Part shown: positions 1-64,000 of the stretch, piece by piece
How the letters are laid out: every line of letters begins with the position of its first letter
Numbering within the stretch: position 1 is the stretch's first letter
DNA from: Acidobacteriota bacterium
GTDB lineage: Bacteria; Acidobacteriota; Blastocatellia; UBA7656
Reading direction: 5' to 3'
DNA: 64,000 nucleotides
NCBI GenBank assembly: GCA_038040455.1
Contig: JBBPIH010000008.1
Span: 88,006-152,005 of the forward strand
Position numbers and translations under genes: made by a program
Notes under the pieces: model-generated
What the model was told of the DNA's origin: nothing
Databases searched by the model: none
Seen by the model: the letters and a program-made list of their open reading frames with translations, nothing else

Positions 1-331
1 CATCAAGCACGGCGCCGAAGACTATGCTGACGGTGTGACCACGAGGATCGCGGCCCGGGTCTCCGAACGCCCCGATCTGCTCAAGGTTAAGTTCGCTGAG
101 TCCCGTCTCTTCGAGAAGCTCGCGCGCGGCTGCGTCCTCGAGCGACTCGTCTTTGTCGACAAAGCCACCTGGGAAAGCCCACCGCCCTTTGAACGGCTCT
201 CGAGCCCGCTTGATCAGAAGCACGTCGACGCCACTTCCGGAGCGGCAAAACAGCACAATGTCTACAGTGACCGCGGGACGAGGATACTCATAGCGGTGGA
301 TCTTCGGCGGGTTGGATTTGACACTTGCCAT
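1..331 (-). CDS. NUDIX hydrolase (probable ADP-ribose pyrophosphatase); partial, continues past window start
   Basis: My own minus-strand translation from ATG (331..329) gives MASVKSNPPKIHRYEYPRPAVTVDIVLF...GRWAFPGGFVDKDESLEDAAARELLEETGL, which is a canonical Nudix box (GX5EX7REUXEEXGU). An AAGGAG RBS lies about 8 nt upstream. It is absent from the ORF track because there is no stop inside the window. It starts 13 nt after the macro-domain stop. Confidence 0.75.
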   Translation of the reverse strand, partial: MASVKSNPPKIHRYEYPRPAVTVDIVLFCRSGSGVDVLLIKRAREPFKGRWAFPGGFVDKDESLEDAAARELLEETGLSELNLEQIGAFGDPGRDPRGHTVSIVFGAVLD

Positions 332-344
332 CGTTCTCCTTGAG

Positions 345-917
345 TCAGCTTCTCTGGATCCGTTCCAACTCTCGCTCGAAGATTTGCAAGTCGCTCGACG
401 TGAACAGCACAAACACCACTCGCTCAATTTTAGATTGCGGATGCTGACCAGCGTAGTCAGTTGCCGCCTTCATCATCACTTGCGCGCATTCATCTACTGG
501 AAAGCCGCCGACTCCGGTGGCTAGCGCAGGAAACGCGATCGACGTGCAAGCAGCCTTCTCGGCGATAACGAGCGAGTTAATTGTAGCGTTGTGGATGATT
601 TCCTCACTTGAAAGCGACCCCGCGCGCTTGGGCGCAGCGCGATCTTCCTCGCGGTAGCCCATGGCTGCGGCATGGATGACTACCTTGTTTGGAAGACTAC
701 CGGCGGTTGTTGTGACCGCTTCGCCTAAGCGAATGGGACCTTGAGCGACGGCTTCGAGCTCGATCTGCGGTCCCCCGCGAGCGCTGATCGCTCCCGCAAC
801 CCCTGACCCAAGCCATAGCTCGGTGTTGGCTGCGTTGACGATCGCGTCAATGTCGGGTTGATTCGTGATATCGCCTTTTCGAGACTCAATCTTCATACCG
901 CGAACTTGACCGCCCAC
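345..917 (-). CDS. Macro domain protein (ADP-ribose binding / O-acetyl-ADP-ribose deacetylase family)
   Basis: 190 aa. GDITNQPDIDAIVNAANTELWLGSGVAGAI plus the downstream Gly-rich loop TGVGGFP are typical macro-domain motifs. It is immediately upstream of the NUDIX gene on the same strand. Confidence 0.85.
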   Translation of the reverse strand: MGGQVRGMKIESRKGDITNQPDIDAIVNAANTELWLGSGVAGAISARGGPQIELEAVAQGPIRLGEAVTTTAGSLPNKVVIHAAAMGYREEDRAAPKRAGSLSSEEIIHNATINSLVIAEKAACTSIAFPALATGVGGFPVDECAQVMMKAATDYAGQHPQSKIERVVFVLFTSSDLQIFERELERIQRS

Positions 918-960
918 CTGATTCTTTGACCGGTGACTCGGTCACGTCAAGGCCTGGCAA

Positions 961-992
961 TGCAAAAAGGCGGACCCTTCTGCGGGTCCGCC
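961..992 (-). terminator. Rho-independent terminator-like hairpin downstream of the OmpA-like gene
   Basis: GGCGGACCC-ttctgc-GGGTCCGCC perfect 9-bp stem followed by a T-run on the minus strand (aaaaa on the plus strand at 964-968), located 60 nt after the OmpA-like stop. Confidence 0.55.
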
Positions 993-1053
993 TTTGCTTC
1001 GGGGGCTTGATCGAAGGCTGCTGTTCCAGCGATTCGATCGCTAAGAGAGAGGG

Positions 1054-1824
1054 CTAGCGTTGCGTTGCTGATTTTGTCTGCGCCGTCGCGGCGCCGCCGA
1101 TGTTGCGAGTCAGCAAGCGAATCTCGACTCGGCGATTCTCTGCACGGCCTTCGCGAGTCTTGTTGTCAGCCACGGGGCGGATCTCGCCAAAACCCAGCAT
1201 GTGCATTCTGAACAGTGCGATATTGTGCAGCTCGGCCAGATAGCGGCGAACGGCTTCAGCGCGCTTCTGCGTTAACTGATTGTTGTACGCGTCCTTGCCA
1301 ATCCAATCGGCAAACCCCTGGATCTCCAAAATGAAGTTCTCCCGGTCTCTGATCTGCGTTGCCAGCTGATCCAGCGCTTCCTTAGCTTCAGGTGTCAGCT
1401 CGTAGCTGTCGAACTTAAAGCGAACCGAGGCGGTGTTCTGAAGCGTGTAGTTATCCAGGTTTGTGCGCAGGTCACTCACGGATTGCTCGGCTCCGTTCAC
1501 GCGGGTGTTCGCGTCATCGGCACGGCTTAGCGCGATGTCCGCTTGCGCCTGCGCGCGATCTGCCCGGCCCCGCACGTCGGTTACGTCAGTCGAGAGCCGC
1601 CCAATGTCCTGGTTGTTGCGCCGCGAAGTCTCTTCCAACTCGCCGGTGCGCTGCTCAAGTGGGGTCACTCGCTCGCTCACGCGGTTGCGCACGTACTTTT
1701 TGGTCGCACATCCTACAGAGCCAAATATCACAACGGCGATCAACCCTATTAAGATCGTGAGCCTGCTTTTCATGTTCTGTCTCCTACTCATACTAGAATC
1801 ATAAAAAGGCGATGCAGTCCGCAT
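1054..1824 (-). CDS. OmpA/MotB-family protein with coiled-coil region (probable lipoprotein)
   Basis: C-terminal OmpA-like domain: FKFDSYELTPEAK...NRRVEIRLL. Central Ala/Gln/Arg-rich coiled coil. The likely true start is MKSRLTILIGLIAVVIFGSVGCA (lipobox-like) near position 1773. Confidence 0.85.
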   Translation of the reverse strand: MRTASPFYDSSMSRRQNMKSRLTILIGLIAVVIFGSVGCATKKYVRNRVSERVTPLEQRTGELEETSRRNNQDIGRLSTDVTDVRGRADRAQAQADIALSRADDANTRVNGAEQSVSDLRTNLDNYTLQNTASVRFKFDSYELTPEAKEALDQLATQIRDRENFILEIQGFADWIGKDAYNNQLTQKRAEAVRRYLAELHNIALFRMHMLGFGEIRPVADNKTREGRAENRRVEIRLLTRNIGGAATAQTKSATQR

Positions 1825-2159
1825 CGCCTATTGTGGTTACCGTCCTCACCACGATAACCTCATATAAGAGACCGGAAGTGACTTATCATCACCCGTATCT
1901 CTGCCCCGTGGTCGATTTTGCAATTTTTATGCCGCATTGGGGTTCACCCACGCAGTAAGAACCACCAGCAAAATGGGGCAAAATCGAGCGTGCCGAGCAT
2001 CGGAGCCGGCAAACAAACGTAAAGATTACAGCAACGCCGTGTAAGAATTTCCGACGTTTTTTTCGAGACCCCTCGAGACCAGGGCTTCACATACTCGCGG
2101 ACGGCTTGTCTTTTGCGCTCAGCGATGACAACAATTCATAAATCGAATTAGAAAGTGAG

Positions 2160-2639
2160 TTGAGAGAAATGGACATTTCAACTTTTGGAGCGGGCTGCTT
2201 CTGGGGAGTCGAGGCGGCGTTTCGCGAACTCGAAGGCGTTGCATCGACGCGAGTCGGTTATATCGGTGGAGGGTTCGATAACCCGACCTACACAGATGTG
2301 TGCTCAGGCAGAACCGGGCACGCAGAGGGCGTCGAAGTGACCTACGACCCGGCCCAGGTCTCATATGATCAATTACTCAGTGTGTTCTGGGAGGTTCACG
2401 ATCCTACAACCCTCAATCGACAAGGCCCTGACGTCGGCGCGCAGTACCGCTCGGTGATCTTTTTTCACAACTCGGAACAGGAGGCCGCTGCGCGAGCCTC
2501 AAAAGACAATCTTGAACGGTCAGGTAAACACTCCCGAGAGATAGTCACCGAAATCACGCAGGCCTCCAGGTTCTGGGAGGCTGAGGATTACCACCAACAA
2601 TACTTCGAGAAACGCGGAATGACTCACTGCCGCGTATGA
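2160..2639 (+). CDS. msrA: Peptide methionine sulfoxide reductase MsrA
   Basis: FGAGCFWGVEAAF active-site motif with a GCFW catalytic Cys; 159 aa is the typical length. Confidence 0.9.
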   Translation: MREMDISTFGAGCFWGVEAAFRELEGVASTRVGYIGGGFDNPTYTDVCSGRTGHAEGVEVTYDPAQVSYDQLLSVFWEVHDPTTLNRQGPDVGAQYRSVIFFHNSEQEAAARASKDNLERSGKHSREIVTEITQASRFWEAEDYHQQYFEKRGMTHCRV

Positions 2640-2657
2640 GTAACAACAGAATCTGTC

Positions 2658-4156
2658 CTAGCGATTCGACTCGGACAGCACCGCGCGGCCCATTTCTGAG
2701 ACTGTCTTAATGAGCAGGTCGAAATCCTCTCTCTTACTCCGGTGATTGGTAATGGCGATGCGTAGCGCGAATGCGTCACCGATCTTCGTGCTCGACGGCA
2801 CTGCCAATCCGCTCTCTTGTATCCTCAGAAGAATCTCTTTATTCACCCGATTGAGCGCCTCGCGTGGCGCGTCCTTTGGAGCGAATCGAAGACACACGAT
2901 GTTGAGCGGCACGGGCGCAACCAGCTCAAGATCGGGATGCGCCTCGATAAGGTCTTCGCAGTAGCGCGCCTGACGGACGTTTTGTTCGATGAGACGTGAG
3001 AACGCGTTGATCCCATGCGTTTTGAGCGACATCCACACCTTGAGCGCCCGAAAACTGCGAGTGAGTTCGAGCCCGCGCTCGGCGAATGGCAGCCCGCCTG
3101 CTATGACGCCTCTGGAGGCCTCGGCGAGGTAGCTCGGCGTGAGCGTAAATGCGTCGCGATGCGCCTTCTCATCACGAACCAGCACGCAAGCAACTTCAAA
3201 CGGAAGGTACATCCACTTATGAAGATCAAACGCGATTGAGTCAGCTTGCTCTATGCCGCCCACAAGCGATGCGAGCGAGGGCACTATCTTCGCGAGCGCG
3301 CCGAACGCTCCGTCGACGTGAAACCAGATGTCTTCCTCACGGCAGATCCCTGCGAGCCCGCCGAGGTCATCAATCGCTCCGGTATTAACAGTACCGGCGT
3401 TCCCAATGACGCTGAACGGTCTGTGTCCCGCTTGTCTGTCTTCATCAATAGCTCGTCGAAGCTCTGACAGGTCCACTCGAAAGTTGTCGTCGACGGCGAC
3501 GCGGCGAAACGCGCGCAGTTACCAAGCCCCATCAGTTCGGCAGCTTTCTGGGCCCAGCCGTGTGTTTCAGTCGAGCCATACAGCATCAACTTCGGGTGGT
3601 CGCCGCCCTGAAGTCCGTGCTCTCGCACATCGAAGCCTGCCTTTGCGTGGCGGGCAACAACTAAGCCGGTGACATTCGCCATTGTGCCGCCGCCTGTCAA
3701 GATCCCGCTCGTTTCCACAGGCATCCCCATCAACTCCGTCAGCCAGGCGAGCACTTGATTCTCTACCAGCACTGGAGCTTGATCGAAACCCGCCATATGA
3801 GGGTTCATGCCCGACGCAAGCATATCGGCAAGCATTCCCAACGGGGTCCCATTGCCCTGCACCCATCCCCAGAACCTCGGATGACGATTGCCATTCGTAT
3901 AAGGGAGTACGTTCTGAACGAACTCTTGATACACAGCAGCGGCGTCTTGGGGTTCTATTGGCAGCGGCCGTTTGAGGTTGTGTTCCACACTTTCGGGGAC
4001 AGCTTGCCACACCGGCTTTTCACGCAACGCCGAGAGGTAATCCAACATCTCGTCGAGCATGCGGTGGCCAAGCGAGCGAATCTCGTCCCAGTCGTGCGGG
4101 TCGAGAGTCTCCTCACGGGCTGTGTTGTTATCTATCTCTGCCGTATCACGCTCCAA
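2658..4156 (-). pseudogene. Pyridoxal-phosphate-dependent group II decarboxylase (DDC/GAD/HDC family), split by a frameshift near 3476-3530
   Basis: The N-terminal half (ORF 3284..4156) reads HPRFWGW...LTGGGTMANV...MLYGSTETHGWAQKAAELMGLG and then runs into nonsense. The C-terminal half (ORF 2658..3476) carries the PLP-lysine motif DSIAFDLHKWMYLPFE. My re-translation across the junction shows ...GLG then tgg-TAA in one frame and AFRRVAVDDNFRVDLSEL in the other. This is either a true indel or a sequencing error. Confidence 0.7.
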
Positions 4157-4363
4157 TTCCAGCCTCCTTAGCTAATGCACTGCGCGTTCAAGCGATGATC
4201 GAATCGATATTAAACTCAAAGCCGAGCAGAATCTATCCGCAGCTTGCGTATGTACGCTCTTCGTTGTTTCGGAGAATATTGCTGACCTCAAGCGATGTCT
4301 CCCATGGTAAACTGTCAGCTCTCTCACACTGCACATCGAGAGAAAGAGTAGACTTTAACCGTT

Positions 4364-5548
4364 TTGCCGGCGGCGACGAGCTCGGTCTCAATCTCGAAAT
4401 CAAAGCTGGCTTTCCGCCTGATCGTCCTGTGGAAGCTGATGAACAAATACAGATTCGCCGAGCGCAAAGAAGCCATACGGCGCGGGTTGAACTCTATTTA
4501 TCGTACTGCCTGCGATCCTGATAACTTTGAGGAGTATGGGTACGATTACCTGTGTTGTTTTCTTACCATCGCTGAGACATCACTCGATCCGAAACTGCGG
4601 CAGAAATCGAGAAGAATGGGCCGGGAGCGCGCACTGGAATGGCTTCGTCAGAATGCGAAGCTGCCTCGCCGCACAGATATGATGACCCTTCTGACGCTTC
4701 TTATGGGGAGCGGCGCGGCGGAACGTCTCGGCGTGCGGGATGAGTGGCTCAGGGAGCAGATCTGCAAGAGGGTGCGCAGATTGACCGCGCGCGACTGTTA
4801 CGAGTTTGATCCGGTTATTGAGGCTCCTCCTGACGATATTCCCGAAGCGTGCGATTGCGGAGCGGGCAACGAGCGCGGACGTACTCGCTGCCGCAAGTGC
4901 CGACGCAAGCTCGCGATGACGGGACGGTACGGCGCGTGGCTCGATGCCGTCATCTGGAGCTACACGGGCGAACGCTACGGTGCGAAGGTCGGCAGTCGAT
5001 ATTGGGACGCTATCAAATGGCTGCCGGCGATGCGCCCGTATCGAGGCCGCGAGGATGGAGCGAACCCTGACTTCTACAACACGGTTTACGCGATAACGCA
5101 CGTCGTCTACACGCTGAACGACTACAACGCCTACACTCTCTCGCCGAAATGGCTGCCTGAGGAATTCCGGTTCTTGAAGAACAATCTTAAAGAAGCGATC
5201 GCCGAAGATGATCCGGATATGATGGGAGAATTTCTGGACACGCTCAGGGCCTTCGGGCTGAAGGACAGCCATCCAGTCATAAGGAAAGGAATGGACTATC
5301 TGCTTTCGCACCAGAATTCCGATGGGAGTTGGGGCGACGTCAACGCCGAAAACATTTACCTCCGACACCACCCAACGTGGACCGCGATCGATGGCTTGCG
5401 AGCTTACCGGTGGCAAGGTCCGAGACTTGGCTTCCCGGAGCTGGAGCCGCTGCTCAAGACGTGGGCAGCTAAGGAGGGGGAACGCGTGGTTAACAGGCTG
5501 AAGCCATTGCCCTCCGCAGCACTGCCCCACGGACTATTCAAAAGGTAG
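4364..5548 (+). CDS. Hypothetical protein with Cys-rich CxC...CxxC segment and a C-terminal terpene-cyclase/prenyltransferase-like repeat motif
   Basis: CDCGAGNERGRTRCRKCRRK may be a zinc ribbon. DYLLSHQNSDGSWGD resembles the alpha-alpha toroid repeat of squalene cyclases and prenyltransferases. The true start is uncertain (MNKYRF near 4442 is plausible). Confidence 0.4.
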   Translation: MPAATSSVSISKSKLAFRLIVLWKLMNKYRFAERKEAIRRGLNSIYRTACDPDNFEEYGYDYLCCFLTIAETSLDPKLRQKSRRMGRERALEWLRQNAKLPRRTDMMTLLTLLMGSGAAERLGVRDEWLREQICKRVRRLTARDCYEFDPVIEAPPDDIPEACDCGAGNERGRTRCRKCRRKLAMTGRYGAWLDAVIWSYTGERYGAKVGSRYWDAIKWLPAMRPYRGREDGANPDFYNTVYAITHVVYTLNDYNAYTLSPKWLPEEFRFLKNNLKEAIAEDDPDMMGEFLDTLRAFGLKDSHPVIRKGMDYLLSHQNSDGSWGDVNAENIYLRHHPTWTAIDGLRAYRWQGPRLGFPELEPLLKTWAAKEGERVVNRLKPLPSAALPHGLFKR

Positions 5549-5874
5549 GCATGAGTGGAAGAGAACTACCCGTACTCGGGCTTCGTTTCGCAGATATCCG
5601 ACGTGGAGCGATGTGTTGATTCCCGAGAACGCGGCTCTCGGATTGGAGTGACTACAGCCTGACCAGCGACTTCTCAAAATCCTTCACCGTCGGCGGCCGC
5701 TTGCCCCTCCCTGGTGCGATCGAGTGTCCCTCGTCTTTCAGGCGATGGGATTGCGCCTTCATTTGAATGATCTTGCCTTTCGAGCTTCTCCCGCCAGGAT
5801 GTGCGCGACGCGAATTTTTGGGGCATCCTCTCACCTCGCTGAGATTAGTTACGTTAGTAGTAACTTAATGGAAA

Positions 5875-5970
5875 AACCTGTACGGGCGTCCCGCTGTGGG
5901 CGCCCCTTGATCGTCGGTCGCTCTGTTCGCGGAGGAGGGGCCCCCACCGAGGGACGCCCGTACAGGTTCA
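5875..5970. repeat. Palindromic repeat family C (CTGTACGGGCGNCCC...GGGNCGCCCGTACAG long hairpin)
   Basis: cctgtacgggcgtccc...gggacgcccgtacagg inverted arms of about 16 bp around a roughly 60-nt centre. A second family member lies at 16180-16275. Confidence 0.45.
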
Positions 5971-5989
5971 TCATTCATCTTCGTCAAGA

Positions 5990-6808
5990 CTATGGCGAAC
6001 CACGCCGTTTATTCTCGATCTCGCGCGCCTGTTCCAGCCATTTCAGAAGCTCATCAATGGCTTCCATCTCGTTGTCCTCGTCCGCCAACTCCTTGTACCT
6101 GTGCAGAGCGGCGCAGGCGCCGTCCAAATCGTCCACCTTGTAATAGACCAGCGCAAGGTTGTAATGAAGCGGCGAGAAAGAAGGCTCGAGTTCCGCGGCG
6201 CTCTCGTAGTGCAACTTCGCAAGCTGCAAATCACCGGCATCGAAATAGAGGTTGGCAAGATTGTAGTGAGCTTCGACGTGACGCGGTTCGTTCTTCAGCG
6301 CGAGGGTGAAGCAGTCGAGCGCCTTCGGCATCCTGCCTCGCTCCAACTCGATGATGCCCAGGTTGCAATAAGCATCAGCCAGGTTGTCCCCCTCGGTGAT
6401 CGCTTCCCTGTATAACTGAGCAGCCTTCGCGTCGCCGCGCTCGTGCAGCAAGAGCGCTTCTTCAAACGGGCTGAGCAGACGCGCGATCTTAGCCTGAACC
6501 GATTTGAACAGGTTCATCTGACCCTGCAGTTCTGCCTCGACCTGCTTCAGAGTCAGTCCCTGCCCGCGGAGCTCGCGGACGCGACGGAACTGGGTCAGCG
6601 CGCCGAAGTCGTAAAGCGGTTCGCCGGCCTCCGAAGACAGCGCGGCATTCACCACGCCCCCTTCGGTCCAGCGGCGAATCACACGTTCGCTGAGACCAAA
6701 CAACTGTTTGATCTCGCGAACGGTGTAGGTCGACTTGACCCGTTGGTAATCTGCTTTCGACGGCGCCGGGGCGGGGAACCGGAGAATCTTGCTATCCTTC
6801 TTGGACAT
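5990..6808 (-). CDS. MerR-family HTH regulator fused to TPR repeats
   Basis: N-terminal YTVREIKQLFGLSERVIRRWTEGGVV is a MerR-type HTH. The C-terminal half has repeated AxxYxNLGxxxxxxGxxxxA TPR-like units (AYCNLGIIELERG, AHYNLANLYFDAG, LHYNLALVYYKVD). Confidence 0.7.
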   Translation of the reverse strand: MSKKDSKILRFPAPAPSKADYQRVKSTYTVREIKQLFGLSERVIRRWTEGGVVNAALSSEAGEPLYDFGALTQFRRVRELRGQGLTLKQVEAELQGQMNLFKSVQAKIARLLSPFEEALLLHERGDAKAAQLYREAITEGDNLADAYCNLGIIELERGRMPKALDCFTLALKNEPRHVEAHYNLANLYFDAGDLQLAKLHYESAAELEPSFSPLHYNLALVYYKVDDLDGACAALHRYKELADEDNEMEAIDELLKWLEQAREIENKRRGSP

Positions 6809-6823
6809 CTGATGAAGCTAGGC

Positions 6824-7684
6824 CTATGAAGCCTTGCTCTTGCGAGCCTTCTTCGGCTTTGCTTCCTCCGCTTCTTCCTGCTTCTTGGCTTTGCCGGTGG
6901 CCTTCACCATCGGCTTGCGCTGGGCTTGTTTGATGCTCTCTTTGAGCGCGGTCATTATGTCGACCGTGGGTTGTTCTTCCTCGACGAAGCCGGCGACCTC
7001 CTTACCCTCGATCTTGGCTTCGATTATGTCCTTGAGAGCTTCGCTGTAGCGGTCTCGCATTTCGATTTCGCCAATCGAAGTCACCATCTGCTCGACCAGT
7101 GTGTGCGCGAGCTTTAGCTCGTTCTTGTCGATCTCCGGGTTATCAAGCTGTGGGACCTCGCTCATCTTTCTCACTTCCTTCGGGTAGCGCAGCTTGTAAA
7201 GTACGAGCCCTTCGTCCTGCGGTGCTATGGCCACGAAATCTTCACGATCTCGGAGCACAACTTTTCCGAGGCCAACCTTCCCGGTGTCCTTCAAGACTTC
7301 GCGCAGGAGCGCGTAGGTCTTCGCGCCCACTTCACCGTCGGGACCGGCGAAGTAGGGTGAGTCGTAAAGCATCGGCGGAATCTCGGACCGGTCGACGAAG
7401 CCTACTATGTCGATGACCTTAGTCGTTTTCAGCTTGACCTTGGCGATGTCGTCGGGTTCGATGATCGCGTACTGGTCCTTCGAGTATTGGTAGCCCTTGA
7501 TGATGTCATCTTTCGATACGATCTTGTTGCACTTCTTGCATCGCTTGTCGTAAGCGATCGGACCAAAGTCGTCCTTGTGCAACTGGTTCAGGTGGATTTG
7601 TTCCGACGTTTCGATCGCGTTGTAAACGCGAACAGGGATGGCGACTAACAGAAACCGGATGTGACCTTTCCAGATTGAGCGCAT
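6824..7684 (-). CDS. ku: Non-homologous end joining protein Ku
   Basis: MRSIWKGHIRFLLVAIPVRVYNA is the canonical bacterial Ku N-terminus. Length 286 aa with a Lys-rich C-terminal tail. Confidence 0.9.
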   Translation of the reverse strand: MRSIWKGHIRFLLVAIPVRVYNAIETSEQIHLNQLHKDDFGPIAYDKRCKKCNKIVSKDDIIKGYQYSKDQYAIIEPDDIAKVKLKTTKVIDIVGFVDRSEIPPMLYDSPYFAGPDGEVGAKTYALLREVLKDTGKVGLGKVVLRDREDFVAIAPQDEGLVLYKLRYPKEVRKMSEVPQLDNPEIDKNELKLAHTLVEQMVTSIGEIEMRDRYSEALKDIIEAKIEGKEVAGFVEEEQPTVDIMTALKESIKQAQRKPMVKATGKAKKQEEAEEAKPKKARKSKAS

Positions 7685-7885
7685 TTCATATCTCCTTCGG
7701 GGCTTTGCGGATTATACAACAGGCCGCGTGATGAGCGTCAAGAAATGCGCCCGGACTCGGACAAAGCATTAATAGACTGCGAACTCGTATGCCGCTCTTC
7801 AGCAGATGTTGCTCCTAGCGCGTTCCTCAAGGTTGCCGCAAAGCGCGAACCCCGGGGATCGAGGCGCAGCGCTTTACGCCTCAGA

Positions 7886-8950
7886 CTACCGAGCCATCAC
7901 ATAGAGCGCGAAGGTGGTAGCGATCAACGGGTCGTCCTCTTTGACAAGGTTCACCGTGTTTCTGAAGCTGCCGTCGGCAGACTGCGGAGGGAGCTCGACT
8001 GGCAAATTCGGCAAGACTCGGGAGATCGCGTGTGCGTAGTAAAACCGCAGTCCTGATCCCCAGGGCTGGCCAGTTCCCTCGTCGAATCCTGGCGCGCGGT
8101 CAGGCTGGTGATGATCCTTGAGCCAGCCAATCGCTTTCGTGATGCGCGGGTCCTCGTCGGGAACGCCTGCAGCCCGCAAAGCTAAAACACCATCCGCTGT
8201 CGCGGTGCCATAGCTCGCGAAACGCCCCGCGCTCTCGCCGGCTTTGTTGATTTCGGGATTGACTGGAGAGAAGTAGAATCCTCCATCGGTATTCTGTGAG
8301 CGCTGCAGATAAATCAGCGCTCGGGTCATCATTGGATCGGAAGCCGGGACGCCTGAAAGCTGCATCGCCTCGAGCACGTGACGAGTCATAGACAGGTCCA
8401 CGTGCCCGGTTTCAGGGGGACGATGAATCGCGCCGCCCATTCCCCACCCGCCATAAGGAGCGTGCTGTGAAGTCCAGCCGTTGGCTTCGCTGAACTGCTG
8501 CGCGCGGAGCTGCGCGACCATCGGCTCGATGATTTTTTCGTACCCGGGATTTTGGGCCTTGACCATCGCGCACACGGCAAGAGCAGTAGCGTAGTTCGGA
8601 TAGTCCGCGGCTGTCTCGTCCATCACGCCCAGAGCGCCGTCGGCATTCGTGTTGGCCTTGATGAATGAGAGTGCGCGTTCGACTGCTCCGCGCGGGCGTG
8701 AAGTTTCGTTGTCCGGCACACCGAGCAAGGCGACGAGGACAAACGGGGTCAACGATTGTCCGGAGCGCAGGAGGCCGTACGTCGTGCTGTGAAACCCGCC
8801 GTCCTCGGCCTGTTGCGACCACAGGTATCGCGCCGCGTTCCTGAGCGGCGAGCTACCGCGCAGACGGGCGCAACCGGTCGCAAGCGCGGCGCCGGTGGCT
8901 CCGGCCGCGGCCACTGCGTTCAGCAGGAATGTGCGCCGGTCAATCAACAC
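7886..8950 (-). CDS. TAT-secreted prenyltransferase/squalene-oxidase-repeat (terpene cyclase-like) protein
   Basis: Twin-arginine motif DRRTFLLNAVAAAGA at the N-terminus. Repeated aromatic/Gly-rich alpha-toroid-like units (DGGFHSTTYGLL, DGALGV, TDGGFYFS). Confidence 0.6.
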   Translation of the reverse strand: MLIDRRTFLLNAVAAAGATGAALATGCARLRGSSPLRNAARYLWSQQAEDGGFHSTTYGLLRSGQSLTPFVLVALLGVPDNETSRPRGAVERALSFIKANTNADGALGVMDETAADYPNYATALAVCAMVKAQNPGYEKIIEPMVAQLRAQQFSEANGWTSQHAPYGGWGMGGAIHRPPETGHVDLSMTRHVLEAMQLSGVPASDPMMTRALIYLQRSQNTDGGFYFSPVNPEINKAGESAGRFASYGTATADGVLALRAAGVPDEDPRITKAIGWLKDHHQPDRAPGFDEGTGQPWGSGLRFYYAHAISRVLPNLPVELPPQSADGSFRNTVNLVKEDDPLIATTFALYVMAR

Positions 8951-10199
8951 GATCGGATGTCAGGTTTAGGATCGCCGCGCTGGTCACGGCGCACCGTCCG
9001 GTAATGCAGTGGTGACCAGCCCACGTGCCATCGTCGTTCTGCAGCTTCAGAACTTTCTGCGTAATCTTCGAATGCCACTCGCTCCACTGCTTACCGCCCG
9101 AACGCTTCAAGCCGTCGCTGATGTTGAGATAGGAAAAGAACTCCTCTCCACCAATCGAACCGTATCCATCGACAAACCTCGAATCGGAAAGCTTGCTATT
9201 GATGGCGGCGATTTCCTTGGCGTTCTTCGCCCGGCTCTCCGGCGTACGGCTGAGTTGCTCGAGGGCCTGAGCATCTTGATACAAAGCTACTCCGGCGGCT
9301 GACGAGAGGGCGGCCACCGAGACTGCCTCGACTGCGCTTGCACCACGGCCGCTACCGGCTCCAACGCCGCCAGCACTACCGGCTCCAGCACCGCCGCCGC
9401 GGGCCATTGAATCTCGATCCTGTTGGTTTTTCACGGTGTAACCATCCGCGCGCGCCATTACATCTCGATCAACCGCTACGCCCTTCCTGCCGGCCTCGTA
9501 CAGACTGCGCGAAGCGAGCGAGGTTCCGAGCAGCGGCGCCCAGCCGCCGCCTGCATTCCAACTGCCATCCTTCGTTTGGTTTCGCTCAATCTTGGCGACG
9601 CATTTTTCCAAACCGCTTCGAATCCGAACGTTGCCGGCCTGAGCAAAGGTACCGTCCACCTGCGCGAGCAGCATCGAGGCAAGGAAGGTATCGATGTAGG
9701 GTCCGAGCTTCCGCTGGACCTGTGTCTGCTTGCCGTCGGTGATCGACAGGCCGTCAGCGGGACTGGCTTCGACTCTTCGCACAATGAAGTCTACTGCGCG
9801 CTCGACATGGGGCCGGTATTGATCGCCCGCCCGCAGAAGCGCGAGGGCCGCCAGCGCAGTATTCGCTACGTCATTTCCGGAAGACTCGACGTGAACACCC
9901 TGCCGTGCATTCGAGGGCTCGCCTCCGTCCTGTCCCCACCCGCCGTCTGCGCCCTGCACTGAGGCGAGCCATTTGGCGCCTTTTTCTACGGCGGCAATAA
10001 TCGTCGGGTTCGGCGGCGAGGTCTTGTCCGCGCGTGAAGTCTTGGTCGCGCCAGTCGCGTGCTGCGCCGCGGGTCCTTTGCCGGCTCTGTTGCCGTCGTT
10101 GCGGCCGGCGTTCTGAGCCCAAATAGCAACGCACCCCAGGAGCGCAAGCGAAACAAAAGCTACTAGTGATTTCACAATGTCATCTCCTTTAGATCCCAA
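8940..10199 (-). CDS. Secreted prenyltransferase/squalene-oxidase-repeat-like protein with Gly/Ala-rich linker
   Basis: Signal-peptide-like VAFVSLALLGCVAIWAQ. Repeats include WLASVQGADGGWGQ, NQTKDGSWNAGGGW and LQNDDGTWAGHH. There is a low-complexity GGGAGAGSAGGVGAGSG segment. It is a paralog of the upstream gene. Confidence 0.55.
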   Translation of the reverse strand: MGSKGDDIVKSLVAFVSLALLGCVAIWAQNAGRNDGNRAGKGPAAQHATGATKTSRADKTSPPNPTIIAAVEKGAKWLASVQGADGGWGQDGGEPSNARQGVHVESSGNDVANTALAALALLRAGDQYRPHVERAVDFIVRRVEASPADGLSITDGKQTQVQRKLGPYIDTFLASMLLAQVDGTFAQAGNVRIRSGLEKCVAKIERNQTKDGSWNAGGGWAPLLGTSLASRSLYEAGRKGVAVDRDVMARADGYTVKNQQDRDSMARGGGAGAGSAGGVGAGSGRGASAVEAVSVAALSSAAGVALYQDAQALEQLSRTPESRAKNAKEIAAINSKLSDSRFVDGYGSIGGEEFFSYLNISDGLKRSGGKQWSEWHSKITQKVLKLQNDDGTWAGHHCITGRCAVTSAAILNLTSDRVD

Positions 10200-10552
10200 T
10201 GGCGGAAAAGGGTTCCGGCATTGTAGAAAGATGCCGGGTGCACGGTTCTGACTTGAGAACGCGTTAGCTGATCGAAAGTTGCAACTTATCTACTCGAGTC
10301 CTTCGAGAGGCTGGCTTCGAGAGGCGACATCGGGAGTGGTGTACAAGCACCTGAAAATCTCCGGCGTCCACCGTTTCCTCGAGAGCAGTCGATCTTTTCG
10401 GTGATCAGTTAATAATCCCTCTAGATTGGGCGTTTCAAGATAGGCAAAACAAGGGGTGAGTGCGGACATACTATTGACCGCCCTCGCGACGAGGTAAGGA
10501 CGGACAGACAGTATGATCAGCCCGCGCATTCGCAGGTCCGTCAACGTCACAG

Positions 10553-11974
10553 TTGCTGAACTTTGACGGCAGCAGCTTGCAAAAGCAAGAGAGAAACCGT
10601 AAACAAAGACCAACTAAGCAGGGATGGAGGAAGAGAATGCACATTAAACGTACTTCCCTTTTCGCGCTTGCTCTGATACTCACCGGGGCAGTCGCGGCGC
10701 GGGCGGATAAGGTAGACGACTATCTCAAAGCCGAGATGCAGAGACAGCATATTCCCGGCATCTCGGTCGCCGTGCTTAAGGACGGTAAGATCGTCAAGGT
10801 AGAAGGGTACGGCTTAGCGAATGTTGAGCTCAACGTTCCGGCCAGGCCTGAGACCGTCTACAAAATTGGCTCCGTCAGTAAGCAGTTTATTGCCTCGGGA
10901 ATCATGCTCCTTATCGAGGACGGCAGGATTAGCCTCGACGACAAGATCAGCAAGTTTCTCGAGGGATCGCCCGACACCTGGAAAGAGATTACCGTTCGAC
11001 ATTTGCTGACCCACACATCAGGAATCGTTCGCGAGGCTCCCGGCTTCGACCCGCTCAAGATCCAGAGTGATGCGGATGTTATCAAAACTGCCTATCCTTT
11101 GCCGCTCCGATTCGCGTCCGGCGAGAAGTGGGAGTATTGCAATGTCGGGTACTTTACGCTTGCCGAGATCATCCGCAAAGTTACCGGCAAGCCATGGGGC
11201 GATTACCTCAAAGAGCGATTGTTCTTGCCGCTCGAAATGAACGCCACGCGCACCACCAGCATGACTGAGCTTGTTGAAAACCGCGCAAATGGATATCTGT
11301 GGAGAAACGGCAAGCTGCAAAACGCAGACATCTATTTCGCACTCCGCCCAAGCGGGGCGTTTCTCTCTACCGTTCTTGATCTGGCGAAGTGGGATGCCGC
11401 GCTCTACACCGACAAGCTTCTCAAGCAGTCCGTCCGCGACCTGATGTGGACGCCGGTGAAACTCAACAACGGCACAACGCATCCTTACGGCTTCGGATGG
11501 GAGCTGGAGTCAGTAGGCGGTCACAGGCAGGTGCATCACGGCGGTTCGCTTCCGGGGTTTCGCGCCAACATCGCGCGATTTGTTGACGATAAGCTGACCG
11601 TCGTCATCTTGGCCAATAGCGACAACGCCAATTCGAGTGCTCTTGCACTCGGCGTCGCAGCGCTTTACATACCCGGATTAATTCCTGAGCGTGTCGCTGC
11701 AAAGGTCGACCCAAAAGTGCTTGATGCTTACGCGGGGCAATATCAGCCGAATCCGTCGACAGTCTTGACGGTCACACGCGAGGGCGACAAGTTGATGGTG
11801 CAACAGGGGTCGAGTGAGAAGCGAGAGCTGGTGCCGGAGAGCGAATCCAACTTTTTCATGCCCGAGAATCGTCAAGTGACCTATAGCTTCGTCAAAGATG
11901 AAAAGGGACAAGTCACACACCTCGTGGTTCAAAGAGAAGGCCGGGAAATAGGCAGAGCAAAGAGAATCAAATGA
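10553..11974 (+). CDS. Serine hydrolase, class C beta-lactamase / penicillin-binding-protein family
   Basis: SxxK active-site motif in YKIGSVSKQF and a YxN-like region. The likely true start is MHIKRTSLFALALILTGAVAA (signal peptide) near 10637. Confidence 0.8.
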   Translation: MLNFDGSSLQKQERNRKQRPTKQGWRKRMHIKRTSLFALALILTGAVAARADKVDDYLKAEMQRQHIPGISVAVLKDGKIVKVEGYGLANVELNVPARPETVYKIGSVSKQFIASGIMLLIEDGRISLDDKISKFLEGSPDTWKEITVRHLLTHTSGIVREAPGFDPLKIQSDADVIKTAYPLPLRFASGEKWEYCNVGYFTLAEIIRKVTGKPWGDYLKERLFLPLEMNATRTTSMTELVENRANGYLWRNGKLQNADIYFALRPSGAFLSTVLDLAKWDAALYTDKLLKQSVRDLMWTPVKLNNGTTHPYGFGWELESVGGHRQVHHGGSLPGFRANIARFVDDKLTVVILANSDNANSSALALGVAALYIPGLIPERVAAKVDPKVLDAYAGQYQPNPSTVLTVTREGDKLMVQQGSSEKRELVPESESNFFMPENRQVTYSFVKDEKGQVTHLVVQREGREIGRAKRIK

Positions 11975-12166
11975 CCCATCGGCCCGCGTGACGACAGGGT
12001 GGGGACTCGGATGTCTCAATCGGTTGAGTCCCGGCGGGATGTTTGATAATAGCCGAGCACTTCAGTGCTGGGGGAGAAAGCAGCTGCGGACGAGCAGTCC
12101 CGAAGGGACGGCTGACGTGCGGTCAGTTTTTCAGTCGTCCCTACGTGACTCGGAGCGAGAGCATCT

Positions 12167-15100
12167 TCAATCAACCCCTCGAAGTCCGTTTCGTTGTGCT
12201 GCCTCTGACAGCCAAGCGCCGCCCGGTAAACATAGTTCGCGGAAGTTGCACATCAGGCAATGCTCGGCGGGCCGAGCCGGGAAACTCGCGGGCGCCGACG
12301 AAGAAACTATGCTCAGCATCGCGTCATCAATCGCCTTCGCACACGCATCGCGCCCGACCAGTTCAGCGGGCAAGCTCACCTCTACATCGGGATCCAGGAA
12401 GTGGAGCGTTACTCGCACACTTCTGGCTTCGGGTATCAACTCGTGCGCGGCCAAAGCATAAGCTTGCATCTGCAATTGATAGTCAGCGGCTGCGGCTTGG
12501 ACCTCGGCCTGCACCAGAAGATCTCGATCAGACGATGCGCCGGACGCGGGCTTTAAGAACGCGAACGACAGTTGTCCCCGCTCAGCCGTCCGTACTCCTT
12601 TGCCAGGGCTCCGTCGCTCGTAGTCAGTGGCATGTTGTTGGGCGGCACGAGCATCGGGCTTCCTTCCTCGAAAACGATTTGTTTTGAAGTCGATGATCTC
12701 GACGCTCCAGCCATCACCCGATGGGATTGGAACGACCACCAACTTGTCTATAGTGCCAGTCAGAATCCCGAGCGGACGCCTCAATCGAAACCGCTGCTCG
12801 CTGAAGACGCCGGGTGAATGATGCGTGATGCGTGACGCGTGATTCTGGGCCGCACGCGCCGATTCGATTCGCTGACGCACTTTGCTGGCAACATACTTCC
12901 GCGCGAGCGGCAGCAGATCGTGAATGGCTCTCTCAGAATCGATCTCAAAGACCCGGTCGCCAAGCTCCGCCGCTCTTTGCCTGAGCACAACTTCAAAGCT
13001 GCTCCTCAAGGAATCGTGAAGATCATCGCCTTCGCTGAACCGTTCGCAGAAGCGATGAATCACCGCGCCCCGGAGCGTCGCCGTAAGATTCGCAGGAGGC
13101 TCGGGAGCCTCGGCGTCGTTCCATACCGCGACCTCTTCCTCGCTGGGTGTGTGGAGCAGCCGATCGAAGTAATACTGACGCGGACAGCGGTGATAGTTCA
13201 GAAGCTGAGTTACGCTGAAGCGGTGAAGGCCGCTTCCGCGCTCCGCCTCCACCGGTTCGAGTAGCGGCACCCGTTCCTCCTTCGGCGCCGCCAAATCTTT
13301 TTCTGGTTGGACCGCTGCGGGGTCTTCTCGGAGCTGACTTGATGTCTGAAGCGCAGCGTCACGCAGATTCAGCGTAAGCCGGACTTCGACTTCTTCGCTC
13401 GGTCCTAGAACTCCGCTCTCGATTTCCCTCGCGATCCCGAGCGCTTTGCATATCCACCCAAGCCACGAACTCCGCAAGCTTGCGAGGTCTTTCGCAGCCC
13501 CCGACAGTATCAGCCGGTCTTGCGCGCGAGTAGCCGCAACGTACAGCAATCGCATGCTTTCGAATTCGTCGCGCCGCTTCGCCCGTTCGGCAAAAGTGAT
13601 GAATGCGGCCCCAGCAACCAGCTTGCCTCTGCCGTCGGGCACCTTCAAAGTCAGACCGCGATGCCGGTCCAGCATCCACCACTCACGCCTATTGTCGGGC
13701 TGGCGGTGAAGGTCCGGGATAATCACCACCGGAAACTCGAGCCCCTTCGACTGATGAATCGACATCAGGCGAACCGCATCGGCCGAATCGTCGATCTGGC
13801 CTTCGCTCTCGCGCCCGCCGGTTTCTTCGAAATCACGGACGAAGCGCACGAAGTCGCGAATCAGATGGGCACCCGAACGCTCGAATCGCTCCGCGAGCGT
13901 GAACATCTTCTCGATATTGGCCAGCCGCTGCGCGCCGTCGAAGTTTGCTGCAGCGACGGTCCGATACTCTGATGTTTCGACCGCAAATCTCAAAAGCTCC
14001 GACAGCCGCGATCGCTTCGCTCGCCCGATGAACTCCTCCAATAACTCTCTCGCACGGTCCAGCGCCGGCCGCTCGGAAGAATCGATGAGGTCGATCAACT
14101 CGTGGCTGCGAAGAGCGTCAAGGAGAGGCCGAACGCCGCTACGTTTTTGCATACGTCCGCCTTCCTCGACTCCCGCTCCTAACGCCGCGCATCGAAGCGC
14201 CAACAGGGCATCATCCGACAACCCGCAAAGTGGCGAGCGAAGCACCGCCGCCAGCGCCACCTCGTCGGTCTTATTGTCGAGGAAACGCAAAAGCTGAATG
14301 AAGTCGGTGATCTCCTCGCGCGCGTAAAAGCCTTTCCCCTCGACGGTCACATACGGAATGCCTGCGCGGCGAAACGCCGATTCGTAGAGGTGCACTTCGG
14401 TCATCGCTCGAAACAGCAGCGCGATGTCGCGGTACTCGAGGTTGCGTTGGGCCCCTGCTTCACCACTTGAGCGGCCGGGCGAACTGATCGATTCCTTCCC
14501 TACAAGTGAGATGATCCGCGCCGCCAACTGCTCGGCGTCACGTTCCCGAGGCGACTGCGGCGAGGATCCCTCTTCCGATTTGTCATTCGTCATCAGGTCA
14601 ACAAGCAGCTCGACGACAGGCGGCGCGTCTGCGTCTTCGCGAGCGACGATGCTTGCTTCGTGCGCGACGTAACCAAGCTCGTTCAGGTCATCAACGGCGA
14701 GGCTGGCGTCGCGCTGGAATACGTGCTCGAACAGGAGGTTGAAGAAACTAATCAGCGGGCGCTGGCTCCGGAAGTTTTGGTTAAGCGGCATCGGCACGCC
14801 CTTCTGTGATTCGATCCTCGCACTCATCTCGCGAAACACGTCCACGTCCGCTCCTCTGAAGCCGTAGATAGATTGCTTGCGGTCACCGACGATAAACAGG
14901 TTCGCGCGTGGCGTAGACTTTAGTCTGCGCTCCTCGGTCGGCCTATCACTGGACTCGCGCAGACTAGCGTCCAAGCCACTTAGCGCTAGTCTCGCCATCA
15001 ACTCGCGCTGCAAGCCATTGGTGTCCTGGAACTCGTCGACCAGGAAGAAGCGATATCGACCCGCCGTTCTGCGCATGACTTCGGGATGTTCTTCGAGCAG

Positions 15101-16156
15101 CCGAAGCGCTCGCAATTGCAGATCATCAAAATCGAGTAGCGACCTGCGTCGCTTCTCTTCGTCGAGGCGCCGCTCGATTCCCTCGACAACTTTGATCAGC
15201 TCGAGCGCATACGTCTTAGCGTGGAGGTCAAAAAAAGTCTGCGAAACGCGGCCGCGAAGATTGTCCTCCCAGACTAACTCATCAAGCGTTTTGACCAGCT
15301 CACTGATTTTGCCCTGTGCCTTGGGTCGAGCTGCGTCGCGGAATTCTTGAATTGCTTCGGAAAACTCTGCGAGTGATGTCGACTCCGAGACGCCGCACAG
15401 AAATTCCCGAAACGACGGCCAACGCCGCTCGGCCACCTTTCGTTTCTCTTCGGCCGCAGCCGGGAGCCCGCGAGCCTGGATGAAGTCGCGCATTTTCGCG
15501 GTCAGCTCGTCTACCGCTCGCTTGTAGTCCTCTATTGTCTTGTGGCTCTTCTCCGTTTCCGCCTCGAGCTTTTCGTGCGTCAATCCCTGGTTGCGCATCG
15601 AGCGATAGACGCCGATCAGCCCTCGAGCGAGCCTCATGCGGCCAACGCCCGCCGCGAGCCGGGTGATCGCTTGATGCTTTGCGCTGATGAACTCGGTGAG
15701 CGACTCCTCGACGACCGCTTCTTCGAGCATCGCCGACTGATGTGCATCCAGCAACGCGAACTGCGGATCGATGTCGGCCTCGACCGGGAACTCGCGCAAC
15801 AGCCGCGCGCAAAAGCCGTGGATGGTTGTGATGATCGCGCCGTCGAGCGTCCGCTTGTGACGCATCCACCTTGCGCGTTCAATCGGGGCTGCCAACAACA
15901 AGAGGCTGTCCAGCTCACTTCGGAGGCGCTCGCGCATCTCGTTAGCCGCGCGGTTGGTGAAAGTGATGGCGACGATCTGATCTACGCTGATGTCGTGCGT
16001 CCGAAGAATGTGCAGGTAGCGCTCGACGAGCACGGTGGTCTTGCCAGCGCCGGGACCGGCGGTCACGGAGACGTGCCGGTCGAGCGTGTGCGCAGCCTGG
16101 CGCTGTTCGGGCTTCAGCTCGCGTGTTTTGCTTTCAACCACAACGTTCATAATCAA
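12167..16156 (-). CDS. AddA-like ATP-dependent helicase-nuclease (UvrD/Rep helicase core plus C-terminal RecB-type PD-(D/E)XK nuclease), pair 1
   Basis: N-terminal Walker A VTAGPGAGKTTVL and UvrD motifs (AITFTNRAANEM, FLVDEFQDTN, IVGDRKQSIYGFRGA). The C-terminus has a RecB nuclease motif GTIDKLVVV...IIDFKTN. Length 1329 aa. Confidence 0.8.
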   Translation of the reverse strand: MIMNVVVESKTRELKPEQRQAAHTLDRHVSVTAGPGAGKTTVLVERYLHILRTHDISVDQIVAITFTNRAANEMRERLRSELDSLLLLAAPIERARWMRHKRTLDGAIITTIHGFCARLLREFPVEADIDPQFALLDAHQSAMLEEAVVEESLTEFISAKHQAITRLAAGVGRMRLARGLIGVYRSMRNQGLTHEKLEAETEKSHKTIEDYKRAVDELTAKMRDFIQARGLPAAAEEKRKVAERRWPSFREFLCGVSESTSLAEFSEAIQEFRDAARPKAQGKISELVKTLDELVWEDNLRGRVSQTFFDLHAKTYALELIKVVEGIERRLDEEKRRRSLLDFDDLQLRALRLLEEHPEVMRRTAGRYRFFLVDEFQDTNGLQRELMARLALSGLDASLRESSDRPTEERRLKSTPRANLFIVGDRKQSIYGFRGADVDVFREMSARIESQKGVPMPLNQNFRSQRPLISFFNLLFEHVFQRDASLAVDDLNELGYVAHEASIVAREDADAPPVVELLVDLMTNDKSEEGSSPQSPRERDAEQLAARIISLVGKESISSPGRSSGEAGAQRNLEYRDIALLFRAMTEVHLYESAFRRAGIPYVTVEGKGFYAREEITDFIQLLRFLDNKTDEVALAAVLRSPLCGLSDDALLALRCAALGAGVEEGGRMQKRSGVRPLLDALRSHELIDLIDSSERPALDRARELLEEFIGRAKRSRLSELLRFAVETSEYRTVAAANFDGAQRLANIEKMFTLAERFERSGAHLIRDFVRFVRDFEETGGRESEGQIDDSADAVRLMSIHQSKGLEFPVVIIPDLHRQPDNRREWWMLDRHRGLTLKVPDGRGKLVAGAAFITFAERAKRRDEFESMRLLYVAATRAQDRLILSGAAKDLASLRSSWLGWICKALGIAREIESGVLGPSEEVEVRLTLNLRDAALQTSSQLREDPAAVQPEKDLAAPKEERVPLLEPVEAERGSGLHRFSVTQLLNYHRCPRQYYFDRLLHTPSEEEVAVWNDAEAPEPPANLTATLRGAVIHRFCERFSEGDDLHDSLRSSFEVVLRQRAAELGDRVFEIDSERAIHDLLPLARKYVASKVRQRIESARAAQNHASRITHHSPGVFSEQRFRLRRPLGILTGTIDKLVVVPIPSGDGWSVEIIDFKTNRFRGRKPDARAAQQHATDYERRSPGKGVRTAERGQLSFAFLKPASGASSDRDLLVQAEVQAAAADYQLQMQAYALAAHELIPEARSVRVTLHFLDPDVEVSLPAELVGRDACAKAIDDAMLSIVSSSAPASFPARPAEHCLMCNFRELCLPGGAWLSEAAQRNGLRGVD

Positions 16157-16179
16157 TTGGCGTCAAGCGGATCGTCGGC

Positions 16180-16275
16180 TGCTTGTACGGGCGGCCCTCC
16201 GTTGCCGCCCCTCTTTGACCGCTTAATCATTTCGCGCGAGAAGGGGCGGCCACGGAGGGCCGCCCGTACAAGCTT
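16180..16275. repeat. Palindromic repeat family C copy in the addB-addA intergenic spacer
   Basis: cttgtacgggcggccctccgttgccgcccc ... ggggcggccacggagggccgcccgtacaag is a near-perfect inverted repeat of about 30 bp on each arm. It resembles the element at 5875-5970. Confidence 0.5.
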
Positions 16276-16284
16276 TCCCAGCTG

Positions 16285-19200
16285 CTACACCTCTCCGATG
16301 CCTTCCTTTCTTCTTATCCGAAACTTCTCGTAGCGGCACACCGCCGAGAAGTCGCAGTGTGGGCAGGTAGCTTCTGGGGCTGACGGGTCGACCTGGAATT
16401 GGCCTGCGCGTATGCCGTCGATGAATTCCCAGACGCGAGCTTCCATCTCGGCGCGAATCCTGTTCCACTCTTCGTCTGTTAGCGTTGAAGACGTCCTCTT
16501 ACTCACTGCGGTATAGGCTTGTTGCACGGCTCGATACAAACCTTGATTACGGCGACTCGAGCCTCCCCTCATCGTGTAGTAGCCACCGCCGGCGATCGCA
16601 CTTCCGGGCATGAACAGTTGTTCGAGCGCCGCGAGATAGAGGTGAAGCTGCAAGGCTCGGCCCTCTTGCATGTCGTCGAGCCCAGCACCCTTTGAGAGCT
16701 TGTAGTCATAAGCAATCGCGGTCCCATCGTTCGCAATGTCGACTCTGTCAATCTGCCCGCGAACGCGCACGGTTTCACTCGGATCGTCCGAACCGCGACG
16801 GAGTTCGAGACTCTGATCAGTTGAGCCCGGATCAACCGCGTCCCCTCTCATCCCAAACGCGAGCTCGAAGTAAGCAGGTCTTACATCCTTGGATCGCGTC
16901 TGCTCTTGAACAGTCAGCTCATAATCCAGCACCTGTTCAAGCAGCAGCTTCCTTATCTGTTTGTCGATTTGCCAGACTTGAGGATTGAGAGGCGGCACGG
17001 CACGCTCGTGCTCGTAGAACACGGCATCAGCAACCTCGCCAAGCTCGCGTCTAAGCTCCGCCCGATCAAAGTCGGTAAGCCGCTCGCGTCGATGGCGTGC
17101 GAAGAATCGCCTGAGCGCTTCGTGCAACAGGCTCCCTGCATCAAGCGACGTCAGATCGAGCGCGGCTTCACCTCGCGGATCAAGTTTGAGCACTTTCTCG
17201 GCGAAGAACTTGAACGGGCACTTGCCGTAGAGGCTCAGCTCGCTTGCGCTGAAGGCGTGATCCGCGCCGTACTGCTCCTGGAGTCTTGCAATCAAACTCG
17301 CGGCGCTGATCACGCCGTCAAACTTTCCGAACCACCGGCTCGCTCGCTCGCGTTCTATCGCAATGCGCCGCCGCGCCGATTCGCTCAAGTATCCTCGCTC
17401 GGACGCCGTCGCCATCAACCGAGCGATGACTTCTTCCGGAAAGTTCCCTTCTCTTTGAGCTCGATGCCGGTGCCTCTCTTCCTGCCGCACTAACATCACT
17501 GCAAGCTCCGAGCTTCGCGACGAATCAAACAGCGTGCGCCCATCGAAATCGCCTCGCACAACCTCTTTCGTAATCGGGCCTGGCGCAACTGCCCGACCAA
17601 GCTCTTCGATGTAATAAGACGCTACGGTCTCCGAGCCGTCTTCGAGCACCATCGATCTGCTCAGATAAAGCCGCTCGGTCGCGCGGCAAGCCGCTTGATA
17701 GAAATAGTGCTCCTCCTTGAGCAGCGTGTCGGGCGAGATGTCCTCGAGCGTCAGACCGTATTGCTTCAATCGCTCGCGCTCTTCGTGCGGATATATCCAG
17801 TCGCGCGAGGCGCGCAACGGGAAGCCGCCTTCGACTAGCCCGGCGATGAACACTGCACGAAAGCGCAATCCGCGAACATCGGTTACTTCGAGCACTTTCA
17901 ATCCATCCGGATCGGCATGGCTAGTCACCAGCGATTGCGCTCGCAAGCATCGCATCGCTTCATCGAGAAAAGTTGTGAGCTTGATCGTTGATACCGAGTC
18001 GCCTTCACTCACAACGCCTTCGGACATCTCGATGCTTCGGGCGGCGGCGGCAAGGGCGCGGCGCAATCCTTCGAGCCCGCGCAGATCGAGCGTCAACGCC
18101 GGAAGCTCGGCATCCGCAACAGAACCGGGCTGTGAGCCGCGGACCCCGCCGGCAAACTGAAGCTGATCAAGGAGCCGCATAATCGCATCTCGCAGCTCGA
18201 GGGGAGGAGCTTCGCGAGTTGCTCCTCCGATTAACCGGGCGGTGCGCTCGACAACGAGAGCTGACCACGCGATCAACGCGGGGTGAACTTCGCGCGAGGG
18301 CCTGGGTTTTCGCTCAGAGCCTGGAAGCGGGACGTCCACTGGCTCCGCGCGTTCGACGCGCCGCTTTACAGCGCTGGTCGCTTCGCCCGAAGCTGCGGCG
18401 CTCTCGTCATCTGAGTCTGATTCATCTTCGAGATCAGTTGCGAGGAGCTTCTCTAAGTCCGGCGCGGGCCGTAGAGCAGTCAATTGCCGTGCGCGCTTCA
18501 GCCATCTGTCTGCGCGCAACTCGCCGCCCGCGAATGCGATCACGTTCTCAAGCTCGTCGGCGTCCCAGTTGCCGACGTTTGTTTCGTCGGGCCCTCTAAG
18601 AAATCCCGCGATGCCCAGCAGATGTTCGTGCTCTTGATTGAAGCGTTCGCGCAATGCATCCAACTCGGTTTCCGATAAGCGGAAGTAGCCGGACTTCACC
18701 AGGTCCGCCAGCTCGCTCATCTTTGCGGTTGTACCTTCCTCGCGATTCAGCTCGATCAACATCTCAAACAGTTTTAGAGCCGCGCGCACTGCCGGCACTT
18801 CTATCAGCGCGGTGCGGCGGCCGAGCGCGCAAGGAATTCGCTCCTCCTGGAAGACCCGAGCGATCGTGTCCTCATAGGAAGCGCGCTCGCGGACGACAAC
18901 CGCGACGTCGCTCGGGCGGTAACCTTCAAGCAACACCAGCCGCTTGATCTCTTTCGCTATCTCGCGGATCTCAGTCTCCCGGTTTCCACAATCGAGCAGA
19001 CTGATGCTGAGCGATTTCTCGGGCGAGTCCTGGGAGCGCAGGCATCCTTGCCTGCCTGGCGTTGCGCGAGAAGAGCCAGGCAGGGATGCCTGCGCTCCCA
19101 GGCCGGCAGCTTCGGCCGCGCACTGCTCATTGGCGGATGAATTGAACAATCGCTCGCGCAGGAGAGACAGCCCAGCCGCCACCGGCTGGGCTTCAGCGTC

Positions 19201-20109
19201 TTCGCGTACTTCGAAGTCGGCGATAGATTTCAGTTGATCAATCGTTCGCTCGAACGGGCGAAATATCTCCGCGTTGCGCTGGTCTCGGTTGAGGTTGACG
19301 ATCACCTCGGCGATCTGTGGGATTAGCAGCCTGAGCATCTCCCCCTGAACCGGAGTGAAGTCAAAGAAGCCATCAACCACCAGCAACCGAACGTCGGAAA
19401 GCCACGGCACGCTCACTTTCCTTCCGTCGACTTCGCCGCGCAAAACTTCCAGGGCGCGCAACTGATCGGCGTCGTCGTCAGTCAGGCCGAAGCGGTCGAG
19501 CGCAGCCGCATACGCCGAGTAGATCAATCCAATCTCTCGATCGAAATCGATCTGGAGCGGAATAGGGTGCTCGGTCGCGGCCGTTGAACCGCTGCTCTCT
19601 TGAGCGAGCGTCGGGTAGAGGTCGCGGGCACGAGCTTCAACGATCGCGTTAAACTCGGCTTGAGTCTTCGCCGCGCGTTGAATCTCGCCTATGAGCTTTG
19701 CGATGGTGTTGATGCAGCCGTCTCGATGCGCGAGCGGCGCGATGGCTCTAAGCCTGCCCTCGCGCGCCAGGCGCTTGATGATCTGCGAAATCAAGCTGCG
19801 TCTTACTGGAAGCTCTTCTTGATCGATTGCGATTCGCGGAGCAAGCGGCAAGCCGGTCTCAACTTCGAGGGTGGTCGCCAGGACGAACCGCGAAAACCCT
19901 CGAAACAGGTGCACCGGCAGCGAGCCCCACACGCCGCGAACCGTGTCGCCGTCGAGCAAACGACCAGCGGCTAGCTCGAGCAACGGGCGCGAAGCGGCGA
20001 GGTACAGCAGCCCTTCAGCCGGTCCGGTGGCAAGCACCTCAGAGGCGCGCTCGAGCAGCCGCTCACGATTGTTGCTCAGGATGGGGGCAAGCCAAATTTC
20101 CCTGGCCAA
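16285..20109 (-). CDS. AddB-like helicase-nuclease subunit (degenerate helicase N-domain, C-terminal PD-(D/E)XK nuclease with Cys cluster), pair 1
   Basis: 1274 aa, lying directly upstream of and co-directional with the AddA-like gene (addB-addA order as in Bacillus). The C-terminal CPHCDFSAVCRYEKF resembles the AddB Fe-S cysteine cluster. No N-terminal Walker A is visible. Confidence 0.7.
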   Translation of the reverse strand: MAREIWLAPILSNNRERLLERASEVLATGPAEGLLYLAASRPLLELAAGRLLDGDTVRGVWGSLPVHLFRGFSRFVLATTLEVETGLPLAPRIAIDQEELPVRRSLISQIIKRLAREGRLRAIAPLAHRDGCINTIAKLIGEIQRAAKTQAEFNAIVEARARDLYPTLAQESSGSTAATEHPIPLQIDFDREIGLIYSAYAAALDRFGLTDDDADQLRALEVLRGEVDGRKVSVPWLSDVRLLVVDGFFDFTPVQGEMLRLLIPQIAEVIVNLNRDQRNAEIFRPFERTIDQLKSIADFEVREDAEAQPVAAGLSLLRERLFNSSANEQCAAEAAGLGAQASLPGSSRATPGRQGCLRSQDSPEKSLSISLLDCGNRETEIREIAKEIKRLVLLEGYRPSDVAVVVRERASYEDTIARVFQEERIPCALGRRTALIEVPAVRAALKLFEMLIELNREEGTTAKMSELADLVKSGYFRLSETELDALRERFNQEHEHLLGIAGFLRGPDETNVGNWDADELENVIAFAGGELRADRWLKRARQLTALRPAPDLEKLLATDLEDESDSDDESAAASGEATSAVKRRVERAEPVDVPLPGSERKPRPSREVHPALIAWSALVVERTARLIGGATREAPPLELRDAIMRLLDQLQFAGGVRGSQPGSVADAELPALTLDLRGLEGLRRALAAAARSIEMSEGVVSEGDSVSTIKLTTFLDEAMRCLRAQSLVTSHADPDGLKVLEVTDVRGLRFRAVFIAGLVEGGFPLRASRDWIYPHEERERLKQYGLTLEDISPDTLLKEEHYFYQAACRATERLYLSRSMVLEDGSETVASYYIEELGRAVAPGPITKEVVRGDFDGRTLFDSSRSSELAVMLVRQEERHRHRAQREGNFPEEVIARLMATASERGYLSESARRRIAIERERASRWFGKFDGVISAASLIARLQEQYGADHAFSASELSLYGKCPFKFFAEKVLKLDPRGEAALDLTSLDAGSLLHEALRRFFARHRRERLTDFDRAELRRELGEVADAVFYEHERAVPPLNPQVWQIDKQIRKLLLEQVLDYELTVQEQTRSKDVRPAYFELAFGMRGDAVDPGSTDQSLELRRGSDDPSETVRVRGQIDRVDIANDGTAIAYDYKLSKGAGLDDMQEGRALQLHLYLAALEQLFMPGSAIAGGGYYTMRGGSSRRNQGLYRAVQQAYTAVSKRTSSTLTDEEWNRIRAEMEARVWEFIDGIRAGQFQVDPSAPEATCPHCDFSAVCRYEKFRIRRKEGIGEV
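19028..19101. repeat. Palindromic repeat family D (CCTGGGAGCGCAGGCATCCTTGCCTGCC...GGCAGGGATGCCTGCGCTCCCAGG) embedded in-frame inside the AddB-like CDS
   Basis: A 31-bp arm at 19028-19058 and its reverse complement at 19075-19101 form a 74-bp hairpin-capable element. It is translated as ...LPGSSRATPGRQGCLRSQDSPEK... within the protein. A second copy lies in an intergenic region at 48873-48947. Confidence 0.6.
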
Positions 20110-20127
20110 AGTTTCTCCGCCCTCGAC

Positions 20128-20580
20128 GTAGCATAGACTTTAGTCTGTGCCGGCGATTGCGCTTGTAAGCGGACCGACCCGACACAGAGGTATAGTAGTC
20201 GGTCAGATTGAATCTGATACGTGCGTTCGCCGATTTTCACCCACGCTGGTGGTGGATCGTTCGTACTCACCTCCACCGATGCCTCGACCAGCTTTTTCTG
20301 AATCCCACCAACGCAGTTGGTGGATTGTTCATACACTGCCTACAACCAGACTGCGGTGGAATAGGCTGAGTATGAAGCATCCACCAACTGCGTTGGTGGG
20401 ATTCGGGATGAGAACGCCGACGTCTGTCTGTAGGCTGAGTATGAAACATCCACCAACTGCGTTGGTGGGATTCCAAAGGCTATCCTTGGGCATCACAATC
20501 ACGGGACTACTAGCCTGTAGTCTCTGCCCGGTAACTCCGCTACATCGCAATCGCCGGGTACAGACTAAAGTCTATGCTAC
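20128..20580. mobile_element. MITE-like non-autonomous element: about 33-bp terminal inverted repeats flanking a cluster of family A hairpin repeats
   Basis: The left end gtagcatagactttagtctgtgccggcgattgc (20128-20160) is a near-perfect inverted copy of the right end gcaatcgccgggtacagactaaagtctatgctac (20546-20580). The interior carries at least 3-4 copies of the CCACCAACGCAGTTGGTGG hairpin unit in both orientations. There is no long ORF. It lies between the addB-like start and the rmuC stop. Confidence 0.5.
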
Positions 20581-20625
20581 CTTTTTCGGTGGCAATGAAG
20601 CGAGGCCGCGTGGCGGCCATTGAAG

Positions 20626-22134
20626 TTAGAACTCGTCTCCATGGGAGCGGGCCTTTTCCCTGCGCTGCAAGTCCTGGGAATCAGGTTCTTGCTTGTCCAA
20701 ATCATCATCGATCAACCCGGGAATCAGCCCGGTCTCTCCGATGTCCAGCAAGCGCGTGGAGCGGTCAACGATCTCCAGCGGCTCTATATCCTCGCCGGTA
20801 GTCGAGCCAAGCTCCTTGAAGCGCCGCGCAGTGACGAGCACCCGGCCTTCAAATGACCCGACTGCCTTATTGTAAGAGTCGACCGCGCGATCCAGTCCCT
20901 TGCGCACATCCGAGAAGTGCTCGGCGAGAATTCTCAGCCGCTCATACAATTGCCGCCCCAGCTTGCTGATCTGCTGAGCATTCTCGGCCATCTGCTCCTG
21001 CCGCCAGCCATACGAAACGGCCTTTAGTAAAGCGATGAGCGTTGATGGTGTAGCAACGATGACCCGTTGCTCGACGCCAAATTCAATCAAGCCGGGGTCC
21101 TGTTCGAGTGCTGCGCTGAAAAAAGTTTCACCGGGCAGAAACATGAACACGAACTCCGGAGTCGACGGAAGCTGCTCCCAATAAGCCTTGCCGCCGAGCT
21201 TCGTCAGATGAGTCCTAATCTGCCGCGCGTGATCTTTCAGCTTTGCAACTCGCCCCTCATCATCCGGCGCTTCAAGTGCTTCGAGATAAGCCTGAAGCGG
21301 CGCTTTCGAGTCAACGACGATTCTTCTGTCGTTGGGCAGACGAATGATCATGTCCGGCCGCAGCCTGCCGTCCTCTCCTAGCACATTTGGCTGCTCGTCA
21401 AAGTCGCAGTATTCGACCATGCCGGCGATCTCGACGACGCGCTTGAGTTGAATCTCACCCCAGCGCCCACGAACGGTTGGAGACCGCAGCGCTTTGACGA
21501 GGTTTGCGGTTTCGCTTTGCAGTTGCGTCTGAGTTGTGGCGAGAGATTTCACCTGCTCGGTAAGCGACGAGTACGCGGCGGTCCGCTCCTTCTCGACCTC
21601 TCTGATCTTGACGTCGACTTTTTCGAGCGAGTCTTTCAGCGGCTGCACGAGTTCGCCTATCGCCTTCTGTCTGCCTTCGAGGTCGCCCTTGGCGTTCTCT
21701 TGAAATCTTTGAAGCTGCTCGCTCGCGAGCTGAAGGAAAGATTTATTGTTGGTCGCGAGAGCTTCAGCGGACAGCGCTTTGAATGCGTCCGAGAGTTTGT
21801 TCTGCGCGTCTTCGAGCACCCCAAGTTTTTCGGTCGCGCCTTTGCGTTCAGCGTTGAGCTGCGTTTCAAGCGAGCTTGCTTGAGCCAGTAGCCTCGCGTT
21901 CTCACCCTGGAACTCCGACAGTCTGGAGTTAAGCTCGTTCAGGCCGGCTTCGAGCGTGCGCGCTTGCTGGTCCTTGCCCTGAAGCCGTTCGACAAGCGTG
22001 GCTCGCTCGGCTTCGGATTCACTTCTCGCACGTTGGTACTCGTGTTTGATTCTGGAGCGAGCCACGAACCAGACGGCGATGCCGCCCAACGCGAGTCCAA
22101 GCAATAACATCAGGATCGGCTCGTTGTCGCTCAA
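20626..22134 (-). CDS. rmuC: DNA recombination protein RmuC
   Basis: N-terminal TM helix, a long coiled coil, then the conserved RmuC C-terminal domain ([30 protein letters not shown]). Length 502 aa. Confidence 0.85.
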
Positions 22135-22149
22135 CTCGGCGCACTCTCC

Positions 22150-22581
22150 TTACTTGCCCGACTTGCTCGGGCCGTCCGCAGCCGGACTCGACCCCCAGGC
22201 ACGTTTGCTACTCATCAAATAATATGTGGCCCCAGCTATTGGCAAGAACAGCACCAGCATGACCATACCTACGCCTTCTGATTCTGACCTCGCGAATTTC
22301 ACCATTGCCCTAATGTCGAGCGCTATGGTCAACCATACTATTGCACTCCCAACTCCCACCAGCGGTCTCGGATCCAGTGTGCCTGTTGTAGTAGATACCA
22401 GGCTGCTAGGCAAAAGGAGTAAGCAAACGGCTGAGACAAGTAAAAAACACAACAGTGCGGCGAATATCAACAATATCTTTGCTGTGGCGGCACGAACTAA
22501 GCTTATCGTACTTTTGAGGCCTAGAATCGTGATCGCAATAGCTGTCAGCCAACATAACCACAAGGAGGCCAGAGGTCTCAT
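22150..22581 (-). CDS. Small integral membrane protein (3-4 TM helices), unknown function
   Basis: Hydrophobic segments LASLWLCWLTAIAITILGL, ILLIFAALLCFLLVSAVCLLLL, AIVWLTIALDI and MVMLVLFLPIAGATYYLM. GC is lower than the surrounding genome. Its stop lies 16 nt before the rmuC start. Confidence 0.5.
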   Translation of the reverse strand: MRPLASLWLCWLTAIAITILGLKSTISLVRAATAKILLIFAALLCFLLVSAVCLLLLPSSLVSTTTGTLDPRPLVGVGSAIVWLTIALDIRAMVKFARSESEGVGMVMLVLFLPIAGATYYLMSSKRAWGSSPAADGPSKSGK

Positions 22582-22647
22582 CCAGTAAGACCTCCAGACC
22601 GTGCAAAAGTATGAGTTCGGCGAATCCCATTAGGGGGTCCGTCGGTA

Positions 22648-23874
22648 TCATCTTCCGAAGATTGACACCATGCGCTCGTACACCTTCCGCGTCACTCGCA
22701 CGTCGTTCAAGTTGTACTCGCGAATCTCGCCGAGTCGTCCCGCTTGATACAACTCGAACACGCGGCTTCCATCAATTTCGTCCGTTTTGCTCGATTCGAT
22801 CCCGAGCGCCCAAGCGATGTCATCAAGCGCGACGCGGTTCTTCGCGCCTAACCACCAGCGATGCATCGTGTCGTAGACGCCTCGAACATTGAACTCAGAC
22901 AGATTGACGAAGGACCGAAAGCGGATGTTGTTCACCAAACAGCGTTGAAAGATGAACGGCAGATCAAACCCGATGACGTTGTGCCCCACTATCTCGTCGA
23001 TGTCTGGATCGAAGCTTCGCATCAGCGCAAGGAAATCCGTCAGTGCTTGTTGCTCGCTTTGTTCTTGTCCTTCGGCGTCGATGCCAAGGACATCTTCGCT
23101 TTCGCCCTGCTCGACACCTTCTATTTCGACGCCCGCGACCGTCCCGATGTGTACGGCTATTGAAAGGACCCGTCCCGATGTTGCAGCGAGCGAGCCCGAT
23201 CTGTAAGCACGCTCTTCTTCAGCAGCCTGGTCTTCGAAGTACCTCTCCTGTTGTTCCTCGTTCATCTTCCCGAGGTTCATCGCTCGGTTCAACCGTTGCG
23301 CAGCGCGTTCCTTGAATGCCAGAACCGGGATGGTTTCGATATCGATTGTGAACGCACGCGGCAGAAGCGGATCTGCGTTCTGCAGCTCGCGATACTTTTC
23401 GATAGTAATCGGTCTGAGTTCTGAGACCACGAACTGCGATTGACCCTGAAAGATCTCAGCCCGTCCCACGATTCCCCACAATCCCGGCTGGATCGATGCG
23501 CCGGTCTGAAGGACCTCACTTGGTAGTTTGAGAGCGATTGTTCCGCTGGCATTTCGTGCACTGGCGAGGAGGAAAGGCCTGGCCTGCTGCGGCCTGACCT
23601 CGCGCACCGAAATCACGACGACTGTCAGCCAGACTTCGTCTCCCGCATTCAAGTCAGGAATCGGGATGTTGCCCTTCATTGGTGAGCGCACCTCTTTCGG
23701 TCTACTTGAACTCGTTAGCCAGCGAACATGGTTCTTCAATTCGTCGCTCGCTGAGTTGAGAAGGCGCAGCGATCGACGCATCGACACGTCGGCATTCAGG
23801 GCGCTGTCGGCTTGCAGCTTAGCAAAGCAAAACCCATAGATGTACGATTTCGATGATGTCCACCTCACCATCAC
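22648..23874 (-). CDS. Predicted 3'-5' exonuclease (DEDDy/DnaQ-like fold) with N-terminal OB-fold-like domain
   Basis: Exo I FTIDIETIP, Exo II IVGHNVIGFDLPFI and Exo III YNLNDVRVT motifs are all present. The N-terminal region EVWLTVVVISVRE...ALKLPSEVL looks like an OB fold. The true start is probably internal (M near 23781 or 23679), since the full ORF overlaps the upstream gene. Confidence 0.65.
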   Translation of the reverse strand: MMVRWTSSKSYIYGFCFAKLQADSALNADVSMRRSLRLLNSASDELKNHVRWLTSSSRPKEVRSPMKGNIPIPDLNAGDEVWLTVVVISVREVRPQQARPFLLASARNASGTIALKLPSEVLQTGASIQPGLWGIVGRAEIFQGQSQFVVSELRPITIEKYRELQNADPLLPRAFTIDIETIPVLAFKERAAQRLNRAMNLGKMNEEQQERYFEDQAAEEERAYRSGSLAATSGRVLSIAVHIGTVAGVEIEGVEQGESEDVLGIDAEGQEQSEQQALTDFLALMRSFDPDIDEIVGHNVIGFDLPFIFQRCLVNNIRFRSFVNLSEFNVRGVYDTMHRWWLGAKNRVALDDIAWALGIESSKTDEIDGSRVFELYQAGRLGEIREYNLNDVRVTRKVYERMVSIFGR

Positions 23875-24535
23875 AACGACGTTTGTTTCGCGAACGGTAG
23901 CGCGCCGTGGTTGCGCCCTGAACTAAGAATGTGAGCTTTTCCGTGGATTCCCAAAGACCTGATAAATCTCGGTTTGACGCCATCTCTTCAATCCAACTAT
24001 TCACCTTTTGGTACCAAGTAGGGAAATCTTGTTTCTGCACGTAGCCGAGCATCGTCCAAGCCGCCGCATTCTTGCCGTGAATTCCGAGCTTGAAGCGCTC
24101 TACGCCGCCACTCTTCTGGTTCGAACCAATCAGATATTCGCGCTCTCTTGAGCTCGGTGGCGGGGACGGGAGGCGCTTCGCCTCGATAGCCATCAGCGTT
24201 TCTTCCGGGGCGTATGAACGGGCCTCGAATGCAGTGGCGGTCGTCGTCACTGCCTCAACGTCCACGCTAGGGCTGGTTCCAGTGCTTTCGTCCTGCATCC
24301 CTTCATGGTGAAAGTACAGGAGCTTGTGGCAATTCAGAATCTTGCATAGGCGGTTTGTGATACCCTTCTCATTCTGGATGCTATGCTCCCTTCGCTCAGC
24401 GAACTCACCCAGCCCTTTCTCGATCACATCCAGAACGGCGTCGCGAGAGATACAGGGCAGTGCCGTCCCATCCAATCGACCCGCCGGAAGGAACTCCTCA
24501 GGAACTGCTTTCAAGTGATATTTATCGGCAAGCAT
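23819..24535 (-). CDS. Hypothetical protein with PD-(D/E)XK-like motif (candidate restriction endonuclease partner)
   Basis: SVDVEAV...MAIEAKRL fits a D-x(n)-E-x-K nuclease signature. 238 aa, low GC. Its start is 8 nt downstream of the methyltransferase stop on the same strand. The assignment is tentative. Confidence 0.4.
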   Translation of the reverse strand: MLADKYHLKAVPEEFLPAGRLDGTALPCISRDAVLDVIEKGLGEFAERREHSIQNEKGITNRLCKILNCHKLLYFHHEGMQDESTGTSPSVDVEAVTTTATAFEARSYAPEETLMAIEAKRLPSPPPSSREREYLIGSNQKSGGVERFKLGIHGKNAAAWTMLGYVQKQDFPTWYQKVNSWIEEMASNRDLSGLWESTEKLTFLVQGATTARYRSRNKRRCDGEVDIIEIVHLWVLLC

Positions 24536-24542
24536 AAGGGCC

Positions 24543-27500
24543 TCAGAGGCCTTGGCTCCTTAGGTACGCGAAGGTATCGTCGGCGTCGCGGATGGCCATA
24601 GATCTCAACCAGTAGCGTAGCGTCTTAGGTTTGATCAAGTAGATGACGTCATCTTCATAAATGGAGAGGATTCGAGTGATTCGCACACTAGGGCGATGAT
24701 GGCGTTCTGTCAGTTCCCGCAAGGCTTCATCAAGCTCAGGACTGAGGGAATCCGGTAGCTTTGGTGCCTTCTTGAAAAAGAACGGATAACAGACATGAGT
24801 GGCCGTCTTGCGTGGTGAATCAGCTTTCAAGCCTGGATAGATTGAGCCAAGAAAGTCAGTGTATGTCGTGCCGAAGGCTTTTAGATCGCCATCGGCGGCG
24901 CTACGCATCACGCGGGCCTTTTCGCCCGCGCGACGGTAAGGCAGCCAGTACATTAGGGCATCATCCCGCAATACTGTCTCCCACTCGTTCAACTCCAGGT
25001 CGGAAGCGGACTTCGGATACGGCAGGTTCAAGATATCGGCAGCTAAGATCGCTGATGATTTATTTACGGCGAAACGCCCACTGCCAATGAGCAAGGCAAA
25101 GTTTAGTGTCTTATTGCGCGCTAATCTTGTCTCCATTTGGCGAAGCTCTTCTTCATGAGGCGCATGAATCGCAAAGACATCGTGCTTGAAGGTCAGATAG
25201 TCCGTCCGCAATTCGGCTGGGATACCCGCGTCATAAGCGCGTTCTGCAATCAGTAAATGCGGTTTAGAATAAATCGCTTGCTGACGAGGCGCGCTGAAAT
25301 ACCTTGTATTGACTGTGCAGATTGCTTGTTCATCAATTCCGTTTGCTCGAAAGGCCCCTGTGGGCAGAAAAGGCTTGCCTGTGATGTAGGACGCGGTCTT
25401 GCACTTTTGCTCGAGCATTCTAAACTCGGCTGCCTCTGATTCATTGTGCGTCGCGCGAGTTTTGAGAAGGGCCTCGTATCGACGGACATGTGCACCTTTT
25501 GATACGATAAATCCCTCGCCCCAATTCCACCGTTCCTTTCTAGCCTCCAGATATTCTTTGAGTTTCGGAAGAGTGTTTAGACGACGCGCCAAATGACCCA
25601 TGCGCCCCCCTCCAATGAGATTGGCTTTCCAGACTGTTGGTTCATTCAATGCGACCTCGCGAGGTATATGGTGAAAGTCATAGCGATCCAATTCAAAGGC
25701 GATGTGTTCTTTAACCGAGCGCGTGCGACGAACTGTGACATGGAGCACAGGCCGCGAAGCCTTTATCTCGTGCGCAAAGACGGCAGTAAATGCGATATCT
25801 CCCCGAGCCCCGAAGATGACACGGCAGGCGTGGGTGAAATCGAGTATTTGCGGAACGTCGAAGCGTTCGAGAAACGATTTTCGGAACGCTTGCGCGCCTT
25901 GATTGTAAAGCATAGGAGCCGCTGGTTCGATCAGGCAGGTGAGGCCTCCCGGTTTCAGAAGTGACATTGCTTGTTCGAGGAAGAGCAGCGCAATCTGTTT
26001 ATTTGGCAACTCCGGTCTTACATTGTGCTTTACTAGAAGCGCGTCTATCGTAGCGGCCTGCGGAGTCAGTTTCTCGGCGAACGGCGGATTTCCAATCACT
26101 AGGTCGAATTTCTCAGAAGCCTCACCCCAGCGGTTCATCTTGATCTGCTCGAAAAAATCACCTTCCACAATGTTTTTTCCGCGCAACTTATCAAACTCGA
26201 GAGTCTTCCAGATTTCCATCGGTTCCAACTCAGAACACAGTGCGATCGACAGACTGAAGAGTGTCAGGCTTACCGCTTCCGGATCGAGGTCGACACCGTA
26301 GATATTGTCTCGCAACAACCCCTTCAGAGTTGCCAGGTCAGGTCGCTGCCACTCGTTCGCCAAACGCCAGCGAGCGATTAGACGGCGATAGGCTCCCACC
26401 AAGAAAACCCCTGAGCCACAGGCTGGGTCAAGAATACGAAACTCAGTCGAACCGACAATCGGCATCGACTCTGCCAATAGGAAGTCGACAAGGAATGGCG
26501 GGGTGTAGACGACACCTTGGTTGCGGTTGGTCGAGGTACCATCCGTGTCGGCCGAGTCGCCGGAGCGTTGGTTCTTTTTATCTGCACCGAGGAACTCCTC
26601 ATAGATGTTGCTAATGAGTTCCACTGGTAGGTGGTTGAAGGAGTAAAGTGGCCAGAATACCCTTTGTGTGCCTGACTGTCCCGCCAAGAAGTCCGCCAGC
26701 CCTGAGAGATCAGCTTCGGTGAGGTAGGCTCGCTCACTTTCCGTAAGTTCGAAAGCATCGCCGTTGAATCGACTTGAAAGCCGATCAAACAAGGCGACCA
26801 GATTGCCACCTGCTCGCACTACGCTTGTAAAATCCGTTGCCCCGGGAGCGAATTCTTCAAAGAACCCCTCATGATAGGTAGTGCCGTTTCGGTTTTCTCC
26901 AGCCTTCGGAAAGACTCCGAGGCCCGTCGAATCGGCGCGATCTTCCAGGTAGCGCACGAGCAAAGCCATAACGAGCAAACGGTTGGCGTGGCGCTTGTCC
27001 AGCTTTCCTTTGCGAATTAGCGATCGTCGGATATCCCGGAGTTGGCGCAGCATTAGGCCAAAAACGCTATGCTCCCGCTTGGCGTCGCGCAGGTTCTCGT
27101 TTTCAGAGTTGTCCCAGAAAGTGCCTATGTCAAGTTCGCGCAATCTCGCCTGGAAAAGATCAATCCCCCGCTGAGCCTTTGCCGCCAGGTTAATGACCTC
27201 AAGGGGTGCGGGTTGAACTGTTGCACCTTTAAGCTTGGGTGCCTTCAGTGAGGAAAAGATCTGAATCTCACCATGCACGAAAACAATGAACAACGGAACA
27301 GGACAGGCATTCCAGAGTTCCTTGTGCAGCTCGGATAGTTCGGGGAGGTTCACGCGCGCGAATAACGGTTTTTGTGTGTAATCATACACATAAGCTTGGG
27401 CGTAGCGCTTCGGTAGAGGACGGTCAATGTTGTGTCGGAAATAAACATAGTCAGCTTTGTGTTCCTCAGCAGTCTCCAATGCCAAGTACTCCTCAGGATG

Positions 27501-27596
27501 AAGATCCGTCCTTTCCCGAAAGTTCGCCACCGGGACGAGCTGGTCAAGGCTAGCCTCGTCGAAATTCTGAGTGATGTCATCAGTCAGTCGGTGCAT
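24543..27596 (-). CDS. Large N6-adenine DNA methyltransferase, Type IIG/IIL-like architecture (N-terminal domain of unknown function, gamma-class MTase, C-terminal target-recognition region)
   Basis: SAM-binding motif I ILDPACGSGVFLVGA and catalytic motif IV VIGNPPF. 1017 aa. About 350 aa lie N-terminal to the MTase core and about 300 aa C-terminal. GC is about 50%, below the rest of the window. Confidence 0.8.
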   Translation of the reverse strand: MHRLTDDITQNFDEASLDQLVPVANFRERTDLHPEEYLALETAEEHKADYVYFRHNIDRPLPKRYAQAYVYDYTQKPLFARVNLPELSELHKELWNACPVPLFIVFVHGEIQIFSSLKAPKLKGATVQPAPLEVINLAAKAQRGIDLFQARLRELDIGTFWDNSENENLRDAKREHSVFGLMLRQLRDIRRSLIRKGKLDKRHANRLLVMALLVRYLEDRADSTGLGVFPKAGENRNGTTYHEGFFEEFAPGATDFTSVVRAGGNLVALFDRLSSRFNGDAFELTESERAYLTEADLSGLADFLAGQSGTQRVFWPLYSFNHLPVELISNIYEEFLGADKKNQRSGDSADTDGTSTNRNQGVVYTPPFLVDFLLAESMPIVGSTEFRILDPACGSGVFLVGAYRRLIARWRLANEWQRPDLATLKGLLRDNIYGVDLDPEAVSLTLFSLSIALCSELEPMEIWKTLEFDKLRGKNIVEGDFFEQIKMNRWGEASEKFDLVIGNPPFAEKLTPQAATIDALLVKHNVRPELPNKQIALLFLEQAMSLLKPGGLTCLIEPAAPMLYNQGAQAFRKSFLERFDVPQILDFTHACRVIFGARGDIAFTAVFAHEIKASRPVLHVTVRRTRSVKEHIAFELDRYDFHHIPREVALNEPTVWKANLIGGGRMGHLARRLNTLPKLKEYLEARKERWNWGEGFIVSKGAHVRRYEALLKTRATHNESEAAEFRMLEQKCKTASYITGKPFLPTGAFRANGIDEQAICTVNTRYFSAPRQQAIYSKPHLLIAERAYDAGIPAELRTDYLTFKHDVFAIHAPHEEELRQMETRLARNKTLNFALLIGSGRFAVNKSSAILAADILNLPYPKSASDLELNEWETVLRDDALMYWLPYRRAGEKARVMRSAADGDLKAFGTTYTDFLGSIYPGLKADSPRKTATHVCYPFFFKKAPKLPDSLSPELDEALRELTERHHRPSVRITRILSIYEDDVIYLIKPKTLRYWLRSMAIRDADDTFAYLRSQGL

Positions 27597-28015
27597 TTGT
27601 GGTAATTATCACTCGTAGGAGTTAACCGAAATTTTGTATGCTTAATCGGTGCTCGATGCGGGCAATCTTAGGGCTTGCTTCCATTCCTCAATCGCTTCTC
27701 CGACCCAGGATGAGTCCAAAACGCTCTATGACGCTTACAGTGTTGTACTGAGCAAATCAGTCATTACTGAAGAGACGGTATTCGGAACCATTTGCATAGG
27801 TAGTCTCTTTCAGATCTGCTAAGCCGCTACAGTATGTCATCTGGTTCCCATCGTGAAAGCAACCGCACGCGACTTCGCGGAGTTGCAGGTTGAAACAATC
27901 AAAACGAGGGTTTCGAGGCCTATGCTTGCACGATACGCACGCCCGCGCAAGTTGAATTGCGCCTGCGGAACGCAGGTCATAAGGTGAGCGCATACTTATT
28001 GTCCCAAGTTCTGGG

Positions 28016-31000
28016 CTATAGCCGCAGCACCACGCCTCGAACCGCGAGGCGTGTCGACCGTGAGATTGCAATGGAGTACAGCGCGACCTGCTGACGATAC
28101 TCCTCCAGCCTTCCAGCAATCTCGAAGTCCGTTTTGAAATCTACCACGATCCACGTCCCAGGATCGGATTCCTCAACGAACGCCAGGTCGACTATTCCTT
28201 CCACGAGCACTCCATCCTCAAGCCGCAACGCTATCGGTGTCTCGCGCCGGCACCGACCCGCAAGCGAAGCCGCTGCCGCGCGCCGCATAAGCGGATGAGC
28301 CAGCGCCCGCGTCACCGTGTCAGTTGCCGCGGTGATTTCTTCCTGGGTCGCTCCGAGAAGGCGGCCTTGTAGAACTGCTACTGCTTTTACCCGTTTCTCG
28401 TCGGCATTCAGATCTACCACCGACAGCATTGCGTGCACCAGAATCCCGAAACGCTTTCCGTGTGGGCGCGAGAAGTCGATGCCCACTGATTCAACAGCGA
28501 CCTCGAACGTCGATCGAGGCGGCGGTGGGGCGGCGGCAAACAGATCTAACTGTCCAACTGTTCCGGGAGCTTGCTCGGGCTTACGCGACATCGTCGCAGC
28601 TCTTTGCTCTTTGCTCTCTGCCCTTTGCTCTTTGCCCTTTGCGTGCTCCGTTGCTGTGACTACTCTCAGGCTCGGCGCGCCGGCTTGCTCACGAATGCGC
28701 GCGCGGTTCTCTTGCCAATCTGCATGATCGCGAATGCCTCTCTCTGAGCGCTCGCTTTGCTCGTCGGCAGCCAGCAGCTTGTTCAGCCTGGCACCGATTT
28801 CATCCTGCCTGTTCAACTCGAGCACCGACGGGTCCCACCAAACCACCGTGTGCTCCCCCGCCTCCAGTTTGTGCAAGCCGGGCGTCACCGAGCCTTGTTT
28901 GCGCAGGCCGTTGCTCGGGCGAACCGCCACGTTGTCCGGGCCGAACTCGGGACAGCCAGGGGGATGATTAGTCTCGGGTTTGAAGCTCTCCTTCACCGGC
29001 GGATAGATCGCTGGATCGAGCGTTGCCAGCCAGCCTTCGCGGCGTTCATCTCCGACAGCCGTAACAACCAATAGGTCCCGCGCGCGAGTCGCGGCAACGT
29101 AGAGCACTCGCGCGGCTTCTTCGCGTTCAAGCTGCAACTCGTCGTCAGCATGTTCCTGAAGCTCGGGCGGCAAGCACCCCGCAAGCCTCATCACGCACAG
29201 TCCGGCTTCAGTGTCAGTCCAACGGGAAGGCTCGCGTGCTTCTTTCGCAGTCATATCGGCAAGCACGACGACCGGGAACTCGAGACCCTTCGCTTTGTGC
29301 ACGGTCATTATGCGAACGCCTTCGGCTCCTTCTTCGATGATCGGCGCATCGCCCGCTTCGCCGTTCTCTGCCTGATCATCTAGCCAGTCGACGAACGCCC
29401 GGAACGAAATCAGACCGCCCTGCTCCGCTCGCCTGGCCATGTCCATCAGCCGAGTCACGTTAGCGAGCGCCTGTTCTCCAGTCGCCCAGTTCGCAAATCC
29501 GGCGTGCGCTCGCGTGGTCGCCAGCAATCGCCCGATAGTATCGGCGACCGGCCGTCGATTCCGCCCGCGGTGAAGCTCTCGCAAGACCGCGAGCGCCTCG
29601 ACGACTTCGACCAGCGATTCAGGCAAGTCCTCGGGCACTTGTTTGAACGGATGCAGAGTCGAAAAGCGAGATCGATAAGATAGAAGCTGCGCATCGTTGA
29701 TCGCAAAGAGCGGCCCCTTCAACGTAGCGAACAACGCGAGCTCGTCATCGGGCCGCTCGATGGCGGCAAGCGCATTGCGAATAGCTTCGACTTCTTCACG
29801 CGAATGAAAAGAGCTTCCGCCGACGAGCAGGTGAGGCAATCGTCTCGCTTCGAGGGCGCGAACATATGGCCGGGTAACATCGGTCATGAAGCTGCGAAAC
29901 CGGCGGAAGAGCAAACAAACATGTCGAGGTCGAATCGGGACTCGCACGTCCGGGTGTTCGCGCTCGGTGACTGACCATCCGCTTTCGCGCACGAGCCAAT
30001 CGACGAACGCCGCTACACCGTCGGGCAAGGATTCGTCGATTTTCCACTCGACCACTTTGCCGTAATCGCCGTAGGGCGCGGGCACCGGCAGCGCGATGAG
30101 GGCTGGCTGGGTTTCAGCGCCGGATCTGAATTCCGCGAGTGGAACGTACCGAGCCTGAGTTGAGCCCGCCTTCAAACTGGCCCCAGGAGCCGCATTCGGA
30201 TTGGCACCCATCACTTGTGAGAATGCCGCGTTCACCGCTCGTTGAATCGCAGGCACAGACCTGAAGCTGACGTTCAGTTCTACGAGCGCTCCGCCTGTCG
30301 AGGTGACCTGCCGCTTCACCTGTTCGTACAGCGCCACGTCGGCACGCCGGAAGCGATAGATAGACTGCTTCGGATCGCCGACTATGAAAAGCTTGCCGGG
30401 CACCGGGTGGGCGCGACGCCAGTCCTTCTCACTGGGATCGTCTGCTGCCAACAACATCAGCAGTTCAGCTTGAAGTGGGTCCGTGTCCTGAAATTCATCC
30501 ACGAAGATATGAGTGAAGCGCCGCTGCAGCTCGGCTCGCACAGACATGTTGTCTCGCACGAGGTCGCGCGCGCGAAGCAACAGGTCAAGGAAGTCGACGC
30601 AGCCGGCGCGCTCTTTCAAGCGTTCGTATTCCTCGATCACCGACGACAGCTCCTCGCGCAATCGCGGGGCGAGGTCAGCCCCGGCCTCATCGACGAAAGA
30701 CTGCAGGCTCTCTTTCAACGCGTTGCGCCGCGGGATCAACTCATCTCTCGGGTAGCTGAACTTGCTCGACGCATAGCCAACCCACTTCCAGTGCTTGCCG
30801 CGGTTCATCTCGGTGAGCGCAGCTTCAAGGCCGTCGTAGTCGCGCTCGGCAACCTCTTCAACGCGCTTGATGTCTTCCACGAACACCTTGATTTCTTTGA
30901 GCGACTTCAAAAAGTAATCGTTCGCACTGCCCGCGTCCGCCCACTGTGCGAGCGAGGTCATCTCCGCAATCAACGCATCTATCGCTGCTTCTCGATCGAA

Positions 31001-31654
31001 GTCAGGATTGCGCCGCCACGGAGCCGGAAAGTCACGGCGCTCGATTAACTCTCTGGCGGCGCCGCGAAGCGCTCGCCTGGGACCCGTGTCCCGCGGACGG
31101 CGCGCAAGAATGCCGGGTAGGTCTCTTCGGTATTCGCGACGTGGGCGTCTCCTGAGAATGCGTCGAACGGCCTCGCCCGGGCTTGCAAGCTGTTTTTCGA
31201 ACCAGCGATCGAATGCGAGATCGAACAGCGGCCGCGCGGTGTCTTCCGAAGCCACTTCAAACAACGGATCGATGCTCGCTTCGACCGGGCGCTCGCGCAG
31301 GAGATCAGCGCAGAAGGAATGAATCGTGCCGATGCGCGATTCTTCAAGCTCACGAAGCGAGTCCGTTAGAAGCTTATGCGCTTGAGGCGGACAGTTCTTG
31401 TCCTGCCGACATTGTTCGATGGCATCTCGCACACGGAGCTTCAATTCACCGGCGGCAGCATCAGTGAAAGTGACGGCGACGATCTGATTCAGGCGCACGC
31501 GGCCCGACTTAATCCCGGCGACGATGCGCCCGACAAGCTCGCTGGTCTTGCCCGTCCCGGCGGCCGCTTCGACAACAAGAGTAGTCTCTAGATCGTTGCG
31601 AATCCGGTCCCGAGCAGCTTGATCGGCGAGCAGCTCTTTTTGAGTTGTTGTCAC
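28016..31654 (-). CDS. AddA-like ATP-dependent helicase-nuclease, pair 2 (paralog)
   Basis: Walker A EAAAGTGKTSEL and UvrD motifs (AVTFTDAAAGEL, FVDEFQDTD, IVGDPKQSIYRFRRA). The C-terminal RecB nuclease motif is GIVDLAF...VVDFKTD. Length 1212 aa. A short tandem 7-aa repeat (KGKEQRA/ESKEQRA) sits in the linker. Confidence 0.8.
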   Translation of the reverse strand: MTTTQKELLADQAARDRIRNDLETTLVVEAAAGTGKTSELVGRIVAGIKSGRVRLNQIVAVTFTDAAAGELKLRVRDAIEQCRQDKNCPPQAHKLLTDSLRELEESRIGTIHSFCADLLRERPVEASIDPLFEVASEDTARPLFDLAFDRWFEKQLASPGEAVRRILRRRPRREYRRDLPGILARRPRDTGPRRALRGAARELIERRDFPAPWRRNPDFDREAAIDALIAEMTSLAQWADAGSANDYFLKSLKEIKVFVEDIKRVEEVAERDYDGLEAALTEMNRGKHWKWVGYASSKFSYPRDELIPRRNALKESLQSFVDEAGADLAPRLREELSSVIEEYERLKERAGCVDFLDLLLRARDLVRDNMSVRAELQRRFTHIFVDEFQDTDPLQAELLMLLAADDPSEKDWRRAHPVPGKLFIVGDPKQSIYRFRRADVALYEQVKRQVTSTGGALVELNVSFRSVPAIQRAVNAAFSQVMGANPNAAPGASLKAGSTQARYVPLAEFRSGAETQPALIALPVPAPYGDYGKVVEWKIDESLPDGVAAFVDWLVRESGWSVTEREHPDVRVPIRPRHVCLLFRRFRSFMTDVTRPYVRALEARRLPHLLVGGSSFHSREEVEAIRNALAAIERPDDELALFATLKGPLFAINDAQLLSYRSRFSTLHPFKQVPEDLPESLVEVVEALAVLRELHRGRNRRPVADTIGRLLATTRAHAGFANWATGEQALANVTRLMDMARRAEQGGLISFRAFVDWLDDQAENGEAGDAPIIEEGAEGVRIMTVHKAKGLEFPVVVLADMTAKEAREPSRWTDTEAGLCVMRLAGCLPPELQEHADDELQLEREEAARVLYVAATRARDLLVVTAVGDERREGWLATLDPAIYPPVKESFKPETNHPPGCPEFGPDNVAVRPSNGLRKQGSVTPGLHKLEAGEHTVVWWDPSVLELNRQDEIGARLNKLLAADEQSERSERGIRDHADWQENRARIREQAGAPSLRVVTATEHAKGKEQRAESKEQRAATMSRKPEQAPGTVGQLDLFAAAPPPPRSTFEVAVESVGIDFSRPHGKRFGILVHAMLSVVDLNADEKRVKAVAVLQGRLLGATQEEITAATDTVTRALAHPLMRRAAAASLAGRCRRETPIALRLEDGVLVEGIVDLAFVEESDPGTWIVVDFKTDFEIAGRLEEYRQQVALYSIAISRSTRLAVRGVVLRL

Positions 31655-34600
31655 GGCAATTCCCGGAGCTTCTTAAGCTCAAACAGTCGGTCCCCCGGCT
31701 TGCGCGAGGTTCGGATGTATTCAAGAGGCCCGCACACTGCCCGGTAGTCGCACCAGTCGCACCCGCCTTTTTCCGGTGCCGCTGGAAGAAAGCGATCTTC
31801 GAGCGCACGGCCGATGATCTCAATGACTATTCCCGCAGTACCGCGGCTGAAATCATCGAGCGGAACGATTCGCTCCTCGAAGCCGCCCGCGCCCGTGCAG
31901 TAATAAAGCCGCCCCGATTCGACGGGCGCTTCGAGCAGCTTCTCGCAGGCGAGCGCGTAAAGCACCGGCTGCAGGTGCTGGCCGCCTCCGACGACTACAC
32001 CATCGCGCGCTCGCGCCTTGCCAGTCTTGTGATCGGTCGCGCGAATTTTTCCACTGATGTGGCGCTCGACGAGGTCGATCGAGCCTCGCAGTTTCAATTC
32101 GCCGACGACCGGCACCGGGTCTGCAACGCTCGCAGGGTCTTCGTCTTCGCGACCGCGATCCGCGAGACCGAATGAGAGCTCGAATTTGTAAGGCACCCAC
32201 CCGTCGTCAGCCTCCGACGCTCGGCGAAGCCACTCGCGCAGATCGCCTCGAATCGTGTTGATGCCGTCTTCCCATACACGCGGGATCGCCGGCGCGAGAT
32301 CGTCTTCATAGCGCGACGCGACCCGGTTGAGCACATCGTCGACGAGGGCAATCGCCTGGTCACACGTTGTCGGAGTGAGAGGCAGAAGACCGGCCTCGCG
32401 CAGCAGCGTCAATACCTCATACTGCACCTTGTGGAAGAGCGACCCGCGCGTGAGGGGATCGATGACCTCGATAGCGGCCGGTTCTTCGCGAGGCTGGAGC
32501 TTGTGCACGGCCTGAAGAAAGAATCGATACGGACACGCCGCATAGTTCTGAAGCGCAGTAGGCGAGAATGAACGCGTTGAGAGCTGATGAGCGGTGAGAG
32601 CTTCGCGAGCAAGTTCATCGGGCTCGACCAGCCCATCGCTCGGAGTCCAGCGCTTGAGCCAGCGGCGCGACCGGGCTCGCAAACCTCGCGCGAGATGCTT
32701 ATTAGTCGAGAGCAGATAGTGAGCCGTGCCCGCCACTGCTTCAGGCTCCGCATCGATCAATGGAGCAAGCAAGGCAAGGTCATATTCGGCTTCATCGATC
32801 GCAACCCGAGGGTCGCTCGGCGCGGGCCATCCAAGCCGGCCACTCGCGCCCGACTCAGCGCGCGATACAAGCTTGTCGAAACCAGGAAGATAACCTTCCG
32901 CTGCGCGCAACGCTTCCAGGCCATAGAACGAAGGCACGCGCGGGCGAGCCTGCTGAACGTCGATGCGCGGGTACGACAAATGAACGCGCTCGGAAGCCGC
33001 ACCCACAGCCAGTCTCAGCGCCAGCCGTTCGGCTTCGACGCGATCGGGTTGAGTGATCAGATCCGAATCAGCAACCTGACGGCGCTGCTCATCCAGGAGT
33101 ATCGGGTCCTCGATCAATTTTCTGGGGAAGAGCTTCTCAGCGAGCCCGGGCACAAACACGACGTCGAAGCTCATCCCGCGCGCCGCGCCGGTCGAGCCGA
33201 TAAACACGGCTCCGTAGCGGCGGCGAGGCGGAGCGATCAAAAGCTCACGAAGTCGCGGGGCTAGCACCAGTTGAACCTCGTAAAGATCGACCGGCCCAAT
33301 GGGAGACATCGGCTCGAGCTCGGCCAATGTTTCGAGCACGCCGTCGGGATTTCGAAGCGCGACCTGCGCAAGCTTGCGAAGATGAATCAGCCACTCTCCC
33401 CAAGTCGCGCGGTCAGGCAAGGCGGCAAGCTCATCAATCAGCGGAAGCGCGAATTTGCGCAGGTGTTCAATGTCACGAATCTGTTGATCAAGCCCGGCGG
33501 CACGCGTCTCCTCTCCTTCTTCGATTAGTTCCTGGCGCTTCAAACGCAATTCAGTTTCGAGCCCTTCGATCCTTTTTTTCCACCGGTCTTTTCCGCCGAT
33601 CACCGAGGACTCAACAAGCAATCGCTCCCACCGCCACGGCGCGCGAAGAGTACCTGCAATCTCCGCGGTGCTTTCAAGATCGAGGGGCAACGGTTCGGCC
33701 TCCGACTCTTCGTCACCAGGAGGTTCGGGTTCTACGCCAAGCGGGAGCACGTCGCTCGGAGGGGGCGCCCAGTTTTGTTCCGGGTCGCGCGCAGATTCGG
33801 GATCCGGCACCTGTGAGAGCGAGGTGTACTCGGCGAAGCGTCGCGCGGAAAAGTCATCGGATCTACACGCGAGCAACGCGAGTAACGCGCGCCCCGCAGG
33901 ATCGGGACGCGTCGTGCCTCGAGCGAAGTAAGCGGGAATCGCGGCGCGTCGAAAAGCCTCTTCGAGGTGCGGACGGTACTCCGCGGTTGAACGCAGAAAG
34001 ATCGCGATTCGATCAAATGCGATTCCGCGCGCGGCTTCAGCCTGAACGCGGCGCGCTATCTCGACAGACTCACGGGCTTCGCCAGGTGACGAGTTAAGCG
34101 TGACGCTTTCGTCCATCTTCGACTGTTCCGGCGCCGAGTCTTCGAACAGATGCGCCTTTAATGTCGCGAGCGAGTTTGATGGTTTGCTATTACCGATCTC
34201 TTGAGCTTCACACCGCAGCGCGCGCTGAAGCATCTCGATCGTTCTAGTGTCACCACGCGCCGCAGTAGCAAGAACCGACGGCGCGCGCGAGGCAAGAGCT
34301 TTGATGAGTTGCGCTTCGCGAGTGCTGGTCACCGCAAGATCGAGCAACAGCAACGGCAGACCCACAGGGTGAAGAAGGCTCGCGCTCGTAGTCGCTTCGA
34401 TTGCGGCTTCGAATACCGCGGAGCGATCGGCAAGCTTCGCCAATGTGAGCTCGCGCTCGACGCATTCGGCGAGTGCGGCGAGGTCCGGTCCGCCGCGCGG
34501 CAATCGGCGAATCGCTTCGATGTCCACGGCGTTCATTCGAAGCTCATCCAGAGTTCGGGCTACCGCGCGTGGAAAGCCAGGCCGCTTTGCAACCGGAGCG

Positions 34601-34944
34601 AAGTAGGACAGCGTTTCTTCGGAGACAAGCAAATGAACCGAGCGCGCAGTCAACGCCTCGAGCGTCAAGCTGGTGTTTGGAACGCGACCGCTTCGGCCGA
34701 GGATCGGCGCGGCGAGGTTGGCAGCAAGCCGGTAGAGTGTCAGCCGCAGGAGGCCGAAGCGAGCTGCAGATGCCCCCGTTCCAAATATCGCGTTGCGAAC
34801 GAATTCGTCGCCCGCTTCTCGCGTCGGAGACAAAACGAGAATCTCGGCATCACGCGAGTAGGCAGCCAGCCACTCTCCCGCCGCTGCGAGCCGTGTTCGT
34901 GAATCGTGCGATATGATCAGCTTTGCTTTTTGGGGCTCAAGCAT
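31651..34944 (-). CDS. AddB-like nuclease subunit, pair 2 (paralog)
   Basis: 1097 aa, upstream of and overlapping by 4 nt the AddA-like gene 2. Its C-terminal PD-(D/E)XK region carries the cysteines CPYRFF...GGCDWCDYRAVCG, typical of the AddB Fe-S cluster. Confidence 0.7.
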   Translation of the reverse strand: MLEPQKAKLIISHDSRTRLAAAGEWLAAYSRDAEILVLSPTREAGDEFVRNAIFGTGASAARFGLLRLTLYRLAANLAAPILGRSGRVPNTSLTLEALTARSVHLLVSEETLSYFAPVAKRPGFPRAVARTLDELRMNAVDIEAIRRLPRGGPDLAALAECVERELTLAKLADRSAVFEAAIEATTSASLLHPVGLPLLLLDLAVTSTREAQLIKALASRAPSVLATAARGDTRTIEMLQRALRCEAQEIGNSKPSNSLATLKAHLFEDSAPEQSKMDESVTLNSSPGEARESVEIARRVQAEAARGIAFDRIAIFLRSTAEYRPHLEEAFRRAAIPAYFARGTTRPDPAGRALLALLACRSDDFSARRFAEYTSLSQVPDPESARDPEQNWAPPPSDVLPLGVEPEPPGDEESEAEPLPLDLESTAEIAGTLRAPWRWERLLVESSVIGGKDRWKKRIEGLETELRLKRQELIEEGEETRAAGLDQQIRDIEHLRKFALPLIDELAALPDRATWGEWLIHLRKLAQVALRNPDGVLETLAELEPMSPIGPVDLYEVQLVLAPRLRELLIAPPRRRYGAVFIGSTGAARGMSFDVVFVPGLAEKLFPRKLIEDPILLDEQRRQVADSDLITQPDRVEAERLALRLAVGAASERVHLSYPRIDVQQARPRVPSFYGLEALRAAEGYLPGFDKLVSRAESGASGRLGWPAPSDPRVAIDEAEYDLALLAPLIDAEPEAVAGTAHYLLSTNKHLARGLRARSRRWLKRWTPSDGLVEPDELAREALTAHQLSTRSFSPTALQNYAACPYRFFLQAVHKLQPREEPAAIEVIDPLTRGSLFHKVQYEVLTLLREAGLLPLTPTTCDQAIALVDDVLNRVASRYEDDLAPAIPRVWEDGINTIRGDLREWLRRASEADDGWVPYKFELSFGLADRGREDEDPASVADPVPVVGELKLRGSIDLVERHISGKIRATDHKTGKARARDGVVVGGGQHLQPVLYALACEKLLEAPVESGRLYYCTGAGGFEERIVPLDDFSRGTAGIVIEIIGRALEDRFLPAAPEKGGCDWCDYRAVCGPLEYIRTSRKPGDRLFELKKLRELP

Positions 34945-35006
34945 TCGGATAACCTGACAAGAGCTTTCTGTGGGACCATTTCAATGCTTGCTTCGTGCGT
35001 CGCAGA

Positions 35007-35753
35007 TCAGTCTCTCATTCTACTTTGAACCTTATCATTCGTCAGCTCTCTCAGGGCGTCGGCGGCAATCCACCTGGCAGATGTCGAGTTCAGCTTTTGG
35101 ATCTCGCGAGCGGTTTCGATGGCCTTGCGGTTCAAGCTACGGTTTCTCTTTCCAATCTGACGCAGCGCCCAGTTCACCGCCTTTTTCACGAAGTTCCTCT
35201 CATCTCTCGATTCGCGTTTGATGATCGGCAAGAACTTGATGAACGCGTCGTCACCCGCCGCTTTGTCGTGTACCGCGAGCGCCGCCATCAAAGAGAACGC
35301 CGCGCGCTTCACAAACTCTTCGCGACGTCCGCTCCACTCGCGCGTTTTGCGATAAGCGAAGGGCGTCTTGTCCCACAGATTGCCGCAGCAGTGATCGCAG
35401 ACGTCCCACGAGTCGATGTCCTTCACCCAAGCTTCCATCAACTCTTCAGTGACCTGCTTGGGATCGGCGATCATAGTCGCCAGCTCCCGAGCCTCGTGAT
35501 GGCCACTATCCCAAAGCTCCTGCGCGAGCTTGTGATCCGTGCCAATGCTCTTTGCAAGCTTACGCAGCGCGGGGACGGAAACGCCAAACGCTTTGTCCGC
35601 TTTGATCCCGAACCTTTCCATGCTTGAAACGGCTTCTGGATTCGATAGCGAACGCAGCGACTCTAAAACGTCCGAGACGCGGACCTGCTTGTGTGGGAAA
35701 CGCTGGATGCGGTTTTTGGAATGTGGCGTCTGCATCGACGGGAAACGTAGCAA
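35007..35753 (-). CDS. DNA alkylation repair enzyme (AlkD/AlkC-like HEAT-repeat glycosylase family)
   Basis: Helical repeat protein. Motifs DSWDVCDHCCGNLW and NFVKKAVNWALRQIGKRN resemble the DNA_alkylation (PF08713-type) family. 248 aa. Confidence 0.6.
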   Translation of the reverse strand: MLRFPSMQTPHSKNRIQRFPHKQVRVSDVLESLRSLSNPEAVSSMERFGIKADKAFGVSVPALRKLAKSIGTDHKLAQELWDSGHHEARELATMIADPKQVTEELMEAWVKDIDSWDVCDHCCGNLWDKTPFAYRKTREWSGRREEFVKRAAFSLMAALAVHDKAAGDDAFIKFLPIIKRESRDERNFVKKAVNWALRQIGKRNRSLNRKAIETAREIQKLNSTSARWIAADALRELTNDKVQSRMRD

Positions 35754-36151
35754 AGGACTGTTAGCTTACGATCGAGCGGCCTCACTGATGTATCTGAGCG
35801 GCGCGGTATCAATGTAGACGACGCCTGACGCGGGAAGGCTCAGCGATCCCACGAGTCACGCTCCTCTCGCAAATATGCATCCGCTTCGGCCGGCGTCTTT
35901 AGCAAACGTCCACCCGCCGGTAAGACGTCCAGCAAATCAAGGACTGAGCGGCCGGCTTTTTCCTTCTCCTGGGCCAGCCCATCCAGAATTAGCGACGCAA
36001 GCCGAAGACGCTCGTTCGGCGAAAGCCGGGAGACCGTCTTGGAGTAGAGTTCCTCAGCGTCCTGCGTTCTTCGTTCCTCCGAACAGCATTATACTGTAGT
36101 CATCCAAAGACAGCGATAAAGCCAGCACAGCCCAATACACTTCTCCGCGCC

Positions 36152-36475
36152 TCATCGAACGATGTCCTTGGCATCAAGCCAGTGTTCCAATGAAGCGGCT
36201 TCAAGCGCCGGATCCAGGTCGACATTATCAGAGCCTCCGCCGTGCCGAGCGGCGTAAGCGGCTACTGACTCGTCGAGAGCTGATCTTCGCTGCGAAGGCC
36301 GCACGCCTTTTTTTTGCCGCTGACTGGTCTGCAATGTGCGATGCGGTTTTCGTCGCGGACCCGACTCGCCGAGCAAATCAACAACTCGCTTGATCAGAAG
36401 CTTCTTATCGTCAGTCGAGAGTCTCTCGACTTTGGTTAGAATGGAGTCGATATCGCTGGTTGACATCCCTTTCAC
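36152..36475 (-). CDS. Hypothetical protein
   Basis: 107 aa with no recognisable motifs. Confidence 0.3.
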   Translation of the reverse strand: MKGMSTSDIDSILTKVERLSTDDKKLLIKRVVDLLGESGPRRKPHRTLQTSQRQKKGVRPSQRRSALDESVAAYAARHGGGSDNVDLDPALEAASLEHWLDAKDIVR

Positions 36476-36725
36476 TCTCGGTCCTTGGATGGCCCTTTTG
36501 TGCTAGCCGCATTATGCGTCGAAGCGGATGCTTCCGCAATGAGGTCCGCGATTTGTTGCGAGACTCTCCGACGCAGGTCCGTCGTTTCTTGTTCACCCCT
36601 CGTCCGCACAAACATGCTCAAATTGAGCTTTGCGCCCAGCAAACGCCACATACGAATCCAGCTTGGCATCTGCTTACGGGCGGCGGCATGAAAAAAATGA
36701 CTGCCACGACCGAGGAGCATTAGCT

Positions 36726-36890
36726 ATGACAACCATCACGCTTGAAGTCCCCGACGAGTTGGCGGCAAGACTCGACCAGTTGCGCGACCACCTGCCGGCT
36801 CTTTTGTCCGAGGTTCTGAATTCCGAGACCGGCAAGAAGGCACTCCGACGCGTTGACGCGGCCCGTCGCACGAAGTCTTTGACGAGATGA
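36726..36890 (+). CDS. Small hypothetical protein (possible antitoxin-like), start at MTTITLEVPDELAARL
   Basis: Internal Met of ORF 36630..36890. Overlaps the next small ORF by ATGA at 36887-36890. Confidence 0.3.
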   Translation: MTTITLEVPDELAARLDQLRDHLPALLSEVLNSETGKKALRRVDAARRTKSLTR

Positions 36891-37105
36891 TCGACTTCTT
36901 GGCAACTGGACCGACGGCCGAGCAGATCATCGCACATAAAGCGTCGGAAGCAATGCAGACGCGCTTGCGAGAGTTGCTGGATAAGAACAGAGAGGAAGGG
37001 CTGACTGACGCAGAGACCGCCGAACTTGACGGCTTTGAGTCGGTGGAGGATTTGATGGGGCTTCTAAAAGCCAAAGCGCACTGCGTTGTGAACGCCCGAA
37101 CTTGA
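36887..37105 (+). CDS. Small hypothetical protein
   Basis: 72 aa, MIDFLATGPTAEQIIAHKASEAMQTRLRELLDKNREEGLTDAETAELDGFE. Translationally coupled to the upstream small ORF. It may be one gene split by a frameshift. Confidence 0.3.
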   Translation: MIDFLATGPTAEQIIAHKASEAMQTRLRELLDKNREEGLTDAETAELDGFESVEDLMGLLKAKAHCVVNART

Positions 37106-37204
37106 TACGGGGTTATGCCCTCGATCTACATTCCCTCTAATCTTCGTCGGTTAGTAACTAGCCGACCCAAGGCTGCTGTGAGTATTGCTTGCTTGCAGCT
37201 GAAG

Positions 37205-37330
37205 ACGCCGAGTTCCCACACGAGATTGACCATCAGGTTCCGCTCATCCACGGCGGAAAATCAGAGAGCGACAGCCTGGTGTTTGCTTGCCTGAAATGCA
37301 ACCGGCACAAAGGCACAACCTGGCGGCGTT
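37205..37330 (+). pseudogene. HNH endonuclease remnant (C-terminal HNH motif only)
   Basis: My translation gives EFPHEIDHQVPLIHGGKSESDSLVFACLKCNRHKGTTW, which is an HxxxH...N...CxxCNxxK HNH signature. There is no start codon or N-terminal part. It runs directly into the family A repeat array. Confidence 0.55.
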
Positions 37331-37369
37331 CGATCCGTTGGATGGCTCTAGCAGGCTGCTGAAAAAGTC

Positions 37370-37590
37370 GATGACACACAAGTATTCAGGTGCAATCCCA
37401 CCAACGCAGTTGGTGGTGCGTTCATACTCAGCCTACACGCGACACTGGGCGGGGGTCCCGAATCCCACCAACGCAGTTGGTGGATCGTTCATATCCGACC
37501 TGGCTATGATCAGCCGGAAAGTGAATCCGAGCGGAGAGTTAGGCTGGGTATGAACGAACCACCAACTGCGTTGGTGGGATTATCGTCACT
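37370..37590. repeat. Family A palindromic repeat array (CCACCAACGCAGTTGGTGG hairpin units, mixed orientation)
   Basis: Copies at about 37393-37437 and 37458-37500 (one orientation) and 37546-37585 (inverted). Shared flanks are gaatccc...ttgttcatactcagcctaca. The leader caggctgctgaaaaagtcgatgacacacaagt is conserved with the array at 47360. Confidence 0.6.
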
Positions 37591-37824
37591 CCCCTGGGAG
37601 AGGCCCTTTTTGGCTTTTTCAGCACCCTGCTATGAGGGCTGTCTTCAATCCGAGACTGCAGCTCTGGCGTGATCACTTCGCGCCCGTCGGCGCCTTTATC
37701 ATCGGGCTGACGCCTACGGGCCGTGCAACAGTTGTGCTGCCCAAGTTGAGTGATGACGACCGAGTGGAACGCCGCGGCGTACTGATCAGGGCCGGCAAGT
37801 TTCCACCTCCATCCTATTAGCAAA

Positions 37825-40167
37825 CTACTCCACCACGCAGTCTTCCGGAGCCTTATCCGGGCGCAATCTTACGAACACCGGCTCACGAAGGTTACCAGTA
37901 CTCACTCGCGATGAGTACTGCACTTCGCATACAAGCTGAGGCTCGAGCCACACAGTCACCGCCTCGTCAATGGGCTTCTCTTTGACCGGTCGCTCTCCGC
38001 GTTTCACTTTCTGAAGCTCGGCGAGTATCGCTTTCGATGTACGCTCGTTGAAGCCTGTGCCGACTTTTCCCACGTACACCAACTGCTTCCCACGATATTG
38101 TCCCAACTGCAACGCCCCAAACGTAGTTTCACGCTCGCCCTTCCCTTTCGTGTAGCCGATGATGACGCAGTCGACAGTGCTGCGAGTCTTTATCTTGAAC
38201 CAATGCGAAGTGCGCTTGCCGGGCATGTAAATGCTGTTGCGCTCCTTCGCAACGATGCCCTCGAGACCGTGCGCTTTCGCGGCCTCGTACAAAGCCGTGC
38301 CTTCATCAATCGTTTCGTTCGGACGATAAGCGGGATTCGGAAGCTTGATGGAATCGACCATCCACGCGCGGCGGCGCACCAACGGTTCGTTGACGATCGG
38401 GCGGCCATCGACATACAGGCAGTCGAACACGTAGCACACCGCCGGATGCTTGGCGCGAGCGCGAGCGACCGAGGCTTCATTGCGATGCTGCAAGCGGTGT
38501 AGCACGTCTTCAAAGACCGGCTGCCCCTTTTCGTTGAGGCAGACGATCTCGACATCGAACAGACCGCAGGCTGCGCGAAACGCCTGATCAGGAATGAGCA
38601 GCTCAGGAAACAGGTTGGTTATGTCACGCTGGGCGCGGCTGCGAATCGTGATCTTGCCTTCATCGAGCGCGACCATCGCGCGAATGCCGTCCCATTTAAC
38701 TTCGTAGAGGAAGTCGGGCGAGTCGAACGGCTTGTCGCGGCTCTGTGTGAGCATCGGCTCGACGGGATCGCGCAACCAGTCGATCTGCGGCGAGACAAGA
38801 CGCTCGCACAGCCAGTCTTTCTCCTTGGTGTGGATCATCCGATACTCGTCGTTCCATTCGCGGCTCTGGAGGCGAAAATAGAAACCGTCTTTCTTCTCCT
38901 TGGTGATCTCATATCGGCCTCGGGCGAAGATCCACATGTCGCCCCCGCCGTACTCGCCTTTCGGAATCGTGCCTTCAAAGTCGAGGTATTTCAGCGGATG
39001 GTCTTCCGTCTGGACGGCCATCCGCTTTATGCCCGGACGCGGTGGGAGCCCTTTGGGAACGGCCCAGCACTTCAATGTGCCGTCACGTTCAAGCCGCACG
39101 TCGTAATGAAGCCGAGTCGCATGGTGACGATGAACGACGAATGCGTTGCCCTCGCCGGCGTACACTTCGGGTCCGGGTTCCGGGGTCTTATCAAACGCTC
39201 TCTTGCGAGCATAATCCGAAAGCGCATCATTGTTCTTGGCAGGTTTCGTTTTCGCTGCTGCCTTGGTCACTTTCGGTTGCTGAGTGTGAAGCTTCGCCGC
39301 GTAGGCGCCTATGGTTTCCCAGGGGTCGCCTTCGTCGAGCAATAGGCCGGCCGCGTTCCGCAAGTTGAACACCGCCGGGTCAACCACCGACTCAAGCCGT
39401 TCCCACGTGAGCGGCATCGACACCGGCGCGTGCGCGCGGCCGCGGACGCTGTAAGGCGACACGATCGTTTGATAGGTGCTGTTGCGGTAGATGTCGATCA
39501 GCACTTTTCCTTTTCGCTGATCCTTCTTTATCAGAAGCGTAGTCGTCCCGCTGTGCTTTTCGATGTACGCCTTTGCAATCACGGTAGCCGCTTCACGCGC
39601 GACTTCAAACGACCACTTTGGCTCGATGGGCGCAACGATGTGTACGCCTTTGCCGCCGGTAGTTTTGACGAAGGTGTGATAGCCGAACTTCTCGATGTGC
39701 TCTTTCAAGTCGAATGCCAACTGGACGATTTGCGTGAACGGATACTTCTCCGGCGGATCAAGATCCCAAACGATGTAGTCGGGCTTGTCGAAGTGAGGCG
39801 AGCGGCAGTGCATCTGATGAAGCTCGATGCAGGAGAGATTCGCCAGCCAAACGAGCGACGCTTCTTCAGATGCGAGGACGTAGTCAACCTTATCTTCTTT
39901 GTCGCCGAGCACGACGTGTTCGAGCCATTCCGGCGCCCACTCGGGACGATTCTTTTGAAAGAAGGTTTGATGATCGATGCCGTCGGGCCAGCGAACCAGG
40001 GTGAGCGGCCGGCCTTTGATGTAGCGCAGAATGGTGGGCGCGATCTTGAGGTAGTATTCGATCAACTCCGCTTTGACTATTTCGTCCGAGGGGAACAGGA
40101 TCTTCCTAAGGTTTGAGAGTTCGATCTTGCGTTTGCCGACTGTGACGATGGTGCTCGTTCGGGCCAT
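37825..40167 (-). CDS. ligD: Multidomain ATP-dependent DNA ligase LigD (polymerase/primase - phosphoesterase - ligase order)
   Basis: N-terminal Pol domain (RWPDGI...TFFQKN). Central 3'-phosphoesterase domain (VHRHHATRLHYDVRLE...WAVPKGLP). C-terminal ligase with adenylation lysine motif EVKWDGIRA. Length 780 aa. Confidence 0.9.
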   Translation of the reverse strand: MARTSTIVTVGKRKIELSNLRKILFPSDEIVKAELIEYYLKIAPTILRYIKGRPLTLVRWPDGIDHQTFFQKNRPEWAPEWLEHVVLGDKEDKVDYVLASEEASLVWLANLSCIELHQMHCRSPHFDKPDYIVWDLDPPEKYPFTQIVQLAFDLKEHIEKFGYHTFVKTTGGKGVHIVAPIEPKWSFEVAREAATVIAKAYIEKHSGTTTLLIKKDQRKGKVLIDIYRNSTYQTIVSPYSVRGRAHAPVSMPLTWERLESVVDPAVFNLRNAAGLLLDEGDPWETIGAYAAKLHTQQPKVTKAAAKTKPAKNNDALSDYARKRAFDKTPEPGPEVYAGEGNAFVVHRHHATRLHYDVRLERDGTLKCWAVPKGLPPRPGIKRMAVQTEDHPLKYLDFEGTIPKGEYGGGDMWIFARGRYEITKEKKDGFYFRLQSREWNDEYRMIHTKEKDWLCERLVSPQIDWLRDPVEPMLTQSRDKPFDSPDFLYEVKWDGIRAMVALDEGKITIRSRAQRDITNLFPELLIPDQAFRAACGLFDVEIVCLNEKGQPVFEDVLHRLQHRNEASVARARAKHPAVCYVFDCLYVDGRPIVNEPLVRRRAWMVDSIKLPNPAYRPNETIDEGTALYEAAKAHGLEGIVAKERNSIYMPGKRTSHWFKIKTRSTVDCVIIGYTKGKGERETTFGALQLGQYRGKQLVYVGKVGTGFNERTSKAILAELQKVKRGERPVKEKPIDEAVTVWLEPQLVCEVQYSSRVSTGNLREPVFVRLRPDKAPEDCVVE

Positions 40168-40179
40168 GGTTTGTGGTCA

Positions 40180-40560
40180 TCGCAACCCCAACGGGTCGCG
40201 GCAATCGCAACCCCAACGGGGTTGCGGCTCAAAGCCCAAGGTTGCTGTACTCAGCTACCTTGGTTGATTGATGGAACCGCACGATTGATACAACCCCAAC
40301 GGGGTTGCGGCGGCTGATCAGCACCGCCATAGACACAGCAACCTTCTGCTCTGCATTGCAAACCCCATTGGGATTGGGAAATCGCGCCGGTCGCTCCCCA
40401 GGGTAGCCGAGTACAGCAACCCGGGACTCTGCGTCGCAACCCCGTTGGGGATGGGAAATCGTGCCGCCCGTTCTCCCAGGGTAGCTGAGTACAGCAACCC
40501 TGGGCTCTGCGCCGCAACCCCGTTGGGGTTGCCCAATCAATCGAAAGTGCGCGGAATTCG
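40180..40560. repeat. Family B palindromic repeat array (GCAACCCCAACGGGGTTGC hairpin with conserved about 90-nt unit)
   Basis: Units cagggtagcYgagtacagcaaccYgggctctgcgYcgcaaccccgttggggWtgggaaatcgYgccg occur twice in tandem (about 40390-40470 and 40470-40550) and once inverted (about 40215-40300). There are additional isolated hairpins at 40186-40240. Confidence 0.55.
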
Positions 40561-40710
40561 AAATGGTTAATTCGCAGCGCAGAATGTTCAAACGCGAGTT
40601 AACTCCTGGGGAGTGGAAATCTCTGGCCACCACGTACTACGAACATTCGATCCCTCCCGGGATCGCCAGGTGGCGGAAGAATATTCCGCGCGAAACACTC
40701 AACATTCTCC

Positions 40711-41181
40711 TCAATCACACCTGATGCGCTTCATCGAAAAGTCGACTCGCTTCACCTTGCCCGATTCCATGCCTTCAAGAGCGGCCAGCAGCGAGCCGTC
40801 GATCGTTCTCTGATAAACGATGCGCTGAGGAAAGTCGTGTTGGGCGTTTTCGAAGATCGCCTGGTTGTCGTTCACCTTGACGAGCTTGAACGAAACCGTC
40901 TTTCCTCCATTCGGTTGAGCGATGTAGAAGATCCCATCGCTCTGCTCGCGAATCTGGAGGAACTCGTAGAACTCTGTCTTACCGTCTTTGATGGTCCGGC
41001 CGACTCCAAGCATCGACTGACCTGCTGGCTTCGTCCATTGTTCTTCCGTTTGAACTTTGTCGCCGCCCTTCCAGCAGCCGGCTATCCATCCGAGCTTCCA
41101 CATCGCAGGGCTGTTCTCCTGCGCCTCGACGCCTGCACATAGTAGGATGAGGATTGAGACGGCCAGCAAATAATTCTTCAT
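40711..41181 (-). CDS. Secreted hypothetical protein (signal peptide; possible lipocalin-like/DUF)
   Basis: Likely start MKNYLLAVSILILLCAGVEAQ (the ORF track extends to 41277). No catalytic motif recognised. Confidence 0.45.
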   Translation of the reverse strand: MKNYLLAVSILILLCAGVEAQENSPAMWKLGWIAGCWKGGDKVQTEEQWTKPAGQSMLGVGRTIKDGKTEFYEFLQIREQSDGIFYIAQPNGGKTVSFKLVKVNDNQAIFENAQHDFPQRIVYQRTIDGSLLAALEGMESGKVKRVDFSMKRIRCD

Positions 41182-41277
41182 CTTGTTCTCCGGTGTAGCG
41201 TAGACTGTCCAGTCTGTGCTTAGCTTCCACCGTGCGTTCTTAATTAGCGGTCGAACGCAGACTGAAGTCTGCGCCAC

Positions 41278-41538
41278 TTATCCTCCGCTCAGCGCCAGCA
41301 ATATCGATACTTCGTCTTCGGCTCGCAACCGGCCGGTGAGATCGCGCACCTGGTCGTGATTGACGAAGATCTTTATGTGCGGGCGAATCGAGCCTTGTTC
41401 GTCGATGATGCGAAAGCGAAAGCCCGGATAGCGCTGGTCGAGTTCCCGAAGAAGTTCGTCAAGAGATGCACCGCTCGCTTCTACTTCGTCCCGTTGACCG
41501 GTGTATGATCTGAGCGCTGATGGGACGTAGACCTTCAC
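41278..41538 (-). CDS. MoaD/ThiS-family ubiquitin-like sulfur-carrier protein (C-terminal GG)
   Basis: About 87 aa, VKVYVPSALRSYTG...VSILLALSGG, with a beta-grasp-like pattern ending in Gly-Gly. The GTG start overlaps the upstream BNR gene's TGA stop as GTGA, indicating translational coupling. Confidence 0.55.
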   Translation of the reverse strand: MKVYVPSALRSYTGQRDEVEASGASLDELLRELDQRYPGFRFRIIDEQGSIRPHIKIFVNHDQVRDLTGRLRAEDEVSILLALSGG

Positions 41539-42734
41539 TTCAAATGCTCCGCCACCTCGACCGCATAGACATGCGGAAGATGTCTCGTCAGGCAATCCCA
41601 CTTTTTGCCCTCGTTAGTGCTGCCCCACACGTCGCCATTGGTTGTGCCGAAGTAGATGCCGACTGGCTCGTGCGAGTCCGCGGTCATCGCCTGACGTTGG
41701 ACCGTCAGCCACGCGTGCTTCCTGGGCAGGCCTTTGTCTAACCGCTTCCACGTCTGTCCGGCGTCGTGTGTCACGTAGGCGGCTGGCTTTCCGTCCGGGC
41801 TCGTGCGAGGCCACACGGTCGTTCCGTCCATCGGAAACACCCACACCGTGTCCGGATCGCGCGGATGAAGCACCATAGGAAAGCCTATGTCGCCAACTTT
41901 CCTTGGCATGTTGTCGCCTATGCGCGACCACACACCTTCGTCTCGTTCCAGGCGATAAATGCCGCAGTGATTCTGCTGATACAACCGATCCGGCATCAGC
42001 GGATGAAGCCTGACACAATGAGGATCGTGGCCGTACTCAGGATCAGGGATTGGCAGGAAGTCAGCGACACAACCTTTGTTCAGCGGCTTCCAGTCGGCGC
42101 CGCGATCCGTGCTTTCAAAAACGCCGCCGCCCGACATGCCTATGTACATATGATTCGGGTCGCGCGGGTCAATCAATATCGAATGCATTTTCGGGCCGTC
42201 CGGTGTTCCGTCTCCCAGGCCTCCTACCCACGCGTCGCGCATCGGATGGTCGTTGAAACCCGAGACGCCTTCCCAGGTGCTCCCGCCATCTTCAGAGCGA
42301 AACAAACCCTGAGGCGACGAGCCCGCCCACCAAACTCCCGACTCGGTCGCGTGTCCAGGCGTGAGCCAGAAAACGTGATCAACGACCCGGCCCTGCTCGC
42401 CTTCGGGCGCTTTAGGGAATGCGGGAGGCGTTTGAGCTTCGGTCCAGGTCTTCCCGAAATCGTTTGAACGAAAGATAGTCGGCCCGAGGTGTCCAGTGCG
42501 GCAACCCATCAGAATTGTCTGGGGGTCGCGCGGGTCCTGGACCATGTGATGAACCATCTGGCCCAGGAAAATGGGCTCAGACAGCTTCCACTTGCCGCGA
42601 TTCTTCCCGCCTCGCAGGATAAAGGCACCTTTGCGAGTTGCGATGAGTAATGCAAGCGGACCTTTATCTGGCTTGGGCTTGTGATTGGTAGGTACAACAG
42701 AAGTGTTATCGTTTGAGCTATCAGGTTTCGACAT
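41535..42734 (-). CDS. BNR/Asp-box repeat protein (sialidase-like / Ycf48-like beta-propeller)
   Basis: Five SxDxGxTW-type BNR motifs: SNDFGKTW, SEDGGSTW, STDRGADW, THDAGQTW and STNEGKKW. Length 399 aa. Confidence 0.7.
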   Translation of the reverse strand: MSKPDSSNDNTSVVPTNHKPKPDKGPLALLIATRKGAFILRGGKNRGKWKLSEPIFLGQMVHHMVQDPRDPQTILMGCRTGHLGPTIFRSNDFGKTWTEAQTPPAFPKAPEGEQGRVVDHVFWLTPGHATESGVWWAGSSPQGLFRSEDGGSTWEGVSGFNDHPMRDAWVGGLGDGTPDGPKMHSILIDPRDPNHMYIGMSGGGVFESTDRGADWKPLNKGCVADFLPIPDPEYGHDPHCVRLHPLMPDRLYQQNHCGIYRLERDEGVWSRIGDNMPRKVGDIGFPMVLHPRDPDTVWVFPMDGTTVWPRTSPDGKPAAYVTHDAGQTWKRLDKGLPRKHAWLTVQRQAMTADSHEPVGIYFGTTNGDVWGSTNEGKKWDCLTRHLPHVYAVEVAEHLK

Positions 42735-42979
42735 AGGGGGCTCCCGTCACCATTCTGGCTTCTTACTCGTATCAAAGACGTTCCACAGCAGGCAAGCTGC
42801 AGCAGGAACTCCAGCCTCTTTCGCGTTGCATTATACATTTTGAACAGCAGGTTTGCATCGTCAGTCAAAGGCTCGTTTTGAATTACCAGCCAGGAATAAA
42901 GTAGGTTGAACAGGTCTATGCTATCGCCACTGATCCTGCTTTGATGCCGCACTATGTCCCTGCGCTAACACGAATCGAG

Positions 42980-43234
42980 CTATCCAATCAGAAGTTTCTT
43001 GCGACTTTGAGCCTTCCTTCTTAGCCCCTCGTAGTCCGGGAAATAGCCAAAGTCCCCAATCCCCACGAGGTCGATGAACGTCTGTACATCATCGTAAGAA
43101 TCACGCTCGAGGATGAACTTTACGAGATATCCGTCTCGCGTCAACTGCCCGTCAAACTGATCCTCCAGAGGCAAGAATGAATCTCCCATCATCGTAAAGA
43201 CGGACCGTTGGGCGAGCATCCGCGGGTTACTCAA
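42980..43234 (-). CDS. Hypothetical protein in a low-GC islet
   Basis: 84-aa ORF with no motifs. The surrounding region 42740-43580 is AT-richer than the genome. Confidence 0.25.
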   Translation of the reverse strand: MSNPRMLAQRSVFTMMGDSFLPLEDQFDGQLTRDGYLVKFILERDSYDDVQTFIDLVGIGDFGYFPDYEGLRRKAQSRKKLLIG

Positions 43235-43412
43235 GAAGGGGAGGACCGCAATTGTAGGAGGATAACCAGTCTGCCGGATACTGCATTAATGATTTCTTTG
43301 ATGAAATCCATAGATAAAGCTATATTGGAAGCTGCCCCGCTGACGCAAGGCGTTTAGGGCCAGGCAACAGGGAGACGAGTGCACTGACTGACCCGCTCGG
43401 TCCGGCTCTTCA

Positions 43413-43822
43413 TTCAACGTAAGAAATCACATGGAGGTCTGGATATTTCAGCCCAACGTGATCGCGATCGTGCGAGAGCAGCGGTATGCGAAAACGAACA
43501 GCGGTAGCAGCAATCCAAAGGTCGCCGGTTTCCAGACGGCGCCCGATTCGCTTACAGTGCGTACCCAGGTGGGCCCAGGCCTTGGCTAGCTCTGGTCGTA
43601 GGGAATGATCAGGAATCCTCGAAGAAATATTGTCAGCCCGTTGCGTTGCTTTGAACCCCAGTTGTTCTCTTCAGCCCAGGACCATAGCTCCGCAACGCTC
43701 TGGAAGCTGAGCGCCAGGATCTGGCCCTCCATATGCGGCTCATATTGGGCGCGAAGCGTGCTCCGCTTCTTTTTCGGATGAAGCAAACTTGCAACCGTCG
43801 TATCGAGCAGTACAGTGCTCAT
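43413..43822 (-). pseudogene. vapC: PIN-domain toxin VapC, frameshifted near 43590
   Basis: The N-terminal piece MSTVLLDTTVASLL... (ORF 43586..43822) stops prematurely. Re-translation of the next frame gives ...KRIGRRLETGDLWIAATAVRFRIPLLSHDRDHVGL, the conserved PIN C-terminal half. Confidence 0.6.
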
Positions 43823-44061
43823 TTAGATTGTTCGCGTTCGACCTGTAGACGTCGTCGCTCAGTTCTCTCTTCCAGGACAAAATTCAAAAGAAGGTCAGGA
43901 TCATCATCGGCGGGCCATAAGTCTGAAAGCCTCTCCAGATCATGAATCGGCGAGACCTCTTGCTGCTCGATCAAGGAACGCAAAACGACCGCCGCATCCT
44001 CTTCCGTTGTATCCTCTTTGTCGATGTTCAGTTTGCCCATGTTACCAACCTCCGTGCGCAC
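43819..44061 (-). CDS. Putative VapB-like antitoxin
   Basis: Small acidic protein immediately upstream of the PIN gene, overlapping it by 4 nt. The likely start is MGKLNIDKED at 44040. Confidence 0.4.
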   Translation of the reverse strand: MRTEVGNMGKLNIDKEDTTEEDAAVVLRSLIEQQEVSPIHDLERLSDLWPADDDPDLLLNFVLEERTERRRLQVEREQSK

Positions 44062-44144
44062 GGACTACTCAGGCCGGCGCGCAAGCCGCCTGCCTTATTG
44101 TTCCAGCGTTCCACTAGTCGTGCAATAGAATCGACTCGTGCATC

Positions 44145-47100
44145 CTATTTGATCCCTTGACTGCCGTCCGCAGCGCCAGGTTTTCCGCCTGTCCGAATCG
44201 GATCGAGCTTGCGATCCACAAGCACTTTGTTCAACTGCGCCAGATCACTCTTGAGCGTCTCATTCAGCTTCGCGTGGAGAGTGTCTAACCGCGCCGACAA
44301 CTCTTTGAATACCACGTATGCCTGAGCGGTCGGCCGTCCATCGCCGGTCTCGATGCTGCGCCGCAACGCCGCGATCTGATTGTTGAGCTTGATCGGAAAG
44401 TTCAACGGGTCCTGATTGCTTTGATTGCGAACTTGATAGACGTCTTCTTCAACCGCGCTGAGCTTCTTCGCCAGCGACTCGCCAGCGTCTGACACGGTCT
44501 GATCTTTTGCTTTTTCCGAGCGATCCTTGATTTGCTTTTTGATCGCGCGGATCAGAATGACTATCTCATTCGCTTCGCTTGTTTTGTCGCGCACCTTCAT
44601 CGCGAGACTGAATTGCTCGGCGAGATCGGCGTCGGTCACGTTGTTAAGACGAGGGTCCCTCTTGATCGCAAACGTTTGAGTCTGAGTCTGACCGTTAGCC
44701 GTCAAGCGAACCTGATAAGTCCCCGGAGGCGGGGGCGGTCCGGCCTCAGCGCGAGCGCTCCACAGGATCATTCCTTCGAACACCGTCGCGCCGGGATAGC
44801 GCAGGTCCCACGTGAAGCGATTCGTTCCGGCTTTTCGCGCGGGCGCGCGAGGCGCGGGCGGACCCCCGAACTCGCCTTCTTCTGGTCTTCGCTTGTCTTC
44901 GTCGGCCGAGCCGGTGAAGGTGCGAATCACCGCCCCCTTACCGTCGAGAATCTCGATGGTGACTTTGTCGGCAGGCTGTTTGAGAGAGTAATCGATCGCT
45001 GCCTGATTCACCGATCTTATCGCCGTTCGCGGTTGGAAGAGATGAACGGCGGCGCTTGCGAACTCCGGCGTGAGCTGTCTCAGCACGCCGATGTCATCGA
45101 GAACGTAAAACGATCTGCCGTGAGTCGCGATCACCAGATCGTTCTCTTCAACCACCAGATCGGGCACTTGCGTGTCAGGCAAGTTCAATGACAGCGATTG
45201 CCAGTTCGCTCCGTCATCGAACGAAACATAGATGCCGTGTTCGGCGCCGGCGTAAAGCAGATCCGGGCGCTTCGGGTCTTCTCGCACTGCGTGAACGTAG
45301 TCGTCGAGACGGATGCCGTTGACGATCTTTTTCCACGTCTTGCCGTAGTCATCGGTCTTGAAAATATACGGCGCGCGGTCATCTAACTGATATCGCTTCG
45401 CAGCGAGATAAGCCGTCCCCGGTTTGTGAGGCGACGCTTCGATCAAGCTGATGCGGCTGAACTCCGGGAGATCTCTTGGCGTTATCTTGTCCCACGTCTT
45501 GCCCCCGTCCCGCGTGATGTGAGCCAGCCCATCATCCGAGCCGGTCCATATCGTGTTCGCTTCCACACGCGATATCGCGATGGTGAAAATTGTGCCGTAG
45601 ATCTCGGGTCCGTTCTGATCTTTGGTGATCGGCCCGCCCGAATCGCCGAGCGTTTTCGGATCAGCGCGAGTGAGATCGGGGCTAATCCGCTCCCAGCTCT
45701 GGCCGTCGTTGGTGGTCTTCCACAGATGCTGCGACGATGTGTAAAGCACGTTCGAATCGTGCGGCGAAAAGACTATCGGGAAGGTCCACTGCCAGCGCTC
45801 CTTCAGTGCGCTTGCGGGCATGCCTGAAAAGAAAAGCGGATAGACTTGGATGTCGCGAAGGTGTCCGGTCGATCGATCGAAGCGAGTCAGCAGAGCGCCC
45901 TGACTTCCCGCATAAAACAAATTCGGGTTCTTCGGATGAGGCGCGATGTAGCCGCTCTCGCCCCCGCCAACCGCGTACATCACGCTTGGGGTTCTTCCGC
46001 GTCCGCCGGCTTCGCTCGATACACACACCGTCGAGTTATCCTGCTGCGCGCCGCAGACGTGATAGGGGAAATCCCTGGTCGTCGCGACTCGATAGAGCTG
46101 CGCCGTGGGATAGTCCTGCCCGGTCCAAGTCTCGCCGCCGTTGATCGACACGTTACCGCCGCCGTCGTTGCTGTTGATCATGCGCTGGGTGTCGTTGGAC
46201 GCGATCCACAAGTCGTGATTGTCTCCGTGCGGCACGCGAATCGTCTTATAGGACTTGCCTCCATCGGTCGATTTGTAAAAGGCGGTGTTGAGCACGTAGA
46301 CCGTGTCGCGCGCTTTCGGATCGGCAAAGATGCGCGAGTAGTAGAACGCGCGTTGTCGCAGGCGTCGATCTTCATTGATCTTCTTCCAGGTCGCCCCCGC
46401 GTCGTCCGAAACGAACACGCCGCCGTCTTCGGCTTCGACAATCGTGTAGACTCGCTTGCCGTCGGCTCCCGAAACGCTTACGCCGATCTTGCCGACGATG
46501 CCACGGGGCAGACCGGCGTTGCGCGTGATCTCGGCCCATGTATCGCCGCCGTCGGTTGATTTGAACAGACCGCTTTCAGGCCCGCCGCTCGACAGACTCC
46601 ACGGCGTGCGATACGCGTCCCAGATGGCGGCGAACATCACCTGCGGATTTTGCGGATCGAAGCAAAGGTCAACAGCGCCCGAATGATTGCTGCGGAACAA
46701 GACCTTCTGCCAGGTCTTACCTCCGTCCTTCGAGCGAAAAACGCCTCGCTCTTCGTTGGGTCCATACGGATGGCCGAGCGCGCAAGCATAGACAAGGTCG
46801 GCGTTGGCGGGATGAACTCGAATGCGGGAGATCGCGTGGGTGTCCGCGAGTCCAACGTGGGTCCACGTCTTGCCCGCGTCGACTGATTTATAGACGCCAT
46901 CGCCTTGCATGATGTTGCCGCGCAGTTGGGTCTCACCCATGCCGATATAGACAACATCAGGATTGGATTCGCTTATCGCGACCGCGCCAATCGAAGAGCT
47001 TTTTATCTGCCCGTCGGTGACCGGCTTCCAGGTAACACCACCATCGCCGGTTTTCCACAAACCGCCGCCAGTCGCGCCGAAGTAGTATTCGAAGGGCCGA

Positions 47101-47330
47101 CTGGTGCTTCCAGCGCAGGCGATCGAACGGCCGCCGCGATTAGGACCGATGCTCCGCCACCGCATCGCGTTGAACAGCGAAGAATCGTAGTTCTTCTTCG
47201 CTGCATCAGTGGCGGATGATTGGGCGCGAGAAATCGTAGCCAAAGATATGAGCGCGAGCGCGACGCTCAACCAAACAAGCGGACCTTTGACGTTGTATCG
47301 CATCGTCGTCCTCCAGATTCGTCTGATCAT
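44145..47330 (-). CDS. Secreted BNR-repeat / sortilin (VPS10)-like glycoside-hydrolase-family protein
   Basis: Signal peptide LVWLSVALALISLATISRAQS. Many Asp-box repeats (TGDGGVTW, SVDAGKTW, SKDGGKTW, STDGGDTW, SDDAGATW, STDGGKSY, SNDGGGNV, TNDGQSW, TRDGGKTW, TDDYGKTW, SFDDGANW). Length 1061 aa. Confidence 0.75.
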   Translation of the reverse strand: MIRRIWRTTMRYNVKGPLVWLSVALALISLATISRAQSSATDAAKKNYDSSLFNAMRWRSIGPNRGGRSIACAGSTSRPFEYYFGATGGGLWKTGDGGVTWKPVTDGQIKSSSIGAVAISESNPDVVYIGMGETQLRGNIMQGDGVYKSVDAGKTWTHVGLADTHAISRIRVHPANADLVYACALGHPYGPNEERGVFRSKDGGKTWQKVLFRSNHSGAVDLCFDPQNPQVMFAAIWDAYRTPWSLSSGGPESGLFKSTDGGDTWAEITRNAGLPRGIVGKIGVSVSGADGKRVYTIVEAEDGGVFVSDDAGATWKKINEDRRLRQRAFYYSRIFADPKARDTVYVLNTAFYKSTDGGKSYKTIRVPHGDNHDLWIASNDTQRMINSNDGGGNVSINGGETWTGQDYPTAQLYRVATTRDFPYHVCGAQQDNSTVCVSSEAGGRGRTPSVMYAVGGGESGYIAPHPKNPNLFYAGSQGALLTRFDRSTGHLRDIQVYPLFFSGMPASALKERWQWTFPIVFSPHDSNVLYTSSQHLWKTTNDGQSWERISPDLTRADPKTLGDSGGPITKDQNGPEIYGTIFTIAISRVEANTIWTGSDDGLAHITRDGGKTWDKITPRDLPEFSRISLIEASPHKPGTAYLAAKRYQLDDRAPYIFKTDDYGKTWKKIVNGIRLDDYVHAVREDPKRPDLLYAGAEHGIYVSFDDGANWQSLSLNLPDTQVPDLVVEENDLVIATHGRSFYVLDDIGVLRQLTPEFASAAVHLFQPRTAIRSVNQAAIDYSLKQPADKVTIEILDGKGAVIRTFTGSADEDKRRPEEGEFGGPPAPRAPARKAGTNRFTWDLRYPGATVFEGMILWSARAEAGPPPPPGTYQVRLTANGQTQTQTFAIKRDPRLNNVTDADLAEQFSLAMKVRDKTSEANEIVILIRAIKKQIKDRSEKAKDQTVSDAGESLAKKLSAVEEDVYQVRNQSNQDPLNFPIKLNNQIAALRRSIETGDGRPTAQAYVVFKELSARLDTLHAKLNETLKSDLAQLNKVLVDRKLDPIRTGGKPGAADGSQGIK

Positions 47331-47389
47331 TCTGATCTCTTAATCGGTCGTGCTCCCTGGCAGGCTGCTGAAAACGTCGATAACACACA

Positions 47390-47860
47390 AGTGCTCACGG
47401 CTAATTCCACCAACGCAGTTGGTGGTTTGTTCATACTCGGCTTACACGGACGCGAAGCCCCGCTCCCGAATCCCACCAACGCAGTTGTTGGATTGTTCAT
47501 ACTCAGCCTTAATCTGGACTGGCGCGCGCGCCCGTCCCGAATCCCACCAACGCAGTTGGTGGATTGTTCATACTCAGCCTACATCTGGACTGCCGCGCGC
47601 CCGTCCCGAATCCCACCAACGCAGTTGGTGGATTGTTCATACCCGACCTCGGATGCAACAGCCATTCTGCAGTTCTCTAGTCCCCATCAACGCAGTTGGT
47701 AGAGGATTTGGACCCGACCTGCCAAGGCGACCTCACTGACACTTTAGGCTGGATATGAACGATCCACCAACTGCGTTGGTGGGATTCGGGACGCGCGCGC
47801 GCCAGTCCCGTTGTAGGCTGAGTATGAACGATCCACCAACTGCGTTGGTGGGATTGTGGG
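47390..47860. repeat. Family A palindromic repeat array (largest cluster, at least 7 units, both orientations)
   Basis: Units at about 47407, 47468, 47540, 47612 (forward), a degenerate one at about 47690, and inverted units at about 47752 and 47822. The inter-unit segments are similar to each other (tctggactgScgcgcgcccgtcccg). Confidence 0.6.
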
Positions 47861-48062
47861 GTAACCGTGGGTCCCTGATACTTGATTGAATAGTCACTGT
47901 GAGGGAGTGAACGATAGCGCCGATCGCAAGTCGATGCAACCCCTCATTTGAAGCTCGATCGAGGTCCTTAGACCCATCGATCTTCGTGCGCCGATCAACC
48001 TAGCAACGACGGGCCTTTTTGATATAATCCAGCCCCTATCAACGACCACGCGAAAGGACAAC

Positions 48063-48851
48063 ATGGCTGACGAAGTTATTCTTACCGAGGTATCAGACAA
48101 AGTTGCTACGCTGACTTTCAACCGGCCCGACAAGCTCAACGCGCTGAGCATGGACTTGATCGCCGGGTCCATCGACACTTTGAAGAGTTGGAGTGGCGAC
48201 GCCGAGATAGGCTGCATTGTAGTCACTGGCGCGGGCCGAGCCTTTTGTGCGGGGGGCGACGTCTCGACGATGGCTCAGGGTGACAGTGAGACGCTCGAAC
48301 AAAAGATCGACCGGCTCCGGCAAATGCAAGAGCTTAGCTGGCTGCTGTACAACATGCCCAAGGTCACGATCGCGGCGGTCAACGGCTTCGCGATGGGAGC
48401 GGGGCTTGGAGTTTGTCTAGCGTGCGATCTTCGTATCGCGTCGGATCAGGCTCGATTCGGAACGGCTTACGCGAAGGTCGGATACGGCGGCGATTTCGGA
48501 ACGACGTGGCTGCTGGCGCAATACGCGGGCGAACCCAAAGCGAAGGAGTTGTTTTTTCTCGGAGACATCATCGATGCCGCAGAAGCTCATAGGCTTGGAT
48601 TGGTCAATCGGGTTGTGCCGAGCGAGAGCTTGGACTCTGAGGTAGCCGGCATCGCGTCTCGCATCGCGCACGGGCCGCTGACAAGTTATCGGTATATGAA
48701 AGCTAACGTGAATCTGGCTCCCAGTGTGGATTTCAGGACGCTGCTGGATCGCGAAGCCGAAACTCACATGCGCTGCTCGATGACTGAGGATCATAAGGAA
48801 GGCGTGCGCGCTTTCATGGAAAAGCGCCAGCCAAAGTTTACCGGAAGGTGA
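48063..48851 (+). CDS. Enoyl-CoA hydratase/isomerase (crotonase) family protein
   Basis: Crotonase fold signatures: VTGAGRAFCAGGD and the oxyanion hole region AAVNGFAMGAGLGVCLACDLRIA. Confidence 0.85.
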   Translation: MADEVILTEVSDKVATLTFNRPDKLNALSMDLIAGSIDTLKSWSGDAEIGCIVVTGAGRAFCAGGDVSTMAQGDSETLEQKIDRLRQMQELSWLLYNMPKVTIAAVNGFAMGAGLGVCLACDLRIASDQARFGTAYAKVGYGGDFGTTWLLAQYAGEPKAKELFFLGDIIDAAEAHRLGLVNRVVPSESLDSEVAGIASRIAHGPLTSYRYMKANVNLAPSVDFRTLLDREAETHMRCSMTEDHKEGVRAFMEKRQPKFTGR

Positions 48852-48872
48852 CGAAATAGACCGCGGATGAAC

Positions 48873-48947
48873 CCTGGGAGCGCAGGCATCCCTGCCTGCC
48901 TCTTCCAGCGCAAACGCTAAGCAGGCAAGGATGCCTGCGCTCCCAGG
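48873..48947. repeat. Family D palindromic repeat, intergenic copy
   Basis: cctgggagcgcaggcatccctgcctgcc ... gcaggcaaggatgcctgcgctcccagg, the same element as at 19028-19101. Confidence 0.55.
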
Positions 48948-48993
48948 ATGGATCCGTGGTCTATTTGACGAAAGGGAGCGAGGGGGAGTTCAC

Positions 48994-49794
48994 ATGGACT
49001 TTCATGAGATCATCTATTGTAAAGAGAATCGAGTCGCAACGATAACCTTGAATCGCCCCACCAAGCTGAACGCTTATTCCGAAGTCATGGTCCACGAGAC
49101 AATTTCGGCGCTCTCTGATGCCCGCGACGACGACGAAGTGCGAGCGGTCATCATCACCGGTGCGGGACGAGGCTTCTGCTCGGGGGGTGACATAAGCCGC
49201 GATTTCCAGTACCCCACGCGCTATCGAGGGCACCGCATGGAAGCGATGCTCGAGATGCGAGAGAACATGCATCAACTGGTGATCCTTCTCCGGCGGTTCG
49301 ATAAGCCGACCATTGCCGCGGTAAACGGCGCTGCCGTCGCGGGTGGACTTACGCTCGCTCTGTGTTGCGATTTTCGCATTGCCGCTGAGAGCGCGAAGCT
49401 CGGTGATACCAGCCTCAAGTTCGCCCTGATTCCGGATGAGGGCGGCGCGTACTTGTTTCCGAAACACATGGGCTTGCAGAACGCCCTGAAGATGTCGCTC
49501 TTCTCTGAAGTCTATCCCGCCAACAAGGCGAGAGAGTTGGGCCTGGTGACCGAGGTTGTTCCCGACACGGAATTGATGCCGACCGCTCGCCGATGGGCTG
49601 AAGCTCTTGCGGATGGTCCGCCCATAGCGATACGCATGGCGAAGCGAATGATGTACAAGCAACAGACCATGGATTTGGAGAACGCCTTGGAAGACGCAGC
49701 GCTTGCGGTGATGGTGACCAACTACTGCGAGGACGTGAAGGAAGGGACCGCCGCTTTTCACCAGAAGCGGAAACCGGATTTCAAAGGACGCTAA
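48994..49794 (+). CDS. Enoyl-CoA hydratase/isomerase family protein (second paralog)
   Basis: ITGAGRGFCSGGD and AAVNGAAVAGGLTLALCCDFRIA. The start is taken as MDFHEIIY (the ORF-track start at 48931 lies inside the repeat). Confidence 0.8.
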   Translation: MDFHEIIYCKENRVATITLNRPTKLNAYSEVMVHETISALSDARDDDEVRAVIITGAGRGFCSGGDISRDFQYPTRYRGHRMEAMLEMRENMHQLVILLRRFDKPTIAAVNGAAVAGGLTLALCCDFRIAAESAKLGDTSLKFALIPDEGGAYLFPKHMGLQNALKMSLFSEVYPANKARELGLVTEVVPDTELMPTARRWAEALADGPPIAIRMAKRMMYKQQTMDLENALEDAALAVMVTNYCEDVKEGTAAFHQKRKPDFKGR

Positions 49795-49856
49795 TGGCTT
49801 TGCGGCTTTGCGACTTGGCGCGAACCTCTTCTCACGCAAAGACGCAACACTAACCC

Positions 49857-51311
49857 TTGGGAGGAACGAACGTGTCACTATCTAGAGAGCTGGCAGCGCT
49901 GGACGCAACTGCTCAGGCGGAATTGGTCCGCAAAAAAGAAGTGAAACCCATCGAACTCGTCGATGCGGCCATCGAGCGAATCGAACGCGTCAATCCCACT
50001 ATCAACGCGGTGGTCACGCCGATGTTTGATGAAGCGCGCGCGGCCGCTAACGGCGAACTGCCGGACGGGCCGTTCACCGGAGTTCCATTTCTGCTCAAAG
50101 ATCTGCTCGCTGCTTACGCCGGTGTGCCAATGACATCGGGCTCTCGATTCCTGCGCGACTTCGTTCCAACTCACGACTCGGAATTGGTCGTTCGCTACAA
50201 GCGCGCCGGTCTGATCGTCGTCGGAAAAACCAACACTCCCGAATTTGGAATTATGCCTACGACCGAGCCCGCGCTTTTTGGGCCGAGTCGGAACCCGTGG
50301 GACACAACCCGGGCGACAGGCGGCTCAAGTGGAGGCTCGGCTGCCGCCGTAGCGGCGGGCCTGGTTCCGTTCGCTCACGGCAACGACGGCGGCGGATCGA
50401 TTCGCATTCCTGCTTCGTGCTGCGGGCTGTTTGGTCTGAAACCAACTCGAGCTCGCAATCCGCTCGGTCCTGATTTCGGGGATATGTTCAGCGGCCTCGT
50501 AGCCGAGCACGCGCTCACGCGATCGGTGCGAGACAGCGCGGCGCTGCTCGACGCAACCGCCGGGCCTGACGTCGGAGATCCTTACTGGGCGCCGCCTCCC
50601 GCTCGACCGTTCCTCAAAGAAGCCGGCGCCGATCCCGGCAAGCTGCGCATTGCGTTTACGACCGCCGCGCCAAGTGGAGTAGCAATCCATCCCGACTGCG
50701 TCAACGCGGTCAATGACGCCGCCGGGCTGTGTAGCGATCTCGGCCACGAGGTTGTGGAGGCATCTCCCAAGCTGGATGGCGAGCTGATGGCTCCGATGTT
50801 CATGACTGTGTGGTCGGCTGGCTGCACGTGGACTATCGACGGTGCGGCCCACGCGTTGAAGCGGCAGCCCTCGCCGGAACATTTCGAGCCGGGAACGTGG
50901 GCGCTTTATCAGATGGGCCTCAAGCAAACCGGGTCAGGATATATGATGGCTCTCAATTGGATCCAGGCAGCGTCGCGCGACGTCGCCCGTTTCATGCTCG
51001 ACTACGATGTGTGGCTGACGCCGACTCTTGGAGAACCGCCGCTACGCCTTGGCAGCTTCGACGCACAGCCCGAGCACCCGATGGCAGGTATGGCCAGGGC
51101 AGTGCAGTTCGTTCCATTCACTCCTGTATGTAATATGACTGGTCAGCCGGCGATGTCGGTGCCGCTATTCTGGAATGATCAAGGCTTGCCCGTTGGAACT
51201 CACTTCGTCGGGCGCTTCGGCGATGAAGCGACGCTGTTCCGGCTTGCGGCTCAGCTTGAAGCGGCGCGCTCGTGGGCGAATCGCCGCCCGCCGGTGAGCG
51301 CCGCTCAATAG
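49857..51311 (+). CDS. Amidase (amidase-signature family)
   Basis: AS signature [36 protein letters not shown] with the catalytic Ser-cisSer-Lys arrangement. Confidence 0.85.
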
Positions 51312-51327
51312 TTCTCAGGCAGCGGCT

Positions 51328-51783
51328 ATGACACTGATCCTTGATTATCACTCGCTGCTTCAAGTGACGATCGAAGAGGCCCATCAAGGACTGGCCGAAG
51401 GTGGCATTCCGATTGGCGCGGCAGTATTCGACATTCAAGGCAATCTACTGGGGAGAGGCCACAACCGCCGAGTTCAAGATAACGATCCATCGGTGCACGG
51501 CGAGACCGATGCTTTTCGAAAGGCTGGCCGGCAACGCACCTACCGCGACAAGATAATGGTTACGACGCTCGCGCCTTGCTGGTATTGCAGCGGGCTGATC
51601 CGCCAATTCAACATCGGAATGGTTGTAGTCGGCGAGTCGGTCAACTTTCAAGGTGGACTCAACTGGCTTCGAGACAGCGGTGTCGAGGTCATAGACCTGG
51701 CATCACAGGAGTGTGCGGATTTGTTGGCCGGCTACATCGCCGAGCATCCGGCAGTTTGGAACGAAGATATCGGTGAATATTAG
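51328..51783 (+). CDS. CMP/dCMP-type nucleoside deaminase (cytidine/guanine/tRNA-adenosine deaminase superfamily)
   Basis: Zinc-binding HGE (HGETDAF) and PCxxC (LAPCWYCSG) motifs. Length 151 aa. Confidence 0.7.
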   Translation: MTLILDYHSLLQVTIEEAHQGLAEGGIPIGAAVFDIQGNLLGRGHNRRVQDNDPSVHGETDAFRKAGRQRTYRDKIMVTTLAPCWYCSGLIRQFNIGMVVVGESVNFQGGLNWLRDSGVEVIDLASQECADLLAGYIAEHPAVWNEDIGEY

Positions 51784-51885
51784 TTAGATCCCATGCATCT
51801 GATATCTTATTATGTAGGCCAAGCCAGATACGTCTGTTGACGTGGTTCTGAGTAGATCAAGAGAAGTTGTTCCGCTAATGGAGAT

Positions 51886-52746
51886 ATGGAAATCATCCGC
51901 ATACTAAACAATCGTGAAATAGCAGTAGTAATATGGCTATCGCTTCTCTTCCTTTGGGCACTATCCATTAGTTCTGTTAAACATTCTTTTTTTGGCTTTT
52001 TAAAGGCATTCTTTGTCAAAACAATTATTGTACCCCTCGCAGTAATGCTACTCTACGTCCTTCTAATGGTTCTGGTTTCCAAAAGAATAGGGTTTTGGGA
52101 TACATCGGCATTGAAAGATACGATTCTTTGGACGGTAGGTGCCTTTGCAACGTTCTTAAGTTTGAATAAAGTCGTTGGAGATGAGAGTTTTTTTAGGAAC
52201 GCTATTTTGGATAACCTCAAATTGGTTTTGATACTTGAGTTTATTGTCAATCTGTATTCTTTCAACCTCATCCTTGAATTAGTATTAGTGCCGATTGTCA
52301 CTTTCATTGTACTGCTGAACTTGGTTGCAGAATCGAAACCAGAATACAAGCACGTAAGGATTGTCCTCGCTTATGCTTTAGGCCTTTTCGGCCTTGTGCT
52401 TATTGTTTTCACATTCCGAGAGCTCTCTGTTGATTTGCAAAACTTTGCTACTCTTGATAAGACGCTAAGGGATTTCTTATTACCAGCGCTCTTTACGATT
52501 GTCTTCTTGCCCTATGTTTATTTGATGGCGTTATACATGCAGTATGAAAGACTCTTTCTTCGTATAGATTTTGCTAATGCAAATGCAGAGCTTGCGAGAT
52601 ATGCGAAACGGAAGATTCTTCAGGCCTGCCATCTTAATTTGTCAAAAGTAAACAAATGCTCGAAAAATGGAGGACTGCCGAAACTAAACGGTAAGGATGA
52701 TGTACTAGCCTTAATAAGAACGGCACTAAGTCCAACAGGCGCTTAA
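51886..52746 (+). CDS. Multi-pass membrane protein of unknown function in a sharply AT-rich (foreign-looking) segment
   Basis: At least six hydrophobic helices (IAVVIWLSLLFLWAL, IIVPLAVMLLYVLLMVLV, ILWTVGAFATFL, LVLILEFIVNLYSFNLILELVLVPIVTFIVLL, LAYALGLFGLVLIVF, LLPALFTIVFLPYVYLMALY). Codon usage and GC (about 35-40%) differ strongly from neighbouring genes. Confidence 0.5.
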   Translation: MEIIRILNNREIAVVIWLSLLFLWALSISSVKHSFFGFLKAFFVKTIIVPLAVMLLYVLLMVLVSKRIGFWDTSALKDTILWTVGAFATFLSLNKVVGDESFFRNAILDNLKLVLILEFIVNLYSFNLILELVLVPIVTFIVLLNLVAESKPEYKHVRIVLAYALGLFGLVLIVFTFRELSVDLQNFATLDKTLRDFLLPALFTIVFLPYVYLMALYMQYERLFLRIDFANANAELARYAKRKILQACHLNLSKVNKCSKNGGLPKLNGKDDVLALIRTALSPTGA

Positions 52747-52988
52747 CTGTTCAATACAACAGACGGGCATCTCCACCGAAACTGCCGAGGTGAATGACAT
52801 TCAGGAGTACACCCGTCGAAGGCGAGAATCGTGCAAGTTGGGACGGACGGAGAGGACCCGAAGGCGGGCTGGCGACTTTCTAGTCGCCTGATTGATCGCG
52901 CCGTGCCACCGAAGTAGAAGCGCGGCCCTAACAAACAGCTTAAGGAGACCGGACCCGCTCAGACCAGCTTTGCCCCTGGCGCTTAGAC

Positions 52989-53669
52989 TTATCTCAAGTG
53001 CTCGCCGAAAAACTTCAACACGCGACTCCACGCATCTTTCGCCGCAGCCTCGTCGTAGACTTCGGCTCGCCCATCGTTAAAAAACCCGTGATCGGCATCC
53101 GGATAGATGTGAATCTCGGCTGATTTGCCGAGCGCTTTTAACTGCCGCTCCAATTCGCGCACCGACTCCGGCGTTACAAAGCCATCACGCCCAGCGTAGA
53201 GTCCGAGCACAGGCGCTTGAAGCTTCGCCAGGTCAGGCTTCACGTTCGGGTGTCCGCCGTAGAAAATCACGCACGCCCCAACCTGCGGGTTCTTAGTCGC
53301 CGCGTACAGTGAAAGCGCGCCTCCCATGCAGAAACCAACTGTGCCAACTTTATCGCCGGTGGTCGCTTCGTGATTGAGCAAGAACTGAGCAGCGCCGCGC
53401 AGGTCTCTTTCGGCTTCGTCGATGCGCATTGCCATCATCATCTTGCCCGCTTCGTCAGGCGAAGTAGTCGACTTGCCGTGATAAAGATCGGGCGCCAGCG
53501 CGACGAAGCCCTCCGCCGCGAATCGATCGCACACGTCTTTGATGTGTGGAACCAGGCCCCACCATTCCTGTATCACAATCACACCGGGTCCTTTTCCCGA
53601 CGCAGGCGTAGCCAGATAGCCACTCGCACTGCCACCGTTGCTCGAGAACTCAACCATTTGTCCCGCCAT
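52989..53669 (-). CDS. Dienelactone hydrolase family protein
   Basis: alpha/beta hydrolase with nucleophile elbow GFCMGGAL and a DLH-like layout. Length 226 aa. Confidence 0.75.
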   Translation of the reverse strand: MAGQMVEFSSNGGSASGYLATPASGKGPGVIVIQEWWGLVPHIKDVCDRFAAEGFVALAPDLYHGKSTTSPDEAGKMMMAMRIDEAERDLRGAAQFLLNHEATTGDKVGTVGFCMGGALSLYAATKNPQVGACVIFYGGHPNVKPDLAKLQAPVLGLYAGRDGFVTPESVRELERQLKALGKSAEIHIYPDADHGFFNDGRAEVYDEAAAKDAWSRVLKFFGEHLR

Positions 53670-53770
53670 AAGACCTCCCGTTGAATGTATTGTAAGACGC
53701 AGCCGAGTTTAGTTTACCTGGGTTAGCAGTTCAACTCGTAGGATTGTCAACCGAGGCGTCGCGCGCTCCT

Positions 53771-54370
53771 TCAGTCTTCAAACCGCCCACCAGTGACCAT
53801 CACTCCATCCCAACGGTTCGCGGTGTCGAGATGAATCTCGAACTGATCCAGAATGCGAATCACGATGTGATTGACGATGTCGTCAATCGTCTGTGGGTGA
53901 TTGTAAAAAGCAGGCACCGGCGGGATTATCACTACCCCCATGCGCGATAGTTTCAACATGTTTTCGAGGTGAATGTCATTGACCGGTGCTTCGCGAACCA
54001 CAAGCACTAGCTTTCGTCGCTCTTTGAGGATCACGTCCGCGGCGCGATGAAGCAGGTTGTCCCCGTGCCCGTTCGCAATCGCGGCCAGTGTCCTTACGCT
54101 ACAGGGAGCGACGACCATACCTTTGGTAAGAAACGAACCGCTCGAAATCGCGGCCCCCTGATCGCCGCTGGGATAGTAGCAACCGGACATCTGCTGCACC
54201 TCTTCCACGGTGTACGGCGTCTCGTGAAGCAATGTGCGGCTGCCCCACTTGCTCATCACCAGATGCGTCTCAATGCCGGAGCCTTGTAGCATCTGCAGGA
54301 GCCTGACGCCAAAGATCGTGCCGGTCGCTCCGCTAATGCCGACAATGAGTTTCTCGCCTGTATTCTCCAT
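53771..54370 (-). CDS. ubiX: Flavin prenyltransferase UbiX
   Basis: LIVGISGATG N-terminal flavoprotein motif and 199 aa, the typical UbiX/Pad1 length. Confidence 0.9.
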   Translation of the reverse strand: MENTGEKLIVGISGATGTIFGVRLLQMLQGSGIETHLVMSKWGSRTLLHETPYTVEEVQQMSGCYYPSGDQGAAISSGSFLTKGMVVAPCSVRTLAAIANGHGDNLLHRAADVILKERRKLVLVVREAPVNDIHLENMLKLSRMGVVIIPPVPAFYNHPQTIDDIVNHIVIRILDQFEIHLDTANRWDGVMVTGGRFED

Positions 54371-54564
54371 TATCTAAAAGATCCTCTATCTCGATCACCT
54401 TGTACAGAAGCTCTTCTCAGCGCCCCCGGCTTCGCGTATTTCGTCAGGGTCTGCAAGCTACCCGGACCCTCGCCGCTTCTCTATACTAAGCCAGAAAACG
54501 GAAAGTTAACATCTATCTATCGGACAGTACCCCTTAGTTCCGTGAGCTTCAGCGAGCGTCGAAG

Positions 54565-55548
54565 TTATTCCGATAGATATCCGCGGGGATGTTTTAGCCG
54601 CCACTCCCAGTCCGTGCGAATGATCGAAGCCAGATCCGTGTAGGCCGGTTCCCACCCAAGAACTGCGCGCGCCCTATCGGCATTGGCGACCAGCTGAGAG
54701 GGGTCGCCCGGCCGCGGCGGCTCGAACCTGGTTACGATAGTCAGTCCGGTCACTTGCCGAGCGGTGTCGATCACTTCTAACACAGAATAGCCCTGACCGG
54801 TCCCCAGATTGATACATTCAGATCTACCCCCGCCCCGGAGATAGTTCAGCGCAAGAATATGCGCCGCTCCCAAATCAGCGACGTGGGTGTAGTCGCGGAC
54901 CGCTGTACCGTCGGGTGTCGGATAATTATTGCCAAAAACAGATACCGAAGAAAGCCTTCCTTGCGCCGCCAACACCACGTTCGGGATGAGATGAGTTTCC
55001 GGCTCGTGGTGCTCACCAAGCCGCTCGGTCGCGCCGGCAGCGTTGAAGTAACGCAGCGAAGCGAACTTCATTCCGGACTCGCGGTCGCAGCTCTCGAGAA
55101 TGCGCTCCATCAAGAGCTTTGACCAGCCGTAGGGATTAGATGGCTGCTGAGGGTGCTGCTCTGAAATCGGCACTTGCTGCGGTTCGCCGTAGGTGGCACA
55201 GCTGGACGAAAACACGACCCGATCCACCCCAGCATCTAGTAAGGTATCAAACAGTGCGACCCCTTGCTCGACGTTGTTCTCGAAATAGCGCGCCGGCTCG
55301 GCGACGGATTCGCCCACGTAAGCGAACGCCGCGAAATGAATGCAGGCTTCGATGTCGTGCGCGCGGGTGATGCGAGCCACGAGTTCGCGATCGCCGACGT
55401 TCCCCTTATAGAAAGGTATGTCGCGCGCAACCGCCCCGCCATGTCCCCGCGAGAGGTTGTCCAGGATAACGACCTGCTCGCCGCGCTTGCGCAGCAGCTC
55501 GACGGTCACGCTGCCAATGTAGCCGGCGCCGCCCGTAACGAGGATCAT
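54565..55548 (-). CDS. galE: UDP-glucose 4-epimerase
   Basis: Rossmann motif [12 protein letters not shown] and catalytic YGWSK (YxxxK). Length 327 aa. Confidence 0.9.
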
Positions 55549-55770
55549 CGTTGATTCCCTTCCCTATCACCGGATTGTGAGCTTGTTTTCAGAGAACCAT
55601 GCCGATTGAGCGCCGATAGCCTGGAGTCGAACTAGCGGGCGGCAAGCAATCTGCGTATGAAGAATCGAAGCATCCGAGGTTCTATTGTTGAGTTCGACAG
55701 GTCAGAAGCGGCCCTTTGCAGGCGAGATTGCATTCTTTCCAAAAGAGAACCATGTCTCGCGCGACGGACT

Positions 55771-55847
55771 CGGGGGAATATGGTAGCGGCGGGAGGACTT
55801 GAACCTCCGACCTTGGGGTTATGAATCCCACGCTCTAACCACCTGAG
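55771..55847 (-). tRNA. tRNA with CAU anticodon (tRNA-Met; possibly tRNA-Ile2 if lysidine-modified)
   Basis: Reverse complement GGCGGCGTAGCTCAGGTGGTTAGAGCGTGGGATTCATAACCCCAAGGTCGGAGGTTCAAGTCCTCCCGCCGCTACCA folds as a cloverleaf: 7-bp acceptor stem, anticodon loop TTCATAA and T-arm GGAGG/CCTCC with loop TTCAAGT. The CCA end is encoded. Confidence 0.8.
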
Positions 55848-55891
55848 CTACGCCGCCATATCCTTTACTATCTATTACTTACGCGCTTGGC

Positions 55892-56971
55892 TCACTCTGT
55901 CTTTTCGAGCCTTTGTGGCATATTTGTGGCAGGTTTTTCTTTGCCACGCCTCACAGCCGCATCTACCGCCCTGCGTTTGCCGTCATCAGTCGCATGAACA
56001 TAGCGCATGGTTGTCCCTATGTCCACGTGACCCATCACCTCTCTAACCGCGCTCACCGGAGCACCCCCGTCGACTGCCCGAGTGCCAAAGGTGTGGCGCA
56101 AGTCATGAAACCGCAGGTCAGTTATTCCGGCATCGCGCAGCGCGTTGCGCCAGGCCGTCTTAACATCTTTGATCGGACTACCAGTTCGGGAGTTCCCAAA
56201 GAGGTAGCCGGATTCCTTAGCATATTCGCAGAGCCTATGGAGCAGCGGCTTCAAATCGGGGTGAATCGGGACACTGCGAGGCTTCCCTGACTTAGTAGCC
56301 GAAGTCAGTTCGATGGAGTCTCTAACCGCATCGATCTGGCTCTTATGCAAAGACAGGATCTCAGTCCGTCTCATCCCGGTATGCAGACCAATGAGAACGA
56401 TGTCCATCAAGTGGCGGCGCCGCCCATCGAGTACCGCGAACAGTCGTTGCTCCTCATCAGGTTTGAGATATCTCAGAACCTGATTGCCCGTCCCAAGCAT
56501 TTTTATGCGCATGCATGGGTTTACTTCGACCTCGCCACGCTCAATAGCCAGGCTAAAGATTCGGGAGAGCAGCTGAATTTCCCGATCGACCGACGCCGGC
56601 GATCGGGAACCACCTCGCCCATTGGTTGTCTGCCGCCTGTGCTGTCGGAACTGCTCCACGTTGAACCTGCTGATCTCTCGCATCTTCTTAATCTTGAAGT
56701 ACGCGAGAATTGCTTTCGACCGGGATCGGTCATTCTTCCAAGATCGCTTCTCTGACTTAGCCCACGGCAGGTAAACCCGCTCAACAAAATCCTTCAGAGT
56801 GATGTTGCTTGGTTCACCACCGTAACGCCCGCTGAAGATTGACTCCCTGGTCATGGCTTCTGCTTGTTCGGCTTGCCACTTGGTACGAGCTTCTGGAATC
56901 GCCCGCCCGTATCGCACGCCGCGAATTGAGAATCGGTAATACCATTTCTGGTTTCGTTTATAGACCGGCAT
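55892..56971 (-). mobile_element. int: Tyrosine-type site-specific integrase (phage integrase family)
   Basis: C-terminal catalytic motifs HDLRHTFGTRAVDGG...VREVMGHVDIGTTMRYVH (R...HxxR...Y). An N-terminal SAM-like domain is present. It lies 44 nt from the tRNA. Confidence 0.85.
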
Positions 56972-57329
56972 CGAGATCCTTCCTTTCTCGATTCATAGCC
57001 AGCCGGCTCAGGGTGATTTTACCCGTAGTCGCAACCGACAGTCTATGCGCTGGATGGGTATCGGGCTGAGGCAGTGTCCAGCTAATCAGCTCGGACAGGA
57101 GAAAGATTGGCCTTCCCCCGGCATACCGCACTGGAATCTTTCCTTGGGAGATCCAGGTCGACACAGTCTTAGGCTTGACTCGTAAAAGCTCGGCCGCCTC
57201 TTCCACTTCAAGAAACACGATCTGCAGCAACTTCAGGATCTGTTTCGCGGTCATTCTACGAGAGAGGATATTCGCGACTTCGGTTGCTATCTCGTCCAAT
57301 TCGTTCGCGGGATACTGATTATCGAACAT
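56958..57329 (-). CDS. Excisionase/AlpA-like helix-turn-helix DNA-binding protein
   Basis: LLRVKPKTVSTWISQGKIPVRYAGGRPIF matches the excisionase-family HTH. It overlaps the integrase start, as xis-int pairs do. Confidence 0.5.
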   Translation of the reverse strand: MFDNQYPANELDEIATEVANILSRRMTAKQILKLLQIVFLEVEEAAELLRVKPKTVSTWISQGKIPVRYAGGRPIFLLSELISWTLPQPDTHPAHRLSVATTGKITLSRLAMNRERKDLDAGL

Positions 57330-57545
57330 GCGAATTGCTCCAGACTATCGCTTCCGAGGCATCCCAAACCTTCCGGTCCAACAATATGGCCCGATTAGAG
57401 ATGCGACAGAGCATGCGCCAGGAGAAGATGATTATAGCAGACGCATAGTTTTTGTCTATACATCTATTCAGGGATGCATTTTGGAGGTGTGAAGTCGGGT
57501 TTCTGAGAACAGGGAATGTCTTTCTAGGCGCTTGTCCGCTTGTTT

Positions 57546-57944
57546 CTAGGATCGTGACCTTGGGGCGTTAGATTTGCGCTGCACTTTTCTCTGAGCTTTG
57601 ATTTCCTTCAGCGCCGCTTCGAACCGTGAGCGGTCACGCTCCTGTTCAACTCTGATTTCTTCTGCTGCATATTGGCTGACCAGGCCGCTCTTAGTGGTTC
57701 CACGTAGGAGAGCGACCGACGCAAAGCCCTCATCCAGGTCCTGTCTGATTCTCACCGTCATTGTTAGGCGCCTACGCTGCTCAGTTGGTAGTTTTGGCCT
57801 GGCCATCCCAGTTCCTCCTCCGTCGGCAGATTGATCGCCGGCTATTTTGCCCGCTATTGCCGGAACACTGATTCCTCGGAGTATACGGCGCGCGCGCTTG
57901 GCGTGCAACACAAAACAGCGTGCATCTAGTTGGTGCCTAGTCAA
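57546..57944 (-). CDS. Hypothetical protein (possible small DNA-binding protein of the integrative element)
   Basis: Basic protein. An internal start MARPKLPTEQRRRL is plausible. No firm motif. Confidence 0.3.
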   Translation of the reverse strand: MTRHQLDARCFVLHAKRARRILRGISVPAIAGKIAGDQSADGGGTGMARPKLPTEQRRRLTMTVRIRQDLDEGFASVALLRGTTKSGLVSQYAAEEIRVEQERDRSRFEAALKEIKAQRKVQRKSNAPRSRS

Positions 57945-58123
57945 AAACTATAATTTGCACTTGAAGTTGAATCGTGATTTATGTAATATCCGCGAGTACG
58001 GTTTTTGCCTATACAAAAACGCAACAACTCAGAAGGATGCGTTCGGCCCGCCGTCAACCATAGCGGGCTGACTCGGCTAGCTGTAGGACGCCGTGAAAGC
58101 GCGAAGGCTCACGCGAGGAGACT

Positions 58124-58582
58124 ATGGAAACCGAAAAGCAATTCGATGGAATCGTGGGGCGGTCCGTGCCGATGCGCGCAATGACTAACACCATCCTCAA
58201 GGTCGCTCCCCACAACTTCACCGTGCTCATCCGTGGAGAATCCGGTACCGGTAAGGAACTCGTGGCCCGCTCCATACTAAGCAACTCAAAGCGCCTCAAG
58301 GGGCCCTTTTTGCCCGTCAACTGTGGTGCTATACCGGATGGTCTTCTGGAAGCCCATCTGTTTGGCCATCAGAAAGGGGCCTTCACCGGAGCTTCCTCCG
58401 ACAAACCCGGAATCTTCGAGGCCGCCAACGGCGGCACCATCTTCCTCGACGAAATAGGTGAAATGCCCCTTGCTATGCAAGTCAAGCTGCTCAGAGCCCT
58501 CCAGGAGAAAGAGGTAGTGCGAGTAGGTGCTACGAAGTCAACCAAAATCGACGTACGGCTCATCGCCGCCACAAACGCATCG
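58124..58582 (+). pseudogene. Fragment of a sigma-54-dependent activator (AAA+ central domain only, truncated after the ...IAATN motif)
   Basis: Walker A GESGTGKELVARSI, GAFTGA sigma-54 contact motif and Walker B GTIFLDEIGEM are present. The receiver and C-terminal HTH are absent. The reading frame degenerates after RLIAATN at about 58578. Confidence 0.6.
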
Positions 58583-58584
58583 CT

Positions 58585-61248
58585 ATGCAATATGTCGAAG
58601 GCGAAACTCTCGCCTGCCGCATCGAGCGTAGGCCGCTTGAGATCGAAGAAGTCTTGGAGATAGCCGGGCAGGTTGCAGACGCGCTCGCGGAAGCCCATTC
58701 GCATGCCATCATTCATCGCGACATAAAGCCGGCAAACATAATGATCACCTCCCGCAGGCAGGTTAAGGTGATGGATTTCGGGCTGGCTAAGACTATCGCG
58801 CGACAAGAGGTCATGGATAGTCAAGCACAGACTGAGAGTTTGTTGAGCGAGCCGGGGATGATCTTAGGCACATTGCCTTATATGTCGCCTGAGCAAGTGA
58901 GCGGGGAGCCTGTAGACGCGCGCAGCGACATATTCAGCTTCGGGGTTATGTTGTATGAGATGGCAAGCGGACATAAGCCGTTCGCCGCAGAGAGCGCAGC
59001 GGCGACCATTTCAGCGATATTGACGCGCGAGGCAGCGCCGCTTGCCAGGTATTCACGTGAAGCGCCAGGGGAGTTGGAGCGGATAGTAAGTAAAGCTCTG
59101 CGTAAAGACCGAGAGGAGCGATATCAAGCAATAAAGGAAATGGCTCTGGATTTGAAGAGCCTGAAGGAGGAGTTGGAGTTCGAGGCCAAGCTTGAGCGGT
59201 CGCTGCCGCGGGATTCGGGCCGCCCAGGAAGCGCCGCCGCAATCAGCGGTCGGGTTTCAATTAGTTCATATCCACAGCCAGCAGAGACTACAGAGGTTTC
59301 AACAACAAGGACCGCACCAACATCTAGATATTTCATCAGCAAGATCGGTCAACATAAACGAGTGGCGGTCACCGCCCTGGCGGCAGTCGTTATCGCGGCA
59401 GCGGCGGTCTTCTTTTACGCCAGCAGAGCGCCCGCGTTTACTGAGAAAGATACTATCCTGCTCACTGATTTCCTTAATACAACAGGGGACGAAGTATTTG
59501 ATGGGACGCTCAAGCAGGCGCTCGCGGTGCAACTAGGGCAGTCTCCGTTTTTTAGTATCTTCCCGGAGCAGCGTGTCCGCGAGACGCTCCGTTACATGGA
59601 GCGCTCGCCCGACGAACGCGTAACTAAGGAGATTGGGCGGGAGATTTGCCAACGCGAGGGCATCAAAGCGCTGCTCACGGGTTCGATAGCGAGCCTCGGC
59701 AGCCATTATGTGATTACGCTGGAGACCCTGAATAGTCCGACCGGCGATGCGCTGGCGCGTGAACAAGTCGAGGCTGAGAGCAAGGAGCAGGTGATTAGCA
59801 AGCTGGGGGAAGCGGCGACGAAGTTGCGCGAGAAGTTGGGCGAATCTTTAAGTTCGATCCAGAAGTTCGACACGCCTCTCAGCCGGGCGACCACCTCCTC
59901 GCTTGAGGCTCTTAAGGCTTTCACCTTGGCGTTCGAGCATGACCTTAAAGGTAAGCCCGCGGAATCGATCCTATTTGCGAAACGCGCGGTCGAGCTTGAC
60001 CCTAATTTCGCCTCGGCCTATGCCAACCTAGCTGTGTCGTACTTTAACAACCAAGGCCCGTCTGTCGTGTCTGAGCAGTACGCCGCGAAAGCTTTTGAGC
60101 TGCGAGAGCGAGTCACCGAGCGGGAGAGGTTCCTTATCACTTCGATGTACCACACATTCGTAACCAAAGACTTGGACAAGGGGATCGAAGTAATGGAGTT
60201 GTGGAGCCAAACCTACCCCCGTGACTATGCCGTACGGAACAATCAGGCTAACGCATACGTGAGGGTCGGGCAGTACGAAAAGGCCGTCGAACAAGCGAGC
60301 GAAGCCAATCGCCTCAATCCGAACGGCACCCACGCGTACTTTAACTTAGGGTGGGCATACAGGGCGCTGGGCCGCTACGACGAAGCGAAGGCGACTATTG
60401 AGCAGGCCCACGCGCGCAACCTAGATACCTGGGTGATCCATTCGACCGCCTATCTGATCGCCTTCGCTGAAGGAGACCAGGCGGAGATGCGGCGGCAGCT
60501 TGAGTGGGCGAGCGGCAAGCCGAGCGAATTCAACTTCCTGGATTTGCAAAGCTGGACGGAGATGTTTGCCGGGCGCTATCGCCAATCCCAGGAAACGGCT
60601 CGCCGCGCCGTCGAATCCGCGCAAAGCCAGAACTTAAAAGCGACGTGGATCATATCAACTTCTGCGGTTCGGGATGCGCTCGTCGGCAATTGCCAGCGGG
60701 CGAGGGCAGAAACGGCGAAGGCACTTGCGACAGCGCCGGGCGCAGAGCCTCCGCCAATCGCAACCCTCGCGTCGGCTCTGTGCGGAGATGTCGCCCGCGC
60801 GCAATCTATCATTGACGATCTGGCTCGACGAAATCCCACAAGCACTGTGATAAACGGCATCTGGGGGCCAGTGATCGGCGCGGCCATTGAAATTGGTCGT
60901 GGCAATCAGGCTGAAGCAATCCGGCTATTGCAAAAGGCAAAACGCTATGAGATGGGGCAAGAGGCCGGGTTCTGGCCCACTTACATGCGCGGCCAAGCTT
61001 ACTCGCGGCAAGGCTCCGCGACAGAGGCGATAGCCGAGTTCCAAAAGATCATAGACCGCCGAAGCGTCTTACCGGCTGACATACTCTACCCACTCGCCTA
61101 TTTAGGGCTGGCGCGCGCCGCAGCTAGCGCTGGCGACACGGATAGAAGTCGCCAAGCATACGAAGATTTCTTCGCGCTGTGGAAAGATGCCGACACGGAC
61201 ATACCCATACTCCAACAAGCTAAGCAAGAGTATCAAAAGCTCCGATAG
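58585..61248 (+). pseudogene. N-terminally truncated Ser/Thr protein kinase with TM helix and TPR-repeat extracellular domain, fused out of frame to the sigma-54 fragment
   Basis: Starts mid-kinase at the hinge (M)QYVEGETL. It has HRDIKPANIM, DFG and SPEQ motifs but no Gly-rich loop or VAIK lysine. This is followed by TM VAVTALAAVVIAAAAVFFYA and multiple TPR units. The fusion junction is at about 58575-58585. Confidence 0.65.
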
Positions 61249-61386
61249 GAAGTGGTATCACAATGGTATTGCTCGTCACGCATCAACAGTGCAACAGAAT
61301 GACCGCAAGGCGACGGGTGCTGCGCTATGTCCGGCTTACTAAATTAAGTGATAGTTTATCGCGAACATGACATCTCATGAGGTGCG

Positions 61387-62421
61387 ATGAACTCTAAACG
61401 ATGGGCGCAGATCAAGCCGATCTTCCATGCGGCGGCTGAGCGGCCGGCGGATGAGCGTGCCGCATTCATCAGATCCGAGTGCAACGGTGATGAGTCATTG
61501 GCCGTAGAGATCGAGTCGCTGTTTGCTGCGCATGACCAGGCCGGCTCGTTCATTGAAGGATTCCCAAGCGACGAGACAACCGTAGCGCTCGAAGACCTGG
61601 CAATAAAGCCGTTGATAGGCCTGCAGATCGGCCCTTACAAGGTCATCAGCCTCATCGGTCGTGGCGGCATGGGCGAAGTTTATCTCGCCCAGGACAGCAG
61701 GCTCGGCCGCAAGGTCGCTCTCAAACTGCTTCCTGCCCGGTTCACAGCACTAGGCGAGCGAGTGCGGCGGTTTGAGCAGGAAGCACGCTCAGCATCAAGT
61801 CTTAATCATCCGAACATCATCACCGTCCACGACATCGGCAAGATTGAAGGCAAGCGTTACCTGGTCACAGAGTATGTAGAGGGGGAGACGCTGAGGCAGC
61901 GTATGGAGAGCGCCCCACAGCAGAGGATAAAACTGAGCGAGGCGCTTGAAGTTGCCACGCAGGTGGCGGCTGCGCTTGCCGCGGCCCACGAAGCGGGAAT
62001 AGTGCATCGAGACATCAAGCCGGAAAACATCATGCTGCGCACGGATGGCTACGTCAAAGTATTAGACTTTGGGCTGGCCAAGCTTGCCGAGCCGAAAGCA
62101 ATCGACACTGCGGCTCCGACTCTGCCTAAGGTAGAGACGGAGCCGGGCCTGATGATGGGCACGGTCAGTTACATGTCACCGGAGCAGGCGCGCGCGCTGA
62201 TGGTCGATGCACGGACTGACATCTGGAGTCTGGGTGTAATGATTTATGAGATGGCGTCAGGCCGCCAGCCATTCGAGGGGGAAACAGCCAGCAATGTGTT
62301 GTCATTGATACTACAGAAAGACCCTTTACCGCTTGCTCACTCATCGCCCGAAGTTCCGGGTGAGTTGGAGCGGATATGCGCAGACGGTAAGCAGAGCCAA
62401 TCTTCAGCGAGTCGGGTTTGA
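61387..62421 (+). CDS. Ser/Thr protein kinase (complete catalytic domain, abrupt C-terminal end), with conserved N-terminal sigma-interaction-like extension
   Basis: GRGGMGEVYLA, VALKLL, HRDIKPENIML, DFGLAK and SPEQ are all present. The N-terminus ERAAFIRSECNGDESLAVEIESLFAAH is typical of kinases paired with ECF sigma factors. It ends right after ELERI, where homologs continue. Confidence 0.75.
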   Translation: MNSKRWAQIKPIFHAAAERPADERAAFIRSECNGDESLAVEIESLFAAHDQAGSFIEGFPSDETTVALEDLAIKPLIGLQIGPYKVISLIGRGGMGEVYLAQDSRLGRKVALKLLPARFTALGERVRRFEQEARSASSLNHPNIITVHDIGKIEGKRYLVTEYVEGETLRQRMESAPQQRIKLSEALEVATQVAAALAAAHEAGIVHRDIKPENIMLRTDGYVKVLDFGLAKLAEPKAIDTAAPTLPKVETEPGLMMGTVSYMSPEQARALMVDARTDIWSLGVMIYEMASGRQPFEGETASNVLSLILQKDPLPLAHSSPEVPGELERICADGKQSQSSASRV

Positions 62422-63219
62422 TCCAGCTAAGGAAACAGTCACGGGTCAACCGGTCTGGATCACTCAAGGTTCGAGGCGGGCAAGTAATCCAAACCTCTCG
62501 CCGACGGTGAATGGTTAGCCTTTGATTCTCAGGGAGGCACACAGGATGATCTATTCGTCATCAGGCAGGACGGCACGGGGCTTCGCCAGTTGACCGATGA
62601 CATCTATAAGGACCGCAAACCCACCTGGTCGCCGGACGGTAAACGGATTGCCTTTTTCTCCGATCGGAGCGGCAAGTGGGAGATCTGGACACTCAACTCA
62701 GATGGCAGCGGACTACAGCAACTCACTTTCACCTCGGGCACAGTCAACCACCCTGTTTGGTCACCCGATGGTACCCGCCTCGCATACCGTAATTTGGGTG
62801 GCAGCCCCTCCATTATAGAGGTCGGAAAGCCCTGGCAGGAGCAGTCGCCGCAGAGACTTCCCCCGATGAGTGATTCAATTGACTGGCCTCCATCGTCATG
62901 GTCTCCCGACGGGCGGAAACTTGCTGGGTGGCGTGTTTTACGCAATGGCATTTTTGTTTATTCTTTTGAATCTCAGCAATACGAGAAGCTCACGGATTTC
63001 GGATTACTTCCCGTCTGGTTGAGTGATAGCCGCAGGCTGTTATTTCGAAGCTTCGGGAAGCTCTACCTGGTGGACAGCCAGTCCAAAACAATTCACGAGG
63101 TGCTATCAGTCGCTCCGCATGATTTTGGCGGTCGATTTGCGCTCTCTCGGGACAATCGCCTGATCTATTTTAGTCTTGTCACGACGGAAGCGGACATCTG
63201 GCTGATGACCCTAGAGTGA
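62422..63219 (+). pseudogene. TolB-like beta-propeller (WD40-like) domain remnant, multiply frameshifted; probably the decayed C-terminus of the upstream kinase gene
   Basis: ORF 62590..63219 has TolB repeats (WSPDGKRIAF, WSPDGTRLAY, WSPDGRKLAG). The same frame extends upstream without a start (LADGEWLAFDSQGG...). A further frame (62333..62518) carries NPNLSP, joined by frameshifts. No TM helix or linker lies between the kinase and the propeller. Confidence 0.5.
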
Positions 63220-63541
63220 GAATAATTTGTTGACCAAGAGGCGATCTGATAACTCCTGGCCTCTCTATGAGCCAACGAGCTTGGTTGTAGAGAACTCTTG
63301 TGCGGAAACAATCCCGAACCGCCTTACGATTCTCTAATTTCTCTTCATACTATTTCTCCAGGTTTAGCTCCCATCCAGGCCATACTATTGCCCCTCATTC
63401 CTCAATCCGGAAAACAGATCCAGACTGGCTCAACACATCAGCGGAGGCGGAAGTATTTGCCGCAACCTGTTGACTGATAATCACCGAAAGTCTAGTCTTT
63501 CCACTGACCTGGCGGTTCGATACGAAGGCGGTGACGACGGC

Positions 63542-64000
63542 CATGAGTCACACACCCGAAGATGTCACCGGCCTCTTGATCCAGTGGAGCGAGGGTGACC
63601 GGTCGGCGATGGATCGCTTAATACCGATTGTCTACGACGAGCTTCACCGCATCGCCGGGCGCTATTTCCGCCGCGAACGCGCCGGCAACACCCTCCAACC
63701 CACCGCGCTCGTCAACGAAGTCTATATTCGACTCGTCGATCAGAGGGGCGTGAGCTGGCAAAGCCGCTCTCACTTCTTCGGCATCGCCGCCCGAATCATG
63801 CGCCAGATTCTGGTAGACCGAGCCCGCTCGCGCAATGCGGCGAAGCGAGGCGGAGCTGATTACAAGCTGGATTTGACAGACATCAGCGACGTGCCCGACA
63901 AGAGCCGGCCCCTCGACCTGCTGGCCCTCGATCAGGCCCTCGAGGGTCTTTCGTCGTTCGATACTCAACAGAGCCGAATAGTGGAACTGAAGTTCTTCGG
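63542..64000 (+). CDS. ECF-subfamily RNA polymerase sigma-70 factor (partial, runs off window end)
   Basis: My translation from ATG 63542 gives MSHTPEDVTGLLIQWSEGDRSAMDRLIPIVYDELHRIAGRYFRRERAGNTLQPTALVNEVYIRLVDQ..., which has sigma region 2 and the start of region 4 and matches the kinase-associated ECF group. It is not in the ORF track because there is no stop. The overlapping minus-strand ORF 63618..63968 is spurious. Confidence 0.8.

Follow-up and report, generated by a model that had tools for sequence, protein, structure and literature searches.

The window (the whole 64-kb stretch of DNA that was analyzed, from a soil member of the Acidobacteriota) carries an addB-like gene and its addA-like partner, with a palindromic element inside the addB reading frame and a second, related copy in an intergenic position (Table 1). 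The AddB-like identity given in the initial annotation was borne out. Pfam returned PDDEXK_1 (2e-38), UvrD_C, and ADDB_N on the 1274-aa ORF, and an ortholog profile matched Bacillus subtilis AddB (PDB 3U44_B) at 8e-31. The nuclease motif and the Fe-S cysteines are present, and the sequence contains CPFKFF and CPHCDFSAVC. The protein combines ADDB_N, a UvrD_C-like domain, and a C-terminal PD-(D/E)XK domain with Fe-S cysteines, and its gene adjoins addA, as in AddB proteins.

Table 1. Coordinates of the genes and repeat features in the window
Feature	Position	Strand	Remarks
AddB-like helicase-nuclease subunit gene	16285..20109	-	1274 aa, intact
AddA-like partner gene (UvrD helicase and PD-(D/E)XK nuclease domains)	12167..16156	-	Directly downstream of addB
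Length-variable inter-domain linker of AddB hosting the element	19000..19143	-	~aa 323-370, flanked by the motifs LRERLFN and LLDC
Family-D REP doublet (REPIN-like palindrome)	19029..19102		74 nt, in frame in addB; absent from closest ortholog L001
REP unit CCTGGGAGCGCAGGCATCCCTGCCTGGCT, 5' arm (gene sense)	19074..19102	-	Own small hairpin, GCAGGCA-N4-TGCCTG
Inter-arm spacer	19058..19073		16 nt
Inverted REP unit ...AGGCAGGCAAGGATGCCTGCGCTCCCAGG, 3' arm (gene sense)	19029..19057	-	
Second family-D doublet, intergenic	48873..48947		75 nt, nested in a larger inverted repeat with arms of 14-15 bp (48854-48966)

The element in addB had initially been described as 74 bp long with perfect arms of 27–31 bp at 19028-19101. 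A palindrome of 74 nt is indeed there, but it lies one base further along, and its 29-nt arms are 93% complementary, with the outer 19 nt perfect; in a separate scan, the stem could be extended to 19027-19104 with 28/31 positions paired. The 19-mer CCTGGGAGCGCAGGCATCC occurs four times in the window, once per arm in each copy, where shuffled sequence would give 0.03; this confirms the intergenic copy and gives two copies of this family (here termed family D) within the 64 kb. The intergenic doublet sits at the exact center of another inverted repeat, the arm motif of which recurs in loci L029 and L047. Rfam had no family matching the addB element, and its sole match within the window was a tRNA.

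The element covers codons 337–360 and one base of each adjoining codon, and the ORF continues through it unbroken, as first reported. Read on the minus strand, it encodes LGAQASLPGSSRATPGRQGCLRSQ, a predicted segment of ~24 aa rich in Gly, Ala, Ser, Pro, Gln, and Arg; predicted AddB residues around the insert include AAGLGAQASLPGSSR and GCLRSQDSPEK. The earlier estimate of about 25 residues was close, though the peptide then given was shifted by a few residues. Both the REP arms and the addB copy as a whole are stop-free in all six frames. Folding of the region, which the initial annotation had proposed as a check, gave −70.4 kcal/mol for 111 nt of sense-strand RNA (z = −6.1 versus shuffles), and the two doublets of the window fold at −70 and −84 kcal/mol. 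No U-run was found 3' of the addB hairpin on the sense strand; the hairpin is therefore not a terminator, and that reading was dropped.

The linker that hosts the element separates the N-terminal helicase-like domain from the next, UvrD_C-like domain, and corresponds to about residues 280–310 of B. subtilis AddB in the profile alignment. Its length ranges from 18–20 aa in the shortest orthologs to ~150 aa in others, and AlphaFold2 gave pLDDT values below 50 at residues 308–371, in keeping with the surface loop that had been suggested at first. The dN/dS of addB is 0.15–0.17, and the gene is under purifying selection. With a dN/dS of about 0.16 and an insert placed in a low-confidence, variable linker, the element is best read from these sequences as a tolerated and probably translated insertion, and addB as something other than a pseudogene.

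Family D and its associated transposase

The family-D REP unit is ~26 nt long (CTGGGAGCGCAGGCATCCYTGCCTGC), and the addB element is an inverted doublet of it. Across 32 complete elements, the unit CTGGGAGCGCAGGCATCC(C/T)TGCCTGC is kept together with its inner hairpin, GCAGGCA-N3-4-TGCCTGC; both window copies and the 30 others are inverted doublets. The ~26-nt arms of these elements are conserved, and the spacer is hypervariable, with total lengths of 59–141 nt. More than 117 stretches in genome contigs matched the family, and those among the matches listed came mostly from Blastocatellia, Pyrinomonadaceae, and Chloracidobacterium metagenome-assembled genomes (MAGs), several of which hold at least 6–7 copies. 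Most copies lie outside long ORFs. Family D was also found in frame in a PurL-like gene (L071) and an alpha/beta hydrolase gene (L107), both Pfam-confirmed. The copies are read in different frames, giving LGAQASLP/GRQGCLRSQ in AddB and L107 and GSAGILPA/GRMPALP in L071 and L030.

A transposase gene accompanies the family in related genomes. In L011, the product of 1724-2332 matched NCBIfam NF047646, REP-associated tyrosine transposase (RAYT), at 88.3 bits (cut-off 80) as well as Pfam Y1_Tnp, and the gene lies between family-D units in inverted orientation (1662-1705 and 2346-2391), within perfectly inverted flanks of ~45 nt on each side. In L078, a decayed RAYT gene adjoins a D arm. The association of family D with a RAYT comes from these two related genomes. 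A Y1_Tnp gene in L002 (1757-2602) was rejected as the family transposase in favor of the L011 RAYT; the repeat on its flanks is a different one, and the gene itself has no relatives in the other loci. The flanks of the 32 copies held no target-site duplication (the mark of a MITE), no direct repeats, and no conserved target motif, and in many copies (several of the 32) the flanks extend the palindrome instead of forming direct repeats.

We compared family D with four kinds of known element. REPINs, a concept credited to Bertels and Rainey in 2011 and Nunvar and colleagues in 2010, are reportedly REP doublets that form hairpins and are mobilized by RAYTs. Family D resembles REPINs and REPtrons in its two inverted units around a short spacer and in a RAYT flanked by inverted units of the same family (L011), and its many copies likewise appear to be mostly intergenic. 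However, REPINs are extragenic by definition and usually lie downstream of genes, whereas the addB copy is intragenic and predicted to be translated, and its RAYT link comes from related genomes. Bacterial MITEs (Correia/NEMIS, ERIC, BOX, Nezha; PMC10969869) are likewise small non-autonomous repeats with inverted ends and occasional in-frame fusions, but they derive from DDE-type insertion sequences and carry target-site duplications, while family D shows no duplication and is associated with a Y1/HUH transposase. Rickettsia palindromic elements (RPEs) are selfish palindromic repeats found in frame in unrelated housekeeping genes and encoding fold-compatible peptides (Ogata et al. 2000 Science 290:347; 2002 Genome Res 12:808; PMC10969869); they are about 150 bp long (RPE-1 as first reported), confined to Rickettsia, have one conserved peptide each, and have no known transposase (PMC10969869). 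Family D is predicted to share with them the coding of extra peptide segments by a selfish in-frame palindrome. Its elements of 59–141 nt, conserved in the ~26-nt arms alone, its use of at least two frames rather than a single conserved peptide, its units flanking a RAYT, and its different phylum set it apart from RPEs as described.

A precedent is the report of in-frame REPs, often inverted dimers and encoding 20–30 aa, within known genes, many of which are repair genes such as uvrA, uvrB, uvrD, recBCD, polA, and dnaE2 (Di Nocera, De Gregorio & Rocco 2013, BMC Genomics 14:522, PMC3733652). The same paper describes the RAYT/REPtron, notes different REPs at about one site in Xanthomonas recB, and proposes that linkers and loops tolerate REPs (PMC3733652). 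The addB element is alike in its short palindromic units, inverted dimer, reading frame, 20–30 aa, and location in a repair gene. Those REPs are tagged with GTAG or CGTC and were described in Proteobacteria, Opitutus, and other groups; family D, from Acidobacteriota, has neither tag at its unit ends, its units starting with CCTGGGAGC, or (C)CTGGGAGC, and it therefore falls outside the two tagged superfamilies of 2013. AddB, a RecBCD analogue and the host here, is missing from the 2013 gene list, and the recurrence in three AddB loops by ~7 families is far denser than any in that report. Because REPs lying in frame within recB and other repair genes, and RPEs in Rickettsia, are already published, the addB element is a case of an event type known from other bacteria. 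The initial annotation had taken such insertions in repair genes to be rare, a view contradicted both by the published cases in uvrA/B, recBCD, and polymerase genes (PMC3733652) and by how common they are in the AddB of this clade. For such elements in Blastocatellia, the titles and abstracts returned by a literature search were those of unrelated papers only.

Gain of the element and recurrence in AddB loops

The closest ortholog (P0002, locus L001) is 86% identical to the window AddB over residues 1–1274 by BLASTP and 88% in the multiple alignment, with a dS of 0.39, and lacks the element. The blastn alignment of the window against L001 breaks at 19031/19108, where 76 nt in the window face 7 nt in L001. 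The net gain is 69 nt, or 23 codons, and the reading frame is therefore kept. No notable hairpin was seen at the empty site of L001, the linker of which shares a common uninserted architecture with that of outgroup P0005; both of these orthologs, and many others, have linkers of 18–26 aa without a hairpin. Among the loci compared, none other than AddB orthologs was near-identical to the window. Alignment with orthologs, another check first proposed, revealed a net 23-codon insertion, and the multi-copy occurrence in many genomes and the units flanking the L011 RAYT further uphold the original description of the element as a palindrome of REP/MITE type, mobile and placed in frame. A clean 74-nt insertion was rejected, given 76 nt against 7 nt and the fact that 74 is not a multiple of 3. 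With 76 nt facing 7 nt, the exact junctions cannot be reconstructed; simple cut-and-paste fails to explain them, and a small deletion or later adjustment must be assumed.

Peptides of the LGAQASLP...GRQGCLRSQ type were found in 12 orthologs (70–82% identity), in the same linker, orientation, and frame. In the P0006 clade, the element lies flush with 'FNPT', 13 codons from the window position, and in the L030 AddB linker, it is read in a different frame, as PGSAGILPA. By their positions and frames, the P0006-clade and L030 copies appear to be independent events in the same linker.

Such insertions extend beyond family D and beyond this linker. Roughly a quarter of 198 orthologs carry in-frame palindromes, of ~7 families, in the host linker and in two or more further loops of AddB. 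The recurrent sites number at least three, at about aa 88, 350, and 660–705, and have replaced the idea of a single hotspot; different families co-occur at the same sites. The low-confidence AlphaFold2 loops at 91–100 and 308–371 coincide with insertion sites as far as modeled. Family-D matches at aa ~721 were false positives of the peptide pattern, due to a conserved RCLRSQ. Per kb, strong non-D hairpins are ~16x as frequent in AddB orthologs as in other long ORFs of related genomes, a figure inflated by shared ancestry, with 19 hairpins in only 12 genes; 164/169 strong hairpins are not in the interior of a long ORF. At the extreme, the whole 210-nt linker of L206 is a ~65-bp hairpin (−165 kcal/mol), its arms extended symmetrically.

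The arms of in-frame copies are 87–96% identical where 4-fold-site identity is 0.48–0.86. Between the window and P0006, 52/54 arm positions are identical at a dS of about 1.06, with 51% identity at 4-fold sites, and this arm divergence is the same as that between P0006 and P0010, a pair much less diverged as hosts. Arm substitutions are unpaired, with zero compensatory changes, and the right arm has simply decayed in P0003 and P0004. By these comparisons, the arms are nearer to the family consensus than neutral drift would predict, which purely neutral decay after insertion does not explain.

Origin and persistence of the addB element

We consider it likely that a REPIN-type doublet from a RAYT-mobilized family entered addB in this lineage and survives there as a tolerated selfish passenger. 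A REP-associated tyrosine (HUH/Y1) transposase would mobilize family D in trans in the form of a single-stranded DNA hairpin, and one copy would have entered addB after the split from the closest sampled relative. The insert would then be translated as a neutral loop of ~24 aa in a protein still under purifying selection, representing neither an adaptation nor a gene-killing event. This copy probably survived because it landed in a disordered, length-variable linker, with arms free of stops in six frames and a net change of 69 nt.

A less probable reading, compatible with the passenger explanation rather than exclusive of it, is that the linker is an active target, to which new REPs home by way of existing hairpins or remnants, or in which gene conversion overwrites the in-frame copies. 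If true, homing or conversion would account for both the recurrence and the consensus-like arms. The star-like divergence of the arms, independent of host-gene divergence, points this way, as do the exact centering of the intergenic doublet in another inverted repeat, the many flanks that continue the palindrome without direct repeats, and the co-occurrence of different families at the same AddB sites; REPs also appear, from one published account, to be targets of other insertion elements (PMC1525189). Against homing stand the lack of a notable hairpin at the L001 empty site and of a conserved target sequence among the 32 copies. The fit of the three AddB sites to low-confidence loops, as far as modeled, is equally expected from a pure tolerance filter.

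We regard it as unlikely that the hairpin has been domesticated, that is, kept for a role in addB, whether as an mRNA structure that slows ribosomes between domains, through mRNA stability or addB/addA stoichiometry, or as a DNA structure by which this break-repair enzyme is tuned in expression or activity. A regulatory RNA structure had been one of the possibilities raised in the initial annotation. The ~7 unrelated palindrome families in the same linker across roughly a quarter of the 198 orthologs, the arm identity well above that of neutral 4-fold sites, the L206 hairpin, and the ~16x enrichment would all suit such a role, and Di Nocera et al. were skeptical that chance alone places REPs in repair genes (PMC3733652). 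That enrichment is inflated by kinship, however, and P0002, P0005, and many other orthologs do with short linkers and no hairpin. The right arm has decayed in P0003 and P0004, arm substitutions went uncompensated, the lack of a U-tract leaves no terminator, and the same families are overwhelmingly intergenic.

Two further readings are very improbable. A chance palindrome in the ancestral linker, or one old insertion passed down vertically to every carrier, might be suggested by the 12 orthologs with similar peptides but is already contradicted by the uninserted architecture of the two nearest relatives, the 13-codon offset of the P0006 clade, the other frame in L030, the near-identity of the P0006 arms at 51% 4-fold identity, and the identical arms found intergenically in the window and in more than 117 other places. 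A dead or dying gene, as the initial annotation had entertained, or a repeat-induced MAG misjoin might be suspected from a −70 kcal/mol hairpin that looks harmful and from a MAG contig with repeats able to cause misassembly, but the ORF is unbroken and collinear with orthologs on either side of the element (86% identity), its catalytic and Fe-S motifs are present, its dN/dS is low, and independent assemblies from other samples carry the same kind of in-frame element.

For annotation, the element should leave the gene as it was: by its sequence, still a working addB. In Acidobacteriota proteins, LGAQASLP, GGHGGPP, DKLKHIGH, GRMPAVR, and similar peptides stem from repeats and should not be taken for conserved motifs. 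More speculatively, and with little expectation on our part, REPINs in these Acidobacteriota may settle preferentially in AddB, and perhaps in break-repair genes generally, and be actively maintained there, through RAYT-dependent homing or conversion or through selection on the hairpin. If so, REPIN biology would be tied functionally to the enzyme acting on broken or hairpin-containing DNA; AddAB might limit itself through an intragenic hairpin, or REPIN persistence might depend on a modified AddAB. The AddB loops provide a concrete system, with abundant data, in which to address a question posed in 2013, namely why REPs so often lie in replication and repair genes, and their in-frame copies allow testing of whether REPIN arms are homogenized by their transposase. 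Family D itself, a REP family not described before and from a phylum new to such cases, extends the known oddity of translated intragenic palindromes.

The palindrome in addB and its host gene

An AddB-like gene in the window carries a palindrome of the REP-type family D (see table). Its arms (19029-19057 and 19074-19102) are 29 nt each, 93% complementary and separated by a 16-nt gap; with two mismatches allowed, the stem extends over 19027-19104, with 28/31 positions paired. The initial annotation had located this element to within one base, though the arms are not perfect, as it had described them. Four occurrences of the terminal 19-mer CCTGGGAGCGCAGGCATCC were counted in the window versus 0.03 expected, in both arms of the addB copy and both arms of an intergenic copy, which bears out the second copy that had been proposed. 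In addB, the element occupies codons 337-360 and one base of each neighboring codon, and it encodes the peptide LGAQASLPGSSRATPGRQGCLRSQ. The mRNA folding energy, which the annotation had proposed calculating, was -70.4 kcal/mol over 111 nt of sense-strand RNA (z = -6.1). That of the intergenic copy was -84 kcal/mol (z = -12.4), lower partly because this copy is nested in an outer inverted repeat. The arm motif of the outer repeat was found again at two loci, L029 and L047, and the arrangement suggests one palindromic repeat nested within another. Rfam held no family for the element, its sole match in the window being a tRNA.

Features of the window
Feature	Position	Strand	Remarks
Family-D palindrome	19029-19102		74 nt; inside the AddB-like ORF
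Second family-D copy	48873-48947		Intergenic
Outer inverted repeat	48854-48966		AAATAGACCGCGGAT / ATCCGTGGTCTATTT; intergenic family-D copy exactly at its center
AddB-like ORF	16285..20109	minus	1274 aa, uninterrupted
AddA-like ORF	12167..16156		After addB; UvrD helicase and PD-(D/E)XK (Pfam)
Second palindrome family, TGTACGGGCGGCCCTCCGT...GCCGCCCC	16181-16273; 5871-5972		Stems 30-35 nt
Third repeat family, arms AATCCCACCAACGCAGTTGGTGGAT	20300-20473; 37461-37581; 47683-47783		Each arm a palindrome; stems up to 45 nt; three copies apparently outside long ORFs
Stem in addB	17250-17320		Conserved part (aa ~942, FDGVISAA...GADHAFSA); 20-nt stem, 18 paired, 31-nt loop
Stem 3' of addA	12096-12150		Just past the stop codon; 20-nt stem, 17 paired; terminator-like in look
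tRNA gene	55784-55857	minus	Rfam

The host ORF matched the Pfam families PDDEXK_1 (2e-38), UvrD_C, and ADDB_N, and the profile of its orthologs matched Bacillus subtilis AddB (PDB 3U44_B) at 8e-31. The earlier suggestion of a recently inactivated gene was rejected: the uninterrupted reading frame, dN/dS of 0.15-0.17 against four orthologs, and the nuclease motif and Fe-S cysteines, all in place, argue from sequence that this addB is not a pseudogene. The separate stem in the conserved part of addB matched no repeat family met in the analysis, did not reach the cut-off of 15 matches in any of the 82 further AddB genes of the scan, and may be due to chance.

In an alignment of 40 sequences, the element's position corresponded to a hypervariable inter-domain linker, flanked by the conserved motifs LRERLFN and (I/L)xLL(D/E)C. 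The closest ortholog, P0002 at locus L001 (86% identical by BLASTP, 88% in the multiple alignment, dS 0.39), has the linker ANEQCADEAFAEAPPESSLSISLLDC, where the window has ANEQCAAEAAG[LGAQ...LRSQ]DSPEKSLSISLLDC; this uninserted architecture is common to P0002 and the more distant P0005 (dS 0.84). The blastn alignment of the window with L001 breaks at 19031 and 19108, leaving 76 nt in the window versus 7 nt in L001, a net gain of 69 nt or 23 codons. A clean 74-nt insertion is ruled out by these junctions, which makes it necessary to assume either that a little sequence was deleted at the same time or that the site was adjusted later. The ortholog alignment that the initial annotation had suggested thus confirmed an insertion at the element's position, and its core claim, a mobile palindrome inserted in frame, held; the element reads as a lineage-specific insertion.

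Structure and distribution of family D

Conservation among 32 complete family-D elements was confined to the arms, with a freely variable spacer and total lengths of 59-141 nt. The arms consist of one ~26-nt unit each, CTGGGAGCGCAGGCATCC(C/T)TGCCTGC, which contains a small hairpin of its own; the architecture of the element is that of a REP doublet (REPIN). Neither a target-site duplication nor a conserved flanking motif was found in the flanks of the 32 copies, and in several the palindrome continues into the flanks. At L011 (Pyrinomonadaceae MAG ES-bin-189), two inverted family-D units flank a 202-aa ORF, with perfectly inverted flanks of ~45 nt on each side. This ORF matched the REP-associated tyrosine transposase (RAYT) model NF047646 of NCBIfam (88.3 bits, cut-off 80) as well as Pfam Y1_Tnp, and a decayed relative of the gene adjoins a D arm at L078. 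From these two related genomes, family D is classed as a RAYT-associated REP family. Its units have neither the GTAG nor the CGTC tag by which the two published REP superfamilies are defined (PMC3733652).

An 18-mer of the arm, searched against one genome per species, was present in at least 117 stretches, and most matches listed were labeled Blastocatellia, Pyrinomonadaceae, Chloracidobacterium, or "Acidobacteriota". Several family-D elements also lie in MAGs labeled "uncultured Clostridia bacterium", namely CAZJQQ01 (L047, L052, L055, L058, and L059) and CAZOOE01 (L069 and L204). Both labels look wrong, that of CAZOOE01 being doubtful because the bin holds an AddB (P0004) 77% identical to that of the window.

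Other genes host family D in frame as well, each Pfam-confirmed: a PurL-like gene (L071, read GSAGILPA...GRMPALP), an alpha/beta hydrolase, between two N-terminal strands (L107, read LGAQASLP...GRQGCLRSQ), and the C-terminal tail of an FHA-trypsin protein (L047). Copies in L023, L059, and L119 were only apparently intragenic, lying 5' of likely start codons.

Recurrence in AddB and slow evolution of the arms

Family-D peptides were found in the linker of 12 orthologs, 70-82% identical. Copies in the P0006 clade directly adjoin "FNPT", 13 codons off the window's position, and in a Pyrinomonadales AddB 48% identical (L030), family D is read in another frame (PGSAGILPA), its left arm and long spacer in tandem duplicate (1440-1660, 108-nt period) and its right arm degenerate. 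P0067 (L130) has a family-D doublet at another loop, aa ~660. In other orthologs, this linker contains peptides and hairpins that belong to further palindrome families (GGHGGPP, DKLKHIGH, GRMPAVR/QDAGAP, GAHLRVRP/GRHTGLPLQ, SSPTVREG, and QVxNLRH).

When 83 AddB genes were scanned for hairpins, strong stems lay at aa ~88, ~350, and ~660-705, the first two of these three sites matching low-confidence loops of an AlphaFold2 model. A further family, GTGTCAGAAGCCCGACCGTCAGGGAGGGC (read VSEARPSGRA...PSLTVGLL) lies in frame at two loops, aa ~88 and ~702, in a whole sub-clade (L143, L156, L159, L168, L170-L172, L187, and L194), with stems of up to 29/30 paired. Strong non-D hairpins numbered 19 in 80 AddB orthologs (298 kb) versus two, one of them in AddB (L030), in the 492 kb of long ORFs of the family-D genome-scan loci (829 kb total), a ~16-fold higher density (binomial p = 8e-7) from a count that common descent inflates, the 19 being confined to 12 genes. 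We regard this enrichment as suggestive, not established.

As to neighboring repeats, one copy of the second palindrome family falls within the 128 nt that separate the stop codon of addB from the start codon of addA, and ortholog L126 has a member of this family in its AddB linker, translated in frame (GGPLWPP...GGHGGPP). On the contig of P0006 (L002, 1-6507), a second AddAB-like gene pair lies upstream of the first; the two pairs are separated by a Y1_Tnp gene of 281 aa that has different direct repeats of its own on either side.

In-frame copies have arms that diverge star-like from the family consensus. Between the addB copy of the window and that of P0006, the arms agree at 52/54 positions versus 51% identity at 4-fold sites of the two genes (dS ~1.06). 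Members of the P0006 clade have the element at a common position and in a common frame, and among them the arms are 87-96% identical versus a 4-fold identity of 0.56-0.86. Such consensus-like arms could stem from recent independent insertion, repeated homing, conversion by other copies, or template switching between arms. At about positions 1270-1480 of L206 (P0008), the in-frame linker forms, over its full 210 nt, one near-perfect ~65-bp hairpin (-165 kcal/mol), its outer arm motif CCTGGGAGCGCAGGC repeated four times on the left and three on the right (read LGAQA x4 and LRSQG x3), and an intergenic copy at L062 (2170-2380) has a similar symmetric extension. Selection for the hairpin in addB is possible, but many AddB orthologs are without one; substitutions in the arms of in-frame copies are unpaired, with no sign of compensatory change, and the right arms of P0003 and P0004 show nothing but decay.

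Tolerance of the insert and precedents

All six reading frames are free of stop codons in the family-D arms, and likewise across the addB copy. An AlphaFold2 model of AddB residues 1-620 (32 sequences, mean pLDDT 65) had pLDDT < 50 at residues 91-100, 171-183, 308-371, and 546-605, the third of these enclosing the insert (residues 337-360). The linker, 18 to ~150 aa long across orthologs, aligns with B. subtilis AddB ~280-310, just ahead of the strand-helix that opens the next domain. Most likely, the insert forms a flexible surface loop, in agreement with the loop originally envisaged.

REPs and REP dimers wholly within ORFs, encoding 20-30 aa, were described by Di Nocera et al. (2013, PMC3733652), many of them in replication and repair genes (uvrA, uvrB, uvrD, recBCD, polA, and dnaE2), with different REPs at about the same site in Xanthomonas recB; the authors considered that REPs may be neutral in linkers and also that the association may not be fortuitous. 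Given these cases, the supposed rarity of such insertions in repair genes does not hold. The classic in-frame palindromes are the Rickettsia RPEs (PMC10969869). A search of titles and abstracts found no paper on such elements in Blastocatellia. The phenomenon is known, whereas the REP family, the phylum, and AddB as host are new here. Interpretation of the element as an in-frame insertion of a mobile palindrome was right at its core. What makes it of interest is mainly that such insertions recur in AddB across the clade and that the arms evolve slowly, rather than the single copy.

Follow-up and report, generated by a model that had tools for sequence, protein, structure and literature searches.

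Do the minus-strand genes between two AddAB-like pairs in this Blastocatellia genome form a single defence operon, or has a smaller unit been inserted among resident genes? The locus lies in a window of 64 kb, the whole stretch of DNA that was analyzed. An earlier note had read five co-directional genes (a methyltransferase (MTase), a small nuclease, an exonuclease, a membrane protein and rmuC) as one horizontally acquired defence module. Minus-strand open reading frames were found at all five positions that it had given, and AddAB pairs flank the block on both sides as it had described:

12167–20109, AddAB-like pair on one side of the block
20626..22134, minus strand, rmuC, native flank (Pfam RmuC, 8.3e-106; synteny)
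22150..22581, minus strand, 143-aa hydrophobic ORF in the variable exo–rmuC spacer, doubtful as a gene and outside the cassette
22648..23679, minus strand, 343-aa exonuclease (exo), native flank (Pfam PF10108, YhaM-like N-terminus, synteny)
23704..23778, minus strand, remnant (last ~25 codons) of a native DUF5615 (PIN-like) toxin gene (blastn to locus L012)
23819..24535, minus strand, 238-aa PD-(D/E)XK endonuclease, candidate restriction subunit, starting 7 nt past the MTase stop
24543..27596, minus strand, 1017-aa N6-adenine DNA methyltransferase of the gamma class, Type IIG-like in layout (Pfam, PADLOC, motifs)
27597..27879, minus strand, non-coding leader upstream of the MTase gene (no Pfam or PHROGs match; GC content)
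27880..27999, minus strand, PIN (VapC-like) toxin gene remnant from the 3' part of the gene (tblastn, PIN protein of locus L090 as query)
28016–34944, AddAB-like pair on the other side of the block

The explanation favored here, with a probability of about 0.78, is that a restriction-modification (RM) cassette of ~4.2 kb and two genes was acquired horizontally between addA2 and exo in a native Blastocatellia repair cluster, in place of a DUF433/DUF5615 gene pair. What had been proposed as a defence island flanked by two AddAB loci is reduced to one insertion of two genes at a single junction in that cluster.

The native cluster (addB2-addA2-exo-rmuC-addB1-addA1) was recognized by comparison with related genomes. 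Homologues of exo with 61–85% identity are present beside rmuC and addBA in 80 species of the Blastocatellia/Pyrinomonadaceae, usually in the order exo-rmuC-addB-addA (rmuC is downstream of exo in ~65 out of 80), and both the MTase gene and the 238-aa gene are missing from all 80 loci. In six of the closest relatives (L009, L010, L015–L018), and also in L013, addA2 is located 26–165 nt upstream of exo. The synteny comparison that the earlier note had suggested showed exo and rmuC to be core genes that keep their context across these species and have native GC3, the outcome which that note had set against its own proposal. The two genes are native neighbors of the cassette and do not belong to it.

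The exo protein contains a PolB-type DEDDy 3'-5' exonuclease domain (PF10108, DNA_pol_B_exo2; E = 9e-15 and 5e-15 in two Pfam searches), as had been proposed. The OB fold assigned to its N-terminus is traceable to residues 7–95, which matched the N-terminal part of YhaM/Cbf1 when PDB sequences were searched with a profile (E = 5e-4); that part of YhaM/Cbf1 is taken here to be an OB fold. The start of exo is the ATG at 23679, which is kept in 22 relatives and was chosen by the gene caller; this start places exo 139 nt downstream from the 238-aa gene, without the overlap or small gap that had been described. The longest ORF of rmuC encodes 502 amino acids and the start chosen by the gene caller (22110) gives 494. 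Its product matches the PADLOC model RTasRmuC (3e-59), an accessory of DRT systems, and the Pfam RmuC match is to the general family; the absence of a reverse transcriptase domain from the ORFs neighboring rmuC speaks against membership in a DRT-type system.

The 143-aa ORF, which had been counted as a membrane protein gene, is probably not a gene. It has no tblastn match at E ≤ 0.1 in the 80 related loci and no family match in Pfam, PADLOC, NCBIfam or PHROGs, it forms a singleton cluster known from Logan gene calls only, and another gene caller chose an ORF of 74/81 amino acids in a different frame. The spacers around it measure 66 nt (to exo) and 15 nt (to the longest rmuC ORF; 39 nt to the 494-aa version) instead of 67 and 16 nt, and in L013 the entire exo–rmuC spacer is 40 nt long. 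Scans for promoters and terminators returned no promoter-like site and nine terminator-like sites, with 8.1 expected.

The acquired DNA extends from ~23820 to ~27978 and comprises two genes, the large adenine methyltransferase gene and the 238-aa gene. Its GC content (52.3%) is the minimum among all 4.16-kb stretches of the window, which has a mean of 57%. By part, the GC content is 48.9% in the 27597–28015 spacer, 52.3% in the MTase gene and 53.4% in the 238-aa gene; exo and rmuC reach 55.5% and 57.2%, with GC3 values (65% and 67.6%) similar to those of the addAB genes. Because exo and rmuC are host-like in both GC and GC3, the low-GC dip is limited to the leader, the MTase gene and the 238-aa gene. 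The suggestion of horizontally acquired, lower-GC defence DNA thus holds for these three parts and fails for the block as a whole, and the dip is 49–53% instead of the 45–52% given before.

Both ends of the insertion are established by homology and resolved to ~40 nt. Nucleotide homology to two cassettes in unrelated contexts (L089 and L090) is 75–79% and spans exactly 27614–23823 (blastn), which sets its right-hand end at 23823. From ~23781 rightward the sequence has homology to the end of a DUF5615 gene in the relative L012, where a 120-aa DUF5615 gene (5.5e-17), preceded by DUF433 (2e-18), is located between addA2 and exo; the similarity is 72% over 175 nt and extends into exo (blastn and alignment). 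The right junction accordingly falls inside ~23782–23822, with the DUF5615 remnant as the right-hand limit of the insertion, and the cassette displaced a DUF433/DUF5615 toxin–antitoxin pair that L012 retains. On the left, the sequence upstream of the MTase gene aligns with residues 92–131 of the L090 PIN protein (43% identity, E = 2e-8, tblastn), itself a Pfam PIN match (2.1e-5), and the same remnant is found upstream of the MTase gene in L089 (78.7% nucleotide identity over 61 nt). The remnant is part of the former context of the cassette and foreign to the host locus, and the left junction lies between it and the addA2 stop at 28016. No empty-site variant of the same organism was seen.

The spacer described earlier as an AT-rich leader is thus low in GC as stated, and it also contains the PIN toxin gene remnant. 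Its non-coding part (27597..27879) presumably carries the promoter of the cassette. No regulator gene was found in the leader; a 78-aa ORF called there, without a Pfam or PHROGs match, was considered as a regulator and rejected, being the PIN gene remnant read in frame. A 10-bp direct repeat, TGCGCTCACC, is located at 23681–23690 and 27983–27992 (three copies in the window, 0.26 expected) and was considered as a target-site duplication. Its right copy lies ~90–130 nt past the homology breakpoint, in DNA native to L012, and the repeat therefore does not qualify as a clean duplication made by the cassette; an older and larger insertion at the same hotspot might have left it.

The two genes of the cassette, which are 7 nt apart in the window (8 nt had been reported), recur as a pair in many genomes. 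In ten out of ten contexts with unrelated flanks (the window and nine further independent ones) the small gene comes after the MTase gene on the same strand, from overlapping to 69 nt apart, and the pair is present in 29 out of 30 metagenome loci with MTase identities down to 23–27% (scan run with a four-sequence alignment). Neither the nine other contexts nor the 29 metagenome loci place the pair beside exo or rmuC. The identities of the two proteins drop in parallel, from 79/79% to 32/33%. The pair is found across phyla and on conjugative plasmids beside TIR/SIR2 genes, and its frequent neighbors further include an MmeI-type enzyme with an integrase, a DUF2290 helicase and toxin–antitoxin pairs. 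The mobility of RM systems has been discussed previously (PMC2853133). A literature search found no characterized member of the family, and the pairing, together with the domains described below, indicates that the cassette is an RM system of an uncharacterized, widespread family, with its restriction activity and specificity predicted from sequence.

In the 1017-aa protein the motifs for SAM binding and catalysis are intact (GVVYTPP for motif X, DPACGSG for motif I and NPPF for motif IV, read from the translation), as expected of the methyltransferase of an RM system. Its Pfam matches (Eco57I, 8e-23; N6_Mtase, 2.5e-12; MmeI_Mtase, 4.4e-7) all fall inside residues 356–590 and identify an Eco57I/MmeI-type N6-adenine MTase domain of the gamma class, as in Type IIG enzymes. 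Across 31 homologues the DPACGSG and GNPPF residues are invariant or almost so, and PF07669 and PF20473 are matched in all 31. More than 3100 homologues were found, conserved along their full length and spread patchily over at least five phyla. The protein can be divided into an N-terminal domain (~1–150), a helical linker (~150–350), the core (~350–690) and a strongly conserved C-terminal tail, with ~690–960 as the presumed target-recognition region. The ~430 amino acids after the core have no Pfam match and show moderate conservation with few gaps, a pattern that would fit a target-recognition domain.

No fused N-terminal PD-(D/E)XK domain was found in this protein by sequence-level tests. 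Residues 1–343 and 587–1017 have no Pfam match in the window protein or in 30 aligned homologues (for residues 1–343 even at E ≤ 10), and no nuclease family is matched in any of the 31 family members. The PADLOC model REase_MTase_IIG (4e-32) aligns residues 182–650 with profile positions 156–596, and the PADLOC Type IIG profiles align only from position 119–156 on; the positions before that are assumed here to be the nuclease part of those profiles. A comparison with an MmeI-type protein (hhalign) matched only the MTase core and gave no similarity to the MmeI_N domain, and a profile search of PDB sequences likewise matched only the core. The N-terminal 150 amino acids are conserved, with E41 and D72 invariant and K92 mostly conserved, and contain no D...ExK among their invariant residues. 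An hhalign comparison of this domain with the small-nuclease family gave a probability of 0.09.

The adjacent 238-aa gene encodes the endonuclease with a catalytic site that an RM system demands. The D...EAK signature noticed earlier in this protein is borne out by 100 diverse homologues, among which E118 and K120 never vary and 90% or more keep D92; the putative active site consists of E56, D92 and E118-A-K120. A structure prediction based on a 20-sequence alignment was unusable (pLDDT 47.5), which was remedied with a 100-sequence alignment. From the predicted fold and the conserved acidic and lysine residues, the protein is modeled as a BamHI-like nuclease. At 50% identity its family falls into at least 696 clusters, and it is absent from Pfam, NCBIfam, PADLOC and PHROGs. 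Current annotation labels its members "hypothetical protein". The claim that a Type IIG-like gamma-class adenine MTase occurs together with a separate small PD-(D/E)XK nuclease is borne out as well.

In the proposed mechanism, the 1017-aa protein would bind a specific sequence through its C-terminal region and use SAM to methylate adenine at N6, marking host DNA as self, and the 238-aa protein would act as a Mg2+-dependent PD-(D/E)XK endonuclease that cuts DNA without the mark. The nuclease might be a subunit docked on the MTase or an independent homodimer in the style of BamHI. The structures that match it best are those of Type IIP homodimers of similar size, orthodox enzymes that act independently, and this favors the independent nuclease; on balance the docked subunit is rated slightly likelier. 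If docked, the N-terminal domain and the IIG-like linker of the MTase would occupy the place of the fused nuclease of a Type IIG enzyme, giving a "split Type IIG" system with specificity provided by the MTase. The start of the PADLOC alignments at 119–156, the lack of an invariant D...ExK in residues 1–150 and the lack of similarity to MmeI_N point in this direction. The complete form of this architecture, in which the MTase lost or never had a fused nuclease and recruits a separate BamHI-fold subunit through its N-terminal domain, with the cut position set by the MTase, is put forward tentatively, at somewhat less than even odds.

An unlikely alternative treats the 1017-aa protein as a complete Type IIG enzyme in a single chain, with a highly divergent N-terminal nuclease, and the 238-aa protein as an accessory (for instance a second-strand nickase partner or a regulator) or an unrelated passenger. 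Length, domain order and the REase_MTase_IIG match fit this model, and E41, D72 and K92 could form an atypical active site. However, neither the window protein nor its 30 homologues match MmeI_N or a nuclease family, the Type IIG profiles and the hhalign comparison stop short of the N-terminal domain, the invariant residues there include no D...(D/E)xK, and the full catalytic set is found in the small protein that accompanies the MTase in almost all metagenome loci.

Less probable still is a role outside defence, either as an orphan or epigenetic MTase with a co-transcribed nuclease that serves repair or purely as a selfish addiction module. RM systems can behave as addiction modules, and the window cassette, which has no controller protein or mobility gene, is located within a DNA-repair cluster. 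The repair context, however, is limited to this genome; the other contexts have unrelated flanks and often defence or mobile genes as neighbors, including TIR/SIR2 on conjugative plasmids. The phyletic spread is patchy, and a strict pairing of MTase and nuclease is characteristic of RM systems. A novel five-gene operon with the exonuclease and RmuC as accessory effectors is the least credible reading, with very little probability left to it. The co-directional genes, the short spacers, the lack of a convincing terminator between genes and the RTasRmuC match all suggested it, but synteny refutes it: exo-rmuC-addBA is kept in 80 species without the cassette genes, none of the other MTase–nuclease loci examined adjoins exo or rmuC, and the homology breakpoints divide exo and rmuC, with their host-like GC3, from the cassette. 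Conservation is also lacking for the 143-aa ORF, and RmuC matches a general Pfam family and has no reverse transcriptase gene close by.

The two-gene RM cassette therefore stands as the preferred reading: what resembled one defence operon by strand and spacing is, by synteny, a two-gene insertion in a repair cluster. The addA2/exo junction, empty in some Blastocatellia relatives, occupied by a toxin–antitoxin pair in one and by the cassette here, offers a small-scale natural case of a hotspot for selfish or defence cargo. A large MTase family travels with an overlooked small nuclease, and defence-finding tools would either overlook the nuclease or report the MTase as a solitary Type IIG enzyme. 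Should the nuclease prove to be a docked subunit, the family would link Type IIG enzymes of a single chain with multi-subunit systems and could give new enzymes with reprogrammable specificity; were the split Type IIG architecture correct, the 238-aa proteins would form a new, widespread family of restriction subunits, present in many phyla and on conjugative plasmids.

Compared with known systems, the cassette shares a gamma-class MTase core with BREX PglX and MADS MAD2, but the matches are weak (31–54 bits against NCBIfam cut-offs of 400–900 for PglX; 42 bits against 720 for MAD2), and PglZ, BrxC, BrxL and other mad genes are absent from the window and the other contexts examined; the PglX-like label given earlier is not supported. 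With Type III Mod+Res and Type IIB BcgI/BsaXI systems it shares a modification gene followed by a tightly coupled nuclease gene and, under the docked-subunit model, specificity in the MTase-bearing protein. Type III systems differ in having a large helicase-nuclease as Res and a beta-class Mod; the cassette encodes no ATPase. BcgI and BsaXI differ in having their nuclease fused to the MTase, with a separate specificity subunit (PMC3592470, PMC11997821).

The Type IIP family of BamHI, BglII, BstYI and OkrAI has only 8–12% sequence identity to the 238-aa protein, whose catalytic motif is E-x-K, unlike BamHI (E-x-E) and BglII (E-x-Q). Enzymes of the BamHI/BglII family pair with small orthodox MTases, whereas the partner here is a Type IIG-like protein of 1000 amino acids. 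Type IIG/IIL enzymes (MmeI, Eco57I, BpuSI, DrdV) resemble this partner in their chain of ~1000 amino acids, the gamma-class N6-adenine MTase core (Eco57I, MmeI_Mtase), the helical region before the core, which aligns to the PADLOC Type IIG profiles, and the long C-terminal region, where a target-recognition domain would be expected. They differ in that the MTase of the cassette has no recognizable N-terminal PD-(D/E)XK domain and no Pfam match to MmeI_N, MmeI_hel, MmeI_TRD or MmeI_C, and in that its nuclease is a separate, tightly linked protein of 238 amino acids.

The minus-strand block that runs from one AddAB-like gene pair (addB2-addA2) to another (addB1-addA1) is listed here in transcription order, together with the gene directly upstream of it and two features elsewhere in the window.

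Features of the window
35007-35753, minus strand, DNA alkylation repair gene (PF08713, 5e-39), directly upstream of addB2
31651-34944, minus strand, addB2, first of the block
28016-31654, minus strand, addA2, after addB2
419 nt, spacer between addA2 and the 1017-aa ORF
24543-27596, minus strand, methyltransferase (MTase) ORF of 1017 aa (Pfam, PADLOC)
23819-24535, minus strand, putative small nuclease ORF of 238 aa
start ATG at 23679, minus strand, exo, exonuclease gene of 343 aa (PF10108)
22150-22581, minus strand, ORF of 143 aa
20626-22134, minus strand, rmuC (Pfam RmuC, 8e-106)
16285-20109, minus strand, addB1
12167-16156, minus strand, addA1, last of the block
51886-52746, plus strand, ORF of 286 aa, flanked by a cytidine deaminase-like gene and a dienelactone hydrolase gene
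55784-55857, minus strand, single tRNA gene (Rfam tRNA, 66.4 bits)

The PF08713 gene extends the repair-gene neighborhood upstream of addB2. The tRNA is the only Rfam match at the gathering threshold in the 64-kb window. The 286-aa ORF, which has no Pfam match, falls in the kilobase with the lowest GC of the window (52001-53000, 43.9%) and may be a further small element of acquired DNA. The NCBI labels (Acidobacteriota MAG) are "N-6 DNA methylase" for the MTase, "hypothetical protein" for the 238-aa protein and "ribonuclease H-like domain-containing protein" for the exo product.

The earlier note had read five minus-strand genes, placed at 22150-28015, as probably one operon and a candidate defence or restriction module. 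Using exo as query with one genome per species, 80 loci with 61-85% identity were collected, nearly all titled as Blastocatellia, Pyrinomonadaceae or Acidobacteriota MAGs, and were compared by tblastn with all ten window proteins. The usual order, found in most of the 80 Blastocatellia and Pyrinomonadaceae species, is exo-rmuC-addB1-addA1, and the whole addB2-addA2-exo-rmuC-addB1-addA1 order (window 12167-34944) is kept in the closest relatives (loci L010, L013, and L015-L018). The MTase and the 238-aa gene were absent from all 80 loci by tblastn, and the GC3 of exo (65%) and rmuC (68%) is host-like when set against that of the addAB genes (65-68%). The five genes are thus not one unit: exo and rmuC are conserved core genes of normal GC, whereas the MTase and 238-aa genes are not, and the reading as a defence module assisted by the exonuclease and RmuC is refuted. 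For the exonuclease, the note itself had listed such a result as refuting. The set of exo, rmuC and AddAB may be a recombination or repair operon particular to this lineage.

The start of exo at ATG 23679 is kept in 22 relatives and was chosen by an independent gene caller; exo is therefore separate from the 238-aa gene, 139 nt downstream of it, and the suggested overlap of the two disappears. The C-terminus carries a PolB-type exonuclease domain (PF10108, 5e-15) and residues 1-95 match the N-terminal region of YhaM (E = 5e-4), which we take to be an OB fold and which would then back the OB-fold assignment made previously. An exonuclease of this putative OB-fold plus PolB-type DEDDy architecture is persistently linked to RmuC, whose identity is unambiguous, and to AddAB in the Blastocatellia and Pyrinomonadaceae. 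The 143-aa ORF, previously called a membrane protein, is unsupported as a gene: it has no homologue in any of the 80 related loci at E <= 0.1, its cluster in the protein collection has no other member, another caller preferred an ORF of 74 aa in a frame other than this one, and the exo-rmuC spacer that holds it is only 40 nt long in L013.

The conserved unit consists of two genes, the MTase and the 238-aa protein (hereafter the cassette). In nine further contexts (L005, L006, L007/8, and L089-L094) a homologue of the 238-aa gene comes after the MTase on the same strand, overlapping it or up to 69 nt downstream, and all other neighbors differ. When metagenomes were scanned independently with the small protein, 29 out of 30 loci had an MTase directly upstream, with MTase identities as low as 23-27%, the sole exception having <1 kb of upstream sequence, and the identities of the two proteins drop in step from 79/79% to 32/33%. 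Defence or mobile genes are frequent among the neighbors in the nine contexts: an MmeI-type Type IIG enzyme, a DEAD helicase and a T5orf172 protein in L005 (13982-20005), which also has an integrase; a UvrD_C_2 helicase and a DUF2290 protein in L006 (14037-16897), with a prophage adjoining; Fic/RhuM and PIN-MazE genes in L007; and TIR, SIR2, and TIR genes in L093 (6963-9493), which is pORIO6, a conjugative plasmid of Cereibacter azotoformans ORIO. Other cultured carriers of the cassette include Maribacter, Pedobacter sp. Leaf194 and Agrobacterium plasmids. Some cassettes carry small, non-homologous ORFs just upstream of the MTase (L006:9747-9956, L007:9410-9826, L093:2867-3055, and L094:2756-2941), encoding proteins of 69 aa (HTH_3) and 138 aa (ORF6N) and, on plasmids, hypothetical proteins of 62 aa. 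These could be controller-like regulators; no small regulator-like ORF lies upstream of the MTase in the window.

The limits of the insertion were placed by homology. The cassettes of L089 and L090, which lie in unrelated contexts (F420 biosynthesis genes and pilus genes, respectively), are 75-79% identical to the window in nucleotide sequence over exactly 27614-23823. This stretch begins shortly before the MTase start codon and ends with the stop codon of the 238-aa gene. To the right of ~23781 the window is homologous to the relative L012, where the matching stretch forms the 3' end of a gene for a DUF5615 PIN-like toxin; together with the DUF433 gene ahead of it, this gene makes up a pair located between addA2 and exo (L012:717-1439). 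On the left, 27880-27999 encodes a fragment matching PIN toxin residues 92-131 (E = 2e-8), and since this fragment also lies upstream of the MTase in L089 it moved with the cassette. Together these limits place the acquired segment at about 27978 to 23820 (~4.16 kb), and they show that the cassette replaced a DUF433/DUF5615 toxin-antitoxin pair; restriction-modification (RM) gene complexes insert and substitute in such a manner (PMC2853133). The segment has the lowest GC (52.3%) of all 4.16-kb stretches in the 64 kb (mean 57.0%). The insertion in the window showed neither an integrase or transposase nor terminal inverted repeats. The 10-mer TGCGCTCACC occurs three times in the window (23681-23690, 27983-27992, and 30812-30821; minus strand; 0.26 expected), and two of its copies lie on either side of the non-native DNA that separates addA2 from exo, without matching the right-hand homology breakpoint of the cassette; the repeat may reflect an older insertion, or chance.

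In the closest relatives (L010, L013, and L015-L018) addB2-addA2 stands directly upstream of exo and the addA2-exo gap is 26-165 nt. The junction is empty (26 nt) in L013 (L013:3970-3995) and L018 and a spacer of ~116-166 nt in L009, L010, L015, and L017. In L012 it is filled by the DUF433-DUF5615 pair and in the window (23680-28015) by the cassette plus a remnant of DUF5615, so that it behaves as a small cargo hotspot. The insertion is a tidy example of cassette turnover at such a site.

The Pfam matches of the MTase (Eco57I, 8e-23; N6_Mtase; MmeI_Mtase) all fall within residues 356-590, and the motifs GVVYTPP, DPACGSG, and NPPF follow the gamma-class order. The match to PADLOC Type IIG models (4e-32) is confined to residues 150-650, which align with profile positions 119-596. 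Membership in BREX or MADS was ruled out, with scores far below the cut-offs and the partner genes absent. More than 3100 homologues, conserved over the full length at ~42% identity, occur in Bacteroidota, Omnitrophota, Thermodesulfovibrionales, Aminicenantes, Desulfobacteraceae, and others. The 238-aa protein belongs to no family of Pfam, NCBIfam, PADLOC or PHROGs, and none of 100 members of its own family matched a relevant Pfam family. An exhaustive profile search gave at least 696 clusters at 50% identity, and among the matches listed nearly all are stand-alone proteins of 130-270 aa, most of 220-260. In a 100-sequence alignment E56, E118, K120, L122, E133, Y134, G143, R147, and W195 are invariant and D92, R130, K149, H153, and others are conserved in at least 90%. 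In the AlphaFold2 model built on this alignment (pLDDT 92.2), E56 begins helix 56-67, D92 lies just before strand 93-97, and E118 and K120 are on strand 113-122, which we read as a classic PD-(D/E)XK arrangement. Within the literature library that was searched, no paper deals with a member of the family; the MTase-nuclease pair is a common but uncharacterised RM family.

The nuclease might act as a subunit docked on the MTase (a "split Type IIG" enzyme), a reading given a probability of about 55%, or as an independent enzyme, to which we give a little short of even odds. Docking is favored by the domain plan of the MTase, in which a linker of Type IIG kind is kept and a conserved N-terminal domain of 150 aa, with no nuclease signature detectable in its sequence, stands where Type IIG enzymes carry the nuclease, by the strict gene order, in which the nuclease gene always comes second and is closely coupled to the MTase gene, and by the nuclease forming one coherent, alignable family as against the usual diversity of Type IIP enzymes. 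The best structural matches, on the other hand, are free-standing homodimeric Type IIP enzymes of equal size, as expected of an independent nuclease, and moderate conservation with few gaps is seen both in the C-terminal region of the MTase and in the nuclease, a pattern that would also suit a family of near-isoschizomers.

Under either reading the evidence supports an RM system. The MTase otherwise resembles Type IIG, but the fused nuclease that defines the type is missing at the sequence level and the cassette is therefore not filed there. The large protein would recognise a sequence and methylate adenine within it and the small protein would cut DNA that lacks the mark, a proposed mode of working like that of Type II RM systems.

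Follow-up and report, generated by a model that had tools for sequence, protein, structure and literature searches.

A decayed integrative element at a tRNA-Met(CAU) gene in an Acidobacteriota genome, with a probable deletion junction between activator and kinase gene stumps

The 64-kb window, the whole stretch of soil Acidobacteriota (Blastocatellia-like) DNA analysed here, very probably holds the remains of a small integrative mobilisable element (IME) at a tRNA-Met(CAU) gene, worn by one non-homologous deletion that fused the stumps of a sigma-54 activator gene and a Ser/Thr kinase gene (Table 1). By comparison with related sequences, the junction is a blunt deletion scar, because relatives of the element run on past the break and kinase homologues are longer by about 158 residues at the N-terminus. 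The locus overall is an ordinary decayed element, a case of genome decay with one uncommon detail.

Table 1. Features of the element remnant and the adjoining kinase gene, in window coordinates
Feature	Position	Strand	Basis
tRNA-Met, anticodon CAU	55781-55857	-	ARAGORN; Rfam RF00005, 66.4 bits
Tyrosine integrase, 359 aa, apparently intact	55892-56971	-	PF00589, E 1.8e-28
Direct repeat TGCCACAAA x2, within integrase 3' end	55912-55930	-	Six-locus alignment and motif search
Excisionase-like HTH_17 gene (xis), 123 aa	56958-57329	-	PF12728, E 2.6e-10
Predicted near-consensus sigma-70-type promoter, TAGACA-16-TGxTATAAT, 11/12	57431-57458	-	Pattern scan, upstream of xis-int
Small conserved element ORF, 86 aa from ATG	57546-57806	-	Weak DUF6290 match, E 0.0034
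Sigma-54 activator ORF	58124-58663	+	PF00158, E 2.7e-60
Sigma-54 activator 5' stump, 151 codons	58124-58576	+	PF00158 positions 1-151 of 168
Predicted deletion junction	58576-58578	+	blastn end points, alignment
Ser/Thr kinase-TPR 3' remnant	58578-61248	+	Pkinase match, P0002 alignment
Kinase ORF, 887 codons	58585-61248	+	Pkinase from profile position 77 of 263

What the element has lost can be read from its relatives. Four of them (L010-L013) are 80% identical to the window at the nucleotide level from 57546 to exactly 58576. Beyond that point they continue with the activator 3' end, orf95, orf209, a NikA/MobC gene, a gene for a 794-aa relaxase, orf85 and then a chromosomal glutamate dehydrogenase gene. 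The relaxase and accessory proteins of L010-L012 match PF03432 and PF05713/PF21983; the relaxase and mobilisation protein expected of an IME are absent from the element in the window and present past the break in these three relatives. No conjugation machinery was seen in the 6 kb covered in the relatives. Like tRNA-associated islands and IMEs, the element has a tyrosine integrase and an HTH_17 excisionase-like gene beside a tRNA. Unlike such islands, it stands at the tRNA 5' side, lacks a displaced 3' fragment and is missing its mobilisation half. A further copy of this element, also decayed, lies at locus L017.

The gene order of the element would have been integrase, excisionase, small ORF and PspF-like activator, followed, as in the relatives, by two ORFs, MobC and relaxase. 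One non-homologous deletion would have joined activator codon 151, just after IAATN, to about codon 159 of the kinase-TPR gene. The loss would amount to at least 4.8 kb of the element (the activator 3' end, two ORFs, MobC, the relaxase and the terminal ORF), together with the far attachment site, at least 0.47 kb of the kinase 5' end and anything between. The total of at least 5 kb is a lower bound; how much DNA was lost and where the kinase gene once lay are both reconstructions. A search for an undeleted copy of the exact locus found none. We infer a single deletion event and a chromosomal kinase gene. The kinase could instead be element cargo rather than host DNA, because its closest full-length relative (73% amino acid identity) occupies a different gene neighbourhood.

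The surviving half of the element is compact. The integrase scores 99.9 bits against PF00589 (cut-off 27.1), covering profile positions 2-170 of 172. Its uninterrupted translation contains the motifs MRRTE, HDLRHT, MGH and MRYVH, which correspond to the R, HxxR, H/W and Y catalytic residues, so that the catalytic set of this predicted tyrosine recombinase is complete. It has 835 homologues at E<=1e-40, among which Blastocatellia and other Acidobacteriota predominate. The TGCCACAAA repeats are conserved at the DNA level in all related loci of the six-locus alignment, and may be arm-type sites of the integrase. The excisionase-like gene overlaps the integrase start by 14 nt, and an identical xis-then-int overlap is found in L027, L029, L030, L032, L033 and L038; its match to the TIGR01764 'excise' family, at 25 bits, is under the family cut-off. 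The predicted promoter upstream of xis may drive xis, int and the tRNA; a scan of the interval between integrase and tRNA found no terminator-like site. The small ORF could reach 132 aa if started at TTG 57944. Its only family match is the weak one to DUF6290, and it shares 95% amino acid identity with its remnant in L017. The ARAGORN, Rfam, PF00589 and HTH_17 matches bear out the original prediction, made from the sequence alone, in its placement of the tRNA, integrase and excisionase genes.

ARAGORN and Rfam agree on a single tRNA at this position. The integrase 3' end faces the tRNA 5' end on the same strand across a spacer of 34 nt, an orientation that had been called atypical; this description stands, and the arrangement is recurrent within the integrase family. 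It is present at six other loci (L017, L019, L027, L029, L032 and L038), and in all of them, as in the window, element DNA runs without a break into the 5' part of the tRNA at the junction next to the integrase. Homology to L017 and L019 (93-95% nucleotide identity) takes in the integrase and the whole tRNA and goes no further than the tRNA 3' end; the L019 integrase itself is 95% identical to that of the window. The window's tRNA differs from those of L017 and L019 at four positions, all in the T-stem, downstream of nt 49. In L032, integrase and spacer are followed by only about nt 1-49 of a tRNA, and in L038 the same arrangement involves a different tRNA. Integrase relatives at 58-66% identity have the classical 3' arrangement, and 5'-side and 3'-side integrases do not separate into clades. 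In L033, whose tRNA is preceded by host DNA, pattern scans located a host-type TTGACA-17-TATCAT promoter 21 nt upstream of that tRNA; in the window's 34-nt spacer they found none, the strongest site in the window being the one upstream of xis.

These observations suggest that the window's tRNA-Met is a hybrid attachment junction, to which the element contributed nt 1-49 and the host the T-arm and 3' end. Integrases of this group would carry the tRNA 5' part (about nt 1-49) beside the integrase gene. Integration would place the element upstream of the rebuilt tRNA, which would have lost its own promoter and would depend on the xis-int promoter for its transcription. We consider it somewhat more likely than not that such elements supply the tRNA 5' half and displace the tRNA promoter. 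Because tRNA fragments at the far end were not seen, the model is built on one junction type: the 10 kb upstream of the integrase yielded no tRNA 5' fragment in L027, L029, L032 or L038, the outer end of L010 showed no piece of tRNA-Met, and the far end of the window's element is deleted or out of range for this search.

A different account has the element integrating classically with a complete tRNA copy in attP, both ends once having been full tRNAs, or carrying the tRNA as cargo, with no replacement of the 5' half. The block common to the window, L017 and L019 spans the whole tRNA and ends at its 3' end, as this account would have it, and no far-end fragment was seen that could decide between the two. 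We nonetheless regard it as unlikely, although it deserves to be kept in mind: L032 has only about nt 1-49 of the tRNA after integrase and spacer, the tRNA differences from relatives that are otherwise 93-95% identical are confined to the T-stem, and the canonical promoter of the L033 tRNA is absent from the window.

A scan of the 64-kb window for further pieces of tRNA-Met gave no match of 14 nt or more; the longest, at 13 nt, is at chance level. The displaced 3' fragment of a classical 3'-end tRNA island is absent from the window, as the original prediction had reported in finding no second copy of the tRNA 3' end. It had also proposed that 3' end as the probe for the other attachment site, which is probably the wrong choice; the arrangement would predict a tRNA 5' fragment at that site. 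The int-xis module appears intact, and is probably stranded, because no partner attachment site is detectable in the window.

Integration into a tRNA 5' half, with loss of the tRNA's own promoter, is known from pTN3 and has been described as seldom seen in bacteria (PMC8371274, PMC5495485). In archaeal pTN3-like elements, which target the 5' half of tRNA-Leu, the element carries the tRNA 5' part, and the tRNA restored by integration sits downstream of the integrase gene, severed from its original promoter (PMC5495485, PMC8371274); we propose the same on both counts for the window. The pTN3 integrase gene, however, is split on integration ('suicidal'), whereas the window's is intact and of a classical bacterial type, with a separate excisionase. 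An attachment site inside the integrase gene, as in pTN3 and SSV-type elements, is not found here, where the integrase ORF ends 34 nt before the tRNA. More tentatively, at somewhat below even confidence, we suggest that this acidobacterial integrase group routinely supplies the 5' half and the promoter of its target tRNA, that the relatives at 58-66% identity use the 3' mode at the same tRNA-Met, that both kinds can flank one tRNA gene (L017, L029), and that the window's tRNA-Met(CAU), the far end of its element being gone, is now tied for good to the xis-int operon of that dead element.

The tRNA arrangement is more useful than the junction. Should it hold up, one more integrase family, this time bacterial, would be known to target the 5' half of tRNA genes, a habit that reviews describe as rare among bacteria. 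Integrases of the two orientations are similar enough to raise the question of how such a system changes its target side. A further question is whether a host can come to depend on an element promoter for a tRNA.

At the junction, the last base derived from the sigma-54 gene is 58576 and the first derived from the kinase gene is 58578, the origin of 58577 being uncertain. Matches by blastn to L010-L013 and to L015 end at 58576. The match to L016, the nearest kinase relative, begins at 58578 by blastn and at 58579 by tblastn, and residue 159 of the full-length kinase P0002 aligns to 58579. The two stumps are in different reading frames, and inspection of the alignment at the break for microhomology turned up nothing useful. 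The original prediction had placed a switch from activator to kinase, in another frame, within about 10 nt (58575-58585); the switch and the change of frame hold, and the transition is sharper than that. Its reading of the site as a scar of illegitimate recombination or deletion at the right-hand side of the element gains support from the continuation of the relatives and the length of the kinase homologues.

On the element side, the activator begins without an N-terminal regulatory domain, in a PspF-like layout. Its Walker A, GAFTGA and Walker B motifs survive, but it breaks off before the AAA+ domain is complete and has neither lid nor HTH, which leaves an incomplete enhancer-binding protein. 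Its homologues P0122-P0124 begin at the corresponding residue and read on into RDLK... after IAATN, and the intact relative in L033 (357 aa) consists of an AAA+ domain, AAA_lid_14 and HTH_8. In the window the sigma-54 frame instead runs 27 further codons into kinase DNA. PspF-type proteins likewise begin directly with an AAA+ domain carrying the three motifs; the window's activator, however, scores 154 bits against an equivalog cut-off of 443.55, and sits on a mobile element beside xis-int. A search for a sigma-54 promoter identified none.

On the kinase side, the remnant is 73% identical to full-length P0002 and shares the TPR tail of acidobacterial Hanks-type kinases. Compared with these it lacks the N-terminal extension and the first 76 kinase-domain positions. 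The roughly 158 missing residues include the glycine loop, the catalytic (VAIK) lysine and helix C, so the catalytic domain is not a complete Hanks-type domain. Full-length homologues are 950-1060 aa long, against 887 aa in the window, where the missing 5' part was found nowhere. The only other kinase N-terminus in the window (61387-62421) belongs to a paralogue, 53% identical, which overlaps the remnant. Activator and kinase genes are both presumably dead.

The break could have been made by the element's own integrase at a secondary site, in an aberrant excision, rather than by random illegitimate recombination. The 64 kb contain the 8-mer GCCACAAA three times: as the two units of the direct repeat at the integrase 3' end, and once more at 58568-58575, where it stops one base short of the break. 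We nevertheless judge this improbable. That GCCACAAA is an integrase site is a guess, the motif was picked out post hoc, and 1.67 copies are expected in the window by chance. At the break it simply encodes AATN, where L010 has GCCACGAA, and the kinase side has no similar motif or tRNA-like core. An integrase-made version of the imprecise excision that had been suggested is also disfavoured because the break falls within an element gene, away from an attachment site.

A reading without deletion, in which an element inserted in the kinase gene naturally ends at the break, is very improbable. The interruption of the kinase does coincide exactly with the start of element-like DNA. The element side, however, stops in the middle of an activator gene that runs on in the relatives, and the 5' part of the kinase gene is not in the window, whose other kinase N-terminus is that of the 53% identical paralogue.

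An assembly chimera of two unrelated contigs is highly improbable. The window probably comes from a metagenome-assembled genome (MAG), and an NCBI Acidobacteriota MAG carries the annotated 179-aa product P0121; but contigs of six runs, assembled separately (Logan per-run assemblies of SRR28961253/255/257/265/266/267), are 100% identical across the junction over 1.6-5.6 kb. The neighbouring accession numbers may indicate one study and a shared population; each assembly still needs spanning reads of its own. The weakest reading, a functional sigma54-AAA::kinase fusion gene, is suggested by two same-strand pieces without internal stops and by the long kinase ORF, and can be set aside with near certainty, since the frames differ, the sigma-54 frame stops 27 codons past the break, none of the 120 listed kinase homologues contains PF00158, and neither product is complete, lid and HTH being gone from the activator and the N-lobe from the kinase. 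Thus neither of the two findings named in advance as fatal to a recombination scar, a chimeric assembly or a conserved fusion, materialised.

The junction itself is of minor weight: it illustrates the erosion of integrated elements by deletions that remove neighbouring host genes as well. Two database annotations, a 179-aa 'sigma-54 interaction domain protein' and an 835-aa 'kinase', turn out to describe gene stumps.

The original prediction named a tRNA, an integrase, an excisionase and pieces of a sigma-54 activator and a Ser/Thr kinase, and ARAGORN, Rfam and Pfam find each of them where it was placed. The integrase and tRNA genes share a strand, with the integrase stop codon 34 nt upstream of the tRNA; the excisionase-like gene precedes the integrase gene, overlapping it by 14 nt. 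The activator and kinase ORFs are divergent from the tRNA, integrase (int) and excisionase (xis) genes, and the kinase ORF encodes TPR repeats C-terminal to its kinase domain.

Coordinates of the integrase module and the adjoining activator-kinase junction
Feature	Position	Strand	Details
tRNA, anticodon CAU	55781-55857	-	ARAGORN; Rfam RF00005, 66.4 bits
Tyrosine integrase, 359 aa	55892-56971	-	PF00589, E 1.8e-28
HTH_17 excisionase-like gene, 123 aa	56958-57329	-	E 2.6e-10
Near-consensus sigma-70-type promoter, 11/12 positions	57458 to 57431	-	upstream of excisionase-like gene
Small conserved ORF	57546-57806, or up to 57944	-	
Sigma-54 activator ORF	start 58124	+	sigma-54 interaction domain, profile positions 1-151/168, E 2.7e-60
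Third GCCACAAA copy	58568-58575		abuts deletion junction
Kinase ORF, ATG at 58585	58585-61248	+	protein kinase domain only from profile position 77/263

The abrupt switch from activator to kinase had been read as a scar of illegitimate recombination or deletion, and relatives that continue past the break in both directions bear this out. Alignments of four element relatives (loci L010-L013, 80% nucleotide identity) stop at 58576, the last base of the Asn codon in IAATN, as does the alignment of a fifth sigma-54 relative, L015. On the other side, the closest full-length kinase relative, P0002 from locus L016, begins to align at 58578 by blastn and at 58579 by tblastn (P0002 residue 159). In this comparison (alignment A1), base 58577 is assignable to neither parent, and the parents have no noteworthy bases in common there. 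The reading frame changes across the break: translation in the sigma-54 frame continues through 27 codons of kinase DNA to a stop at 58663. Whether the junction is an assembly chimera was a check set beforehand. Exact look-up of the integrase, and of the 179-aa protein encoded by the broken sigma-54 ORF, retrieved contigs that had been assembled separately from six runs (SRR28961253, 255, 257, 265, 266 and 267); these cross the junction and match the window at 100% identity for 1.6-5.6 kb, save one mismatch in one contig. With the junction identical in these separate assemblies, assembly error is very unlikely. A second junction variant was considered and rejected, since the short unmatched tails of two contigs, L006 and L008, consist of Illumina adapter.

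The closest sigma-54 homologues, P0122 (93%), P0123 (86%) and P0124 (80%), share their start residue with the window ORF. The window activator gene is thus complete at its 5' end and, like PspF, lacks an N-terminal regulatory domain. Beyond IAATN the sequence of these homologues goes on as RDLKGMISSGQFRQDLYYR... Downstream of the activator, L010-L012 carry orf95, orf209, a NikA/MobC-like protein, a 794-aa relaxase (PF03432, with a weak MobP1 match) and an 85-91-aa ORF; ~90 nt past this ORF, a chromosomal glutamate dehydrogenase gene has its stop codon. Judged by this gene content and the adjoining chromosomal gene, the relative is a small integrated mobilisable element, ~4.8 kb of which is absent from the window. 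The relaxase has no match among PLSDB plasmids, an IMG/VR scan with the integrase returned nothing, and no phage relatives of the integrase above 30% identity were found. A scan with the tRNA 5' part gave two proviruses, both unrelated, next to a tRNA that has a promoter of its own.

Full-length kinase homologues, among those listed, are mostly 950-1060 aa, versus 887 aa in the window, where ~158 residues including the glycine loop, catalytic lysine and helix C are missing. The listed homologues come from Blastocatellia, Pyrinomonadaceae and other Acidobacteriota, and none of them carries a sigma-54 domain. No intact kinase relative closer than 73% identity was found, and the one at 73% (in L016) lies in an unrelated neighbourhood. 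The kinase may have been host DNA or element cargo. Set against window 58578-61249, the kinase gene of L016 is mosaic, with 87% nucleotide identity over the C-terminal 1.85 kb and only 67.5% over the kinase domain. Adjoining its full-length kinase gene is a 146-aa ORF (L016 5884-6324) that matches both Pkinase and D-Tyr-tRNA deacylase; this region is rich in kinases, and the ORF is apparently a further chimeric gene fragment.

What the junction records is an ordinary deletion in a mobilisable element that has decayed. A single loss of DNA between two unrelated points would have joined the activator stump to the kinase stump and, because both stumps lie on the same strand in natural order, this single event would explain everything. 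It would have taken at least 4.8 kb of the element together with the far att site, and no less than 0.47 kb of the kinase gene. The lack of microhomology at the break points to illegitimate, end-joining-like recombination. It is highly improbable that the element integrase made the break: GCCACAAA does occur three times in the 64 kb, two of the copies forming a direct repeat that is conserved at the integrase 3' end and the third ending a base before the break, but the break falls within an element gene, which does not favour a role for the integrase. The proposal that the junction marks an element boundary or an imprecise excision therefore stands insofar as this is the scar of an integrated element, and loses ground as to excision by the integrase.

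The region around the junction has decayed further. In the next kinase gene (61387-62421), homology is lost past ELERI-A at ~62385, and three in-frame stops follow. PD40 beta-propeller repeats resume in the same frame at ~62500, and the gene wreck spans 61387-63219. The two window kinases were considered as halves of a tandem duplicate, which was rejected: they are paralogues (53% identity) whose kinase domains overlap. We infer that the activator and the junction kinase are pseudogenes. The int-xis module looks intact yet is probably stranded, as its partner att site is undetected in the window. A repeat search with the tRNA and its flanks gave only chance matches within the 64 kb; this agrees with the earlier failure to see a second copy of the tRNA 3' end, and means that the element limits are not settable from the window. 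Integrase scans aimed at an undeleted locus or an empty site returned, among genome contigs, only L017 and one distant match, and among metagenomes L019 and partial matches.

The position of the integrase on the tRNA 5' side is atypical, as had been claimed, yet it recurs in this integrase family. Six other loci share the order integrase stop, ~33-34 nt conserved spacer and tRNA 5' end on the same strand. L017, a Blastocatellia MAG, holds a decayed copy of the window element (93-95% nucleotide identity, with internal deletions in int and xis). In L019 the integrase is 95% identical, and homology to the window ends at the tRNA 3' end, followed by an unrelated host gene. The integrases of L027 and L029 are 69% identical to that of the window, that of L032 is 68-69% identical and is followed by only ~nt 1-49 of the tRNA, and L038 has the arrangement with a different tRNA. 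Compared with the tRNAs of L017 and L019, that of the window has four differences, all compensatory T-stem changes downstream of nt 49. Relatives at 44-66% identity have the classical layout, in which the 3' ends of integrase and tRNA face each other: L033-L035, L030 (which has only tRNA nt 33-77) and, in L017 and L029, the second integrase. A distance tree, which left out L019 for its frameshifted translation, does not separate 5'-side from 3'-side integrases. In L017 (912-3377) and L029 (9622-12713), two int-xis modules converge on one tRNA-Met, one on each side. Of all this, only the recurrent 5'-side arrangement, which occurs alongside the 3' mode among close relatives, merits following up.

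We lean towards a model in which the element carries the tRNA 5' part (~nt 1-49) beside its integrase gene, the mirror image of the usual tRNA-targeting case. Integration would rebuild the tRNA at the integrase-proximal junction, with the host supplying the rest, and the tRNA would then be read from the element. A full tRNA copy in attP, or a tRNA carried as cargo, is a less probable alternative. The far-end fragment that the 5'-part model predicts was found at no locus within reach (none within 10 kb in L027, L029, L032 and L038). The 5'-part model has a precedent in archaeal pTN3, for which the minimal site is tRNA-Leu nt 2-44 and the rebuilt tRNA is separated from its promoter (PMC5495485); 5'-half tRNA integration is seldom met in bacteria (review PMC8371274, citing Williams 2002). 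The pTN3 integrase gene is split on integration, unlike that of the window, so the likeness is one of mechanism and not of family. If the 5'-part model is true, this tRNA copy now depends on the promoter of the remnant. In L033, where host DNA lies on the tRNA 5' side, the tRNA is preceded by a TTGACA-17-TATCAT promoter whose end is 21 nt away. The window has no counterpart to it. There, the strongest site is that in front of xis, and nothing resembling a terminator lies between integrase and tRNA. In L032, a stretch at ~11340-11400, ~200 nt past the tRNA-Met 5' fragment, ends GGGGTTCGAATCCCTGCCTCCCAGCCA and resembles a tmRNA 3' end or that of a second tRNA, suggesting that att remnants are stacked there.

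An intact activator (357 aa; AAA+ domain, AAA_lid_14 and HTH_8) lies directly upstream of xis-int in L033-L035, and on this gene order a sigma-54 activator of this kind is a regular companion of the integrase family. The element-borne, PspF-like gene is broken differently in almost every relative and is intact only in L033-L035. One frameshift (219 + 145 aa) is shared by L010-L013, which are four independent assemblies, L014 has a frameshift (181 + 114 aa) and L015 a ~15-nt tandem duplication; the homologue P0125 diverges immediately past IAAT, almost at the position of the window break. L033 (2461-5129; GCA_035652355.1, DASRDY010000121.1) holds a minimal 2.7-kb module of activator, xis, int and tRNA-Met only, flanked by a peptidase S9 gene and the gene for a giant HAMP-repeat protein, with no far-end tRNA fragment present. 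A scan for GG-N10-GC sigma-54 promoters, as possible targets of the activator, gave a single 9/11 match, antisense in the integrase 3' end, to which we give no weight (~0.3 expected by chance), and none of note in L010. The direct repeat TGCCACAAA occurs twice in the integrase 3' end (window 55912-55930) and is conserved as DNA even where the protein diverges; its opposite strand, TGGCAT-N5-TGGCA, is a loose sigma-54 promoter match.

Elsewhere in the window, a 286-aa membrane-like ORF with no Pfam match (51886-52746) occupies a low-GC pocket (38-41% versus 55-65% around it) and is probably foreign DNA. A hairpin repeat family with the core CCACCAACGCAGTTGGTGG has 13 copies, none expected by chance, in three intergenic clusters (20305-20468, 37398-37577 and 47391-47855). 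The copies are in direct and inverted order, with units of ~70 nt in the last cluster, and look like REP- or MITE-like elements.
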